This document shows, in pieces, positions 1-64,000 of a stretch of DNA of 64,000 nt. This DNA comes from Takakia lepidozioides (taxonomy: Eukaryota; Plantae; Bryophyta). Position numbers and translations under genes: made by a program. The stretch covers positions 27,838,001 through 27,902,000 of the forward strand of contig CM060731.1 of NCBI GenBank assembly GCA_030704615.1. The letters run 5' to 3'. Positions within the stretch are counted from its first letter, which is position 1; each line of letters starts with the position of its first letter. Under the pieces are notes generated by a model. That model worked only from the letters and a program-made list of their open reading frames with translations, was not told where the DNA came from and did no database searches.

Positions 1-949
1 TGCAAAGATCTTTACTGCCACTTCTGATCCTCGTAATGAAAGCCTGGCGTCTATATTCCTAGCTAGAATATTGACAGTTATTAGTTAGCTGATAGTTAGA
101 TGGAGTCAGGCACCCTGGACCAGCAGGCGACTGCAGAAAAGGGGGCTTCAGCCTTCAAAGTTCAGCCACCGCAGCCTGTACTGCAAGGGATTGTCCCCGG
201 AAATTCTAATAGATAGAGAGAAACATACCCGTACTTCATAGTTATTTATGTAGTGAGAGAGAAGGATTACAGATCACCCACAAACTACAAAAGTCATAAT
301 GTTCTTCCACTTCAACAGCTGTACACCGTGATCACGAGCAACGTTCAGGAAATAATTTGAGTTGAACTAGTATGTGACCCCTCATTGCGAGCACCAACCG
401 GCCATAAGTGGGTTGGGGAGTCGATTGCTGCAAGGTCAATTTCGTAGGAAAATTTCGCAGGGTTTCAATTATCACTCTGAAATTCCTCGAGGGTAGCATG
501 TAACTGGCTGCCGGTTCTCCCCCATTCACGAGACTGCATGCAGACTCCTTGCTGATCATACACACGTCCTAAGACAGGAACCACAGCTTGCAATAGTGTT
601 TCAAATTTCCCGGGAGTTGGGATTTAAGAAACTGGGCATAATAGAATTTACCGGAAACTAGCTTGTTGGCTCTACATTGTATGACATATACTCCAAGGCC
701 TTTAAATCTGTATTTGAAACGTGCGGGTTCGCCTCTAGGCTCTTACTTGCATTTCCGAGTTTCTAACCAGCTCATTTACTTGCTCAATTGCCGCCCACAC
801 TATATGTAGCTTTCCTTGTGTTGTGCTGAGATTTGTGAAATGTGTTGATGCGAATATATCATTGCGATTGATCAGATTACTTTGTGACATAGGTGTATAT
901 TAAAGAATGAGGATTTTATCACGGATGCATGAGTGAAACTGAACCTAAA

Positions 950-2975
950 TCCTTCACTTGTAGCCCTCATCTTGCAGCAGCCGGTCCGTCTGATTTGGTG
1001 TATGAACACCTCCGTGACTGTCTCAATCCACATGACTCTGCTAGTGGGTTTTCCCAGCTATTTCAAGTTTGCTATTTCATTGCAATGAGCTGCTGCTTTC
1101 TACTTAAAGCATCGGCCACCACATTGTCCCGTCCCGGTTTATACTGGATATCCACGTCGAACAGTGCCAAAGTGTCTTGCCACCTAATTTGTTTTGGGGA
1201 CAACTTAGGCTGCGTGGCAAAATACTTCATCGTGACATTGTCCGTGAACACCTTCACCGGGTTGGAACCAAAATAGTGGCGCCAAAGCTCAAGGCAATGT
1301 ATACCTACCCCAGTAGCACATTTGCTTGGAGCAGCACGGCTCTTGGCCATGTCCAAGAACACAGGTGGGACTCGTCTTATTGCAGTGGTGGAGGTTCTGT
1401 ATCGTTTGGTTAGCCGCTCTATCTGCATCCAATTTCGGGAGGTCTTTTCTTCTCACTTTTCTCCACATCAGTTTGGGGTCGCTACTCCGGGAGGTTGTGA
1501 AGCGGTGGTGCATGGGATTCGGGCTTCCCTTGACCTTCATCCAGATTGGGTCGTCCTTTAGGTGGATGTGACCAACGCCTTCAACGCGGTGTCCAGATCA
1601 GCAATATTTCAAGAACTGCGATCAGCCGGCAGCGCATGCCATCAACTCATTCCCTTTGTGAGATTGTTTTATGTTTCCTCCACCCCTTTGTTTTACAGTC
1701 ATCAGACCTGTACCGGAGATCTTACTATAATCCAGTCCGAAGTAGGAACCCGTCAGGACGATCCATTAGGGGGACCTCTTTTTGCTTTTGCCCACTTCCG
1801 AGCCATTCACTCATCTGCGCAAGCCTTCCAATCCTGTATATTTCCTTCTGTTGCTGATGATACCCACATCACTGGCCCTCCCATTGATATCATTTTGGCT
1901 TTCCATCACTTTGCTAACCAACTTCACTCTCTTGGGCTCACTGTTCAACCTCGCAAATCCACAGTTTGGTCACCCTCTTGTGCCTCCTGTCGACTTTCTA
2001 ACACCATCTGAGGGTATTCGAGTGTTAGGTGTTCCATTTGGTACTACCCCTTACACAACATCTTTCCTCCAAGACGATTTGTTGCAGGATACAAGCCAAA
2101 TAGAGCTTCTTCCCAAACTAGGCGATATGCGGGTAGCCCATGGCATTCTCACTAAATGCTTTTTACAGCGACCTTCTTATCTTTTGCATTGTTTCCCCCC
2201 CACTCCCCAGTTTGTGGAGCTTTTGTATTCTTTTGATACGACTGTTAGGGGGATTTTTGGTCGTTTATTAGACCCAAGTGCATTTGTGAGCAGGGGCCCT
2301 TGGCATGTCATCAGGCTACCCTCCCGATCTCTTATGGAGGAGTGGGTTTACTATCCACAGTCGTCACTGCCCCTGCTGCCTTCCTAGGTAATTGGGCTTA
2401 GTCGCGCTAGCCTTGGCATCTCGGTTTCTGTGTCAGCAACGCCCTTTTCTCACGGAGTTGATTGCCCACATCGACGATGGCTCTTTGTCCTTCCAACAAC
2501 ATCTTCGTTCAGCGCGGGATCTCATCCCAACACTAGCACGGGTTTGTCTGCCACCCTTTGAACAGTTGGTCACTCGAGGTCTGGAGCATTTACATGATAC
2601 CATCATGGAACGCGTGCACCGACACTCATTTGCCAGCATGCTTTCCAACGCTCCTTCAGATACACATCGGGCCAGACTTCTCTCGTGCGCAGGGCCTGAA
2701 GTAGGCGCGTGGCTCACGGTACGACCAACCATTGCACCCTTCCGTATGTCTTTTGCTGTATTTACCACCTCCCTACGAGTTCGACTGGGTCTTCCGCATC
2801 CCTCTGTGTGAGGACTACAACAGTGTGTTTGTCGCCATCCTCTCGATTCACATGGTGTACATCTTCTTCATTGCCCCTGCGGTGGAGAACGCACAGCGAC
2901 CCATGACGTCGTCCGGGATGCAGCAGCTGCGGTTGCTCGTGATGCTAGGATACGTGTCATTCGAGAGCAGGTGCA
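950..2975 (+). mobile_element. Decayed non-LTR retrotransposon RT ORF (CRE-like), with stops and frameshifts
   Basis: Successive frames give PHQFGVATPGGCEAVVH, D.TNAFNAVSR, GTRQDDPLGGPLFA, ADDTHI, GIRVLGVPFG, ARLLSCAGPEVGAWL, RLGLPHP and a C-terminal Cys/His region (HLLHCPCGGERTATHD.VRD). Confidence 0.8.
1085..1300 (-). mobile_element. Ty3/Gypsy RNase H fragment inserted into the non-LTR RT
   Basis: HCLELWRHYF..VKVFTDN...KQIRWQDTLALFDVDIQYKPGRDNVVADALSR on the minus strand, interrupting the plus-strand RT frame. Confidence 0.8.
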
Positions 2976-4265
2976 CATATAGGTGCACTTGAACTCAAAA
3001 ATTCTTGTGATCATACACCCTTCAGCTGAATTGCACAGAGTAGGAGAAGCGGCGAAAAGATACGAGGAAAGCAAAACGAGAATCACCGACTAACATTGCT
3101 AAGGCTCACCATATTTGGCATGCCTCTTATAATCCCTATCTTGTGAGGTGTACATCCATCCCTTGAGCACACAGCTGACAACAGAATAGCCCCAGCCTGT
3201 ATCTCCCTCTCCTCCTCTCTCTCTCTCTCTCTTGCTTCCTACCAATTGCAATCCAGGTTTCAGGGAGAAATATCGCCAAGCAAAAGTTGTAAGTAGCACA
3301 CATGTCACCACATCATGGAGAGCTTTACAGCCCCGAATATATGGCTGAATACATGCAGTCATTCTGTCTACATGTTACTTTTTTCTACTCCAAACCGGTT
3401 AAGATTTATCTAGGGCAGACTTCATTTCTGGAGTTCTATAAAGAGAATCCATACTGATAGATTGTCCTCGTATATATTGTCCTGAAGAGCATCATGATTG
3501 GTATGGAGTGAAGAACCTATTCAATATAGGTGGCAGCACCAAGCTACAGGATTTGTGGCAACTGTTGCTAAGCAACTTGCACCAAGTAGCAACTGTTTCT
3601 TAGTGACCCACCACCACGACAGATTTCCCGAGTACACCAAGGAGATGGTGGGCTACCTACCTCCGAGAAGGGAGGGCCACATACAAAGAGAATGTGACAG
3701 AAGGCACTGACAATGTGCCCCGAGCTTTAGTGGCTGTGCTGAAGGGTGAAAACATTGGCTAAGCTGTTGTTCACTTGGCAGATCCATTGATGCATTTTCC
3801 AATGCTACACTGTCAGTTCTGCTGGAGACAGTGGCGCTCTGCAGAGAGCATCTTTGAGACTGGGATGCATATCGGAGTACATCTGCAAGTTCAAATCAAT
3901 ATACTTTTTGTGTACATAGGCCAACTCTATTGTAAATACAACGGAGTTTCAAGTTTCAATCTCTTGTTATGGTAATGAACCAGGAACAAACTCATTTAGA
4001 GGTAAAATATAAAACACTAAAAGCACCCTTGGAGAAGGTATGAGAGTTCACATGATGAACACCTGTGCATGAGAACAGGAAGTTGTGGGAGGCCATATGG
4101 GAGAAATAACAGGCTCCCGGCCAGCAGAGTATTCTCCATGCAGCCTGACACTGCAACAACTGTCTTGTTGATAAACCCTGCACATAGCCTGTCCCGCTGC
4201 TTGCACTCACCACAATATGGGATAGTTGCCGATGTGGAGATGTCCAAGGTTCTCTTGTGATGTCC

Positions 4266-5208
4266 TACCCTTGTGATGTCCTACCAGAAGACTTGGAGTA
4301 ATTTCAGTCTTGAGACATGTGATCTTTGAGGAAACTGTACTAATCTCCTTGCTTTGCAAAGTGATCAGTCCAGATATGCTACTAAGTCCTCATATTCAAA
4401 TCTAGAGTGGACTCCTTGTCACTTCTTAGGTCTGGTGCTATCTTTACTTCTCTGTTGAAATGACATGGATAACAACTGTGAAGGGGCTCTGAAGCCTGGC
4501 ATTCCTCATTTTACCACTAACTTTGTTTATTATAATTCTGATGGAATGGTGCCAGGTGAAAGTAGAAAGGTGTAGCCATATCTTACTTTGAAGAAGCTGA
4601 TGAGAACTCTCTCTCCAGCAAGAAAAACGAACTTACTAAAGGAAGAGACATACTACCCTCATAATAAGAGCCACATACTCTGAACGAAGTCCACTTGCAC
4701 ACAGGTACTGAACAGCTTTAAGGAATTGAACATAGTAAGGAAACGAGGCACAGGCGACCAACCAAGATAACCAAGCTCACGCATTTGGGGCAGGCATGGC
4801 GGCTGATCATGCTCCTGCCACTCTCCATCATCAGCACGCACATTTGACTCCAAATAGATCCATGATTGGTATTAAGATTCAAGGCAACCAACTAAAACTG
4901 GAGAAGAGGAAAACGATCAAAGAAGCATAACCCCATGCCTAATGATTGGCGAGTCTCAGCATGTACCAGGTAAATTCAAAGTACCAAAGTGAAACCATGC
5001 CATTTGGTCTATGCAGTGCAACCTCAGCATTTCAGCATTTCAGCATCTCATGGATGCTTACTGTGTAACATTAGCGGAACAACCTTCGTAGTAATACAAC
5101 CAGATTAAACAGCATTCTCTGGACATGTGAGATTGCGCTTTTTCCTTTCTCCATAAATCCTTCTACAGCCTTACCCATTGTCACCAGGGTATTGAGAAGA
5201 GAGAGATG
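4266..5208. repeat. Left arm of ~0.95-kb inverted duplication (partner 9401-10580)
   Basis: Co-linear reverse-complement match, e.g. 4300-4400 vs 10450-10560 and 5070-5205 vs 9401-9535. Confidence 0.9.
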
Positions 5209-5302
5209 AGGGGACTTGGGTTAAGAGAATTCATGAAGCAGGGCTCAAATTCTGAAGTCAATGGTTTAGAGTTGGAGTTAGTCAATGGCCTCAGTGGTTA
5301 TG

Positions 5303-6709
5303 TCACAGGTCAAGAACCTGACAAGTGACCAACTCCACCGAGCCGAAACTCCCCCTTGCAATGCTTTTCCAGCCCAATTCAGCTTCACCACCTTCAGGCG
5401 TAGAAGGTGGCAGATTGCTGTTGCTGTTCTCACCCAGTTCTGCCCTTAGTACTGCCACGTTGTCATTGATGTCCTTGGTTATCACATGGAGCTTACCGCC
5501 AAATCCCGCCAACAGGTAGGGTGATTCTGAATCCGTCAGGTCCAACAGAATGGGGACCTTCCTCAGCACAACCTTCCAGGCATCTTGCTCAGAGTCGTAC
5601 ACCTTGATCTTGCTGCCATCCATGGAGCTTGTGGGGTCTAGGGCATACAAGCGACCATTGACGACCACGCTCAATTTTGTGCCAGCTTGTCGGGCGGGCC
5701 AATCTTCCCCCATTCCTTGGGGCATCTCTACCCACTGCTGTTGTAGCGGATCATAAACCTCACCCCCCACATCCACAAAGAAAGGCCAAGAGTAGAGACT
5801 CTGAGGGACACACAACCGACCCTTGAATGCTGCCATCCCCGTGGCAATTGGCTTCAACATGTCAGCCAGGAAGGCCGTGGGAAGAACCTGGGCTCGTTTG
5901 AAAGGCATGCTTGTAATTGGTGTCCAGGAGTCGCTTGCTGGCTCGTACACTTCCGCGGATTGCAACGGGGTCAAGCCGCCACGCCCTCGGTCCACACCCC
6001 CCACAGCATAGAGTTTGTCGTCCAACACGCCTGTCTTGCAATAAGCCCTTGCCGTGGCCATGGCTGCAGCCTCGCTCCAAGCATTCGTTCTCGAATCATA
6101 CCGCCACACACACCTCATGGCGCACGCTCTCGAAAATCCCCCCAGCACATACAGGCATCCGTCAATGGCACCCGCCGAGCAACCACAGAATGGCGTCCTA
6201 TCCAAGCTCCCTTTTCGCCTGAACCACCCCCTGAACAGCCCAGAGATCCGCAACCCCCGTGACGGTCCAACAGGGGTCCACCACCCCCAGGCTTTATCTT
6301 GCGCTTCCGGCTCTCGATTGATCATCTCTGGCATCGCCGGCAGCCTCCGCCATTTCCCATCCAAAGGATCCAGCGCATGCCATGTCAACCTCTCCTCCTC
6401 GTCCTTCATCAACACATACAGCCATTCTTCCGTCAACGCTAGCTCCCTCCTCAACTCAAAAATCTCCGCAGTTGCAAGCACCTCCTGCCATGACTTACAC
6501 ACACATCTCAACAGCGAGTGCGACCCCCGTGGCACCCTTGCCAAAATCTGCAGAGAAATCTCTTCCGGAAGCCCTGGAATCAGCACCGGCCTTTGGTCCA
6601 CATCCCCCACGTCCACCGCCACTCTCTGCCTCTTGCTCGACTCTCCCTGCGGCCTCTCCTCCTCCTCCTCCAACCTCCTGCACCTCGCAAAGCTCAAAAT
6701 CGCCCCCAT
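5303..6709 (-). CDS. F-box/kelch-repeat protein (intronless ORF)
   Basis: F-box LIPGLPEEISLQILARVPR...CVCKSW; kelch repeats with GG motifs (LYVLGG, LYAVGG, AEVYEP..SW). The ORF is uninterrupted; the probable ATG is MGAILS (~6709). Confidence 0.93.
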   Translation of the reverse strand: MGAILSFARCRRLEEEEERPQGESSKRQRVAVDVGDVDQRPVLIPGLPEEISLQILARVPRGSHSLLRCVCKSWQEVLATAEIFELRRELALTEEWLYVLMKDEEERLTWHALDPLDGKWRRLPAMPEMINREPEAQDKAWGWWTPVGPSRGLRISGLFRGWFRRKGSLDRTPFCGCSAGAIDGCLYVLGGFSRACAMRCVWRYDSRTNAWSEAAAMATARAYCKTGVLDDKLYAVGGVDRGRGGLTPLQSAEVYEPASDSWTPITSMPFKRAQVLPTAFLADMLKPIATGMAAFKGRLCVPQSLYSWPFFVDVGGEVYDPLQQQWVEMPQGMGEDWPARQAGTKLSVVVNGRLYALDPTSSMDGSKIKVYDSEQDAWKVVLRKVPILLDLTDSESPYLLAGFGGKLHVITKDINDNVAVLRAELGENSNSNLPPSTPEGGEAELGWKSIARGSFGSVELVTCQVLDL

Positions 6710-8174
6710 CGCCTCCAGCCACATCAAATCCTGCGCTCATCCCTTCCAATCCTTCGCATTCTCCTGCTCCCTCACTCCATCTCTCTTCCTCTTCCTCTTC
6801 CCCCTCGTCTCTCTCTCTCTCTCTCCCTTTGTCTCTGTCTGTGGTCGTGGTCGTCGATACAAAGCAGAATCCCTGCACAGAATAATGAGCTGACGATGAA
6901 CAGAGTTGGTCCGTTGATGAATGAATGTGCCATTTAATCCTCTAACTACTTCTATATTTGCTCCTTTCCACTGTATAAAACTCTTTTCTCTTCCCTCTAC
7001 CCGCTGCCCGTAAGTCGTTCATCAACGAAGTCCCGCGACGTCGTCCGTCCGAAAAGGAATATATAGACAGACATCATCCGTTTAGATTCTACCGTAGTTC
7101 ATCCAGTCAACGACAGACTAAAGTACTTTATGCCCCCCGGAACGAATAAAGTTTGCAGTGCGTTTAATAGTATTTATTGCATAGATGACGATTTTTATCC
7201 TGTGAAATTTCCAAATTGTCGTCTGGGCACAACCTGTGGTCGAATATAGCATATAATATGCGTGTGTGTATATATAGCTGGGGGATGAGAATATGTGGAC
7301 TTCACCGTAGCTGCCGTATTTGAACACACAACTACTTAGGCTACAACCACGTGTCACAGGCAGTGCGGTCAAAGTCTTCCCAGGATGTTGCGCACTTGTA
7401 AAATTTAGAGAGATGTGCGGGAACACGTGGCATGTTTGCCTCCAGCCACACACGTCAATGCAGGTAATGTGGATTTGGACGAATGAGGATTGGATGGATG
7501 TTTTCGGCCGTCCGTGCTTTGCTCTATTCTTTAGTAAGTCACCGATAGAGGGAATTTAGGGGGGAGTAATTGGAGCAACCTGCATGGGGGTTGTTGTGAG
7601 CGTAGATAGACCCGGGGATGGTTCATCGGCCTGTCGGAGGGAAGCATCTCTAGATGCGGGGCTGATTGGGGTTTGCTTTCGTGTTTGATTAGGGTAGCGT
7701 GTGTGGGAGCAGAGGCTGATGATCTCGTGGTGCATGGGGCAATCAGGACTGGTTGGTAGGTAGGTAGGCAGCTTTCCATTTTCAAGCACATGCCTGCGGG
7801 TGATGCGTGAAAGATGGGAATAATGGAGGCTACATAACTTAGAGTGTGGACAGGATTTCAGTCATGCGGAGCGCGGTTGTGGAGCCCGACAAGCCTTCTG
7901 ATGAGATTCTGATGAGGAGGATGAGCGAGTGTTATTTGGACGGAAAGCTAAGGTTCTGGAGACTAATGCTGCTGCTATGACACAGTTTACGACAAAAGTG
8001 TGCTCTGGCGATGACTCTGCATATTTCTACAATCTATGGTTTTCAATTGAGTATCCATGGCGTTGAACCCCACCTCCAGGTAAACTACAATGCGGTCGTT
8101 CTGGTGCCCTTGGTGGAGCTGACGACAATGTCATGCCCATCAATGATACTACGTTTCCAAACGCCCAGTATGAA

Positions 8175-8378
8175 TTTCCAAACGCCCAGTATGACATTGT
8201 GCTCGTTTAATGGCTGTATGTTGCAGAAGGATCCATTGGGATAACTATGGGCGTGTGGCAAACAACCAGACGTTTCCAAACGCCCAGGATGACATTGTGC
8301 TCGTTTAATGGCTGTATGTTGCAGAAGGATCCATTGGGATAACTATGGGCGTGTGGCAAACAACCAGACGTTTCCAAA
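8175..8378 (+). repeat. 98-bp tandem duplication at the 5' end of the GH17 pseudogene
   Basis: tttccaaacgccc...gtggcaaacaaccagacg repeats at 8175 and 8273. Confidence 0.85.
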
Positions 8379-9320
8379 CACGGGGGTCTCTTTGGTCGTC
8401 TGCGTTCGAAACGATGCAATTATATCCCTTGCACAAAGTGAACAAACCGCTCGGCGCTGGCTCGGAAGAAATATCGTCCGACATGTCCGTGCGACACGCA
8501 TCACTACCATAGCCGTGGGGAACGAGGTAATTCATCAGTATTACAGAGGAGGGTTTGGTTTGTCACGACCTCCTTTAGGTTTCCATCACTACCAGGGTCA
8601 GAAGTGTATCTGTTGTTGAGCACTTCGAAGATGTGCCATATGCAGAAGCTTTTTGCAATCTTGCTGACAATTAGAAGTATGGGCATTATGCCAGTTGTCT
8701 GTGCCTGCATTAGAGAGTGTGATCTGACATTCTTCCATGTCTTCTCAGGTGCTCTCAGGTGATGCAAGTGTGTGGCCTGCACTTGTGCCAGCCATGTGGA
8801 ACTTGCACAGTGCACTTAAGTATTACGAGCTTGACAAGAGTATTAAGATATCAACACCAAACTCCATGGGTGTGCTGGCTGTCTCATATCCACCGTCAGC
8901 AAGAGTCTTCAACAGTGCCATAGCCAGCTCTATCACATCCTATGTTGGATTTCCTTACCGAAACTGGTCCTTCTTCATGCTCAATGTGTACCCCTTCTTT
9001 CCCTACATGGCGGATGGAGGCAAAAACATCCCCCTTAACTATGCCCTTGCTGAAGCTGGTGCCACTGGAGTTAATGATTCCACCACAGGCCTTCACTACT
9101 CCAACTTGTTTGATGCAATGGTGGATGCAGCAATATCTGCAATGCACTCTCTTAACCACAGTAAGGTGCCCATTGTTGTTAGTGAGACTGGGTGGCCAAC
9201 CAAAGGGGATCCTGCTGAGTTGGGAGCTGGCATCTCAAATGCTGCTACATATGTCAGTAGCATTGTGAAACACAACGATCCAAGCCACCCTGTCGGAACA
9301 CCCATGAGGCCTTGGGTTTC
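8230..9320 (+). pseudogene. Glucan endo-1,3-beta-glucosidase (GH17) pseudogene
   Basis: NYGRVANN, ITTIAVGNEV, an intron, KISTPNSMGVL..SYPPS, NVYPFF, YSNLFDAMVDA, IVVSETGWP, GTPMRP. It has an internal deletion, frameshifts and a 3' truncation. Confidence 0.85.
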
Positions 9321-9400
9321 ATCTCTCTTCTCAATACCGCTCAAACTGGGCGCGGGGTCAATGGCCACAAGGCTACGGCAAACAACGTCTTATGAGTACA

Positions 9401-10580
9401 ATCTCTCTTCTCAATACCCTGGTGACAGTGGGTAAGGCTGTAGAAAGATTTATGGAGGAAGGAAAAGCCGCAATCTCACATGTCCAGAGAATGATGTTTA
9501 ATCTGGTTGTATTACTATGAAGGTTGTTCAGCTAATGTACACATTAAGCTTAAACCACATCCATGATATGCTGAAAGGCTGAGGTTGCACTGCAAAGACC
9601 AAATGGCATGGTTTCACTTCGGTACTTTGAATTTACCTGGTACATGCTGATTGCCCCTGGGAACCGGCACGGTGCTTTAACCGTGGGTCCTACAGCCATG
9701 CCCTTAAGGAGTACCCGAGACCTTGTGAGAGTGATGTCATCAACGGTGCTCACGGCAACTATGCTATCAAGAAGGGGTCACTGTCAGTTGCTCCCATTGC
9801 CTCCAGATACTACCAGAGCACCTGAGGAGGCAATTTTGATGATATAAACTGTGGCGTTTTGGGCAGTGAGACTCGCCAATCATTAGGCATGGGGGTATGC
9901 TTCTTTCATCTTTTCCCTCTTCACCAGCTTTAGCTGGTTGCCTTGAAGCTTAATACCAATCAAGGATCTATTTGGAGGAAATGTGTGTGCTGATGATGGA
10001 GAGTGGCAGGAGCACGATCAGCCGCCATGGTTGCCCCAAATGCGTGAGCTTGGTTATCTTGGTTGGTTGCCTGTGCCTCGTTTCCGTACTATGTTCAATT
10101 CCTGAAAGCTGTTCAGTACCTGTGTGCAAGTGAACGTCTTTCGAGTATGTGGCTCTTATTATGAGGGTAGTATTTGTCTTCCATTGGTAAGTTTGTATCT
10201 CTTGCTGGAGAGAGAGTTCTCATCAGCTTCTTCAAAGTAAGATATGGCTACACCTTTCTACTTTCACCTGGCACCATTCATCAGAATTATAATAAGCAAA
10301 GTTAGTGGTAAAATGAGGAAGAAGGCCTGGCTTCAGAGCTCCTTCGCAGTTGTTATCCATGTCATTTCAAAACTGCTCGAGGTGTTAAGGTACAGAGAAG
10401 TAAAGATAGCACCAGACCTAAGAAGTGACAAGGGGTCCACTCTAGATAAGAATATGAGGACTTAGTAGCATATCTGGACTGATCTTTGCAAAGCAAGGAG
10501 ATTAGGACAGTTTCCTCAAAGATCACATGTCTCAAGACTGAAGTTACTCCAAGACCTCTGGTAGGACATCAGAAGGGTAG
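9401..10580. repeat. Right arm of the inverted duplication, with an extra ~215-bp segment (9651-9866)
   Basis: Reverse complement of 4266-5208; includes an RT-like relic MPFGLCSATSAFQHIMD on the minus strand. Confidence 0.88.
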
Positions 10581-12321
10581 ATCACTTTCATCTAATACTT
10601 CCTTGTACGATTCTGCCTAGGAAGCCGTTGCTTCATGCAACAGATGATTTCCACCTTCTTTACAAAGTACTCTGTAGCGAAACTACACAAGGCTGTGGCA
10701 AACATCATCTTATGAGTACATTCTGTAGCAAAACTTACACATACAGCTTGGAGACCCATGAAAAGTGTAGGACCCTCACCTGCGCTCACCCCAAAAACCA
10801 ACACATCCAACAGAATGCCTGTTAGTGAGGATGCGTAATGTGAGTGGCAGGTCTTCATGCTTGCTATTGCCATCCAACATGCAGATCTAAGCAAGTGAGA
10901 GATTGCTAGAGTAAAGAGTAAAGGTGTGTTTGTGGACAGAACGTGTAAGCTTGAGATAGACCTGCTTGAGTCCTTGTGCATATCCACAGCAAGCAATTGC
11001 AAAAAACAGATAAAGGCTGAGAGCCACTTCCCGTTTGTGTGAAAAAGGAAGTCGTGGCTCCTCTATATGCGTAGGAAGCTCGACCAACATAATTAAAGCA
11101 GGGCTGCGCTTTAGCCTTGACAACTACAGCCCTTGAAGGCCAACCTAAGTCTTTGGCCGCACTGTGCGATTTAGCTGTGGCTACATCTATCAATCTGCCG
11201 CACTACAGCTTTTAGCCATGGCTAAATCTTAGCGACAGCTAAAATTTGCTAACTAGGTATCCCATTTGACCCATGCCCATCCCCCCCCCCCCCCTTTTAA
11301 TCTTGTAGAGAGAGACTCAAGGGGACCTTACACCGTGTCAAGGCGCTGATTGGTGTGAGAGAGTACAAGCCAAGTAGGCAAATTTGGGCCCTTGATAAAA
11401 TGAAGGGTACTTAGATTGAAAGCGTATGGCTAAGGGTTACTTTATCCCTTGGCAAGGGTAGAGTGTGAGAGCATGCTCTACTTAAGTATGCATTGCGTTG
11501 GGCGGCACACTGAAGGAAGACTTGGGAGCAGGTAAAAAGGCGGGCCATCACAACATTATTCCCACGCAGGGCCCTTCCCAACGCAGGATCCAATGTGTGC
11601 CACGCTACCTTGGATCCGGCATTCGCATCAGCCCTCAGTGGGAATAATGTCCACGCTGCTTTTGACACCAACTTCTGCGGGGGCGGCACCAAGAAGACAA
11701 CAATCTCCAAAATAGTGCCCTGCATACCATTTTGCAAGCTATGTATATGGTAGTGGATTGTCACACCAATAAGCTATGACCACTATACACAATACAACAC
11801 ACCCAGAGATGCAAGATGTGAAGAAATGATTGCAGGGCACCAAGATTTTGGGATGTGATCGTTCTTTTCTTTTCTTTCCTTCTTTGTCATTCCCTTTTTC
11901 TCCACTTATTCCTGTTGGGGTCTGAAGGCAAGCAATTATTACCTAGTACCTACCTTGGGGTTTTCTCCTCGGTCTACTATGTCCCATAGCTCCCATGCTC
12001 ATTCATTCTCTTCTCTGTTCTATTGCATGCCATGGGCCTTCCTGGGATGTATATTACCTGGGACCTTTTTTTCGCAGGGCACAGCGAGCTAAGCTGTGTA
12101 CTAGTTTGGGTTGTAAGTAAGAAGGTCTGCTGTGCTTCTGTAACTGAAGTCACAAATCAAGACAGCTTTAGTGCTCTGAACATCGTCTCCTTCCACGAGT
12201 GTCCATCACCAAATTGACCTTGGATTATTCCGTGAAAAAGTTGAACACTGCATCTGACTTGGCGTGAGGGGAAGTTTGATTGTCTCATGGTTGTCTCATT
12301 CCCCTCAGAATTTGGGCGAAC

Positions 12322-15300
12322 ATGAGTAGCTCCGTGCTGTCCCTTGATGCGGAGAGCGTGCAGCCTGGAGATGAGAGCCGTGATTATACACAGCTACCCT
12401 GCCAAGATGGGAATGTCTGTGCAATCTTGGACGAGTCCAAGAAGTTTGAACTGTCTGAGGAGCTTTCTGTGGAAGAAGCCTTCGCGAATGTGGAGGTTCC
12501 CCCTGGTGGGACCAGATCACATTTCGTGGGGTGGCGGTGAGTGTTGTGCTGGGTACCATGTTCTGTCTCATCACCCACAAGTTGAACCTCACTGTGGGAA
12601 TCATTCCATCTCTGAATGTTGGAGCAGGCTTGCTGGCATACTTCTTCATCAAGACATGGACGTTTACCTTATCGAAGTTCGGTTTCTGGAGCAAGCCTTT
12701 TACGCGGCAGGAGAACACAGTCATTCAGACCTGCGTCGTCGCCTGCTACGGGCTTGCCTTCAGTGGTACGGTGCACTACACACCTTGGGCTTGCCGAACA
12801 TTTGTGGGTGTTGTGTTGAGATTAGCGAACCAGGAAGGTGATAGAGATTGAGAGAGCGCTGAGATGCAGATGTAGGAAAACGAGCTTCAGAATTTCTCCA
12901 TACCGCTCTTTAGCGTGGCTAAATTGAACTCAAAAAGTAAAACGAAAGTTTCAAACTATATGAGGGGTTTGATTGGCAGAGAAAATGTACTCATAAGGCG
13001 TTGTTTGCCCGTAGCCATTGACCCCGCGCCCAGTTTGAGCGGAACACAAAGACAGAAATGACCTTGGTCAGGGTCTTACGCTGCTAGCATGACTTACCTT
13101 GAAACAGACAATTGATCCGAGTTTTCCAGATATCCTCTCGAACAAAAATCACTCTGCTGTGTGTGATTTGCCCAATAACTAGACCCAAAAGGGCCTGGGC
13201 TTTTGGCTCAGCCTCTAGATTTTCAAAGTTGGTAAACTTGAATGGCAGGGAGAGAGCGATACACACAGATATAGACCCGAAACTGCTCCTTGTCAAGGGC
13301 AAGGAGTGGATGGGCGAGCTGGAATTAGAGAGTTGTAATTGGAGTTGCCTTGTGCACTTTCTATGAGCAGTTTGGTCACTAAGATAGTGTGTTTTGTCAA
13401 CAGAGGAAAAGTTTTCTAATCTGGTCAGGTCACATTGTTGGAACCAGATGTATGTCTTGAACCATGAATTGCTAGGATCACCTCAGATTGTCACTCCAAT
13501 GCTTCTGCCAATGAAGGCTGATTCTTAGAAATATTCTCTTTAGTGTTAATCATTGAAGTACTCAAAACATTTAACACAATTGCACGGTCTGATTAAGGGG
13601 TCTCCACCCTTGGATAGCCGTGGTCTCTTTTCTTCACAGTGTGGAGTTTTTGTGAATGTGGGGGCTACATTCTGAGTGAGTGTCTTTGGACGCTATCAAG
13701 TTTCTTTCTTTGCGGACGATATAAAGTACCATTTCATTTCATTTCATTTCTTTTGTTCCCTTCCTTTGTGTCTCTGTGTTATTACCCCGACCACATGCCC
13801 CATTGTCTAACTTTCTGAAACTACACTGACATAGAGGGAAAGATGTTGATTGTTTTACAGGGGGATTTGGGACATATTTGTTGGCCATGAGCAGCAAGAG
13901 CTACAACAGATTAGGTCCTAACTATCAGGGCAACCATGCTGAGGATGTAAAGGATCCCAAATTGGGCTGGATGATTGCCTTTCTCTTCATAGTCAGCTTT
14001 GTTGGCATCTTCTCCCTGGTTCCACTCCGCAGGGTATCCTCTCACTCTTCTTTCCCACCAAACTAAGGGTGTTAGTATACCTCTTCCTGCTCAGTTAGAG
14101 GACTGCCATCCCACCTTTTAATGCTCGGTCCAGAGGCTGTCATTGCACCTAAGTTCTGGAGGTTTTGAGATTATGCCAAAAGCTGTGAACCTCCAGAAGG
14201 TGAGAATGAACCTCAATCACAAATTTTTCTCTCCTGTAGGACTAATCTGCTGTTCTTGTTCTTCCCCCATTTTGCTCTGAACAAATTGGGCATGGGGTGT
14301 AATAGTCCCATGGCTACAGCAGGCCAAAGTGAATGTTTCCATCTGTCTCTTTCTGCTGACATAATTGGGATTGGCCTTTGAAATTACTTTGAGAAGTTTC
14401 TGTTGGTCCTATAAATCCTTATTTCTTTCTTTCTGGCTTTGGGATTTGTGTGCTCCTTAAAATGAAGTTCTACGATTCTGTTGGTATACCCCTAAAAAAC
14501 TGGCAGATTGTGTTGCACTTGTAAATCTTGGCTTAAACCCTCAGGTTAAGCAACACTTAAGATTGTTTATCAGAGCAGCAGATCCTGTGGTGTCATCTAT
14601 AACCTTTTGTAACCCATGGAATGGTGTTACTATGTTTGGAAATTAATGCAAGCAGCCGGCCCCAACTCCTAGTAGGCAAACTCATTATGACCTGTATGCA
14701 GAGAGAGAGCATGTGATTTGTTACTGAAATACCTTCCCAGTACATAGATGCTGCAGTCTTATGGCCATGGACCCTGCCAGATTTTATCCTCTTCAAGGTG
14801 ACCTCATCGTCAAACTGCCATAGATCTCTATATCCTTCCATCTGGTTGTAGACAAGTAGAGATATACTCTACAGGATTTGCTTGCAAATAATATTGTTGT
14901 TGATAAAAGGCTTGAATGCTTGCTTGAAAATGCACTTTCATTGTGTTGTGTACAGATAATGATACTGAAGTACAAGCTCATATATCCAAGTGGCACCGCT
15001 ACAGCAGTTCTCATCAACAGCTTCCATACACCTGAGGGTGCAGAGACCGCTGAGTGAGTTGCATTTCTTGCCAACCCAGCACCAATGCCAACCAGCTTCC
15101 ATAGTCTGCGAGTCCTGAATTAATTGCTTCCACTGTAGGAGGGCGAATGGTACTTATTTGATGCAAGTCTGGGATTGAGCAAAGTGTGTCAGTGGATGAA
15201 ATTACTACTCTCCTTTCAGAGCAGTCCGTCTTAGAGCCTTCAGCAAGGAGCATCTGAAGTGCTTGGCAGATTGACCACTCCAGCTTCAACCAGAGTTTTG

Positions 15301-18133
15301 TGTTATTTCGACATGTTCTTTTGGTTTTCTCATGTAGTTCTACTGTTTCCCATGGGTCCCGTGGGTTTTCTTTGGACAAAAGATGTATTCTATATTTTTG
15401 TTTTCTTCTCTTCTAGAGCAAGGGGAAGGGTTGAGAAGAAATGAGCAGGACCCCAGATGAAACCCCATCAGAAGACCTCTTCACCTAACACCGCAGTGAC
15501 ACTGAGAAAAGCCACCAAGACAAGGAAAAGGATCTGTAGGTCAGAAGCCCTCAGAAAACAAGAAGTACACATATATGTCAATTTTGAAGCACAACAACCA
15601 TCACAGGCAGAAGCCAGAACATGCCAGCAAATCATGACCAATGGTTAGAAAAACACAATATGAAGAAGGGGTTGGAATAGATCAAGGTTCGTTCTGATAT
15701 CAAAAGCCAGCTCTGACATTAACGAGTCCATCCCTTGCAGTGTCGTAGTTGTTGTTCTAAATGAACGCTGTGGCAATAACAGACTGATTGGGTGGTATGA
15801 CCCTGGACCTGCTCCTGAAGGCTTACAATCCTTTGGGAACAATCGTCTCAGAGGGTGGATAGTCATTGTCGATGGATGCAGTTATCTCTGATGAGTGAAA
15901 TTCCCTTGATAGAACTGGGGAGTTGGTTGGAGTGGCTTCATATGCACCATGTCCAGTGCACATGTATCTTCTGGTGATCAGCTTATTCGTGTCATATTGA
16001 TGAGGTTTGACGGAGAGGAAGAGATGAGGGCTGATGATTATTTTATGAGTAAGTGCAGGAAGCAGGTGATGAGCCTAGGGAAGTTTTTTGGTGCAAGTTT
16101 CCTGTGGAGTTTCTTTAAGTGGTTCTGGAGTGGTGTTGGAGACAACTGTGGCTTTGACAACTTCCCTTCTCTGGGCTTGCAGGCCTTTGTGCACACGTGA
16201 GCTTTGTCGGACCTTTCCTGTCCACTGTCATTGTTCCTTTTGGTCATGTGCAAAACTGGCAGCTATGCGAAGTGGAAAATTCCCTCATCTAAGTTGAAGT
16301 GGATTTCGTGGGGTCGCAGGTTTTACTTTGACTTCGGGTTAACCTATATTGGTGTGGGTATGATATGCCCTCACATTGTGAACTGCTCCGTGATGCTGGG
16401 TGCTATCATTTCGTGGGGGATCATGTGGCCTCTTATCAGCTCTCAAGAAGGAAAATGGTTTGCAGCTGATCTTTCAAGTAGTGACTTCAAAGGGCTCTAC
16501 GGCTACAAGGTCTCTGCTTTGAGGGGCCCTTTTGTGGTTCTACTGATTTCTTTCTGTGGTTCTCATTTTTTTGTTCTACTTGCATCCTGGGGCTTTTTGG
16601 GCCTCTTGGATGTAAAATTTTCTTTCTTTTTTTCTTTCTCTGTTCATTTTAAGTTTAGTGGATTTCTAGAAGAGGTTGACTTACATTCTTGCAGTTGCTG
16701 ATAGGTGAAGTCTCTGTCGCGTTCTCTTGTCAGTTGGCTCTTTCTGTTGCTTTAGAAGGGCATAAAACTTTACAGGCAGTTCTGCAAAGCTGCAACCACC
16801 ATAATCTGGGTGTGATGGATTAACAGGTGTTCATAGCAGCTGCCCTGATCTTGGGAGATGGGCTCTACAATTTTGTGAAGATCTAACAAGTTTACGGTCA
16901 TCTTTCTTAAGACTTTGGCAGGAATTCTTTTGTTTATCAACTCGTTTTTCCACTTCCTTCTAAGCGTGAGGATTCTGGACATTTTGAGTTGATAGAAACC
17001 CAACAAGCACACACACGTACATTCTTCTCAAAATGTTCTTGAAACCCAAGAAAAAGTACAAGGTTGCTAGATTGCTTGCTTATCTCTGCTCCCTCTTGTA
17101 TGACTAGATTTAGATCATTCTTTAGAGCAGGGTGGTAACCAACAAACATTGTTGTCCCTACACACATGGAGTGGTTTAACAGGTGAAGTCACGGAAAATA
17201 TATCTGTGGATGAAAAGCGGCGTGACGAGGTATTTTTGAAGGAAGGAGTGCCATTGTGGGTCGCAACATCGGGCTATGTTGCATTGGCAGCCATATCCAT
17301 GATGGTGATTCCCAAGATGTTTCCTTCTGTAACATGGTACTTTGTGTTAGGGGCTTACATTTTGGCCCCTGTTCTTGCATTCTGCAATGCTTATGGTTGT
17401 GGGTTAACAGACTGGAGTCTGGGAACGACTTATGGAAAGATTGGTCTCTTTGTCTTTGCGGGCTGGGCTGGAACCAATGGAGGTGTTCTTGCAGGCCTGG
17501 TGGGGTGTGGACTCATGATGACAATTGTCACGACAGCAGCTGATTTGATGCAAGACATTCGTACTGGGTACCTTACGCTGTCATCCCCACGCTCCATGTT
17601 TGTTACCCAATTATTAATTGGGTACGGTTATCGGCTGTGTGATAGCACCCCTCACATTCTGGCTGTTCTGGATTTCATTCGATGTTGGAGATCCAAATGG
17701 AGAGTATAAAGCCCCAAATGGAGTCCTTTTCCGGGCCATGTCCATAGTCGGTGTTGAAGGTTTCTCGGCACTACCACCACACTGTCTCGAGTTTTGCTAT
17801 GTGGCTTTTGCTTTGGCTGTGGTGCTGAACATCATTCGTGACCTGGTGCCTCAGAAAGTTGCCTCCTATATCCCAATCCCAATGGCCATGGGAATTCCAT
17901 TCTACATTGGGGCCTACTTTGCAATTGACATGTTTATTGGGTCAGTCATCTTGTTTGCTTGGCAAACTCTCAACAAGAAGGAGGCAGATATCTATTCAGC
18001 AGTTGTAGCGTCGGGATTGATTTGTGGGGATGGCATCTGGAGCGTTCCCGCAGCACTTCTCTCACTTGCTAAAATTAGCCCACCCATTTGCATGATGTTT
18101 GTTAAAGCAGCAGAGGCTGCTACGGGTGGGTAG
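12322..18133 (+). pseudogene. YSL: YSL/OPT-family metal-nicotianamine transporter, 7 exons (12322-12765, 13861-14033, 14956-15053, 16059-16196, 16320-16509, 16827-~16885, 17183-18133), with lesions
   Basis: Motifs [92 protein letters not shown], with GT-AG junctions. Lesions: frameshifts at ~12500 and ~17620, and TAA after NFVKI (~16884). Confidence 0.88.
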
Positions 18134-18799
18134 CTGCTAGTTCATCAGGATACGACAGGCATTATATGCCCGTTTGATGATGGTTTCATACAGATTCTAT
18201 GGGGCTGGGATACAGGTTAACTTGCGATGTGCATGTGGGTGGGCAGTCCGCTGTTTAAGGGTCTGGACACGGTACTGTATCTGGATGTTCCCAAGTGAAT
18301 GTACATATGATTATTTCAATTGATATAGATCTCAGGTAATTTGACAGTGACTTCTGCGTACTTTTTCCAATTACATGAAATTTCTTGTTCATACCCGTGT
18401 GCAGGAATGACACTGACATAGGATGTGCTAGGTTTTGCTTCCCCTCCTCAGCCAAGCTTTGATGTAATATGGGCTGCACCCTCCCTTGGAAACTTATTTT
18501 TCCCAAATGCTTTGCCAACACTTCATGAGAATACATACAATTTCAGAGTCTAAGTCCTGTTCATTCCTCTAGCTGTGGCAGCTACAGCAAATCCCCACTG
18601 GACCAGGGAATTTTTCTTGAAATTGTCTAGGTGGCTCCGGTGGTGATTTCAATTTACAACAAGATGCTCATATGGCGAGACAAATCATATGGGTGTAGAA
18701 TTGATTGCCTACATCACCTTGAAATTGATCGAAATCTGGTGACATGTCAAGTTTCTTGCTTACTGAGCAACCAAGCTAGATCATGACAAGGCATTCTTC

Positions 18800-19960
18800 T
18801 ACTCTGTAATTAGACACTTAATTTAGGTAGATGCAAGGTAATTTTCGGGAGACCATAAAATAGGATCAAAGAGGATCCTCAAACCTATGAGGAGGTCACG
18901 AGGCAATTTATCACCCTTAATTCGAATTTACCCTCTGCTGCAGAGAGAGCCTCAGCAGCAAGGTTCTCAGCCTGGGACGAGTCAAACATTTCCCAAGTCA
19001 AAGATATATGGGATGGTCAAGCATTCTTAAACCAAGACAAAATCAATGCGATTGTTGGGCCTCAAAGGGGAAACTCAGGTTACCATCACATACTCCAAAA
19101 CATTCCTGCAATCTGGAAGGTATGGCTGGGCCTCATCAAGCCTCCCCTCATAGCTGGGTCATCTGTTCCACACACAGTCAACAAGTTATATACATCACTG
19201 ACACTCGGGCTGATCATATAGTGGGCATTGTTATGGACAAAACAGAATTATCAAACTTCCTTACCCCTGCCTCATTCAGTGTCTATATCTGGAGGGCTGT
19301 GCGAATTTGCCAATGGTCTTCACCCGACAAGGATATGAACCCCAAAGCACCATTAAACATACCCCTAGCTACCTGGCTATCCTCGCAACTATTCTTTTGG
19401 GTTGAAGGGGGTCCATTGACGGGGGTGGCAGTAGTGCAAAGAATGGACATGGAACTTCGGATCATCCACTACCTCATTCTTTAACTACTCTGCCAAAGCC
19501 GCATACCGTTCCCTGCTCAAACCACAGCAATTTCACCTTAAATGGGATTCAAAATGGGAGGGCTACATCTGGCATAATGGAATTTGATATGGGCCAATAT
19601 ATGGAACAAGGTCAGGCCGGCGAAAATCGCACCGTTCCTGTGGCAGGTTGCGAACAAGGTGCTCAAAGTGGGTGTCTGGCTGGCAGAGGCTCTGCTTTGC
19701 AAATGTTGTAACCTTGGAATAACTGAATCATTGGAGCACTGCCTTCTTCACTGCAGCATTCCATCTAAAACATGGCCTCTGCTACTTCCAATCATGCAAA
19801 TCTGGAAACCACGACCCTCTACAATTCAAAAACTTCTAAACTATGATGTCTCACTTCATCAGACCTCCTGCAGTTTGCGAGTCCTTTAGATCCATTGCAC
19901 TTTGGAACATCTGGAAGGTTAGATGTAAAGCACGTCAGCAGCAAACACTCAACTCGCCTC
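18800..19960 (+). mobile_element. L1-like LINE 3' remnant (zf-RVT region)
   Basis: WANIWNKVRPAKIAPFLWQV...CKCC...ESLEHCLLHC...W. Confidence 0.7.
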
Positions 19961-20314
19961 TGCTTCGACCCCTAGATTCGTCTTCTCGATCGTCCCCAAC
20001 CTAGTTTCTCCTCGTTGAATCTTTGTCTCCTCCTATTCTCTAAAGCTAATCTTGCAGCTGTAGTACTACGCACATGAGGGGGCGGGCAGGGCTGATCAGC
20101 CAGCGGATCAGCCCTGTGGGACCCGGGGCGGATATGGGGGCGGGGATATCCGCAGTGACCACGCACATGGGTGGATGAAATCTGTGGACTCATCCGCTGG
20201 GTGAACTCGGGCAAAAATTCACCGTAGCCAAGTTTTCAGTGCCTTGAATTTTCCATTCTGAGTGATGGATAAAGCATTGTAATTATCAAATTGATCTAGG
20301 AATAGCCTGTATTA

Positions 20315-21085
20315 GGGTCCCTTATCAACCGTTTAGGCAATAATTAATTCAAAAATGAAAGTGCCTAACGCGCTTTGGGAATTTTTCAAATTTTGGCCTA
20401 ATTGTTCGGAAACTATGGGTCCAAAGTGATTCCAGCAAAAAACTTGCAAGCCTCTTCTCATGTTGTTTGTAATAAGATGAAAATTTCATTGAACAAAAAT
20501 CAAGGTTTTGGCCATAGAGGGTGCTCTGGGACCTGGAAGCAGTGGAAAGGAGATGGAGGGGAGAGGGGGAGGAATATACCATATTATGATAAGTTATGAT
20601 AACTTAGCAACTTTATTAATCATACTTTGAAATAAAATAAAAATAGTTAATTATATACATCTTTTTTAGTTTTGTAAGTCATTTTGTTTTGCATATGTTT
20701 TCAATCGGTTGCCTCTGCAACTGTTACAAATTTTCTTACAGAAGGTTATATATATATATATATATATATATATGCTTGCGGAAATAACTTCCTACAAATC
20801 CTACGAAAACCTAATGGAGTATGGACTCATGAGGCGGGCCGCCTAGTGGAGGAGATTTGAGCTGGGCATGTTGGCATGGGACAAGGGGCCAGGGCATTGG
20901 GTTTCTATTTTGTATTTTTATTCTTAAGAAAATAAATGTTTTCTCTTCTCATGTGCCTAACTCAAAAAAATTATAGCATGAAGATGCCTAATTTGAGAAA
21001 TGGTTTGAGAAACGTGCCTAAGCAGTCTGTTTGGTTTTTAATAATTATTAGGCGCAAAAATGCCTAAGTGGTTGACAAGGGACAG
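20315..21085. mobile_element. Possible MITE with ~23-bp imperfect TIRs, TA-flanked, with internal (AT)n
   Basis: gtcccttatcaaccgtttaggca vs the reverse complement of tgcctaagtggttgacaagggac. Confidence 0.45.
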
Positions 21086-23488
21086 TACCTTAGGCATGTG
21101 GTCCCGTTATGAATATAATATTTGACTGCATATGTTTTGTGGGCAGTTTCTGTCTGGATCGGATGCTATGTGCGAATGGAAAAGGCTTTACAGACTTTAA
21201 ACCAAGAGGCATTTCAGCAGATTCAAATGCATTTGAATAATAATTAGTAAATCCAAATATCAGTATTTAACTCATACCAAAATAGTTTCGCCAGGCCTCT
21301 GTCCCCGGCTTAATTAATTAATTTTCGTCTTATGTAGAATATGTTTAAAATATAGTTTGAATATGTAATTATATTATTTCAATATAACATTTTAAGGAAA
21401 TTCTCTACGTAGAGTCTTATGGTGGAGCCATTACGTGACTAGCCGCTTTGTTTTAACATGAAAACTAACTTTTGTTTTTCATCTAAAAGGTTTTTTTTTC
21501 ATCCACTTTTATCCGGCGGATCAGCTCGCAGGCTGAGCGATCGCGCGGGGCGAATATCGCTATCAGCGCGCGGGAAGCGGGATCAGCCCACCAGCCTAAG
21601 TTCTGAGTTTGGTTTGAAACATAGTCGAACTGCCCGGTCAAATGCAAATGGGGACACACGCTTTTATGGAAGACTTCGCTCATTGCATCATTCAACAGGG
21701 ATCTTGAAAAAACTAAGAAGCTGGGAACAGCTCAGGATGACCACTTCCTTCTACTCTGCACCATGATTATGAGTTGTCTTTGTTCAGCTATGATGAAGGA
21801 TGTTGAAAAACACAAAGCAGGTTGAATCTCGGAGTTTTGGTCATTAATTGTTGTAAATTTTTTGTGACAACATAATGTTAAGTTCTTTTTTATATTATGG
21901 ATTGCATCTTTGCTGGCCCTTCTATGCAAAGGCACCTAATGGGTTCAAACTCTGCACCCAGCACATACAAGCGTATTGACAATTAGCTGCCATGGTGCCT
22001 GGAGGTTCATTGAATAAGAGTTTAGTCCCTGCTACGTTTGTATGGCACGTGTGTGTGCTGGAGATTCTACGGAGTTTTAGCATCGAGCTGACTATGTACA
22101 ATCCAAGGGCATCTGAGAGATGTATCCTTAATCTTACCTCTCAAGATAAGGAAACTCCATATCACTGCTGGGTTCAGTGCCCTGCTGCCCCTTTGTTAGT
22201 GAAGATTCATCTGATGATTTGGTCTGACAGTCCACACCTTGGCCAGTGCTTGGCTCCATACACCGTTGCTGCTCTCTTACATGCTCATCTAGCCCATGGG
22301 TTGTCACTTCTTCAGAACCAGAGAGCTCTTCGCTATCGCGGATAATTTCACCTGACATTCCTTGATTGGAGCCCTTCCCTGGATCTTCTTCTCGCTTGGA
22401 AGGTTTCCATTTCAATGGTGTCAGGGATGTTAAAGGAGTTACATTTCCGGGTGTGGCAGAAGGACTGCTGCAACCTGGATCCCTCTCAAGCTCGCTGGAT
22501 GTACTTGACCTTATGCAAACAGGAAAGCCCGCCAAATGAGCAATCATAGAACTCAAAAAACGTCTGATTGAGAGTATTTGTAGGTTTATGGTGAGGTCAT
22601 AGTGACTCCACTACCTTTGCCAAGAATAGGTTCAATCTAAAGCACAAATCTTTTGCACATCCACAAACCAGATGTGGTGACAACTCCCAAATTGGAGCTT
22701 TCGTCAATCTGCTGACTTGAGAGCTCTTTGGTCAGTCCTCACCGGGTTCAATCAATCCGCGCCAGACGATGTAGGACAGGGAAGCGGTCTGCATCGTCTC
22801 CAAAATGATGTCTGGCACAATCCCGCATTTGCTCATTCCCTGATCTGTGTGCTTCTACCGTCAGGGGTTCCAGCGTTCCTCCTCCCTCGCCACTCCAAGC
22901 TCGCACCTTCACAAAACTGTCTTTTCGCGCAGCAGCCCGCTCCGTACTCGAAACAATACAATATTCGTATGTATATGTATAGTAGTCGTATGTACGATTA
23001 GGTTGCCCTGGACCCTAGGCCCGAGCCTAGGATATAGAATCATTTCAGGAATCTTTCCTAGGCTAGAAAGATTCCTGAAATACCCCAGGGTCCAAGGCAC
23101 ACTTGCTGGCCACAAAATGTTCCCTTACGTTCCCATAGGATACCCCAGGCCTGTGGTTTTTTGAGGAACAAAACCCCGAGACATTGCATGTCCTGGGCTA
23201 TGGAATATTCTCTCAGGCTTTGGAATATTGTCCCGGGCTTTGAAATCTTCAGCCCGGGCTTTAGAATCTTTCAATGTATGGCTCTTTTACCATTCCCTAA
23301 TCGTCTCCTCCACACACATGACAAAACCTACCAGATCTAAGGTGGACCCCACATATGGAATAGCAAAAAGGTCATGAATGCAGGCCCAGGCCATCGGTAC
23401 AGGACCGAGTTAAAAAATCCAGTTTTGGCCTGGGCCTGGGGTAACTGTTTTGGCCTGGACCCCGGACAGGACCGGCACCCCTGTCCAG

Positions 23489-23551
23489 CTGGGAACAAAA
23501 AGGGAGCATTTTCGGGCAGCTGCCCAGAAATGAACGGCCGAGATCTTCTGT
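23489..23551. repeat. 63-bp segment identical in inverted orientation to 61556-61618
   Basis: ctgggaacaaaaagggagcattttcgggcagctgcccagaaatgaacggccgagatcttctgt. Confidence 0.9.
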
Positions 23552-23764
23552 CCATAGCGGACACGTGGTTGGACGTGATTTTGTCTCTTTCCTTCCTCGA
23601 CGTGTTTCCATGGACTTTGCAACTGCAAGTTTTCGGAGCACCGGAGACAAATTGAATGCAAGAATGTATCATAGCACCTTGATTACTTCACTCTGTGGGT
23701 TCGAATGTCTTGCGTTTTGGTATGTTGTGTGCAGCCAAATGAAAGTACTCACAGAGGGCAGCAA

Positions 23765-24045
23765 AGCCGTGAGCAGAATCTGTGAGCAGATTCCCCGAAG
23801 CGTGAGCAGAATCAAAGAGTGAGCAGATTTTGCTTGCGGACCCCAAAACCGTGGGGACAAGTGGGCCTATTTCCGTGGACGCCAACTTCACTGCAAACAC
23901 GCAGTCTCCGCTCCATCGGACCGAAGACAGACAGGCTCCATGACGACAAAGTGGCACGAATGCACGATGATACATTCACGGATGAATGGATTTGGGATGG
24001 ACGTAAAAGTGTAATGGATGAATGTTGGATGAAGCACGGATGAGA
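23765..24045. repeat. GTGAGCAGA / GGATGAA motif-array repeat (related copy at 38250-38485)
   Basis: Four gtgagcaga copies followed by a ggatgaa-rich tract; the same organisation recurs at 38250-38485. Confidence 0.6.
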
Positions 24046-24103
24046 AGTTGTCCAGATGAGGGGACTATGGAGGACTGTATGAGCATGTCTCCTGTGGGAT
24101 CAA

Positions 24104-24930
24104 CAAGCGCATGCACCAAGCATTAAGGTGTTGTCAACGACATCTTAAATCGCATGCTCAGCATGAGAAATGAACCCATGAAAATCGTTGCAAGAAGAAA
24201 AATGTGGCCTGGAAAAAACCATAGGGGTAGTTGAAACCCTGCTCAGGGAATGACGAAAGATGTCGTCAACGACATCTTAATCCCCTGCCCTATATATATG
24301 TAAGCCCAAAAATGGAGAAAGGCTTGGGTTTACTTGAACAAAGTGGATCCATGAATGTCTCGTGAGGGATCAGCAAGCGCATGCACCAAGCATTAAGGTG
24401 TCGTCAACGACATCTTAGATCGCATGCTCAGCATGAGAAATGAACCCATGAAAATTGTTGCAAGAAAATAAATCTGGCCTGAAAAAAACCATAGGGGGGA
24501 GTTGTAACCCTCCTCAGGGAATGACGAATTAAGATGTCGTCAACGACATCTTAATCCTCTGCCCTCTTTGAAAATGGGAATTTCACCAAACAGGATAAAT
24601 CACAATATATATATAAGCCCCAAAATGGAGAAAGGGCTGGGTTTACTTGAACAAAGTGGATCCATGAAGACTGACTGCATTAGTGGATCTATTAAAACAT
24701 TGGTGAACTCGCGATAGTGGAGCATATAAAATTAGATTGGCTGGAGAGAACCATAGGGGGGAGCTGTAATCCTGCTCAGGGAAGCACGAATTAAGATGTC
24801 GTCAACGACATCTTAATCCCATGCCTTGTTTAGACATGGGAATTTCACCAAATACGATAAGAGACAAAAATAAAATAAAATAAATAAATACATAAAAACC
24901 CAAAAATGGGGAAAGGTTTGGGTTTACCTG
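24104..24930. repeat. ~270-bp tandem repeats carrying the 26-bp palindrome TTAAGRTGTCGT-CA-ACGACATCTTAA
   Basis: Units start at 24104 and 24374, plus a partial third; palindrome centres at 24135, 24267, 24405, 24541, 24803. Confidence 0.85.
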
Positions 24931-26489
24931 GGAGAGTCTCCGAGAGATACCAGCCGAGAAGAACGCACCAGACCAGAACCCTGAAGTGGACGTCAACGTG
25001 GTGACTGAGGAGGAGGTGCCCAGGGTTCACTCTCCGCAGCGGGCTAGGGCAACAGTGGAGCAGCCAGTGGACACACAGCCACGAGTGAAGGGGAAGACAC
25101 AAGTGCAAGGAACAATGCGACCTGCGGAGAAGGGGTCTTCCAGCGGCCGTCCAAAGCCTATGAAGGTTTGTTCTAGCTTGCCCACACTACTACAGAAACC
25201 GGTTTTTCCAACACCACCCATAGTTCACACCTGGCACTTTGAACAGCTCCTCTTACACCCATGTGAGAGGGGGCAAGGTGTGATCTGGACCATTGTAGGA
25301 AAACCCACATGGTGTTACAAATTTCACACTCGAATGACACCCATACGGTCAACGGGTGTTGACCAAGATAATGCATATGGGGCATTTGACATGAGTGTGA
25401 AATGAGTCATGGAGTGTGAGGTTAGTGTGAGATGTCCTACAGGAATTTGGGGCAACTATATGGCATGGCACATTGACCATCCAGGTGGAAGATAGATGGA
25501 TGAAATGACTTCCACCTCTATTCAACATGCCTCGGACGACATAACACATAGACTTTTGTTTAGAGAATTTAAAAGTTCAAAAATGTTATTAAGGTTATGG
25601 GGTCTGCATGTAGAGGGCTGTGGGACTTGTAGTTTTTCTTTGCCAGCTCGTTTAGAATCTGAATGCCCACCAGTGCAGGCCATCCATTTAAGTTGATGCC
25701 AATTTTCATCCAAACATCAAAGCTCTCAAAATAGACAACCTCAAGTAAAATGAGAAGGAGATCGGCAGAACCGAAAGGGCATAGAATTCTCTTCAATATT
25801 GAACATTGCCTGCAACTATTGGCTATAACTTGCCCTCTGTCCTGTCACATATAATCCCTTCGGGAACCAGCAATCCAAAAAGATGCACTGCTCATGCAGC
25901 TGACGACAATATCGTTATGAGAATGTCACACTATAATCAACAATGTACAACAATTGCTTTGAGAAGCTATAGATAAAACTACCTCATGTCGTCTCAGAGA
26001 TTTGTGAGCGCCAAAAATGTCAATCCCATTTCTGTCCAATCAACCTTGACACGCAGTTCGGGACACGCAGCAGAGAGGGCGTAGGCGCATGTGCACAACA
26101 ACCCTAGGCCCCTCACAATGAGACAGTCTGAAGCTGAGCTGAGCACGAATTTCAATCTCTACTAGTCCAACCGTACTAGAGAAATATCTAGTGATCCTCA
26201 GACAAGGCTTTACCTTACAAAATTTGTTCCCAATGACTACCTCCCTGTCCACATTGTTGCTTGATGTCGAGAAGCTTGGACAAAGTGCCTTGCTCTTTGT
26301 GACTGGCTCCCTTTTTGAGACAGCAGGGTTTTTTTTTACGGGTGTACTTCACTCACAACCGTCTTTTTTACACTGCGTCCGGGATATCAATGATCGCCCC
26401 AGCCTGAATTTTGCCCCACCCTATCAAGCGCCAGTGTTTTTCAACTAGTGCTTTTCAACTCGTCTGCTGAGGGCCCCACTTTCTCCCCT

Positions 26490-28430
26490 CTACTGGTACA
26501 TGTCAAAATCACTCCAAGAGCCATAGTGTTGGAAAACTGCCTTCGCATCCTTGATGCTCCCACATTTGGCATACATGTCCACGAGGGCACTGTCCAGAAT
26601 CACAATCAGGTACAATTCCAGCTTTGACAATGAAACCATGGACCTGATCTTCCCTTTTCCAGAGCTGGCAAGCTTGCCCTTGATGCTCCCACATTTGGCG
26701 TACATGTCCACGAGGGCATTGTTCAAAATCACATCAGGTACAATTCCAGCTTAGACAATGAAACCATGGACCTGATCTTCCCTTTTCTAGAGCTGCCAGG
26801 CTTGCCCTTCATGCTAACACATTTGGCATACATGTCCACGAGGGCATTGTCCAGAATCACAATCAGGTACAATGCAAGCTTTGACAATGAAACCATGGAC
26901 CCGATCTTCCCTTTTCCAGAGCTGGCAGGCTTGCCCTTGATGCTCCCACATTTGGCATACATGTCCACGAGGGCACTGTTCAGAATCACGTCAAATACAA
27001 TTCCAGCTTTGACAATGAAACCATGGACCTCTTCCCTTTTCCAGAGCTGCCAGGCTTGCACACGCACCGCAAACGCACACAAATGTGTTGTGGTCGGGCT
27101 TCATCCCTTCCCCCATCATTTGGTCATGATAGGTCTCCAAAGGCTCCATCCCACTTCACTGTTGTGCACATCCTGCAAGCATCGCGCTCCACGACACCAC
27201 ATCTTGTTCAGCCATAGTGTTGAACACTCCCTCCGCATCCTCAATGCTCTCACATATATTTGGCATACATGTCCACGAGGGCATTGTTCAGAATCGCATC
27301 TGTTACAATTCCAGCTTTGGTGATGCAACCATGCACCACTTTGCCCTTTTGCAGGGCTGCCAAACTTGCACACGCACTGCAAACGCATAATCTTGTTCAG
27401 CCATAGTGCTGAACACTCCTTTCGCATCCTCAATGCTCCCACATTTGGCATACATGTGTCCACCGGAGCAGTCATGTTCAGGATGACATCTGGTATAATT
27501 GCAAATTGTCACGATGGATCTCTTTACCCTTTTCCAGGGCTGCCAGGCTCCCACACTCACTGCCAACACACACAAATGTTATGTGGTCGGGCTTCACCCT
27601 TCCCCCATCATTTGCTCATAGGTCTCCAAAGCCTCCATCCCATGCCCCTGCAAGCATCGCACTCCACGACACCACATCTCGTTTAGCCATAGTGTTGAAC
27701 ACTCCCTTGGCATCCTCGATGCTCCCACATTTGGCATATATTTCCACCAGGGCAGTGTTCAAAATGACATCTGGTAATCTGCCAGGCATTCACCTTTTTG
27801 CCTCGGTTGTCCCACCATTGACTGGATCAGAAAAGTATTCATCCCACACCTTCTCCTCATCTCTTGTACCTGTTTTTGGATACTTTCATGTTGTCACATT
27901 GGCAGTATCATGTCAAAGTCACTTCAATCTATCAAAGATTCACTCAACCAACTAACTTGCATAATTCAACATGGAAATTTAGGGCTGATTCTGATAAGGG
28001 GGAAAAACAGGGTGAAATGTGTTGAAGAAGGTGCCCTCATCGCCTGATTTTACCAATTGTGCCGCTGCTACTGCGGCTTCCAGTTGACCATCTACCCATG
28101 CAGGTTTCTTGTAGCTATCCTTCCACAAGGAATCATAGGCAATATTGTGCTTGAAATGTGGTCCTCTTGGATGAATCTGGACCCACACTCTATCCCTGCT
28201 CCTTCAGCTATCCATGCCTCTCACAAATCATGCATACATCTTTGCCTTGCTGGTAGCAACTGACAATAACAGCCTACATTTGTTCTAGGAAAACACCCAA
28301 CTCAACTTCTCACACTAGTTCCTATGCTCAATTGCATCTGCTACTCTCTACAATCCAACATGCATTCACCTTTTTGCCACAATTGGGCCACCATTGACTA
28401 GGGTCAGAAAAGTATGCAGGCCACAACTCC
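26490..28430 (-). pseudogene. Fragmented PLS-class PPR gene preceded by OSB-type PDF motifs
   Basis: Repeated VILNSALVDMYAKCGSI.DA..VF and VHGFIVKAG; PDF-like YFSDPSQWWDNR and PRGPHFKH...DSLW...PAWV; many stops and frameshifts. Confidence 0.8.
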
Positions 28431-28579
28431 ATGACTGTTTAGGGTTCACTGTCACAAATGAAAGTGTGTTTGTCAGAATTTTGCCCACCCCAACAGCTCA
28501 GTCATTCCCACCCATGCAAGGTACCATGCTGTATCAAGTCTAAACCCTGGAAAAATACATGCAATAGCAGAAACCAACT

Positions 28580-31500
28580 CTAGACCATAGCACAACTGGC
28601 CTGGTACCTCCCATGTGGAGCTTGCCTCCGCCTTCTACCATTTTGCCTCTGCCTTGCAAGTGCATTCAAGTTGGCAATGGCCAATTCATCTGCCTCACTC
28701 AAAGGAACACAAACAGCAAGCTCAGTCATGATGTTATGAGGAATTTCAGGAGGCACCATGCCTACATAAGTGTCTCCCTCACCCAGTGCCACTTCTGTAA
28801 TATCGTGAACCACTCGTCGGGATCGAGGGTCCTTGTGAAGGACCACCTTCCAGTTCCCTCGTGAACTTTTTTCATCCGAGAAAAAAACTTGCTCCACCTG
28901 ACTAGGGAATGTCCAGGGCTGCTCCATCCGAGGTAACATGCGACTGAAGTCAACCATGAGAAAGCCATAATCATCTCGTTTCATGGTGGCATTCCGGCCC
29001 ACCATGTGTGACCTCACCCATCTACACAAGAACAGAATTGGGTGAAGAATTCCGTAATCCAGTTGAATTATTTCTGTTACAACACCCACATATTCCAATT
29101 GGGATAACACTCGTTTGGACATACCTGCTCTGTTTTCGCTTTCCTGATGGAATACTTGAGCAACTCCAGAATCAAATGTCACCCTGTCTGTGGCGCCAGT
29201 CCCATCATGTATTGCTCGAAAGTGATTGCCGTAAGCATACATGGACTTGAAGCCCAAGGACTGTACTGCTGGTGGTATACATAAATGGCATATGTCCAAA
29301 TCATAGGACTCACCTGAACTCACCTTGCGTTGGACACCACCTTCAATGCATTCATGGAATGGAGCCAGTAAGCGCATATCTGTTGGGTATGGAATTTCTC
29401 CATTGTGGTGGTCTTGGTCTTGTCCACAAAGGAATGCTGTTCTGAACTCAGTGCGGGATGCTTCTATGAGTGCCATCTCCTCTTCATAGGCCCTGTCCAA
29501 ATGAGAATTGCAAATTAGGATTACAGCTTATACACACATGATATGATAAGCAACATACACTAGAAGCATTCGTGTCTTTTCCGAATCGACTGCATGTCCA
29601 AAACCACTGAGGGAACAACTTTGAGATGTTTGTTACTACTGCACAGTCGTAACGGATAAATTCACATTTCTAATGGCGGATAGAAGTTGCATCAATGACT
29701 CCGTAGTCGGCACAATATTCGCGGCGATTTAATTCAATTACGTAAATTGTTTTTTTTTTAAAAACAGCAATTACAAGTGGTTTTAAGCACTAGAGAACGA
29801 GTCTTAACAACTAGGCATTCATTGCACACCCTATTCAAAAATGGATTTTTTATAAGTGCTCCACATGGCTCATGACGTGGAATATTTTAATGTATTTTAG
29901 GGCTTGTGTGGCTCATAGAGATTGTTCTAATCGTCGGATGTAAAATGATCTAAGGGTGGAAGAGTAACTTTGTCCTTTGCCTGAATTTGTCTAAGTGTTG
30001 GGAGAGGGATGGAGGCTTGAGAGAGAGACGAACAAGTGATGCGAGAAGGACGAAGACCAAATCGAGGCCCATGTCCTGTTGTTGCAAGCGTTTATGGCGT
30101 CAAGGGCGCATTATGTGCAAATGTGGGCTCTTGGCTCCCCTTTGTACCATGATTTGGTATTCTTCCTGATGATCACAAGGTTCTTGGGGGAATCAGCTTG
30201 GTCTTAGCAACCCATATTTTAATCTCTGCCCGCTCAGCTGCACCGTGGTGGTTCTTACGAACCAATCCCAACATTACCTGACTAGAGATACAAGCAGCAC
30301 GCACAAGAGGTCTTCTTGGGTTCATGGTCAGTCTAATCCGCAATGGGTCATGACACAAGGTAGAGGACAATGTGGTGAGGGCACCTTCTCTTCGAGCTAT
30401 TTCAGCCTGTTTTGCCGAGATGTAGTGTCGTGGAGTGCGATGCTTGCAGGGTATGCACAACAGGGACGTGGGATGGAGGCTTTGGAGACCTATGAAGTTG
30501 CGAAGGGAGAGTTTGATAACATGGCTGAACAAGATGTTGTCTCAAGGAACACGCTGAATCTCGCAAGATATGGCCAGCATGTGTGCGGGATGAGGGCATT
30601 GGAGACATATGAGCAAATGTTGAGAAGAGGTGCAGCCTGACCGGGTCACGTTCATTTGTGTTTTGCAATGCATGTGCAAACCTGGCAGCCCTGGAGACTG
30701 GTTAAAGGGCAAAGAGGTCCATCGTGACATTGTCAAAGCTGGAACTGTACCAGATGTAACAATACCTCGTCGACATGTATGCCAAACGTGGGAGCATTCC
30801 TTGTGGACAAGGAGTGTTTAACAATATGGCTGAGCGAATGTGGTGTGGTGGAAGTGATGATCGCAAGACATGCACAAACATGGGCGGGGATTGCGGGTTT
30901 TTGGAGACCTATGAGCAAATGATGTGGGTCTAGGGGGTGAAGCCCGAGCACATTACCTGTTGTGTGCTTAGCGCCTGTTGGAGAAGGGCAAAGAGGTCCA
31001 TGGTTGCATCGTCAAAGCTGGAATTGTGGTAGATGTCATTCTGAACATGAATACCCTTCTAGATAGGGAGTGTTCAACAATATGGCTGAGCGAAATGTGG
31101 TGTCGTGGAAAGTGATGATCGCAGGACATGCACAACAGGGGCGGGGATTGCAGGTTTTGGAGACCTATGAGCAGTTGATGTGGGGAGGGGTGAAGTCCGA
31201 CCACATTACGTTCAGAGAGTTCAAATGCCTCTCCACCATGACCTTGCTTAGCTAACCATGCCTTGCTGATGTGTTGTCTTCCTTGAGCTGTTTTTGGACA
31301 CTGGCTGGAACATCCACAAGGCGGCTCTGCTCGAGAGAGAGAAATCAGCTTGAATGCAGGGGCAGATTTTGAGATCACAATCGCCACTCAGAACGTTGTT
31401 CTTTGCACCGGCATGGCATGTCAGCATGCATATCAGCCCAAACTTACTCCGTGAGCCTTCCACTGCCGGAGTTGCCATTCTTCGAAACGCAGGGATGGAA

Positions 31501-34500
31501 CGGGGTTTTGAAACCAGCATTGCCTAACTGGATACCCAATTCAGCTCCGCATCTTGGTCCATTAATCTGCTGCACATTGTGAAGTTTTCTGCCCGTTCAC
31601 CGCAAGTTGAAGAAGGAGTATTCTTAAAACACGGGTACTCATAATCTGAAAATGGCTCCAGCTTATGTTGCTTGAGTGCGAATATGAGTGTGGTTGGCTT
31701 GGCAGCTTTACATCTGGTCCATCCCACTCGATATGATGAGCAGGTTCAGCTTGACTTCTCACACAAAAGACGCTGCCAAGATGGGGTTTGCTGCCCTAGA
31801 TGACTTCCCGTCGTTGTTCTGGGCTGCAACATACAATTAATCTGGCCCATGGCGAGGGGCCTTGCCTTCCACCAATCATCTGTAAGTCCTGTGAAACTGT
31901 TTTTGTGGCAGTTTGTAAGCAGTGGGCAGCGATGGTGGGCTGTTGTAGGATTTGATGAACTCAATGCCGTGTACTGACAACAACCCCTCATCTCTTATGC
32001 AAGCATTCAACAAGCCAAGTTGACTGCAGAGCATATTCAGCCCCCCACGTTTCTAGTTGCCTAATGTTCTTCATCTCCTGGGCAGAGCATTTTCCAGGGT
32101 CTCCATCTGTGATGACACACTATCTTCTCATGTGGTTCAGCTTCTGGTCTTGCTCTTGTTTGCACCACCCAATGAAGGGCAGTTCCCACCTGCTTGATTC
32201 TCTCTATATGGTTGTCTTGGGTCTTGGCAGGGTTTCCCACAACCGCCTTTCCTTTTCAGACTGCCAGTCATCAGCCTCGTTCTCCAATGCTTCACTTTCT
32301 TCCCAAGTGAAGCTCTCCTCTTTTATGCTTCAACGTCCCTGCAGGTGTCTTTTCCTTCATCTCCCGTGGTGCTTTCGAATGAATGAGCACTGATTTACAT
32401 CTGTTGGCAACACTTACGGTGTCCCTTTCCTTGCATGCCACTGCAGGCCCGCATTGACTTTCTTGGCAGGGAAGTCTCCTCCTTCTCCCTCATTTTCTGG
32501 CTCTGTTGGTGCCCCACTCACCATGCTATCAGGGCTGCACTTTTTTTGTGGTGTTGCGCAGCCAAGGCGATCTTTCACTGGTCGATTGTTGGCAACAGCT
32601 GATTGGAGTCTTCTTGGCAGAGTCTCCCACGAGCTCCCATCAATTTCAGGCATCAGGTTTTCTACCCTGCCCTTCCACTTTTCATAAGCGAGGTGCCTGT
32701 CTTCCTCCCTTTCACTCTTCAGCTCTCAGGCAGATTTTTCTTCATGCGATTGCTGCTCCCATACTTCCAGTCCTTGTTTAATTTTCTCCAGCCATCACCC
32801 TCAGATTTGACAAGGTATTGCTGCCCTTCCTTGTGTCTTTCCTCACTCCCAGCTGCTGGTTTTATCCCAGATTCACCTCTCATCCTTGCCTGGGGTTTTG
32901 CTTGCCAAACAGCCCTTGTGTGGGGAACTTCAACGAAAGGCAACATCTCATTCTCAGCTCCTGTCTTTGTACCTCTTTGCAGCAGTCCAGCCTCGGGTGC
33001 CTCACTTTCTGATTGCTGGGTTGCTCTTCGCCGCCAACCTTTGACAAGAAAGTGTGCTCCATCTTCCTCATCTCCTACTGGTTCCCTTGATGCTTCACCT
33101 CGTATGTCTTCCTCCTCATGTTTTAGCAGCAGCTCCCATGCTTGAATTGCTACTTTTCCTCGTAGTTGATCTTGTGCTTTCCTTTTTCTCCGTAGCCTAA
33201 TCAACAGTTTTGTCTTGGCAGCTCCCTTGCCATGAGTGCCTTGTCTCACTGCATCTCCCTTGGCTGCCCACCATCCGTGGAGTCTTTCTTGCTATTCTGA
33301 CCCTCGTTGGCATGCACTTTGCTGCGATGCCCCACATGTATTTGCTGCTCCCTTTAATCATCAACATAGTGCTCCAGAGCCAGTTCCTCATTGTTGACCA
33401 GTTGACCTTCTCAGCCCTTGGACCCCATTTTCCCTTCTCCCATGTTGCCTCGTCTTTCTGCTTCATCGTTTGCTTTACTTGCACGATGTTGCTTCTTCCC
33501 TACAGCTCATCATGTGTTGTGGCTCTTTCCCATGTTGCACTCACTCCCATCATACGTTGTGCAGTTGATAAGACTGAGATGAGTTTGATGCAGGATAGGG
33601 GGAGGGCTTGCTGGTGTATGTTGTCCGATAGGCCCCATGCACAGAGTCAAAGCTGGAAGTCAGCCTTGCAAGGACCCAAGTGAGAGAAGTCTGGTGGGGG
33701 TAGCATCTTGGGGGATGGGCAGTTAGGGCAATGTGTGTCTAGGGCAATATATGTCATAGCAGCGGGTGATGTGCTGCCAATTTTGAGGGATAGAGACAGC
33801 CTGTAAGCTGTAGATTTGTATAAGTGGTTTCTTCTGACACATATTGCTCCCAGTTTGCCACAACCAGTTGTTTGCGTTTGTAGTGCATGTGCGAGCCTGC
33901 TGGGGAAGGGCAAAGAGGTCCATGGTTGCATCGTCAAAGCTGGAATTGTGGCAGATGTCATTCTGAACAATACCCTTGTGGACAGGGAGTGTTCAACAAT
34001 ATGGCTGAGCGAAGGATAGAGTGTAATGACTGCTAATGAAGGCACCTTCTTCAATTTCACCTGTTTTCCCTCTTATCAGAATCGCCCTAATTATTCATGT
34101 CTGAATTCTGCAAGTTAGCTGGTTGAGTGAAGCTTTGATAGTTTGGAGTGACTTTGACATGATCTTCTGCCAATGTGACAACAGGAAAGTATCAGAAACA
34201 GGTAACACAGACGAGGAGAAGTTGTGGAATGAATATTTTTCTGACCCCAGTCAATGGTGGACAATCGAGGCAAGAAGGTGAATGTTTGTTGGATTATAGA
34301 GAGTAGCAGATGCAATTGAGCGTAGGAACTAGTGTGATAAGTTGAGTTGGGTGCTTCCTAGAACAAGTCTAGGCTGTCATCGTCAACTGCTAGCAACAAG
34401 GCAAGGTTGTATGCATGATTCGTGCGAGGCATGGATAGTTGAAGGAGCAAGGATAGAGTGTGGGTGCAGATTCACCCAAGAGGGCCAGACTTCAAGCTCC

Positions 34501-37500
34501 AGATTAACTATGAAGCTACAAGAAACCTGCATGGGTAGATGGTCAACTGGCGGCAACGGCACAATTGATAAAATTAGACATTGTTAATGAAGGCATCTTC
34601 TTCAGCACATTTCACCCAGTTTTACCCTCTTATTAGAATCGGTCCAAAATTTCCATGTTGAATTATGCAAGTTAACTGGTTGAGTGAATCTAGTTTGGAG
34701 TGACTTTGATATGATACTGCTATGTGACAACAGGAAAGTATCAAAAAACAAGTAACAGACATGAGGAGAAGCTGTGGAATGAATACTTTTCTGCCCCCAG
34801 TCAATGATGGGACAACGAGGCAAAAAGGTGAATGCCTGCTACATTTCAGAGAGTAGCAGACGCAATTGAGCATAGGAACTAGTGTGATAAGCTGAGTTGG
34901 GTGTTTCCTAGAACAAATGTAGGTTGTCATTGTCAGCTACTAGCAGCAAGGCAAGGATGAATGCATGATTTGTGCAGGGGCATGGATAGCTGAAGGAGCA
35001 GGGATAGAGTGTGGTCCAGATTCATCCTAGAGGCCAAATTTCAAGCACAAGATTTACCTATGATTCCCTGTGGATCAATAACTACAAGAAACCTCCATGG
35101 GTAGATGGTCTATTCCGTGGAACTCGCTGAAGTCTTGCATTATGAGGATCAGAACTGCTTGACTTGCACGAGGCCTTGACCCTTAGGCAATCCCCAGAGC
35201 AGCAGTAGCTTTTGGGTTGCTTTTTTACTTTGTGTTTTTCATTTTGTCCCATAAGCTCTTTGAGTTTTCCGCAGATGTAATAAAGTAACATTTTGTTTCA
35301 TTTCATTCATTTTCATTTCATTTTGTTTCATGGCATGTCTTTCATCGTTTGTGCATTTCTAATGCATGATTAGTTCTCTTGTATGGCATTACTAGTCGAC
35401 TCACTACAAACACCAAAACTCCAAAGCATGAATCACTATGAATGATTGTTCAAGTAGTTTTGAGCACTTCATGTAAAGTAGTAAAGCAGTTGCGCCAACT
35501 TTGCAGTCGCAATTGCCACTGGCATGTAACACTGCAAGTTATGTGGTCTACTACCACGTGGCGCCCCGGGCCCGTGGCCACGTGGCAGCAGTGGTGCTCG
35601 TCGTGGTGCCGCCACGTCGACATCCACATCGTCGTCCACGTCCGCGTCCATGTGTCACCGCGCTTCAGTGAGTCGGTCCACTCATCCGGAGGGAAAAGTC
35701 AAAGTCAGCCCAAAAGGTCAGACACACGGGCGGCCCGCCTGGTTACGCCACGTGGTTCTTCAGCATTAATCGCATTAATCGCTGAGCAGTTGTTCGCGCG
35801 TCTGCGTCCTTTACCACTCCAATCATTGGATGTCCAACCCAACTACCACATCTGTTGTAACTAGTCTGTTGTAACTTCCAGTCGATCCCAGTTTTTTGAC
35901 TTTTACAACTCAAAATGAGTCGTTACCCCAGTGGTAAATGACACGAATGCTTCTAGTGATACTTACTCAAGGAATGGTTTCATGCAATCTGTGTTGTGCA
36001 AAATATACTCGTGTGCACTGTCTCGTTCTTGAATGGTGAGGACTCGTACACTTCCCAATCTTTGAACCACCTCCCCACTAACTGAGTCTTCTTCATTGGA
36101 GTCCCACACCCTTCGGCTTGTAGCATGAAATTCAGCCATATACTCAGTTAGAAACCCTAGGGCCTCATCCAAAGCATACCCTTCCGCCATGCTCCCTTCA
36201 GGTCGGTTCATATTCCTTACATAGCTTTTTAATGTCTTCATATACTGTTCCATAGGATACATCCAACGGCTAGACATGGGACCACACACCTCCAATTCGT
36301 CCACAAGGTGTACAAGCAAGTGAGTCATGATATCAAAAAATGACGGAGGGAATTCTTTCTCCAGCAGACACATAGTGATTGCAACATCTTCTTTTAAAAA
36401 GTAGCTCAGTTGGATTAATGATCTTTGCACACACTTTTCGGAAGACTCAAGAAAGCCTCATAATTGCCATCCGTGGACCCTTTCCCAATAGCAAAGAGGT
36501 AAAATCTGCTGCATCATTACATGGTAGTCATGGGTTTTCATTGTAGACAGTTTATTGTCAACCACATGTTTCTGGAATGTGGCAGCATAACCTGTGGGGG
36601 CCTTTACTGCAGCCAATGTTTCCAAAAACAGCACGTTCTCATCTTCAGTAAGAACATATGGGGCCAAAGGCTTCACCAACTTGTTCGGGTGAGAGGGATG
36701 GGGTCTCAACCACAAGTGTTCACGAATGACATTGAGTTCCATATCCTTCATAGATGTGGCTGTGTCCTTCTCCCCAAGAATGGTTCTCAGCACATTCTCA
36801 CACAATTTTTTTCACAATGCATCACATCCAGTGTGTATCGGATGAGTAAGTCTTTCCAGTATGGCAATTGGTTCAAAACAGTGACCCGTTTCATGCCATG
36901 TTCCTTTGAAGGGTCATGTTTTCCCCCCTCAGCCCCTCCCATTGCGAGATACAACTCTCTGGTTTTAGCCCGGTCAAATTGCTCACTTGCAGTGACCACC
37001 ATAGGAGCTGCTCTATGTTCCACATGTCCATTAAAGTGGGACGAGTTATTCCTATAGGGATGAACAGCAGGCAAGTATCTCCTATGACCAAGATACAAAA
37101 CTTTTTTGCATGCCTTGGAGTACCTGGAATCAACATTAGGGCCGCAAGCTGGGCAGGCCTTGTATCCCCCGTGTGCGCATCCTGCTAGCAACCCATAAGC
37201 TGGAAAGTCGTGGATTGACCACATCAAGATGGCCCTCATGCGAAATGACTGTTGCCCCACTAGGCTACTTCCATCCAATGCCTCCACACCAACTTCCCAC
37301 AACAATTTCAGCTCATCCACAAGGGGCTGCAGATAAACATCTGCATTGTCATTTCCCATAGATTGTGGTCCAGGAATCAATAAAGCCAACATCGTGAAAA
37401 ATGGCTTAGTACACAGCCAGGGTGGAAGATTATAGTTTACCAACATGACAGGCCAAGTTGACCATTTGTTTGATTTATCATTGTAAGGATTGACACCATC

Positions 37501-37950
37501 CCATGCGAGACCCAATCGCAGATTTCTGGGGTCCGCTGCAAACTCAGGCCATTTTTGGTCAATGTGGGCCCAAGCCTTGCTGTCTGCTGGGTGCCTAACC
37601 AAGCCATCCAGACTTCATTTCTTAAAGTGCCATGACATTAACTCTGAGATGGATTTGGCTTTATACATTCGAAGCAGCCTTGGAATGATAGGGAAATGTT
37701 GAAGGACCTTACGAGGTACTGGTGTCTTCGTACCCACCACATAACGACGTGCCTGACATTTTGGACAAACCTCCAAATTCTGAGGCTCCCTTCTGAACAA
37801 CACACAGCCTTTCGGACATGCATGTATACTCTCGTAATGAAGCCCGAGTTCCATTATGAGTTGTTTTGCCTCATAGTGGGACTTTGGCAGGCAATTGTCT
37901 GCTGGCAACCATGACAGGCATTGCATGGACATAGAATTTTCCGAAGACCC
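28580..37950 (-). mobile_element. CACTA/En-Spm Tnp2 transposase gene (Transposase_21-, DUF4218- and DUF4216-like regions), frameshifted; intron 29493-35966 holds a nested element
   Basis: IHACPKGCVLFR, RHPADSKAW, NLRLGLAWDGVNP, STWPV, YNLPPW, DFPAYG, DVMHCEKN, KTHDYH, FFDIMTHL, WMYPME, PEGSMAEGY, FPSQVEQVFF. Splicing GA|gtaagt ... ag|G rejoins PFLE-AYEEE in frame. Confidence 0.92.
29558..35958. mobile_element. Non-autonomous Pack-CACTA, 6.4 kb, carrying PPR, OSB-PDF and unidentified gene fragments
   Basis: TIRs CACTAGAAGCATTCGTGTC...GACACGAATGCTTCTAGTG (19-bp perfect); 3-bp TSD ATA at 29555-29557 and 35959-35961. Confidence 0.92.
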
Positions 37951-39043
37951 AGTCTTCTTGCTCGCGCTTCCTCTAGTTTCCACAATCTGTCATCGTCATG
38001 TTCTGCTTGTGTCCGCCTTTGCAATCGATGGGCAGTAGGAGGGATCATCTTGGCGAGTGAGTGAGACTCGTCAGGAAATGGAGACCCAAATAGAGTGTCC
38101 AGAAGTTACACCAGGGCGCAAGCCTACAGCGAGGGAGGTAGAACGAGCAAAGCGTCAAGCGGAGAACAAGGCATTCTTTGCACGACTGAAGATCTACGAC
38201 ATTGCAAAGAGGTCCGAACTTCCGTTTTTTTCATATCCCCTACCTAGCCCGTGAGCAGATTCCGTGAGCAGAAAATTCCGTGAGCAGAATTCTGCTCACG
38301 GATCTGCATGTGCTCACCTATAACCGCGGACACCTATTCGGCCTAGAGGACCTATTACTGCGGGTTGTGTCAAGTTTATCATGCACACGTCATTCATCGT
38401 TATGGATGAACGATGGATGAATGGGGGATGAAAGGATGTTCGACGAATGGTACATGGATGAATGTCGTTTGTAGATGAATGCAAAACTAAGATGCATTTT
38501 TGAGTAGTGGTTGCTAAATCCCCCCAGCTCTAGAGTGAACTTCTGCCCACTGGTGAGGGTTGTGATTGTCCTTTCACTAGCAATCAAAACTCGACATAGT
38601 TGCTGACACACAGTTGCAAAGAAGGTGGAGAGGCCATTTGGTGCTTCAAACTTAATTTTTTAATAACTGAAGATTCATTCCGACAAAGAATATTCTGTGC
38701 TACTGGAGTCGGCGTCCAAACGATGGCAGAACTGTCTATGAAGACACTAGCCCTGCTTTGCACAAAACCCTCTCTGTTTAAAAGCAAACTAGGGGGAGAA
38801 GAGATGAGACTAAATTCCGAAGCTGCAGCCTCCGCATAACATGGCAATTTAAAATCTGCTTTCGGACTTGGGAAAAATTGCGGGTTTGCCAAGAAAGGGA
38901 GGAACCGTGACGACCTTGGGCTCCTGTACACACAAACAAACAATGTAAGTCCATATACATTCTGCTGGCCCAACTTGTGCAGGAAAGATGGAAATGGAAG
39001 GATGCGCCGTCGTGTCAGTGAACTGCCACAACTGAACTAACAC

Positions 39044-41296
39044 TTACTCACATGAGAAATCGGAATCAACATCTAGAGCATCGGGCTCTTGGAGATCCTG
39101 CTCCACAACAATGTTCTCAGTCTGGGTCGAATGCGATGAACCCCTAGACAGAGGTGCGATGATTTGAGAGTAGAGATGCTCGTCCCCCTCCATCCCAAAA
39201 AAATGCCTTCCTGCATACTTGCATGCATGGAAGGAAGCCCCTGCAACAGTGCAAATGGATCCACAAAACAAAGTAAGAAGCAGAATCTGAAGGCAAAGAA
39301 GTGCACCCAAGCAATGGAATCGTAGACGTTGGCTGTGTACAGAGGTTGGCAGACAAGATGGTCAGTGAGAAGTGTCTACGAGCAGGGAGAATGGCACAGA
39401 AACTGATGCATGGTGTGGTGGTTGGGAGGACTGGATGTAGTCCAGTACCATGTGCAATTCTTAGGATTGTGTGATAGTCTAGTTGAGTTAGTGATCAGTG
39501 GAACTGCAAGGATCTGTATATAAAGTACTCGTTGGTATTTGGTCATGTTGGAATAAGAGCCAAAGACACACAACAATGACTGTAGCGATCTATGATATAT
39601 GATCTCACCTACTTGCCAGGGACTTAGTCTAAATTCAAGTCTGGTCATGAAGGAATCATTGGCAGGGAATTAAGGTTGAAGATCCAGAGGCACAGGCAGT
39701 ACAGTGAGAAAGGTTGGGTACCAACCTGTACCCATGGACAGGTCCACCACTTTCCCACCATGCCGGCTGCATGTCTCAATCAAAGTCTGCATGAAAGCGG
39801 GTGACTTCTCCCGATCACCTCTCCATGGAATGCCACCAGTTTTTTTCAATGTCTGGGAGGAGTCCACATAGTTGTGGATAACATCGGATTGCACAGGGTC
39901 GCATTTAGGGTCTATGTGAAGCCCCCCTTCCCAAACTTCGAAATGGCCAACATGAGCAGGAGTGGTGTCTGGCCGAATTTGAGCAAGACAAATGGCCTTG
40001 AATACATGTGTCTGCAGCAGCACCAATGTTAGAAACATTGTGAACGGAAATTCCACGAAACAATAACACACAAAAAACCCCAGGCGAGCATCTTCTGTCC
40101 GGGAAACTCTGCATTAGATAGTGGCAGGGTGTTAACACAAGTCCAAATTTTGCGGATTTTGAACCCCGACGACTTCATGTAGCTGTGAAGCAACCGGCGG
40201 GATGCCATGTCCTCACCCTGGAAAATCAAAAGCGACCCAGCGTCAGACAGAAACTTGTTGCTGAAAGAGAAGGCCCACTGCCAGTAAAGTGGATTATGAG
40301 CATTCCAGGCTGGAGTCACATCTGTGGGAATGATATCAGGCACTGGAAGCCCATCTGGGATGTCAAGACAAGATCTGTCGCGTAGGGCTGGTGCACTCCA
40401 TTCACCCAACATGGCGTCCTGGTGACCTGAAACGAGGACAGACAATCGTATGAGATAAACAAATTGCAGTGGAGACACCCGAACCAGTGATCGTTGCACC
40501 TCCCATATTAAGATGTCGTTGACGACACCTTAATGCACCACCTACGCTCCCCAACAATGCATCAAAAATGACCAGAGTATGATAGATGCGGCGGGCTCAC
40601 CAGGGTGAGGAAAGAGCACAGATGGTCCCATGTAGGTGACTTCACACCCACGAAAGTGGACTTTCTTGACTCCATCATACGGAGAAAGCTCATGTTGGCC
40701 GTTTTACGCTGGAAGTGCGGGCCCACAACCCTGGACACACACAGCCGTGCTTCGTAAGGGTGTTTCTTTGCTATGTGTGTACTGCGTCGATCTACAGCGG
40801 TGGATGTGTTGGCGGCCTGTGTCTGTTGTTTCTGGGCAGGTTGCACAGCCAAATGAACAGAAGCCCCAGCTGGCCCAGCAGTGTCAGGAGGGTGTGCCAC
40901 TGCTTCCCCAGCAGCCCCAGTACCCGCATCAGCCGTTGTAGCCTCCACTGTCTGTTTCCCCTTCTTTTTCTTCTTGCCGTCAGAAGGGGTGGCCGGTTTT
41001 GTAGGCTCTTTCTTATTCAGTAGCGCCAAGGCTCTTTGCTGCAACTCCTCATCTGTCCGGGGGGCCAGTGAATCTGCGTTTTCGTTCTGATTCCTCATGA
41101 CATTCTCCTCCCAGGGAGTCGAAGCTCTCGGGCAGTCCACGTACCACCCACAGTCATGGTAATGTGCCCAACCCCAGTCCTTCACAATGCCAGCAGTGTA
41201 CATTGTGGTTTCATCGTTTGGGTTCGCCCATCCACGAATGAAGTCTGGATCCTCACTCAGGGTGTTCTCCGGAATAAGAACAAAGCGAAAGTACCT
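39044..41296 (-). pseudogene. Multi-exon gene with a C-terminal beta-class amino-(N4C/N6A) methyltransferase-like domain, probably damaged
   Basis: Motif IV-like DIPD.LP...PAWN, then FLSDAGSLLIF, PWRGDREKSPAFMQTLIETCSRHGGKVVDLSMGTG spliced (intron 39241-39725, GT-AG) to ASFHACKYAGRHFFGMEGD. The donor of the 40012-40091 intron reads AT. Confidence 0.7.
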
Positions 41297-41690
41297 GCAG
41301 AGAAGAAGACCATCCCGCTTAGAGAGTTTCCTTGAACACAACAGAAATGGCCATAGAACTGCTATAAATGGCTGCATTTCACTCTGAAGATTAAGGTGTC
41401 GTCAACGACATCTTAATCCAAGCACTAAGAGGCAGGACTCCACAACTGATGTTGGCAATTTTCCCAAAAATCAGACCATGTAAGATCCCCCTTCATATGC
41501 TCACTCATCCCAAGAGAGCATGGATTTAAGGTATCGTCAACGACACCTTAATTCCCATTCTCAAAGCTTCAGAGTCCAGTCATACAACGGAAACTTGTGC
41601 TTTAATCGTGATCCTTTATGTTTGAAAGAAAACCCTCAATATCTGAATGGCTGACCAGATTAAGGTATTGTCAACGATGCCTTAATCAGC
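40508..41690. repeat. Second cluster of the 26-bp palindrome
   Basis: Copies at ~40520 (inverted), 41403, 41538 and 41672, with dissimilar spacers. Confidence 0.85.
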
Positions 41691-42801
41691 CTCCTTCTGT
41701 CCGTATCAAACTCTCTGAATACCCACCAGCCTTTTCTTCTTTGCTTCAAAAAGCCATGGCAGACTTCGAACTTTAGCACCTCTTTTCTGCTTCACAACAA
41801 CCCTCAGAAATGAGAATGGCACTAATACAGAAACCAGTTTTTTTAACGGCTCTTCTCACACATTTTGGTGTGAAAAGAGCCCAAGTTCACACCCCCCCTT
41901 GGTGTTAGGTTAACCTAGTCCTTTGCACCACATGTGAACTTTCTTGGTCCTATGAAAAAAACCATCTCACACCAAACTTGCACCTGATGTGGCAGTAGGT
42001 TTAGGTGGCTCTTTTGACGGATATTTTGACGGCCGTTTTGACTGGTTAGTTCAAAAACTATTTTGACTAAGTAATCTTAATGGTCTTTCTACGGTACTTA
42101 TTACACCTCATTGCCACCATGTCTGCCACATGTATGTCAAAGGGAATGCCACGTAATAGAGTCCATCAGAATTATTAAATAAATAATAGATATTAAGGGC
42201 TCTTCTTACGGATTCTCTCACACAGATTTAACACCAGGTTCAAGTCGTGGTGTGATTGCAATGACACTAGTGTGAATACTGTCATATCCATTGTTTTGTT
42301 CCTATTGGACGAAAAGTAAACAATTATTATTTGTTGACAAATGCCAAAATGAATAGTCATATATTATTATTATTATTATTATTATTCTTATTTCTTATAA
42401 TAAATGGGATAGCACCCCAAAAGCCATTGGCTGCTTGATTTAATATGTAATATATTATTATTTTAGAAATTTTATTTGTTTTGTTTCATTTAAACAAAAG
42501 CTTATTTAAAACAGGGATAATAATTGTATTATTAACCACATTGACCAATAGTAATGTTATTAATATTAAATATAGCAAACAACCAGCAAAATACCACATT
42601 CATGTCTACACAAGAAAAATTTGGCTTGATGTGGGAAAATGAAGTTGCCCTTGAACAAGGGGATCTTGTGATCATACATGAGAATAGCAAGAGCATCAAT
42701 TCAAAAAATACTGTTCATGTGAGAAGAGCTGTTTTGTTCACCTGTCTCAGCAACCCTCAATCCATAAAGAAAACTAAACTAAACTTGTAGCACCTTCAAT
42801 A

Positions 42802-43055
42802 TCACGCGTGTTTAAGAAACTTTTCAGACCATAAGGTGGAACTTCCCTGCGTGTCACCCAATGTGGTATAATTAGGGGTAACAGAGTAGTCCGGGTACGG
42901 CAACACAACCTCTGAAATCATGACCGATTTCACATGGATACGGTAATAGTTGTCTGGCACATTTGCTTTCGGAAATCCAGCATATATCCCACACCTGCCC
43001 TTCTTTTTGGTGCACAAGGATCAAACAATAACACCTTGTCACCGATCTGAAACTG
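42802..43055 (-). pseudogene. Tnp1/En-Spm-like C-terminal domain exon of a CACTA accessory gene
   Basis: FQIGDKVLLFDP...VPDNYYRIHV.SV....VLPYP...TTLGDTQGSSTLW; frameshifted. Confidence 0.55.
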
Positions 43056-43799
43056 CAACAAAAACCAGATTCCTATATCAGAAATGAACCCTGGGAGAAC
43101 AGAGACTGACAGCTTGGCACTCCTGCAAAATGACATTGAAGTTCTTCCAGCAAACACCCCAACCCTACCTATTGCAGTACTTCCAATTCCGAATTGCATT
43201 TGCTTGTCTCTATACTACATGCTGACATGATCAAAGCTGGAACGGTGCCATACCTAGTTGGTAGCACGTTATGCATGGTCAACATGGATGTGGTAGGACG
43301 ATGTCACAAAACTACCTTTGTAGGTTGTTGGGCCTGCAGCTATGTGGCGATACATAGGGGGTGTATTGATCCAGCATCAGACAAGGAAACAAAATTGCAC
43401 AAAGGGAAGTACTTACACTGTGCGGATTTTGTTGGGTCACCTTGTGGTTCAGTTAGATCCACTGTGGTTGTAGTCTGATTGATAGCACATATTGTACTCT
43501 CCCTGTCCATTTGAACGCTTCACTGGTTTCACCATCTGTATATTGAATGACACAACGATCAAAAAATGAGAATAGCACGAATGACACACATTGTGAAGTA
43601 GCATTAACAATACAAATCCACCCACGCGCCCAAGCATTGAAACTTTTGCTCTCACCTTTCTTTGATTATACTTTGTTGTTGCATCGGGAGGCAAAGTCGT
43701 TGGAACTTTGGCAGCAGGAAGCCCTGGTTCGGATGCCTTTTGCAGATTGTTGTGATCCACTACCCATGGCTGCAGTATTGAACAAGTAGTTGGGCTGCC

Positions 43800-44340
43800 C
43801 ATATCTGTATGGGTGCCCTGACACATACTCAGGGATGTGTGCAGCCTTGGATACACCTCTAACCAAGGCAGTAATTCTTTCATAAGCCTCTTGCAGTTTG
43901 GCTGATCCCTCAACTTCCATGGATACGGGAAGATGCAATTATTTGCAAGGTTGGGTAAGCAAATGAGTGGGGAATCGTCCACCAGCAAAGTATTGGTTGG
44001 ATTGTAATGGCTGTGTGTCCTTCCAAAACTTACATAAGTTCTTGTACATGACAGTTTTAGAAGGATTGAAAGGGTCCACCATTCCCACAGGCTGGTCACA
44101 ATAGTCTTGGTGAAGCACCATCTTTGGTTGCTTCCCACGAAACAAAGCTTTCACAACTAGAAGGACATTACTCAATGACATGGAAGACCATACACCTACA
44201 TCAAAAATCTGAAGGCATCGGTCCAGAAACTCCTGACACCCAGGTCTGGAGGTGACAGTGGGCTCTAGGTATTCCCTTGTTCGTAGTCTGGTCTCACATA
44301 ACAATCCATTCAAGTCAAGTATAAGGCTCTCAGTTGCCGA
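43800..44340 (-). pseudogene. NIF/FCP1-like HAD phosphatase domain in the CACTA accessory region
   Basis: LILDLNGLL, RPGCQEFL, VGVWSS, HQDYC, KNLCKFW, frameshift, then NTLLVDDSP...NCIFP..W. Confidence 0.78.
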
Positions 44341-45388
44341 AGGGCAATTACCTACAACTTGTACATGATTATCATGTACAAAAGACACACCTTTCTGTGG
44401 GGCACTCTGCAAATTCATGGAGACCTCACAGGCATATTGAGAGGGTAGTACATATGCCGGCAGTGCTACTGGTGTAGGGGACAACAAAACTGATGAACAC
44501 TTTGCAGTTGCCTCAACAATATGGGGGGATGGATTGAGTTCACCTGCAGACCAACCCTCCATGTCATCATCCCCCTCCATTTCTGAATGCCCAATTAATG
44601 AGCCTATTGTGTTTGGCTTTGGTGGCGGTGAAGAAATTGCCTTGAACAGGTTGAGTGGTGAGCCCATAACATGAGAAATAGTCTCATTTGTTGTCTATGG
44701 CGCAAAGGTGGTGCATGGTGGACTTGTAGGCTGTGAATCTGACACATTCATGCCAAGTTTAGCTGCGAGCGCAATGTTGAATGCAGCTGCTGCCTCCAGT
44801 TGGACTTGGACTGCTTCCAAAGCTGCCTTGGAACTGGCTTCCATCTGCACTTGTTTGTTTTCCATAGCATCGAGGCAAGCTGCTAGTGAACCAATTCCCT
44901 GCCCCATCACATAGAACAACAATTCACTACACTGACTGTGATGAACTAGTAAGAAAAAGAACCAAACGGCAACTAGCAATGGCATGGAAATCACGAATAT
45001 GTAATTCACACCAGAATTGGTACTGAGTTTTTATACCGTTGTGGCTGCACTGCCTGTACATCCCGACCCGTAGCCTTTGTCACTCCTGGCGCTACCGGCG
45101 ATCTCCTGCAAACTTGTGTACGGTCCAGTCTCCTTCTCCTGTGATTGCAACAAACTTGCAAGTGTAAATGACTAGCATAGCACACTGCCAATAGTAAAAA
45201 ATTATCTAGGATAGCGTCAATGACTCCCCCTCAATAAGAGTGCTTAGTTTCTTGCTGGCGCCCAACTCTGAGAAGGCCCCCAAGTAGTAGCAATGTGTAC
45301 TAATTCCATCCATATAGGAATAGACTATGAGCTCCAGCCAAAAAAACCCAACACATAAAGTTTGTCAATGCAAAACAATGTGGGAACT

Positions 45389-45713
45389 TGTCAAGTTATT
45401 TTACCACTAGTGTGAAACTAGCTAGGAAATAGCTAGCTTTTACATATTGACATTTGGGATTGGCCCAAGTGTCAATCCAGGGGTCAAGGCAGATTTAGGC
45501 CCTGAGTGGTTATCTTCACGGCAAGCGCGGGAGGCTCATCTTTCTCGAGTTGAGCCTCACCGCGCCTAGCTATGGCGCCGTAGTGTGGATTCCCCATGGC
45601 GTGGGGTGCACTTGGCTTGACTTGTATTTGAGTGATGAGGTTATATATGCATGAGTTTATGCTTCATCTTTGTGAGCTCGCATGAGCTTGTGCTTGTATT
45701 CTTCTTCTTTATC
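45389..45713 (+). repeat. Terminal repeat A1
   Basis: Matches 57375-57700 with 1 indel and 1 substitution seen. Confidence 0.95.
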
Positions 45714-45730
45714 ACTCGAGAAAGATCAGC
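45714..45730 (+). promoter_or_regulatory. Putative self-priming primer-binding site
   Basis: actcgagaaagatcagc is 16/17 complementary to 45534-45550 inside A1; there is no TGG-type tRNA PBS. Confidence 0.55.
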
Positions 45731-47252
45731 TCGTATCTATGAGTGCTAGATACGAGTTAGTTGTAGCACTTGTGGTCTTTGCTTGAGAATGAGAGAAACC
45801 AAGTTGTTATGCAAGGAGCACCATGGAGCTCTTGGTTGTTAGAAGCGGAGGCGATGTGGGTTACGAGGTGGTAGACCTTGGCATTCGATCTTCAGCTTCA
45901 GAGATGAAAGCACATGCTGCACGGTAATTCCAGAGCACCTTGATGGTTTCAGATTGTGTACATGCATGAGCAAGCACGATTGGGAAGAGGACCAGTCAAG
46001 AGCAAGTTATAGTGGCTTTGGTGGCAAAGCTGAGAACTGGACTTGGGAATGCGAGCTGTCATTGTGTGAAGGATTGCAAGACCAAGCGAAAGGGCTGATT
46101 TGGCTTGGGGCAAATCAGTGCACTTTGTGGAGTATGGTGAGATTGGGTTTCAATCTCGAGCTTCAGCATTGAGAGGGCTCTTGTCGTGGCAAGAGCAGGG
46201 CTGGAACAGGAGCTAAGAGGTGCGGCAAGGCCATGGAATGTGCACCTAGGGTTTCAGAGCTTGGAAGAAGAGCTCTTGCACCACAAGAGAAGTGTCTTGT
46301 GGCTGGAAATGTAAGCCTTAGGGTTTCAGGAGCTTGGCAAGGGCTGTGGAGTGCTTAGTCTTGTCTTAGAGAGCATCAAGGAGCCAAGGAGCCAAGATAG
46401 GGGGCTGATATCTCTTGTGTGAAGAGGTTGCATGTGTGGAGCATGTATTCAGCTCATTGAAGCTTCCATCTTCAAGCTTGGAGGGCAAGCAAGGAAGAGG
46501 GAAGGGCTGACTTCCCTTATGTGAGGGCAATGTATGTGTGGAGCATGCTATCAGCCTGGTGAAGGCTTGCACTTTTAGGTGTGGGAGTGCAAGAAAGGAA
46601 GGAAGGGGCTGGTTTCCCTGTAGGGCATGTAGAGCATGCTTTCAGCCTGCTGAAGCTTGTATTATCAGGTTTGTGGGTGCAAGAAATGAAGCAAAGGAGC
46701 TGATTCTCTTATGGTGAGAGTGGGGCATGTGTGGAGCATGCCTTCAGCCCATTGAGGCTCTTGTTTTCAAGCCTTAGAGAGCTAGAACGGAAGGTCTAGG
46801 GCTGGTTTCCACTTGGAGTGAAAGAACAGCACTTGTAGGGCCTATGTGAGTTGGGGTTTCAACTTCAAGCTTGAAGGGAGCGCAACTCTTGAAGCAACAG
46901 GTGTAGAGGGCTGGAATAGGCTCTAAGACAGATGCTATGGCCAATGAGGGGAGTGCTTGAATGAGTGCTCACAAGGGCTGGGAACCAGCAGGGCTTGGTT
47001 GTTTGCCATTGAGTTTAGTGGCGTGTTTGGGGAGGCTAAGTGAGAAAGAAGGCTTGGTTTGTGGCAACCACCTCATGGCTTAGGGCTACTATGGTGGTGT
47101 GTGGGAGCCGAAAGAGCAAGGATACCTTGCTGATTTCCTCACAGCCACCATAGCTCGGTGGAAAGAAGCCTAGAGTCCAAGAGACACAAACCCTAGCTTG
47201 GCGTGGCTAAACCCCTTGGAGAAATGGCTAAACTGCCAGAGCGGCCATGTGT

Positions 47253-48880
47253 GGGGCTGTGACAGGCTGTGGCAAGCTGTGACAGGCTGTGATGGGCTGT
47301 GTCAGGCTGTGACAGGCTGTGCCCAGTGGCCTTTGGGGCTGTGACGGGCTGTGCGGGGCTGTGACAGGCTGTGCCCTGAGGCCTGTGGGGCTGTGACGGG
47401 CTGTGACATGCTGTGCCCTGTGCCCTGTGGGGCTGTGCGGGGCTGTGACAGGCTGTGCCCTGAGGCCTGTGGGGCTGTGACGGGCTGTGACAGGCTATGG
47501 CGAGCTGTGACAGGCTGTGCCCATGGCCTTTGGGGCTGTGACGGGCTGTGACAGGCTGTGCCCAATGGCCTGTGGGGCTGTGACGGGCTGTGACAGGCTG
47601 TGGCAAGCTGTGACAGGCTGTGATGGGCTGTGATGGGCTGTGACAGGCTGTGCCCTGTGCCCTGTGGGGCTGTGACGGGCTGTGTCAGGCTGTGACAGGC
47701 TGTGCCCAGTGGCCTTTGGGGCTGTGACGGGCTGTGACAGGCCGTGCCTGAGGCCTTTGGGGCTGTGACGGGCTGTGAGGGGCTGTGACAGGCTGTGCCC
47801 TGTGCCCTGTGGGGCTGTGACGGGCTGTGTCAGGCTGTGGCGAGCTGTGACGGGCTGTGACGGGCTGTGACAGGCTGTGGCAAGCTGTGACCGGCTGTGA
47901 TGGGCTGTGATGGGCTGTGATGGGCTGTGACAGGGTGTGCCCTGTGCCCTGTGGGGCTGTGACGGGCTGTGTCAGGCTGTGACAGGCTGTGCCCAGTGGC
48001 CTTTGGGCTGTGACGGGCTGTGCGGGGCTGTGACAGGCTGTGCCCTGAGGCCTATGGGGCTGTGACGGGCTGTGACAGGCTGTGGCGAGCTGTGACAGGC
48101 TGTGCCCATGGCCTTTGGGGCTGTGACGGGCTGTGAGGGGCTGTGACAGGCCGTGCCTGAGGCCTTTGAGGCTGTGACGGGCTGTGAGGGGCTGTGACAG
48201 GCCATGCCCATGGCCTTTGGGGCTGTGACGGGCTGTGAGGGGCTGTGACAGGCCGTGCCTGGGGCCTTTGGGGCTGTGAGGGCTGTGAGGGGCTGTGACA
48301 GGCCGTGCCCATGGCCTTTGGGGCTGTGACGGGCTGTGAGGGGCTGTGACAGGCCGTGCCTGAGGCCTTTGAGGCTGTGAGGGGCTGTGAGGGGCTGTGA
48401 CAGGCCGTGCCCTAGGCCTTTGAGGCTGTGACGGGCTGTGATGGGCTGTGGCAAGCTGTGACAGGCTGTGATGGGCTGTGATGGGCTGTGACAGGCTGTG
48501 CCCTGTGCCCTGTGAGGCTGTGAGGGGCTGTGACAGGCCGTGCCCATGGCCTTTGGGGCTGTGACGGGCTGTGAGGGGCTGTGACAGGCCGTGCCCATGG
48601 CCTTTGGGGCTGTGAGGGGCTGTGAGGGGCTGTGACAGGCCGTGCCTGAGGCCTTTGGGGCTGTGACGGGCTGTGAGGGGCTGTGACAGGCCGTGCCCAT
48701 GGCCTTTGGGCTGTGACGGGCTGTGAGGGGCTGTGACAGGCCGTGCCTGAGGCCTTTGAGGCTGTGAGGGGCTGTGAGGGGCTGTGACAGGCCGTGCCTG
48801 AGGCCTTTGAGGCTGTGACAGGCTGTGAGGGGCTGCGACAGGCTGTGCCCAGTGGCCTGTGGGACTGTGACGGCTGTGAC
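47253..48880. repeat. Minisatellite of ~10-bp GGCTGTGAC(A/G) units with higher-order variants, in the retroelement leader
   Basis: Directly visible tandem array of ~1.6 kb. Confidence 0.97.
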
Positions 48881-49617
48881 CAGTGAGCTGTGTGGGCCTG
48901 TGCTGGTCTGTGGTGGCCCGTGTTGACCTGTGGACGGCCTGTGCTGACTCGTGGAGGCACTGGTGGACTGCCTAAGGACTGGCATGTGGTCTGGAAGGCC
49001 GAATTTTGAAGCTCGTGGAGGGCGGTTTGAGGAGTATCTTCATGATATTCCCATGGTCATGCAAGTGAGGATAGAGAGGAGAGGCAGAGTGTTGGGATGA
49101 GAGCATGCTGGGGTTAGGCATTGCTTTAGCTTCTCTTCCTCGTAGTTTCCACCCTCTCATTAGGCCAAGACCTTTCCGTAGGTGGAGGCAAGAGTCAGTC
49201 CGGGTTTGGGCTGGGGTGTCCTTGCAGGAGCAACACCGTGGAGTTGTTTTTGGTGTGGGGGAGTTGTCGTTCTGATTTCTTGTGTTTGGATCCCCTCCAT
49301 ACCTGCATGCTTGACTGTGCGCCATGCTAGTTTTGTGTGGGCGCTTGTTTTTATAGGTGATTGGTCCGGATTTGATCACCGGCCAGTCCTAGAGCATGCT
49401 GTCGATGGTGAGGCTGGGGTGATGACCAGCCAGACCATCATTGTTTCTCCTGTGGTGAGGTTGGAGGTGATGACCAGCCAACCATAGGAGTGCTTGCGGT
49501 GGATGCAGGTACAGGTGTAGGCTATGTTAGGAACTTAGTATTCCAAACCATAAGCCGCAACAGGTTCTCTACCCGGTTACCTTGTGGAGAGGGGGTTAGG
49601 GACATGTTCATGACCGG

Positions 49618-52600
49618 TTGAGTGTCAACACGGAGGTGCCACTAGTTGCTGGGGACAGTGCCGGTTCGAGCACTAGCGATACTAGTGGGTACACGAGACG
49701 AGGTGTGCGGTTTAGGCCACCTTCACCTCCTGTGTCTTCCACGGAAGGTTCTGATTCGGATTGTGAATCAGGAGGGCTCATACCGGCGGTGCAAGTTGTT
49801 TCTTTGCCATTGTTGTGGGACACAATGGAGGAGATGTATGGAGCTACCAAGGGGCCACGAAGGTACTCTGGGGCGGTGGGCACCATTGAGTTGGATGATT
49901 TTATCCAAGAGTTTGATAGTTGGTGTGATTTGCAGCAAATGCGCAATCCACAACTATTTACGCCGTTCATGGCATGGAAAGGGCTGTTTCAGCACCTTGA
50001 GGGGCCGCCTATGGATGATTACCATGAGTTCAGGCGGGGGCATGAGGTTGAGATCGAGGAGTGGAGGATGTACTGGTCACCCGACTATGTCTCCATCACT
50101 AGGGGCACTAGAGCCACGAGGGCAGTGGCTACACCTGCCGCTGCACCGGCAGCTTCAGCAAGCAGCAGTGGGACTGGTGGTACAGTAGCTACGACGTCCA
50201 CCCAAGCCACTACCGCACCAGCACTAGCACCCGTGCCTGCCTTCAACCCTGTTGTGGAGTTCTTCGAAGAGTTGAGAGGGAACTACCAAGGGGTGAGGAC
50301 AGAGAAGTTGCGGAGCTTGCAAGAGTTCCAACGGAAGCCGACCGAGAGCTTGAGGGAGGCTTTCACTCGCATGAGGCGCTTGATAAATGTAACCCAAGGG
50401 GTTACGGAAGCTCAGGCAGTCCAATTCTGGTATGGGATATTGGACAAGGAGCTGAGGAGAAGGGTGCGGGATGCAACTCTCCTACAAGCGGCCCAACCCA
50501 CCTTAGCAAATGTGTTTTTGCTGGCAGAGCGGATAGAGCTCAACATGGTGGAGGAACGAGTGGTCATGGTGGGATTTGCTAAGGAGACACCACGGGGTAG
50601 TGGTGCTCCTAGCCAACCACTACCTCAACGTGCTCAAGGCAACAAGGGGGCTCAGGTGAAGCTCAGGGAAGGGCAGAGAGGACCTCAGATGCAGGGGTCT
50701 CTCCCTTCATTTGCTGGCCAACAACGGGCGGATGTGGTGTGCTGGACATGTGGAGGACCCCATGTCAAGAAGGATTGTCCAGAGGGAGGCAAAGGGCCGG
50801 CACATGCACAGCCTGCACAGTTACAGTGTGGGCATTGTGGCAAACACGGGCATGGAGAGGCTCAGTGTTATGGTTTGCATCCTGAGTTGCGCCCAGGCCA
50901 GTTCCAAGGGAACAATGGTGGCCGGGGGCGAGGTGGAGCAGCCCAGAGAGGACGAGGTGGCCAGCCACGAGGTGCAGGCCAAGGGCAAGCTCAACGTGGC
51001 CAAGGACGCGGAGGTCAGGGTGTTGACCAAGGCATGGCCAACCGGCTTCAGCAGCTAGAGCAGAGGCTCGCTGCCATGGCTACAGCTCAGGTGGTACCGG
51101 CTCTAAGGCCGGATGGTCCACCTCCTGCTCCTGAGGGAGGAGATATGGGAGGCATGGGATTCATGTGTGGAGCAGCACTACCACTAGTGCAGGTGGAGTC
51201 TGCTGCAGCCGTGACTCGAGGAGCAGCACGAGTTCCTGAGCCACGAGGTGCAGAGGTGGAGTTGGATCCACAGCGTGGGGAGGCAAGCCGTCAGGCTAGG
51301 CTTCCTCAGTCATTCACATTGGCGGAGACAGTGTCGACGCCATCCATGGCACCTAGTTCTCGCCCGACTGTTACCGAGGCGGAGGTTACTATGCCATTGG
51401 GGAGAGCTACACGGGTAGCACCACTACCTAGTGTTGCCAAGGCTACGGCAGCTAGTGTGCTGCTAGGAGCGGCCACATCTGTGTGCCAGGCTCCATTGTT
51501 CTCGGCTACCATGATTGCGACGCCGGGGGTAAGACCAGCTGAGGTGTTCAGGCTGGCAGCTACACTCTGTGAGAGTGGGGAGGTTACTTCATCTTCTGCG
51601 GAGATAGTGGGAGGTGTAGTGCCGGAGGGATCCTCGGATTTGAGGGTCAAGACTGCCACGGCGGCGCCATGGCAAGCTGCAGCTGCCAGGTTGATGGAGC
51701 TGCCAGCTAGGCCAGCCATTGAGCGCGCCATGGTGACACCTGGAGTTGTCATGTTAGACAACCAGGATGGCATTTTCTGTTTGAGTGGACCGGCAGGCAA
51801 GAGGTACCGGCCACTGCGAGTCTTGTTGGACTCGGGAGCTCAGCCACTGATGCTGGGCAGAGCTGCTATTGCAGGCTTGGGCCTCACGGAGGCGGATATG
51901 GAGCCTTGTCCTTTCCAGATACAGACGTCTCTGGGAGGATCGGAGCAGGCTCGGGGCATGACACGGCATGAGTTGGCTATCAGACTACGGCCGGATCACC
52001 CTACAGATGGCTCAGTGATGCGAGCCAAGGCCATTGTGACAGACGCAGTCTCATACGATGTCCTGGTTGGTGGGGCAGTGTTGTACCCCATGGGCTTCAC
52101 CCTGGATTTTTGGGAGGAGTCAGCTTCCTATAGGCCTGCATGGCAGTCAGGGGAGGGCCGGCGTGTGCAGCTCCCTGTGACGTTCATAGGAGGAGTTGCG
52201 GTTGCCCAGCGAGGCAAGATGCCGACACTAGCAGCATTCACAGCGGCAGTGAGTTGGCCTAGAGAGTTGCTTGAGGGCAATGCTCATTCAGAGGATGTAC
52301 CACCTCCGGGAGAGCAGGATGACATGTATGGTATGGCGGAGTTGCCTACCATGGTTGCTCAGACTCCATTGTGGGGCACGAGCAAGGATTTGCAGCGGGA
52401 TGCTGATCGACGGGTGCAACAAGCCTGGGTGGAGGCTTTTGTACCGTCAGGAGAGGAGGAGAGTGTGGGGATTGCACCAGGACCACCTCAATTGTCTCCA
52501 TTGGACACCACACCTATTGTGTGGCAGTCTCCGGATGAAGGCATTTGTCTTCTGGACTTGTTTGGCGGGATCAGCACCGGATTGGCTGCTGTGTTACAGG

Positions 52601-53790
52601 CAGGTGTACGAGTTCGGCGTTACCTGTATGTGGAGAGGGATGAGACTGCACGACGCGTTTCACTTCGCCATGTTGCTCAGTTGGTGCAGCGGTACCCTGA
52701 GTTGTTGTCGGTGTCTGCAATTCGTGGATATCAGCAGGCCTTGCCAGCAGACATTTCGTTGCTGGGGGCGCAGGATTTGGAGCGGGTTGGCTCCATTGAT
52801 CTGGTAGTGGCAGGTTGGCCCTGCCAAGGGCATTCATCAGCCGGGCATGGCAATGGATTGCGAGACTCGAGGTCGGGTCTGTTTTGGGAGATGGTGCGGG
52901 TTTTGCGCCACTTGCAGCTTCATCAAGCTGTATCTCCAGCATACATCTTGGAGAATGTGCCACTGATGGGCGATTCTCGGGCCAGGGTGATGGCCAGTGT
53001 GCATCAAGTCCGGTCGTGGCTTGGGTCAGCAGTGTTGCTAGATGCAGCTACAGTGGGGTCACGGGCTCATCGTCCACGGCTATGGTGGACTAACATGATG
53101 CCACCCGCACTGCTCAAGCGTGCATTTGATGGGGTGCAGCGGCCAGCACATCTCACAGTGGATAACATTCTGGACACAGGGAGGCAGTCTCAACGTGTGA
53201 GACACGATGACCGTTCGCCTTTGGCAGTGGTCAACAAGGTGGGTCAACCACGAGCAGCATTACCTACACTGCTCAGCTTCCCAGGATCGCATGCTTTCCG
53301 GGATAGTGGACCTGGCCTCCTGTGGGATGCTCAGTTGCAGCAGTTAGTGGAGCCTAATGCTGACGAGCGTGAGCGGGCAATGGGTTTTACCACTGGTACC
53401 ACGGCGGTGTCGTCTCTTTCTGAGGCATCACGTCGTCAAGTGTTGGGGCAAGCAATGGATCTCAATTGCTTGACCTGGATTATCAGCTTGGCTCTAGCTG
53501 AGCAACGCAGAGTGCGGAATACACTTCCCTCAATGGTCTCTCTGCCTACCGAGACGGTACAGGCAGTGAGTGGGGGCGAGCATGTGAGGACCACGGGGTG
53601 CATGCATCCATGGCACACGTGGGAGGTGCTCGAGGTTCAGAGGGAGTTGGCAGCCAAGGCGGCTGTGATGGATGAGGTTGGGGATTCTTCTCGAGTTGAG
53701 GAGGTCCTCAAGGATGAGATGATGGGGCAGGATGATGCCTTGTCATTGACTGAGCAGGTAGGGAGTACTGCTCAAGAGGTTGCAGCATAG
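49618..53790 (+). CDS. Gag (two Zn knuckles) - aspartic protease - C5 cytosine DNA methyltransferase polyprotein
   Basis: CWTCGGPHVKKDC, CGHCGKHGHGEAQC, VLLDSGAQ; DNMT motifs DLFGGIS, YVERD, AGWPCQGHS, ILENV, RPRLWWTN, ERAMGF, LGQAMD. The true start codon is uncertain. Confidence 0.93.
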   Translation: MSVNTEVPLVAGDSAGSSTSDTSGYTRRGVRFRPPSPPVSSTEGSDSDCESGGLIPAVQVVSLPLLWDTMEEMYGATKGPRRYSGAVGTIELDDFIQEFDSWCDLQQMRNPQLFTPFMAWKGLFQHLEGPPMDDYHEFRRGHEVEIEEWRMYWSPDYVSITRGTRATRAVATPAAAPAASASSSGTGGTVATTSTQATTAPALAPVPAFNPVVEFFEELRGNYQGVRTEKLRSLQEFQRKPTESLREAFTRMRRLINVTQGVTEAQAVQFWYGILDKELRRRVRDATLLQAAQPTLANVFLLAERIELNMVEERVVMVGFAKETPRGSGAPSQPLPQRAQGNKGAQVKLREGQRGPQMQGSLPSFAGQQRADVVCWTCGGPHVKKDCPEGGKGPAHAQPAQLQCGHCGKHGHGEAQCYGLHPELRPGQFQGNNGGRGRGGAAQRGRGGQPRGAGQGQAQRGQGRGGQGVDQGMANRLQQLEQRLAAMATAQVVPALRPDGPPPAPEGGDMGGMGFMCGAALPLVQVESAAAVTRGAARVPEPRGAEVELDPQRGEASRQARLPQSFTLAETVSTPSMAPSSRPTVTEAEVTMPLGRATRVAPLPSVAKATAASVLLGAATSVCQAPLFSATMIATPGVRPAEVFRLAATLCESGEVTSSSAEIVGGVVPEGSSDLRVKTATAAPWQAAAARLMELPARPAIERAMVTPGVVMLDNQDGIFCLSGPAGKRYRPLRVLLDSGAQPLMLGRAAIAGLGLTEADMEPCPFQIQTSLGGSEQARGMTRHELAIRLRPDHPTDGSVMRAKAIVTDAVSYDVLVGGAVLYPMGFTLDFWEESASYRPAWQSGEGRRVQLPVTFIGGVAVAQRGKMPTLAAFTAAVSWPRELLEGNAHSEDVPPPGEQDDMYGMAELPTMVAQTPLWGTSKDLQRDADRRVQQAWVEAFVPSGEEESVGIAPGPPQLSPLDTTPIVWQSPDEGICLLDLFGGISTGLAAVLQAGVRVRRYLYVERDETARRVSLRHVAQLVQRYPELLSVSAIRGYQQALPADISLLGAQDLERVGSIDLVVAGWPCQGHSSAGHGNGLRDSRSGLFWEMVRVLRHLQLHQAVSPAYILENVPLMGDSRARVMASVHQVRSWLGSAVLLDAATVGSRAHRPRLWWTNMMPPALLKRAFDGVQRPAHLTVDNILDTGRQSQRVRHDDRSPLAVVNKVGQPRAALPTLLSFPGSHAFRDSGPGLLWDAQLQQLVEPNADERERAMGFTTGTTAVSSLSEASRRQVLGQAMDLNCLTWIISLALAEQRRVRNTLPSMVSLPTETVQAVSGGEHVRTTGCMHPWHTWEVLEVQRELAAKAAVMDEVGDSSRVEEVLKDEMMGQDDALSLTEQVGSTAQEVAA

Positions 53791-56700
53791 CAACCACGGG
53801 ACGCGTCCTCTACCTCTAAGCCCACTGGACTTAAGGTTGTAGTTACGGAGGACAATTGGGAGCCTGACATTGGACCCATTGTCACCGGAGGAGAGAGACG
53901 ACGTATACGGCGGTTCCTGAGGGCTTACAGGAATTGCTTTGCCTTCAGTTTGAAGGACTTGGGAGCACTGAAGGGTCAAGAGATCCGTATTGAGTTGGCC
54001 ACTGACACGCCAATCTTTCGGAGACCCTATAGATACAGTGACATGGAGAGGTCTTTGATTCAGATGAGGACTCAAGATCTCTGGGAGGCAGGTTTGGTGG
54101 AGCTCTCTGGTGGAGAGTATGCTTCAGCCACAGTGATGCCAGCCAAGAAGGATGTCTATGGCAATTGGACGGAGAGACGTATGTGCGGTGATTACCGGCC
54201 TGTAAATCGTCAGACCAAGTCCGATAAGTATGCCATGCCAACACCAGAGGAGATCTTTGATGCCATCGGGCATGCTAAGGCCTTTAGCACTTTGGATTTA
54301 CGATCCGGATATCACCAGTTGCCAATCAAGGAGGCGGACAAGCAGAAGACGACATTCTGGGGGATCAATGAGCACGGCAAGGATTGCCTATATCAGTGGC
54401 GGTTCTTACCATTTGGGCTTAAGAATGCTCCTGCAGAGTTTCAGAGAGTCATGGATAGGATTCTAGCAGGGGTGGACTTTGCTCGGTGCTACATAGATGA
54501 CATCATCATCTTTAGTGTTACGATGGAGGAGCATGAGAGACACCTTCAGGTGGTATTGGAGCGCTTGAGAGCGCACGGATTGAAGTTGCATCCGGGGAAG
54601 TGCAAGTTTTTCCACAACCAGATTGAGTATCTGGGTCACATGATATATCCTGGAGGATTGGGGGTACAGCAGACTAAGGTAGAGGCCATTGCACAAATTC
54701 CACGCCCCACGGATGTGAGCCGAGTTCGAGCTTTCATGGGGTTGGCAAACTATTATAGACGGTTTGTCAAGGGATTTAGTACCATTGCAAAGGCTCTAAC
54801 CAAGCTGACCAAGGTGGACCAGGAGTGGCAGTGGGAAGATGAGCAGGAACGAGCTTTTCAAGAGCTCAAGGCGAGGTTGACCTCGGCGCCTATCTTGAGA
54901 CGACCTATCAGGGGGCGTCCCTTTCAGCTGCATACGGATTGGAGCATGCTGGGGCTTGGAGCGGTGCTCACACAGGTGGATGATGAGGGAAGAGAGTTCG
55001 TAGTGGCTTACGCTAGCCGCTCGAACAACGCTGCAGAGGCTAAGTACAGCTCATATGAGGGAGAGTGCTTAGCTGCAGTGTGGGCCGTGGCACACTTCAG
55101 GTGCTATCTATACGGCAATCTTTTCACCCTTGTCACGGATCACCAGCCACTCAAGTGGTTGATGGAGTCAGACAAGCTTACGGGGAAGCTTGCACGGTGG
55201 GCACTTATACTCCAGGAGTATGACTTTCAGGTTGTGCATCGACCGGGTTTGGTCAATCGGGATGCGGATGGATTGAGTCGCAATCCATGCATGAGCCAGC
55301 AGGATGACACTGGAGCTCGGTGGCATGGTGAGACGGACGAGGAGATGGTGCCGGGATGGCACGCATCTGCATTTTTGTGTATCTTGGCATCGGGAGGTCA
55401 GATTGGACCTACAACAGGGATGACTGTAGACGGAGTGTCTGAGGACCCTGAGGCTAGTGATGAGCTAGGTGGTGCCAGAGATATACATGAGGATTCGGCT
55501 GTGTTGGACTACCTCCGCACGGGAGACACGGCAGCCATTGTGACTGCCAGGGAGAGGGATCGGATCCTGCAACGAGCCAAGAGGTTCAAGTGGGAGGGGA
55601 TACACCTACTTCGAGTGTGGGAGGATGGTCGGGTGAGGATTGTGCCTCACCCCACACAGCGTGCACGGTTAGTGCGGCATGCCCATGAGGAGTTGGGGCA
55701 TTTTGGAGTGCGACGCACTCACAGTTTACTGCAGGGGCAGTATTGGTGGCGTGGTATGCATACAGAGGTGCAACAGTTTGTGGCTAGGTGCATGGTGTGT
55801 GACAGGGTGCGTGCTTCATTCAACGCCCCTACACCACAGTTGCATCCTTTACCTATCATGGGATTGGGCTACAGGTGGAGTCTTGACTTCGCAGGACCGT
55901 TGCCACTGACTATGCGCCACCACAGATATGTGTTGGTGATGGTGGAGCACTTCTCCAAGTGGATTGAGTTGGTTCCATTGCCTGACAAGGCTAGTGAGGG
56001 GGCTGCGTATGCATTCTTGGATCGTGTGCTTAGCCGATTTGGTGCTCCAGCTGAGGTACTCACGGACCAAGGGAGAGAGTTCTTGGGGGAGTTTCAGGCT
56101 TTGTGTGATAAAGCCTTGATAGACCACCGCACCACTTCTCGGGATCATCCTGAGGCCGATGGCTTAGCAGAGAGAGTTGTTCAGACGGTGAAGAGGGGTT
56201 TGCGCAAGTATGGCTTGCAGAAGGGACACCTAGGAGATTGGGATCTTCAGGTTCCTTGGTTAGCCATGGGCTACAGGTTCAGCAAACAAGCATCACTTGC
56301 CTCCTTCTCACCATATTTCCTTCTCTTTGGCCGAGAGCCGGATTTGCCTGCAGCCATTCGTAGGGACACTGCTCAAGTCCTTAACCTTGACGATCCGGAC
56401 GTGTGGGTACGTGCATGTGATCAGCGTGCAGAGTTGTTCAAGAAAGTCATGCCCATGGCTTTTGAGAACCTTGCCATTGCACAGCACCGTGATACGTTGA
56501 GGTATGCCACTATACGTGGTGGAGGATATCGTCCTGGGGTTCGGAGGTTTAGCCCTGGTGACTATGTTTATTTGCAGCAGACTGCTCCTACGACTCTGGA
56601 TGTTACTGCAGGGCGTGTTATTCTGAGGGTTCGAGAGGTGTTGCCCTCAGGGGTCCTGATCTTAGAGGGTCGGGATGGCATGACTTGGAAAGACCATGTG

Positions 56701-56924
56701 CGTAATTGTGCGCCATGTCACCTTCCCAATGTCGATGGCAGAGTTGACCCAAACTTGGCAGTGGTACCTGCAGGTTTGAGGTGCATGCTCTGTGGGTCTG
56801 CCAAAGGGGCAGCCACCATGCTGGTGTGTGATCGTGCTCAAGGGGTTGGCATATGGGATGCTTGACACCACCTCTTGAGAAGGTTCCTGACGGAGATTGG
56901 TTGTGTCCACACTGCTTGGGATAG
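53791..56924 (+). CDS. Pol: RT - RNase H - integrase (HHCC, DDE) - PHD finger (1-nt frameshift at ~56835)
   Basis: [65 protein letters not shown]; same reading frame as ORF1. Confidence 0.93.
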
Positions 56925-57173
56925 TGGCAGTGGACATGACTGGAGGCAGCTAACAAGACATGGGAGGCCAAGCTCATAGGAGTCAATACATGAGATCCCA
57001 AGCTCAAGTTCACAGGTTGCAAGACGGCGACTAACGATGGGGCAACTCTTGCACCCGGCCTCTTGATCTATCGAGTTTGAGTGTAGTAGGGATAGTGGTG
57101 GAGGACTTAGTGAGGCTATGGTCACTATCACATCTTGTGGCTACCTGGACTTAGAGGGACCTAAGCACCAGCT

Positions 57174-57180
57174 AGGGGGG
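57174..57180 (+). promoter_or_regulatory. Polypurine tract
   Basis: agggggg just before repeat B1. Confidence 0.6.
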
Positions 57181-57182
57181 CG

Positions 57183-57891
57183 ATTGTGTGGACTAGTGAC
57201 TGCCATAGTGGGCAGCGTAGTGGCAGCCTAGTGACTGACTAGTTGTAGCCTAGTGGTTGGACTAGTGGCTGGACTAGTGGTAGACTAGTGGTATACTAGT
57301 GTGTGGTGTGCACATGTGTTGTGTGGTTTTGGACAGCGATGTAGTTGTGTAGCGATATGTATGCGCACGACAGCTGTCAAGTTATTTTACCACTAGTGTG
57401 AAACTAGCTAGGAAATAGCTAGCTTTTACATATTGACATTTGGGATTGGCCCAAGTGTCAATCCAGGGGTCAAGGCAGATTTAGGCCCTGGAGTGGTTAT
57501 CTTCACGGCAAGCGCGGGAGGCTCATCTTTCTCGAGTTGAGCCTCACCGCGCCTAGCTATGGCGCCGTAGTGTGGATTCCCCATGGCGTGGGGTGCACTT
57601 GGCTTGACTTGTATTTGAGTGATGAGGTTATATATGCATGAGTTTATGCTTCAGCTTTGTGAGCTCGCATGAGCTTGTGCTTGTATTCTTCTTCTTTATC
57701 TATTGTGTGGACTAGTGACTGCCATAGTGGGCAGCGTAGTGGCAGCCTAGTGACTGACTAGTTGTAGCCTAGTGGTTGGACTAGTGGTTGGACTAGTGGT
57801 AGACTAGTGGTATACTAGTGTGTGGTGTGCACATGTGTTGTGTGGTTTTGGACAGCGATGTAGTTGTGTAGCGATATGTATGCGCACGACA
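57183..57891 (+). repeat. 3' terminal block B1 (57183-57372) - gc - A2 (57375-57700) - t - B2 (57702-57891)
   Basis: B1 and B2 differ by 1 substitution seen; A2 matches A1. Confidence 0.95.
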
Positions 57892-57920
57892 AACTTCCTA
57901 TGTTGTAAGAGAAGTATACC

Positions 57921-59243
57921 AGTCGTGCTACAACACCGCTGATTCCACTGCGACCCGATCGAGATGTATTCTTCACACATCCCCGCGCCTTGACACCATT
58001 TGCCTGGAATTTCTTGAAATCAGTGGAACCCCAACTAACAACTAGTTGTGCCCATGTCTTGTCTGGCACATGATGGGGTTTGGGCAGCCCCACACTATAG
58101 TAATTTTTGAACAGCTTATTTCGTTGGTACTTGAGCTGCCCGCAAATTGTTTTTGTAATAGCCTTTATGTTAAGACCAGGAGGTCCGTATTCCCAATCTG
58201 AAGCCAAGATCTCCATGATCTTTTCAATTAAGTGTAATGGTTGATCCTGAGCATACAATGACCAGTCCAACAAACGTTGACACTGCCCTCGCAGAGCTGT
58301 CATCCACTGGTTCCGAGCAGGACCTTCAGGGTTTCCAAGTTCATCACAAGAAATGAAAAATTTCCTCCTCCCTACAGCCACATTCTGAACAGCCTGGTCT
58401 CTCAGATCTTTTGCAAGTGCCCTTCTTTCCTTCCTTAAAGCATTTTTGCGTTCTATAGGAGTCACACCTGATGTCCCCCCAGGAGTAAGGCTGGAATCCT
58501 GCAAGGTTTCAGTAGTACCTTGCATGTTACCACCTTCACTCTGTTGGGGCTGGACTGTTGTCTCCCACCCCACAGGATGATGCGGAGCAAATGCATCCTC
58601 GGTCTGTTTCAGAATGCCTTTCCCTTTTAGGGTATTAGGTGTACCTGGAGATGTTGGATAGAGAGGTGGCCGCGGTGCAGTGAAGCTCGAAGGTGCCGGC
58701 TGTTGTACTCCACTATAGTTGGATCCTGAAGGTTGGTGGCCACCATACTGGACCTGCCCCTGGTGTGGTCTTGCAGGGCTGGTAGGATAGAGGGAGGAAG
58801 TAGGTTGGTTGTACATAGGCCGAGGAGGATACATACTATGGGGATGCATTCCATAATGGTGGTAAATGGAATACCCACCTTGACTAGGATCATGCATTGG
58901 AGCGCCTGCAGGTGGAGCAAAAGAATTGTAATTCTGGCACTGAGGATCATTGTTTGGAGGTTGATAGTGAGGATACGGTATGTGCCCATGCAGATTATAC
59001 CCTGACATGGCAGGATACTGCGGGTACATAAGCGGATACGAGGGAGGAGCCGATACTGGTGGATACAAGGGAGCTGGAACGTCAGTCTGTGGAGTGGGCG
59101 GGGCTGGTTTTTCGTAAGTTGGAACAACCGCGCCACTCATCACAGCAGTTGGCACAATAGTTGGTGCACACTTTGCTGGAGTAAGAGACTTATGCTCGTC
59201 CGCATCCTTCCCTGCAATTCCCTTCCTTTTTTTTACTGAACTC
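57921..59243 (-). CDS. Exon of a CACTA accessory (TnpA/Ptta-like) gene; continues at ~45130 once the retroelement is removed
   Basis: Pro/Tyr-rich N-terminus, then W..ALRG.C..LLDW...KPHHV...W..LV..W...ARGCVKNTSRSGRSGISGVVARL|gt; next exon EKETG...KGYG. Confidence 0.6.
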
Positions 59244-59499
59244 TGCACACATTGCTCAACATAAACATGAGAAACAATACCACCATACTACTAGGGATGG
59301 CAAACCTAGTGGGTAAGCGAAGCCCAAAGGCCTATGCAAGAAGACCCTGTCAGTCAGACCTGCCTATAACAGTGAGGAGTCTTCTAAAGAATGGAAGGGT
59401 ACAGTGGAAATGACTGTCTACAATCCAAGACAACCCTGAAAAACTGGAGTACATCACAAAGGGGTACAACGTGCCCATTAGTTCTTCTGAGATTGCTGA

Positions 59500-60117
59500 A
59501 GCAATAGAACATCTAAAGGGCTATAAAGTTGGTGTGGCAAAGGGCTCCATCAGGACGATATCATTGGACCTTTTGGTGAGGACGAACTGAATTCTAATGG
59601 CAGATGGTTAATTAACTGTCTAGAAGATCTTCAGCTTTTGACCTTGAATAACAGGACAAGAGGTGACCAAGTGCAGTGGACTCGTGAGAAATCCCAAACT
59701 GGGGAACGTTCCATTGTGGATTATATCATAATGGACAAAAATTTGTTCCCCCAGTGTGCCAATGTGTTGATCGACAGAACTGATATTGGTACCTCTGACC
59801 AGTTCCTGGTTTGGAATGAGATCAAAAGGTGTTTTCCCAACCCCAAGAGATATGTGAAACATTCGATTCGGAAGTGGCGCATAGAAAAACTCCATAATGA
59901 GGAGGTCAAGGCTGAGTATGTCCAGGCCTTGCAAGAGGCTCTCCCTCATTTTGTCCAATCGCTCCAAGAACTTCAGTCTCGCTCTGATAACGCAAGAAAT
60001 GAAGTCGAAAGAGCAGGGGACTCTTGGGAGAGTTTCGTTTCCTCTGTGGTTGACAAGATCATTGGGATGAAACTAATTGTCTGTAGTAGAGCTGTTAATC
60101 CCCGTACTCACAGGTGA
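59500..60117 (+). mobile_element. LINE AP-endonuclease fragment
   Basis: GPFGEDELNSNGRWL, LTLNNR, SIVDYII, DIGTSDQFLV. Confidence 0.75.
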
Positions 60118-60949
60118 GAAGTCGAATACCTTGATCACTTCACTCATCTCTCTCTCACATCCATCTCGTTGTCTAGTTGATGTACCGCAGGAAGCTCAAA
60201 GAAATTCACCCAGGAGCACAGCCTCATATCAATCTGTTGTTTTGTGTCAAGTTGAATTAAGCTATTTGGACTCCATTAATGTTGGAACTGAAATGGTTTT
60301 CTACAAGCAATGCCAGTCACCATTGTATCTTTCCATTGTGTTAAGTTTATTCATAGGAGGTCTTTTCCTCTGGAGGAAGTGTATCATACTTTGGAGCTCT
60401 CACACGCTAATGTGCATTCCCTTGGAAAGGAAGTGTATCATAGCATGCTTCCAACGTCATGCTGGTTCTCTTCTTAAACAACACTTTGGCTTCTCTTCTT
60501 ATGGAGGTAGTTATGAAGCGTGACTGTTTGACGATTTTGCAACGACTCATTGCTAGTTTTGCTCCTGCCTTACGTCTGCCATAATACAGAACAGTTTGAT
60601 GTGGAAGGGAACATATTAGGTGTGATGTCCTGTTTATTTTCTGTATGTTCCTGTGTTTCTATCCTTTATCAGGTTGTTTAAAATTGACACATGGTCTCAT
60701 CATAGATTTCTTAGGCCACATAGTTGTTTTCATATAACCTTGTCTACCTTTGTAGAATTCAACTTTATCAAGACCAACATGACTTATATTCCATGAGTCC
60801 CTAGTAATCATCCTAGCAATCTCACAGGTGCCCACCTACGAGTCACCTACTTGCGAAGCTACATTGTTTATGATCCTAAACAATGTCACCCTAGTTGAAA
60901 TGATTTGAAGGTGTAATCAGGGTGTAGTTAGATGAAGTTGTGAATAGAC

Positions 60950-61400
60950 TCACAATCTATGTGCCATAGTCCCATCGGCATCGTCACATTATACTGCGCC
61001 CGCACGAGTTGTCTCGCTCTCCGCCTTCTGTAAGCTGAAATGATCCTAAGTGCAGTTGTAACTTTACGCTCAGGAATTCGAAGGTTGGCCATGGCGAGGG
61101 TTGACGGCACCTGCCGCATGCCCCAGTTCACACCATTCTCATGAATCGGTAGTAACTCCTCAATCTTGTCACAAACCTCCGGCACTGACAATTTATGATG
61201 TACAATGAAATTGTACCTTAGTTCCTTGCTCATAAACCTCTTTAGTTGCCTCGTATCCTGAAAGGACAAGGCATCTGCAATTTCTACGCACCCACCGCGG
61301 AGCATCCCTTCCACATACTCCACCATCCCAATCACATCTGTTGCGTCTCGCTCCCTCTTAAGAGAACCAGATTGTCCCAATTGCAATACACAAATAGGCC
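60950..61400 (-). mobile_element. IS3EU-like (integrase-core) DNA transposase N-terminal fragment
   Basis: NWGMRQV.STL...LRIPERKV..ALR...R.R....RAQYNV.MPMGLWHID followed by a gtgagt donor. Confidence 0.5.
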
Positions 61401-62664
61401 TTTCAAACTGTAAAATGTGATGAGGTTGGTGTATTGATTCATAGGGATAGACAGGAAATCTTTCGGACCGTCGCACGTGAGCTTCGAGAGCTCGGGCAAA
61501 ATGGCAAGAGCCACGGAGGTCGGAAGAGAGACGAAATCGTGGCCCATGAAATCCTACAGAAGATCTCGGCCGTTCATTTCTGGGCAGCTGCCCGAAAATG
61601 CTCCCTTTTTGTTCCCAGAATTTTAGAAATGAAGCGGGAAGAGGGTCGGGCTTTTTGGTGGTATTTTTGGTGATACTACGGTTCCGGGTCCGGGTAACCC
61701 GGATCCTAACCAGCCGAGTACCCGCGGTCAGAACCCGGACCCGCGCAACACTGGTATATATATGACATTTTTCTTGTGATGCAGGATCCATGTAGGCAGG
61801 TTCCACATTTATCCTGTCCCCATATGTATGAAGGGCTATGATTGTGTTGGGGAAGTTCTTGTTCTCCCATTTTCGCTGCAGCTTCCTCCGTCCCACGTCA
61901 TAGATCCTGAGCACCTGCCCAACTCAGACAAGCAGGCGTCCTTGGAAGTGGCACAAGGCTGTTGGCACTCCATCGACAGGGGTCTTATGCTCGAATCCCT
62001 TCCCTCGTCCACAAACCTATAGATGTGCATGAATTCCTCAATCGAGGACGCGACGGTCAACTGCGAGTTGGAGCAACGGCCATGGGCAGCGGGCACTCAT
62101 CATCTCCTGCCCGGCTGCTAGTGGAATCCATCGCGAGCCCTTCGCCTTCTCTCTCGGATGCTTCGGTGCTGGGATCCAGGCATGACTCATTGTCCGAACG
62201 CCCTGGTGATCAGAATCTCGGATACATTGCTGTCACTCCGTCTTCACGAGGCACATCTCAAGTTGGTGGAGTTTCCAGGTGTTTGGTGCTTCTAGTGGTA
62301 CAAGTTGATGCTTTCAGAGGATTCTAGTAATAAAACGTTTCTAGTCGTACGTGTTCCAATCCATTTGACGTTGTGTGATTCGAAGTATGGTTTTTGAAAC
62401 GTCTCTATGCTTCAGTACTGCGTTTCTTATGATCTGTTTCGAAATGGGAATGCGTTCCGTTCTCACTGAAAACACGTTTCAAAAAAGTTTTGAAACAGTA
62501 CACCTTGGGTCATGTCTGAGCTGGCCGTTCATAGTTGTGGTGTTGACGGTGGTTAATGATGCAGGAGCTGCTGAGCTGGAGTGTAATATCCGAGTTGTTT
62601 GAGTGGTTTTTCGATGGTCTCTGGAACACCTGCATTGACGCTCAGGTCAGTGGCGTGCTTTTCT

Positions 62665-64000
62665 TGGCAGTGCTACAAAACGAGCTTTGTACCGGTAAAT
62701 AGATCCATCAGCTTTGTACTTCAACTTGAAGATCCACTTGTAACCAATGGCTCTTCGTCCTGCAGGCAACCTAGTGAGTGTCCATACTTTGTTTTGCATC
62801 AATGAATCCAACTCTGAGTTTATTGCTTCTTCCCATTGTAGTTTGTCTGGCGAGCGCATCGCTTCCTCATATGTAGCAGGCTCAACCACTTGTGATGCTT
62901 CTTCCATAGCTTCAATGGCACTCATAGATGTAATCAGCCTACTAGGAGCTTTCTTTTCCCGCTGAGATCTCCTTAGAATTGGCACATCTTCAACTTCATC
63001 TCTAGAGTCCATATCAACAAGTGGTTCACCAACTTCGACTCCTTGATCAACTTCATCAAGTCGAACACCTCCATCATTTACTTCAGCCATCTCTTGTATT
63101 GGCTCCTTATAAGACTCATCTTGGAAATGGTGTAATGGCTCTAAGCTCATTCCCATGTCATCTTCTCCCACTAAGAGGGTATGAAGCCTTCATCAAACAC
63201 TACGTCCCTACTGTGTTTGACAGCCTTAGTTGTCTTATTGAACAACTTATATCCCTTCACACCTTCTGTGTAGCCAATGAAGATGCATCCTTCTGATTTG
63301 GAGTCAAGTTTCCTTCGCTTCTGAGTAGGGATATGGACATATGCACGACATCCAAAAATCCTACAATGAGCCACACTAGGCTTCTGACCACTCCATACCT
63401 CTTCTGGTGTTTTTCCCAACACTGATTTGGTAGGTATTCTGTTGTGAAGATATGCTGCAGTGCCAACAGCTTCTGCCCAAAAATGATTTGAAAGATTCAC
63501 TTCTTTCAACATACTCCTTGCAGATTCTTGTAGTGATCTATTCATCCGCTCAGCTACACCATTCTGCTCAGGTGTATATGGAACAGTAAACTGTCGAGCT
63601 ATTCCATTCTCTTGACAAAACTGATTGAAGGCCTTTGAGATGTACTCACCACCATTGTCAGATCTCAAAATCTTAAGAGGCTTTCCAGTTTGTTTTTCTG
63701 CAAGTACTTTGAACTCATTGAATTTCTCTAGCACTTGACTTTTCTGCCTTAGGAAATTCACCACAACCCTCCTTGACAAATCATCAATGAATGTCACAAA
63801 GTACCTTGCTCCTCCAAGTGATGTGGTTTGCATTGGCCCGCACACATCAGAATGTACAATCTCCAATATACTTGTGGCTCTTCGTCCACCATCCTTAGGA
63901 AATTGACCTCGATGTTGCTTCCCTTCCAAGCAACTTTTGCATAGACGCATATCGCTCATCTCCTTCAATGGTAGTCCTTCCACAAGATGGCTTGAGAATT
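62665..64000 (-). mobile_element. Ty1/Copia pol fragment (integrase plus RT start), truncated
   Basis: CKSCLEGKQHR, VHSDVCGP, FIDD, LRSDNGGEY, TPEQNGVAER, SRDVVFDE, EPATYEEA, KWIFKLK, YKARFVA. Confidence 0.92.

Follow-up and report, generated by a model that had tools for sequence, protein, structure and literature searches.

The window, a 64-kb stretch of bryophyte DNA, holds a Gypsy-type retroelement at positions 45389-57891; an F-box/kelch gene elsewhere in the window points to a bryophyte host. A preliminary description had listed a young element in a land plant, bounded by target-site duplications and near-identical terminal repeats in the order A1 ... B1-A2-B2. It had also listed a complete C5 DNA methyltransferase (DNMT) in the Gag-protease (PR) open reading frame (ORF), a C-terminal PHD finger on the integrase, and a readthrough-type stop. 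All of the structural features listed there are present, and the parts of the element are as follows.

45385-45388, plus strand: left target-site duplication AACT, identical to 57892-57895
45389-45713, plus strand: repeat A1, with the integrase end TGTCA at its start; predicted to contain the promoter, R, and U5
45538-45550, plus strand: stretch inside A, ATCTTTCTCGAGT, complement of the primer-binding site (PBS); putative transcript 5′ end and self-primer
45714-45726, plus strand: PBS of putative Tf1/sushi self-priming type, the 13 nt directly after A1
45727-49617, plus strand: non-coding 5′ leader with tandem arrays, from ORF scan and repeat detection
49618-53787, plus strand: Gag-PR-DNMT reading frame (first ATG at 49825)
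50740-50778 and 50827-50868, plus strand: two CCHC knuckles, upstream of the TAG
51823-51843, plus strand: protease DSG motif, upstream of the TAG
about 52495-53547, plus strand: DNMT domain (Pfam PF00145)
53788-53790, plus strand: in-frame TAG (next codons CAA CCA), a candidate for programmed read-through
53791-56862, plus strand: reverse transcriptase (RT), RNase H, integrase, and the first half of the PHD finger, downstream of the TAG
54175-54645, plus strand: RT (YIDD at 54490)
54832-55221, plus strand: RNase H (Pfam)
55651-55815, plus strand: integrase H2C2 domain (Pfam)
55870-56151, plus strand: integrase DDE core, rve (Pfam)
56782-56921, plus strand: C-terminal PHD finger, split by one frameshift near 56833-56836
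57153-57182, plus strand: conserved block whose 3′ end is the polypurine tract TAGGGGGGCG, adjoining B1
57183-57372, plus strand: repeat B1 (5′ part of U3), which ends CGACA
57368-57379, plus strand: internal junction CGACA-GC-TGTCA, with integrase ends head to head in a CAGCTG palindrome with a 2-nt spacer
57375-57700, plus strand: repeat A2, near-identical to A1
57701, plus strand: single extra T, one untemplated nucleotide at the A2-B2 joint (U5 end joined to U3 start)
57702-57891, plus strand: repeat B2, whose CGACA end adjoins the right duplication
57892-57895, plus strand: right target-site duplication AACT, identical to the left copy

The layout can thus be written as A1 ... B1-GC-A2-(T)-B2, with the element starting TGTCA and ending CGACA (TG...CA ends) between the two copies of the 4-bp duplication. 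The two A repeats are 99.4% identical (326-nt alignment; one mismatch and one indel) and the two B repeats are 99.5% identical (190 nt, one mismatch). Youth is evident from repeats that differ at 3 positions over 515 nt and from the single disabling lesion, which is the frameshift in the PHD finger. B1 and A2 are joined by the GC at 57373-57374, and the resulting CA-GC-TG core is kept from chlorophyte to bryophyte copies (the window, L001, L002, L004, L005, L006, and L007). At the A2-B2 joint of Marchantia copies, the predicted U5 end and U3 start meet bluntly and exactly.

The polyprotein runs in one frame in the order Gag-PR-DNMT, TAG, RT-RNase H-integrase-PHD, and the open frame (49618-56865) has the TAG at 53788 as its only internal stop. 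The DNMT match to PF00145 is above the curated cut-off (E 1.7e-12), and the C5-DNMT motifs occur in normal order (I at 52555, IV PCQ at 52813, VI ENV at 52945, VIII at 53071, IX at 53365, and X at 53443); the Gag and protease matches to Pfam lie below their curated cut-offs (E 0.006 and 0.049). The best solved relative of the DNMT domain is DNMT3A, followed by DNMT3B/3C, DRM, and bacterial M.HhaI. The dN/dS values for this domain are 0.17 between the Marchantia relative L001 and L002 and about 0.10-0.12 between the window and the Marchantia copies, which indicates purifying selection on the DNMT in the lineages compared. Ty3 Gag-Pol is the best solved relative of the RT-integrase portion (E 2e-95), and a domain search of the element found no tyrosine recombinase. 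The shifted piece of the PHD finger (56832-56921) still matches PF00628 (E 4.8e-7), and L001, which is intact, carries a full PHD finger (PF00628, E 1.2e-10).

A stop is found at the homologous site in five bryophyte copies, where it is followed by CAA CC(A/C) or CAA CAA (TAG CAA CAA or CCA in three Marchantia copies, TAA CAA CCC in Sphagnum), and synonymous sites between these lineages are saturated. We take the TAG CAA CCA context to fit the CAR-YYA leaky-stop consensus of plant viruses. The in-frame stop is a conserved feature of the family rather than damage, and putatively a leaky one.

The leader contains an array with a period of about 100 at 46401-46749 and another at 47254-48880, in which 10-nt GGGCTGTGAC units are nested in 51-nt units. 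No plus-strand ORF of at least 80 amino acids occurs before 49182, and the minus-strand ORFs in the leader are by-products of the repeats. A search of 45000-58500 against Rfam gave no match.

The preliminary description had also claimed a self-complementary PBS. The complementarity is real, but the pairing is between the 13 nt after A1 and the stretch inside A. Among 2000 shuffles, no more than 1 gave a complement as long as this exact 13-nt one. Six copies were tested in this way: in each, the sequence after A has an exact complement of 11-22 nt inside A, a length matched by 0-6 of 2000 shuffles. The metagenome contig L006, outside those six, adds a seventh lineage with a 15-nt pair. Because the paired sequences differ between lineages, the pairing covaries across all seven. 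Unlike a tRNA-type site, the PBS does not begin with TGG. About 28 nt before 45538 is the TATA-like sequence TTATCTT; its equivalents are TTATATT in L001 and TATAAATA in L006, where it precedes the internal partner by about 30 nt. Every lineage examined has a polypurine tract abutting the 5′ side of B1. The block at 57153-57182 is near-identical in Marchantia and Sphagnum copies despite their diverged A and B repeats, and Scenedesmus L007 and L006 have G-rich tracts at the corresponding position.

Public data contain 266 clusters of this family at E below 1e-30. It is common in Marchantia, Riccia, Calypogeia, and Sphagnum, and is also found in Closterium and chlorophytes. The A...B-GC-A-B order, TG...CA ends, and perfect 4-bp duplications are shared by the window, three Marchantia polymorpha copies, and one Scenedesmus copy (AACT, GGTT, CCGG, CCCT, and CGGC in these five full copies from three genomes). 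A sixth duplication, GATT, flanks L003, which has an A-int-B form that either B1/B2 recombination or a different cut can explain. L006 consists of 2.2 head-to-tail units of int-B-GC-A, and its assembler name, read according to metaMDBG naming, presumably flags a circular contig; it may be a circular form of the element or simply a tandem array in a genome.

We consider it reasonably probable that the element, recently inserted and nearly intact, belongs to the Gypsy-DNMT3 lineage within Ty3/Gypsy, and that it makes a self-primed B-GC-A cDNA and integrates from a two-LTR circle or concatemer opened at the palindrome. Translation of genomic RNA would yield Gag-PR-DNMT, with occasional read-through of the leaky UAG giving the full Gag-PR-DNMT-RT-RNase H-integrase-PHD precursor. 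Since the stop lies between the DNMT and the RT, DNMT would be made at Gag-like amounts and the replication enzymes would be scarce. The covarying cis sites suggest that the RNA starts inside A at the 13-nt stretch, folds back onto the site after A1, and primes the minus strand in a Tf1-like manner, and the plus strand would start at the polypurine tract just before B1. With those two start sites, the reverse-transcription repeat would be B-GC-A, not A-B, and the integrase ends would lie inside this repeat as the CA-GC-TG palindrome.

The linear (B-A)-int-(B-A) cDNA might then close into a two-LTR circle or an equivalent concatemer, with the A2-B2 joint as the circle junction. Integrase would open the circle at one palindrome with a 2-nt stagger to give the genomic A-int-B-GC-A-B. 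The TG that starts A and the CA that ends B are probably the ends on which the DDE integrase acts, making 4-bp duplications. We infer every mechanistic step of this cycle from the DNA, including that the provirus order equals a two-LTR circle opened at the palindrome. The permuted repeat ends suggest an unusual integration mode. The circular or permuted intermediate proposed in the preliminary description is strengthened by the present analysis, and the route itself is still one that we infer. By analogy with known relatives, the DNMT3-type enzyme might carry out de novo cytosine methylation, plausibly on the element's own new DNA, and the PHD finger might read histone tails and steer target choice. 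Self-methylation of cDNA is not a new idea, having been hypothesized in PMC5890265.

Possible but unlikely is a DIRS/Ngaro-style route that employs a DDE integrase. Here the RNA would run from inside A1 into B2, the internal B1-GC-A2 would act as a bridging template that restores the termini and closes a circle with both junctions, and integrase would open B2-GC-A1, leaving the A2-B2 joint to be inherited through RNA. Ngaro and PAT elements have split direct repeats of exactly this layout, a likeness that PMC5890265 also remarks on. Moreover, the permutation is the same in five of five full copies, as this route predicts. Random opening of a two-LTR circle at either palindrome predicts otherwise, with A-B-A-int-B expected about as commonly, and that order was seen in none of the five, which are a small and not unbiased sample. 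The extra T at the window's joint is family-specific and could be inherited rather than made in each cycle, which fits a junction copied from RNA. However, the polypurine tract before B1 and the self-primer after A1 suit ordinary two-jump reverse transcription, which gives B-GC-A without bridging. The element also has no tyrosine recombinase and makes 4-bp duplications, whereas DIRS-like elements are not known to make any.

The preliminary description had also proposed a candidate novel retroelement system that unites a DNMT and a PHD finger with split repeats, an unusual primer site, and a read-through stop. A categorically new class is improbable, and the literature already largely refutes it. 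The core combination is present in KnitGypsy-Dnmt3 of Klebsormidium nitens, a DNMT3 in a Gypsy polyprotein with a DIRS-like repeat structure (de Mendoza et al. 2018, PMC5890265, Fig. 4c legend), and a 2026 preprint from the same group cites "streptophytes (Gypsy-DNMT3)" as previously described. A PHD finger on algal Gypsy elements is likewise published (PMC9940879). The 266 public clusters count against novelty, as does the known use of self-priming and leaky stops by Ty3/Gypsy elements and retroviruses. In favor of novelty, a literature search found no paper on these elements in land plants and none naming the Marchantia gene models, and the cis-site logic worked out here is absent from the texts accessible to search. 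Two things look undescribed in the searchable literature: how abundant and recently active the family is in bryophytes, and how its cis-acting sites work together.

An artefact or one-off rearrangement, in which mis-assembly, nested insertion, or local duplication altered an ordinary two-LTR Gypsy element that had by chance acquired a host DNMT fragment, is scarcely credible, and already refuted for the family as a whole: complex degenerate loci do exist (Sphagnum L005 carries an inverted fragment and lacks B2, and L002 and L003 from an old Marchantia assembly are suspiciously 100% identical over 8 kb), but the layout recurs with perfect duplications in five copies spanning three genomes and different assemblies and therefore is no mis-assembly, and the DNMT, which is under purifying selection, shares a reading frame with the rest of the polyprotein.

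Among known systems, the bryophyte element resembles the charophyte KnitGypsy-Dnmt3 in having an intronless, non-rearranged DNMT3-type domain inside a Gypsy-type polyprotein and a DIRS-like repeat arrangement, and their relatedness is judged from this shared architecture. The DNMT shows purifying selection in both (published Ka/Ks below 0.2; here 0.10-0.17). The text of PMC5890265 is silent on a PHD finger, target-site duplications, self-priming, the polypurine-tract position, and a leaky stop. The green-algal elements Gypsy-7a_cRei and REM1 also have a PHD finger in Gag-Pol, thought to guide target choice, in green-lineage hosts. They differ in that no DNMT is reported and the LTRs are described as essentially paired (PMC9940879). 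The PHD finger is C-terminal here, whereas the Gypsy-7a_cRei figure legend in PMC9940879 places it between RNase H and integrase. Troyka is another divergent Gypsy-like lineage with unusual termini. Membership in it was rejected because Troyka occurs only in animals and has CG...CG ends and 3-bp duplications (Kojima 2025, PMC12440569), in contrast to the TG...CA ends, 4-bp duplications, and green-plant host found here.

Elements with DIRS-order split repeats, such as Ngaro, PAT, and Kangaroo, share the A1 ... B1-A2-B2 order. These have tyrosine recombinases and DIRS-clade RTs and are not known to make target duplications; the element described here differs in its DDE integrase, its Ty3-like RT, its TG...CA ends, and its 4-bp duplications. 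Its leader arrays recall TOC1 of Chlamydomonas, reportedly described by Day and coworkers in 1988 as non-autonomous with split direct repeats. The Tf1/sushi group studied by Levin and colleagues is said to consist of self-priming Ty3/Gypsy elements whose PBS is complementary to the 5′ end of their own RNA. The likeness is that the PBS here pairs over 11-22 nt with a stretch at the predicted start of the element's transcript and not with a tRNA. Unlike the present element, Tf1 carries a chromodomain between ordinary paired LTRs and is not known to have a DNMT or PHD finger. Finally, HIV-1 and foamy-virus integrases cleave the palindromic LTR-LTR junction of two-LTR circles in vitro, which is a side reaction on a dead-end product with a 4-nt spacer. 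By analogy, cleavage of both strands at the head-to-head CA...TG junction could yield two processed ends at once; here, however, such cleavage would be the obligatory route and would act across a 2-nt spacer.

The element at positions 45389-57891 of the window has a G+C content of 0.51-0.59, compared with approximately 0.45 in its surroundings, and its parts are arranged as listed here.

Features of the element in the window
Either flank: AACT target-site duplication
45389-45713: repeat A1, starting with TGTCA; one mismatch and one indel relative to A2
49618-56865: single reading frame with one internal TAG at 53788
5′ of the TAG: two CCHC knuckles, the protease motif LLDSGAQ, and a C5 cytosine methyltransferase
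3′ of the TAG: reverse transcriptase (RT), RNase H, and the integrase (IN) with its H2C2 finger and DDE core
Final 45 codons: PHD finger, with one frameshift near 56833-56836
57183-57372: repeat B1; one mismatch relative to B2
Between B1 and A2: the spacer GC
57375-57700: repeat A2
Between A2 and B2: a single T
57702-57891: repeat B2, ending with CGACA

The preliminary description of this DNA had portrayed an element bounded by target-site duplications, with near-identical repeats in the order A1...B1-A2-B2, and its coordinates, repeats, and AACT flanks were all recovered. So was the complete DNA methyltransferase (DNMT) that it placed in the Gag-protease reading frame: in the part of the frame 5′ of the TAG, motifs I, IV (PCQ), VI (ENV), VIII, IX, and X lie in the normal, non-rearranged arrangement. 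The PHD finger described as C-terminal to the integrase is likewise present and is split by the single frameshift. The polyprotein halves on either side of the TAG were searched separately, and Pfam RVT_1, RT_RNaseH, Integrase_H2C2, and rve were found in Ty3/Gypsy order with the D, D, and E residues present, while the Pfam matches for Gag and protease fall below the cut-offs. The frameshifted PHD piece exceeds the Pfam threshold (E 4.8e-7; the whole PHD finger of an intact relative gives E 1.2e-10). There are 3 differences between the repeats in 515 nt, the only stop is the conserved TAG, and the only frameshift is that in the PHD finger. The element is a very recent insertion and, to judge from its sequence, this copy is probably disabled in its targeting domain (PHD) only.

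Between A1 and gag lies a non-coding leader of 3.9 kb. It holds a 1.6-kb tandem array (47254-48880) in which a 10-nt unit, GGGCTGTGAC, is nested within 51-nt units, and a second array (46401-46749) whose units recur about every 100 nt. Two copies from Marchantia polymorpha (L002 and L003) carry 1-kb tandem duplications in the corresponding leader region. The leader arrays are reminiscent of the internal 76-bp array of Chlamydomonas TOC1.

The remainder of the window contains CACTA and Copia fragments of the sort usual in land-plant genomes, together with an apparently intronless F-box/kelch gene (5306-6709, minus strand) whose identity is 72-73% with its orthologues in Marchantia, 71% with Sphagnum, 68% with Physcomitrium, and at most 65% with seed plants. 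These values place the window in a bryophyte other than Marchantia and Sphagnum and roughly equidistant from the two. Further content, at 8737-9435 (plus) and at 28580-29500, 36787-37602, 43939-44667, and 63171-63983 (all minus), comprises an exon of glycosyl hydrolase 17, transposase pieces of the CACTA type (DUF4216 and Transposase_21), a NIF-phosphatase-like frame, and a Copia integrase fragment. Excising the element and one AACT joins 57896-59248 (minus strand) to 45368-45388 and rebuilds a minus-strand frame of 471 codons whose end lies 7 codons beyond the site of insertion. This frame has no Pfam match and may be part of a neighboring transposon.

A complete LTR is not found at each end of the window element: the 5′ end is A alone, and the 3′ end is B-GC-A-B. 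The termini of other copies bear out this layout, since A...B-GC-A-B with TG...CA ends is also found in three Marchantia copies (L001, L002, and L004) and in a Scenedesmus copy (L007), each flanked by a different, perfect 4-bp duplication (GGTT, CCGG, CCCT, and CGGC, respectively, with AACT in the window). A further Marchantia copy, L003, consists of A, the interior (int), and B with the duplication GATT and without A2-B2, a form that could stem from B1/B2 recombination or from another cut. All six of these copies (window, L001-L004, and L007) have 4-bp duplications, which are not attributable to chance because each match has a probability of 1 in 256 and the six are independent. Mis-assembly as the source of the layout is excluded for the family, given that both layout and duplications recur across copies. 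No extra copies of A or B occur elsewhere within the 64-kb window.

Other loci are less regular. L003 (KZ772702.1, 4905-17257) is from an older assembly; its interior is 100% identical to that of L002 over 8 kb, its 5′ parts are 96% identical, and its 1001-nt tandem duplication takes in 127 nt of flank. This identity pattern suggests gene conversion or an assembly artefact. The degenerate Sphagnum fallax copy (L005; CM038202.1, 8654-18545) has no primer site after A1. Where B2 would be expected, A2 instead runs into a primer site and leader, beyond which lies an inverted B-GC-A fragment (18410-18545); the structure of this locus is rearranged, tandem, or nested. No clear repeat structure was recovered for two metagenome loci, L008 and L009.

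The internal stop had been described as being of the readthrough type, and comparison among copies agrees with this view. Each of the five bryophyte copies examined has a stop at the homologous codon, synonymous sites are saturated between their lineages, and RT-IN continues in frame 3′ of the stop. Its context is TAG CAA CCA in the window, L002, and L004, TAG CAA CAA in L001, and TAA CAA CCC in Sphagnum, which matches CAR-YYA, a leaky-stop signal of plant viruses. The conserved stop and its leaky context therefore point to a putative programmed read-through signal and not to a lesion. Such a signal would place the methyltransferase in the abundant Gag-protease product. The algal copy in the metagenome locus L006 has no stop and encodes one polyprotein of 2358 residues.

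Among solved structures, the best relative of the RT-IN region is Ty3 Gag-Pol (E 2e-95). The DNMT domain ranks closest to DNMT3A, with 3B and 3C next, plant DRM after them, and bacterial enzymes behind, and this ranking is the basis for its assignment to DNMT3. Relatives of the domain include dozens of Marchantia polymorpha ‘hypothetical proteins’ (62-77% identity), proteins from Marchantia paleacea, Riccia sorocarpa, Calypogeia fissa, and several Sphagnum species, algal proteins from the charophyte Closterium (P0079), Scenedesmus (‘pol’ proteins), Chromochloris, and Monoraphidium, and numerous metagenome polyproteins. In an exhaustive search, 266 clusters (50% identity) were counted at E < 1e-30, most of them long polyproteins. 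No Klebsormidium protein was among the matches of the homology searches or the representative search, and the best 120 matches of a search with the DNMT domain only were all element-derived proteins, none of them from Klebsormidium.

Two domain orders occur in the family: PR-DNMT-RT-RNaseH-IN-PHD in bryophytes and in P0028, the protein of L006, versus RT-RNaseH-DNMT-IN-PHD in Scenedesmus (P0077, from L007) and in a metagenome protein (P0045, from L008). The methyltransferase module has therefore either shifted within the polyprotein or been exchanged. The Scenedesmus copy has the split-repeat layout of the bryophyte copies despite its other domain order. Two matches carry bacterial associations. 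P0358, a protein of 455 residues that is 52% identical to the element DNMT, is labelled as from a ‘Candidatus Obscuribacterales’ metagenome-assembled genome and is more plausibly a fragment of a eukaryotic transposon that was grouped into a bacterial bin. In L009 (ENA ERZ25039527, contig_27152), a full DNMT-Gypsy polyprotein (12112-18601) is followed by bacterial-looking genes for NAD synthase, a cobalt ABC transporter, and BioY, and this is probably a chimeric metagenome contig.

The dN/dS ratio of the DNMT is 0.17 between L001 and L002 and 0.10-0.12 between the window and Marchantia copies, the latter with saturated synonymous sites; pairs with L004 and L005 are excluded because internal stops upset the codon alignment, and pairs with algal copies are saturated. 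These ratios indicate that the DNMT is under purifying selection between element lineages. Older copies have stops within the DNMT (L004 at 12934, L005 at 12976-13435), including one at the catalytic PCQ motif that changes CAG to TAG. Such CAG-to-TAG and similar stops in the two copies are of the kind expected from C-to-T decay of methylated DNA.

The cis-acting sites suggest how the split repeats might arise. Directly 3′ of A1 lies a primer site that is the exact complement of a stretch in the middle of A (ACTCGAGAAAGAT versus ATCTTTCTCGAGT at 45538 in the window; ACTCGAAGAACTG versus CAGTTCTTCGAGT in Marchantia). The pairing extends over 20-22 nt in Sphagnum, 12 nt in Scenedesmus, and 15 nt in L006, and in six copies the observed length was attained in only 0-6 of 2000 shuffles; the L006 pair comes from a direct search outside this shuffle test. 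Across seven lineages, the pairing is maintained while the paired sequences change, which constitutes covariation. A TATA-like box lies about 30 nt 5′ of the internal partner (TATAAATA in L006, TTATATT in L001, and TTATCTT in the window). Pairing and box together resemble what marks Tf1-type self-priming, the internal partner being the putative transcript start. A tRNA-type primer site or a known RNA family is rejected, as the site lacks an initial TGG and Rfam has no match in the element. The preliminary description had called the primer-binding site self-complementary; the local palindrome behind that remark (CTCGAG) is an accident of the window, and it is the long-range pairing with A that is conserved.

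Immediately 5′ of B1 is a 30-nt block, ending in the polypurine tract TAGGGGGGCG, that is near-identical in the window, Marchantia, and Sphagnum, whereas A and B have diverged; algal copies have G-runs at this position. Next to the duplications, the integrase ends consist of the first bases of A and the last bases of B, which are inverted TGTCA/TGACG-like sequences. Within B-GC-A, these ends meet face to face as CGACA-GC-TGTCA, and the CA-GC-TG core is kept from Scenedesmus to bryophytes. The A2|B2 joint in Marchantia is an exact blunt join of the predicted U5 end and U3 start, with one additional T in the window. A minus-strand primer 3′ of A and a plus-strand primer 5′ of B would thus produce a terminal repeat of B-GC-A by ordinary two-jump reverse transcription.

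From the observed ends and duplications, and from where the primer sites and palindrome lie and how they are conserved, we infer a circle (or an equivalent concatemer) and its cleavage. Linear cDNA of the form (B-GC-A)-int-(B-GC-A) would close end to end, creating the A|B joint. The circle would then be opened at the palindrome of one repeat. Cuts after each CA would leave 2-nt 5′ overhangs, the geometry of processed retroviral ends, and insertion of the opened molecule with a 4-bp stagger would give the genomic form A-int-B-GC-A-B.

It is possible, although on balance doubtful, that this lineage of DDE-integrase elements has a provirus that is a circular permutation of its cDNA, with an end-joined two-LTR circle or concatemer as the obligatory substrate, which the integrase would open at the conserved CA-GC-TG much as a restriction enzyme does, by a 2-nt staggered cut, and that this mode and the element-borne DNMT have been kept from chlorophytes to bryophytes. 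In this view, the two-LTR circle, a dead end in retroviruses, would be the normal intermediate. The DNMT would then be a de novo enzyme that may still be active in land plants, among them the model Marchantia. A circular or permuted intermediate had been suggested from the window alone, and the palindrome, primer sites, and duplications fit it. Counting against a circle, all five full copies have the same permutation, while a random choice of palindrome predicts both. Alternatively, the A|B joint could be inherited via RNA extending into B2, as in DIRS-type models.

The metagenome locus L006 (ENA ERZ25067493, contig ctg159469_5x_c) contains 2.2 head-to-tail units with a period of 8262 nt that are 99.8% identical. 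Each unit reads int-PPT-B-GC-A-PBS (PPT, polypurine tract; PBS, primer site), and the A|B joint is absent. We take the suffix _c to be the metaMDBG flag for circular contigs; the name of the L008 contig has _l. The locus may represent an extrachromosomal circle or concatemer or, equally, a genomic tandem array.

Methyltransferase-carrying transposons reverse the usual view of methylation as a host weapon against transposons, and those documented so far are from dinoflagellates and one charophyte alga. Young, near-intact bryophyte copies, and the many annotated and unremarked copies in Marchantia polymorpha, a genetic model with good methylome and transformation tools, would open the function of the enzyme to tests in land plants. 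How split-direct-repeat elements replicate has been a question since their discovery, and this lineage offers a concrete, falsifiable model. Within a partial coverage of the literature, we found no publication on these elements in land plants, Marchantia included, no mention of five Marchantia gene identifiers, and nothing relevant on Chlamyvir with PHD or on split direct repeats in Gypsy elements. Relative to the accessible literature, the bryophyte spread with recent activity and the conserved, putatively leaky stop seem to be new, as does the combination of a self-primer, a polypurine tract 5′ of B, a palindromic end junction, and 4-bp duplications.

Among known systems, kinship with Troyka is rejected, because those animal elements have CG...CG ends and 3-bp duplications (PMC12440569), compared with TG...CA and 4 bp here. 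PHD fingers have been published for Chlamydomonas Gypsy polyproteins (PMC9940879). DIRS, Ngaro, and PAT elements share the split direct repeats A1...B1A2B2, but they integrate without target-site duplication, whereas all element copies examined have 4-bp duplications. Neither reading-frame segment of the window element encodes a tyrosine recombinase, the trait of that group, and an rve integrase is present instead. Domain order, TG...CA ends, and a duplication of the 4-6-bp class are shared with Ty3/Gypsy elements, from which the element differs in lacking paired complete LTRs.

The closest precedent is KnitGypsy-Dnmt3 of Klebsormidium nitens (de Mendoza et al. 2018), which carries an intronless, non-rearranged Dnmt3 in a Gypsy Pol polyprotein with Ka/Ks < 0.2 and whose repeats are structured like those of a DIRS retrotransposon (Fig. 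4c legend, PMC5890265). The same study found that some retrotransposon DNMTs carry out de novo CG methylation in yeast and proposed self-methylation of cDNA (PMC5890265). A 2026 preprint also includes ‘streptophytes (Gypsy-DNMT3)’ among earlier-described cases. The proposal of a candidate novel system therefore falls, because its core combination is known from KnitGypsy-Dnmt3 (PMC5890265) and the element, by its architecture, belongs to Gypsy-DNMT3. With the Klebsormidium element, it shares the non-rearranged DNMT3-type domain in the polyprotein, the DIRS-type repeat order together with Gypsy domains, and purifying selection; the combination of cis sites described here converts the remark on ‘DIRS-like repeats’ into a specific, testable replication model.

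Follow-up and report, generated by a model that had tools for sequence, protein, structure and literature searches.

The window, as we call the whole 64,000-nt stretch of the Takakia lepidozioides genome analysed here (contig CM060731.1, positions 27,838,001 to 27,902,000), holds an LTR retrotransposon with split direct repeats, which spans 45389-57891 in the order A-genes-B-NN-A-j-B, NN standing for two spacer bases and j for the joint between the second copies of A and B (Table 1). We consider it probable (roughly 0.7) that this element, a recent insertion, belongs to the streptophyte Gypsy-DNMT3 lineage of Ty3/gypsy elements and replicates with a permuted LTR. We also favour, with somewhat less confidence, the view that in this ancient streptophyte lineage the integrase attachment site has moved from the tips of the cDNA to an internal CA-NN-TG, the joined two-LTR cDNA being the obligatory substrate of integration.

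Table 1. Features of the split-repeat element, in coordinates of the 64-kb window.
Feature	Position	Strand	Basis
Left copy of target-site duplication (TSD), AACT	45385..45388	+	direct reading; single AACT in empty-site contigs
Repeat A1, starts TGTCAAG (left integrase end)	45389..45713	+	in-window blastn
Box ATCTTTCTCGAGT inside A1, complementary to primer site	45538..45550	+	exact complement; copy in A2 at 57525-57537
Primer-binding site ACTCGAGAAAGAT, adjoins A1; self-priming type, not tRNA	45714..45726	+	complement to box
Minisatellite, 10-nt and 51-nt units, in untranslated leader	47254..48880	+	repeat search
ORF1: gag (CCHC knuckles), aspartic protease, DNMT3-like C5 methyltransferase	49618..53790	+	Pfam, motifs
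ORF2: reverse transcriptase, RNase H, integrase (HHCC zinc domain, DD35E core)	53950..56865	+	Pfam
Polypurine tract (PPT) AGCTAGGGGGGCG, adjoins B1	57170..57182	+	direct reading
Repeat B1, ends CACGACA	57183..57372	+	in-window blastn
2-nt spacer GC between right-end CA and left-end TG; putative internal attachment site	57373..57374	+	read directly
Repeat A2	57375..57700	+	in-window blastn
Extra T at A2/B2 joint	57701..57701	+	read directly; run contigs
Repeat B2, ends CACGACA (right integrase end)	57702..57891	+	in-window blastn
Right copy of TSD, AACT	57892..57895	+	direct reading; run contigs

According to both a repeat search and blastn within the window, A1 and A2 differ by one mismatch and one single-base indel, and B1 and B2 by one mismatch. 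An earlier note on this DNA had given the coordinates of both repeats and reported that B is lacking at the 5' end; the coordinates proved correct to the base, and blastn found no B upstream of A1 and no further copy of either repeat in the 64-kb window. The B1/A2 joint reads CACGACA-GC-TGTCAAG, the core of which (GACAGCTGTC) is the 10-bp palindrome GACA-GC-TGTC, and the A2/B2 joint reads TTTATC-T-ATTGTG. At the outer boundaries AACT precedes TGTCAAG and AACT follows CACGACA, forming a 4-bp duplication, and the two spacer bases are absent there, just as the earlier note had claimed. Logan contigs of public runs were mapped onto window positions 56500-58100, and the unoccupied site was recovered: contigs of X1 and X12 join 45355-45384 straight to 57892 onward. 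Because this empty site carries a single AACT, the boundaries of the element and its 4-bp duplication are real. Both the likely source sample and a second study contain the empty-site allele, and the insertion in the window is therefore polymorphic or heterozygous, or recent. In another X12 contig an unrelated flank adjoins the same first base of TGTCAAG, representing another copy of the family. The k-mer depth within the element exceeds that of the single-copy flank by about two orders of magnitude (a depth figure and not a copy number), and the family is therefore a high-copy one. A 477-aa minus-strand ORF without a Pfam match (57815-59248) extends from the right-hand flank into B2; the empty site near it is spanned by an X12 contig that may derive from RNA.

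The coding content is that of a Ty3/gypsy element with an added methyltransferase. ORF1 contains a DSG protease motif, weak Pfam matches to gag and aspartic protease, and a C5 methyltransferase domain (PF00145) at residues 1045-1154, while ORF2 matches RVT_1, RT_RNaseH, Integrase_H2C2 and rve, and its integrase residues D646, D706 and E741 are invariant among relatives. A search for tyrosine recombinases (Phage_integrase) gave no match in ORF1, ORF2 or eight other ORFs, on both strands and at E values up to 1. The earlier note's description of an Ngaro/PAT-like layout in an integrase-encoding element is thus upheld, the DDE domains being matched and a tyrosine recombinase not. ORF2 shares the frame of ORF1, with one in-frame stop between them (53788-53790); in relatives such as P0014 the gag-PR-DNMT and RT-RH-IN parts are fused. 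Relatives have a PHD finger downstream of the integrase; in the window copy this region is broken or out of frame (56850-56870), and the copy is thus slightly damaged despite its near-identical repeats. The untranslated leader extends over 3.9 kb from the primer site to gag and holds the 1.6-kb minisatellite, in which a 10-nt unit (GGGCTGTGAC) is nested in 51-nt and 152-nt periods, as well as a second repeat with a 102-nt unit at 46401-46749.

The extent of the reverse-transcribed LTR follows from the priming sites. The primer site of the window copy is an exact 13-nt complement of its box in A1, a match reached in 0 of 300 shuffles, and a G-run tract adjoins the first base of B1 in every copy or relative read. 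Across the clade the primer site after A1 is the exact complement, over 10-18 nt, of a box within A, and its sequence changes between subclades while pairing with the box is retained (Calypogeia, TTAGAGAACT; L064, AATCACCAAAAGT; moss clade, AATTCTAGAAAAA; Klebsormidium nitens, ACTTGCAACTTGAGAAGT, an 18-nt self-primer; Closterium, ACAACGAGAAAG). Given the PPT before B1 and this covarying primer site after A1, the standard scheme of reverse transcription makes B-NN-A the LTR, in agreement with the earlier note, which had deduced B+A from the same two sites. In such an LTR, B1 would be the 5' part of U3, and A1 would contain the 3' part of U3, followed by R and U5. Furthermore, B2 begins one base past the PPT position and A2 ends one base short of the primer-site position; as the start of B2 corresponds to the start of plus-strand DNA and the end of A2 to the start of minus-strand DNA, the A2/B2 joint has the anatomy of a two-LTR junction. 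Such complementarity is the signature of self-priming as known from Tf1/sushi elements, whose primer site pairs with their own RNA. As in those elements (for self-priming of the Tf1/sushi type see PMC6317226), the primer site of the window lineage pairs with a box in its own 5' RNA and not with a tRNA, but the lineage carries a PHD finger instead of a chromodomain, and the likeness in priming does not imply membership of that clade.

The outer tips of the predicted cDNA vary from one member to the next: B starts with ATTG, AGTTG, ATACATG, GGTTTGG, AGTAAACGG or GTGGG, and A ends without CA across the clade. Judged from these sequences, the tips are not conserved integrase ends. The sole portions of A and B that are conserved clade-wide are ...CACGACA and TGTCA..., which meet inside the LTR, and the distance between their CA and TG is exactly 2 nt in 33 of the 33 joints read. 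An unbiased motif search had returned spacers of 0 or 5 nt for seven of these joints; moss B ends hold a near-repeat of the end motif, and direct reading at the start of A2 gives 2 nt in all seven. The spacer bases themselves vary (GC in 11 or more joints, otherwise AC, GT, AT, TA or AA). The palindromic junction emphasised in the earlier note is therefore present in the window copy but is not what the clade conserves, which is the exact 2-nt CA-TG spacing.

Recessed CA-3'OH ends with 2-nt 5' overhangs are the normal processed state of integrase substrates. With the two CAs 2 nt apart, nicks 3' of CA on both strands would yield precisely such ends, and loss of the overhang bases at repair would match the absence of the spacer from the genomic ends, which carry the 4-bp duplications. 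It is thus most likely that the DDE integrase opens the internal B/A joint. A parallel is found in the two-LTR circles of retroviruses, where the integrases of foamy virus and HIV-1 have been reported to cleave palindromes at the LTR-LTR junction (PMC1180852, PMC1905944) and reuse of circles has been described (PMC4372172); there too, a DDE integrase cuts an internal CA...TG junction. The retroviral junction, however, does not exist before circularisation, spaces CA and TG by 4 nt and belongs to a side or reserve pathway, whereas that of the window lineage is encoded in each LTR, has 2 nt and would appear to be the sole route.

The layout recurs well beyond Takakia. The nearest pol relatives (72-79% identical) are metagenome and transcriptome proteins and, among named organisms, those of the liverworts Calypogeia, Riccia and Marchantia, with further relatives in Klebsormidium and Closterium. 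Calypogeia has four copies of the form A-int-B-NN-A-B (L001, L088, L089 and L091) and one of the form A-int-B (L090), with perfect duplications in 5/5 (GTCA, ATTG, GATT, CTAA and, in L090, TCAC), and Riccia and Marchantia share the 3' structure of the split copies. In K. nitens (L085, used in place of L002, a truncated fragment without repeats) the ends are TGCC...GGCA, the joint is GGCA-GC-TGCC and the duplication TCTT, and the joint of the Closterium locus (L086) reads GACA-GC-TGTC. A metagenome survey covering 80 loci with a pol alignment yielded 13 complete split copies, 2 that are cut within A2, about 13 showing the 3' part only and 6 of the form A-int-B; perfect 4-bp duplications flank 10 of 17 metagenome, Klebsormidium and window copies. 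B precedes A1 in none of the 25 loci with upstream cover, be it as a canonical B-A 5' LTR or as A-B-A-int-B. The Haematococcus locus (L087) is packed with tandem arrays that obscure its layout. At L046:4899-5165 the B2 end of one element adjoins the B end of a different, L064-like family, which may be a nested or adjacent insertion.

In a pol tree computed by a quick method, all rows with the split or the A-int-B layout form one clade (41 rows including L085, SH-aLRT 100). Its sister clade, which includes L083, has ordinary 629-bp LTRs (5716-6344 and 12645-13273 in L083) and a primer site of the tRNA-iMet type (TGGTATCAGAGC), and tblastn detected no DNMT domain in it. The same search located this domain in nearly all clade loci with sufficient upstream sequence, and found none in L014 or in L087, the layout of which is unreadable. 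As the sister clade combines a tRNA primer and ordinary LTRs with the lack of a DNMT, self-priming, the DNMT domain and the permuted layout map to the same branch. The A-int-B copies are dispersed within the clade, as expected of by-products, and could arise directly or by later recombination between B1 and B2. The split layout is kept between pols that are just 40-50% identical, and chance is excluded because layout, 2-nt spacing and perfect 4-bp duplications recur in many independent copies; the layout is thus a property of the lineage and not an accident. The earlier note had envisaged a one-off product or a family in which most copies bear canonical LTRs as the outcomes that would speak against its reading, and neither was found, the layout being clade-wide. 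Its prediction of TGTCAAG and CACGACA ends is supported, the ends being TGTCA... and ...CACGACA throughout. In older copies, most departures from CACGACA and TGTCA are C-to-T or G-to-A changes (CATGACA, CACAACA, CACGATA, TATCA), the pattern expected from decay of methylated cytosines.

Direct observation covers the structure of the element, its ends and duplications, the empty site, where the priming sites lie and how they covary, and the conservation across the clade; from these we infer the RNA ends, the joining of the tips and the integrase cut in the following replication cycle. Transcription would produce an RNA reaching from inside A1 to inside A2. Its minus strand would be self-primed, the box within A pairing with the primer site that adjoins A1, and its plus strand initiated at the G-run tract adjoining B1, resulting in a cDNA with B-NN-A as LTR at both ends. 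The outer tips of this cDNA, where B starts and A ends, would then be joined together to form the A2/B2 joint, either in a free two-LTR circle or, once integration has taken place, by the end joining of the host. The integrase would recognise ...CACGACA-NN-TGTCA... in the LTR copy beside the primer site and nick 3' of CA on both strands, so that each CA-3'OH end is recessed behind a 2-nt 5' overhang. Strand transfer, staggered by 4 bp, would finally give A-genes-B-NN-A-j-B with a 4-bp duplication and with NN lacking at the ends.

Since a free two-LTR circle would contain the B-NN-A site twice, in identical form, A-B-A-genes-B should form equally often. The corresponding product of opening distal to the primer site, A-j-B-NN-A-int-B, occurs in 0 of 25 loci, against 15 of the observed form. 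This one-sided bias may mean that only the LTR copy beside the primer site is a duplex substrate when the integrase acts, or that the joint is templated. Within standard reverse transcription, neither early nicking of the plus strong-stop duplex nor single-strand nicks nor linear cleavage with subsequent end joining accounts for a one-sided product, since each of them gives symmetric outcomes.

A templated joint is part of the alternative that survives best, namely a replication as in DIRS/Ngaro elements, in which the RNA would run from A1 into B2, B1-NN-A2 would template the outer ends, the entire arrangement, A2/B2 joint included, would be inherited and a DDE integrase would insert the product. 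We regard this as unlikely, though it accounts for the single arrangement seen, and the layout is identical to that of PAT/Ngaro and was called DIRS-like in PMC5890265. The states of the A2/B2 joint bear on both readings. In the window family about 62% of the depth in X1, and the entire depth in X5 and X12, lacks the T at 57701; the +T state, at about 38% of depth, is close to the frequency of the minority alleles of the window copy in B, a subfamily-like frequency that the templated route explains and that might indicate inheritance of the joint in this family. That route likewise accounts for the four Calypogeia copies, which share one precise A2/B2 joint, L088 departing from the others only in that 25 nt are deleted within B2. 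Of the A/B joints in the moss clade, about half are precise; one carries +18 nt and the rest range from -3 to +1 nt. The -2 form of the joint (CAAT|ACATG) fits a 2-nt AT microhomology, and its identical occurrence in two separate pol subclades, L018 and L020, argues against inheritance; the pol tree of the moss clade is too poorly resolved to place the joint states. L090 (11560-11660, Calypogeia fissa), flanked by a perfect TCAC duplication, lacks the terminal 125 nt of its 3' UTR together with the PPT, and what remains of the UTR continues into the first base of B across a 2-nt AT microhomology, as if a cDNA end had been truncated and then joined to the left tip. Overall, the indels and microhomology at the joint are compatible with end joining. 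Also against the templated route, the borders of A and B coincide exactly with the covarying self-primer site and the G-run PPT, which is expected only of cDNA tips; synthesis begun at the primer site cannot copy the A2/B2 joint; and the elements have 4-bp duplications and no tyrosine recombinase. The earlier note had expected a variable A2/B2 joint, and variation does exist to a modest degree (T or nothing in the window family, -3 to +18 nt in the moss clade), but the joint is invariant in the four Calypogeia copies; taken as a whole, its interpretation is partly supported.

Far less plausible still is that the true LTR is the 517-bp A-j-B, and that the layout was rearranged by recombination or autointegration and then spread as DNA or is specific to the window copy. 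A-j-B does have the TG...CA termini of an ordinary LTR, but among at least nine sources no copy has B after A1 or A before B1, the priming sites adjoin A1 and B1 and not A-j-B, and the copies are independent insertions, each with its own duplication, in a lineage whose layout is conserved at 40-50% pol identity. An assembly artefact in the window, for which nothing speaks beyond the general risk of mis-assembly of repeats, can practically be dismissed, given that other species, assembled independently, and metagenome contigs show the layout as well, that public-run contigs cover all joints and that the empty site was recovered.

Returning to the permuted LTR, its relation to known systems can be stated as follows. 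The element shares with canonical Ty3/gypsy elements the gag-PR-RT-RH-IN order, the DDE integrase, the TG...CA ends and a short duplication. In canonical elements, including L083, the cDNA tips are integrated and identical LTRs consequently bound the element, whereas the window element is bounded by A only on its left and by B-NN-A-j-B on its right, its integrase ends lie inside the LTR, and the whole is a circular permutation. Two identical bounding TG...CA LTRs, a mark of Ty3/gypsy elements, are found neither in the window copy nor in any other member of the clade. With Ngaro/PAT the element has in common the split direct repeats A1-genes-B1A2B2 and a B/A joint that equals right end plus left end; those elements, however, use a tyrosine recombinase and make no target duplication, in contrast to the DDE integrase, TG...CA ends, 4-bp duplications, classical primer site and PPT of the window lineage. 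The layout as such was previously on record: the legend of Fig. 4c in de Mendoza et al. 2018 (PMC5890265) describes the repeats of KnitGypsy-Dnmt3 from K. nitens as arranged as in DIRS, with the domains of Gypsy. This element belongs to the same pol clade (L085) and likewise has a DNMT3-like domain in its polyprotein and A-coding-B-A-B repeats, but its host is Klebsormidium and that of the window copy is a land plant. The 2018 paper is silent on its ends, duplications, priming sites and mechanism, and our literature searches for a published mechanism turned up this legend alone, a 2026 preprint merely citing the lineage. What is worked out here are the ends, the duplications, the priming sites and the occurrence of the layout in liverworts, mosses and Closterium.

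In the textbook account of LTR-retroelement integration, the two tips of a linear cDNA are inserted, and circles are held to be dead ends, contested retroviral data apart. The lineage described here represents a comparative, sequence-level case in which the cDNA tips are probably not the integrase ends, and what is found integrated can be understood as a two-LTR molecule after opening at an internal site. It also illustrates that split direct repeats alone do not indicate a tyrosine recombinase, and the permuted layout explains why LTR-finding software, and the plant classifications derived from it, would miss these high-copy elements. Since each genomic copy retains an intact internal attachment site, it is tempting to ask what keeps the chromosomes from being cut there and whether the DNMT that the element encodes matters for this. 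The mechanism could be tested in tractable plants and algae such as relatives of Marchantia and Klebsormidium. If true, it would be a natural, clade-wide instance of the long-disputed pathway in which the LTR-LTR junction serves as integration precursor, and split direct repeats like those of tyrosine-recombinase elements would have been reached by a convergent route.
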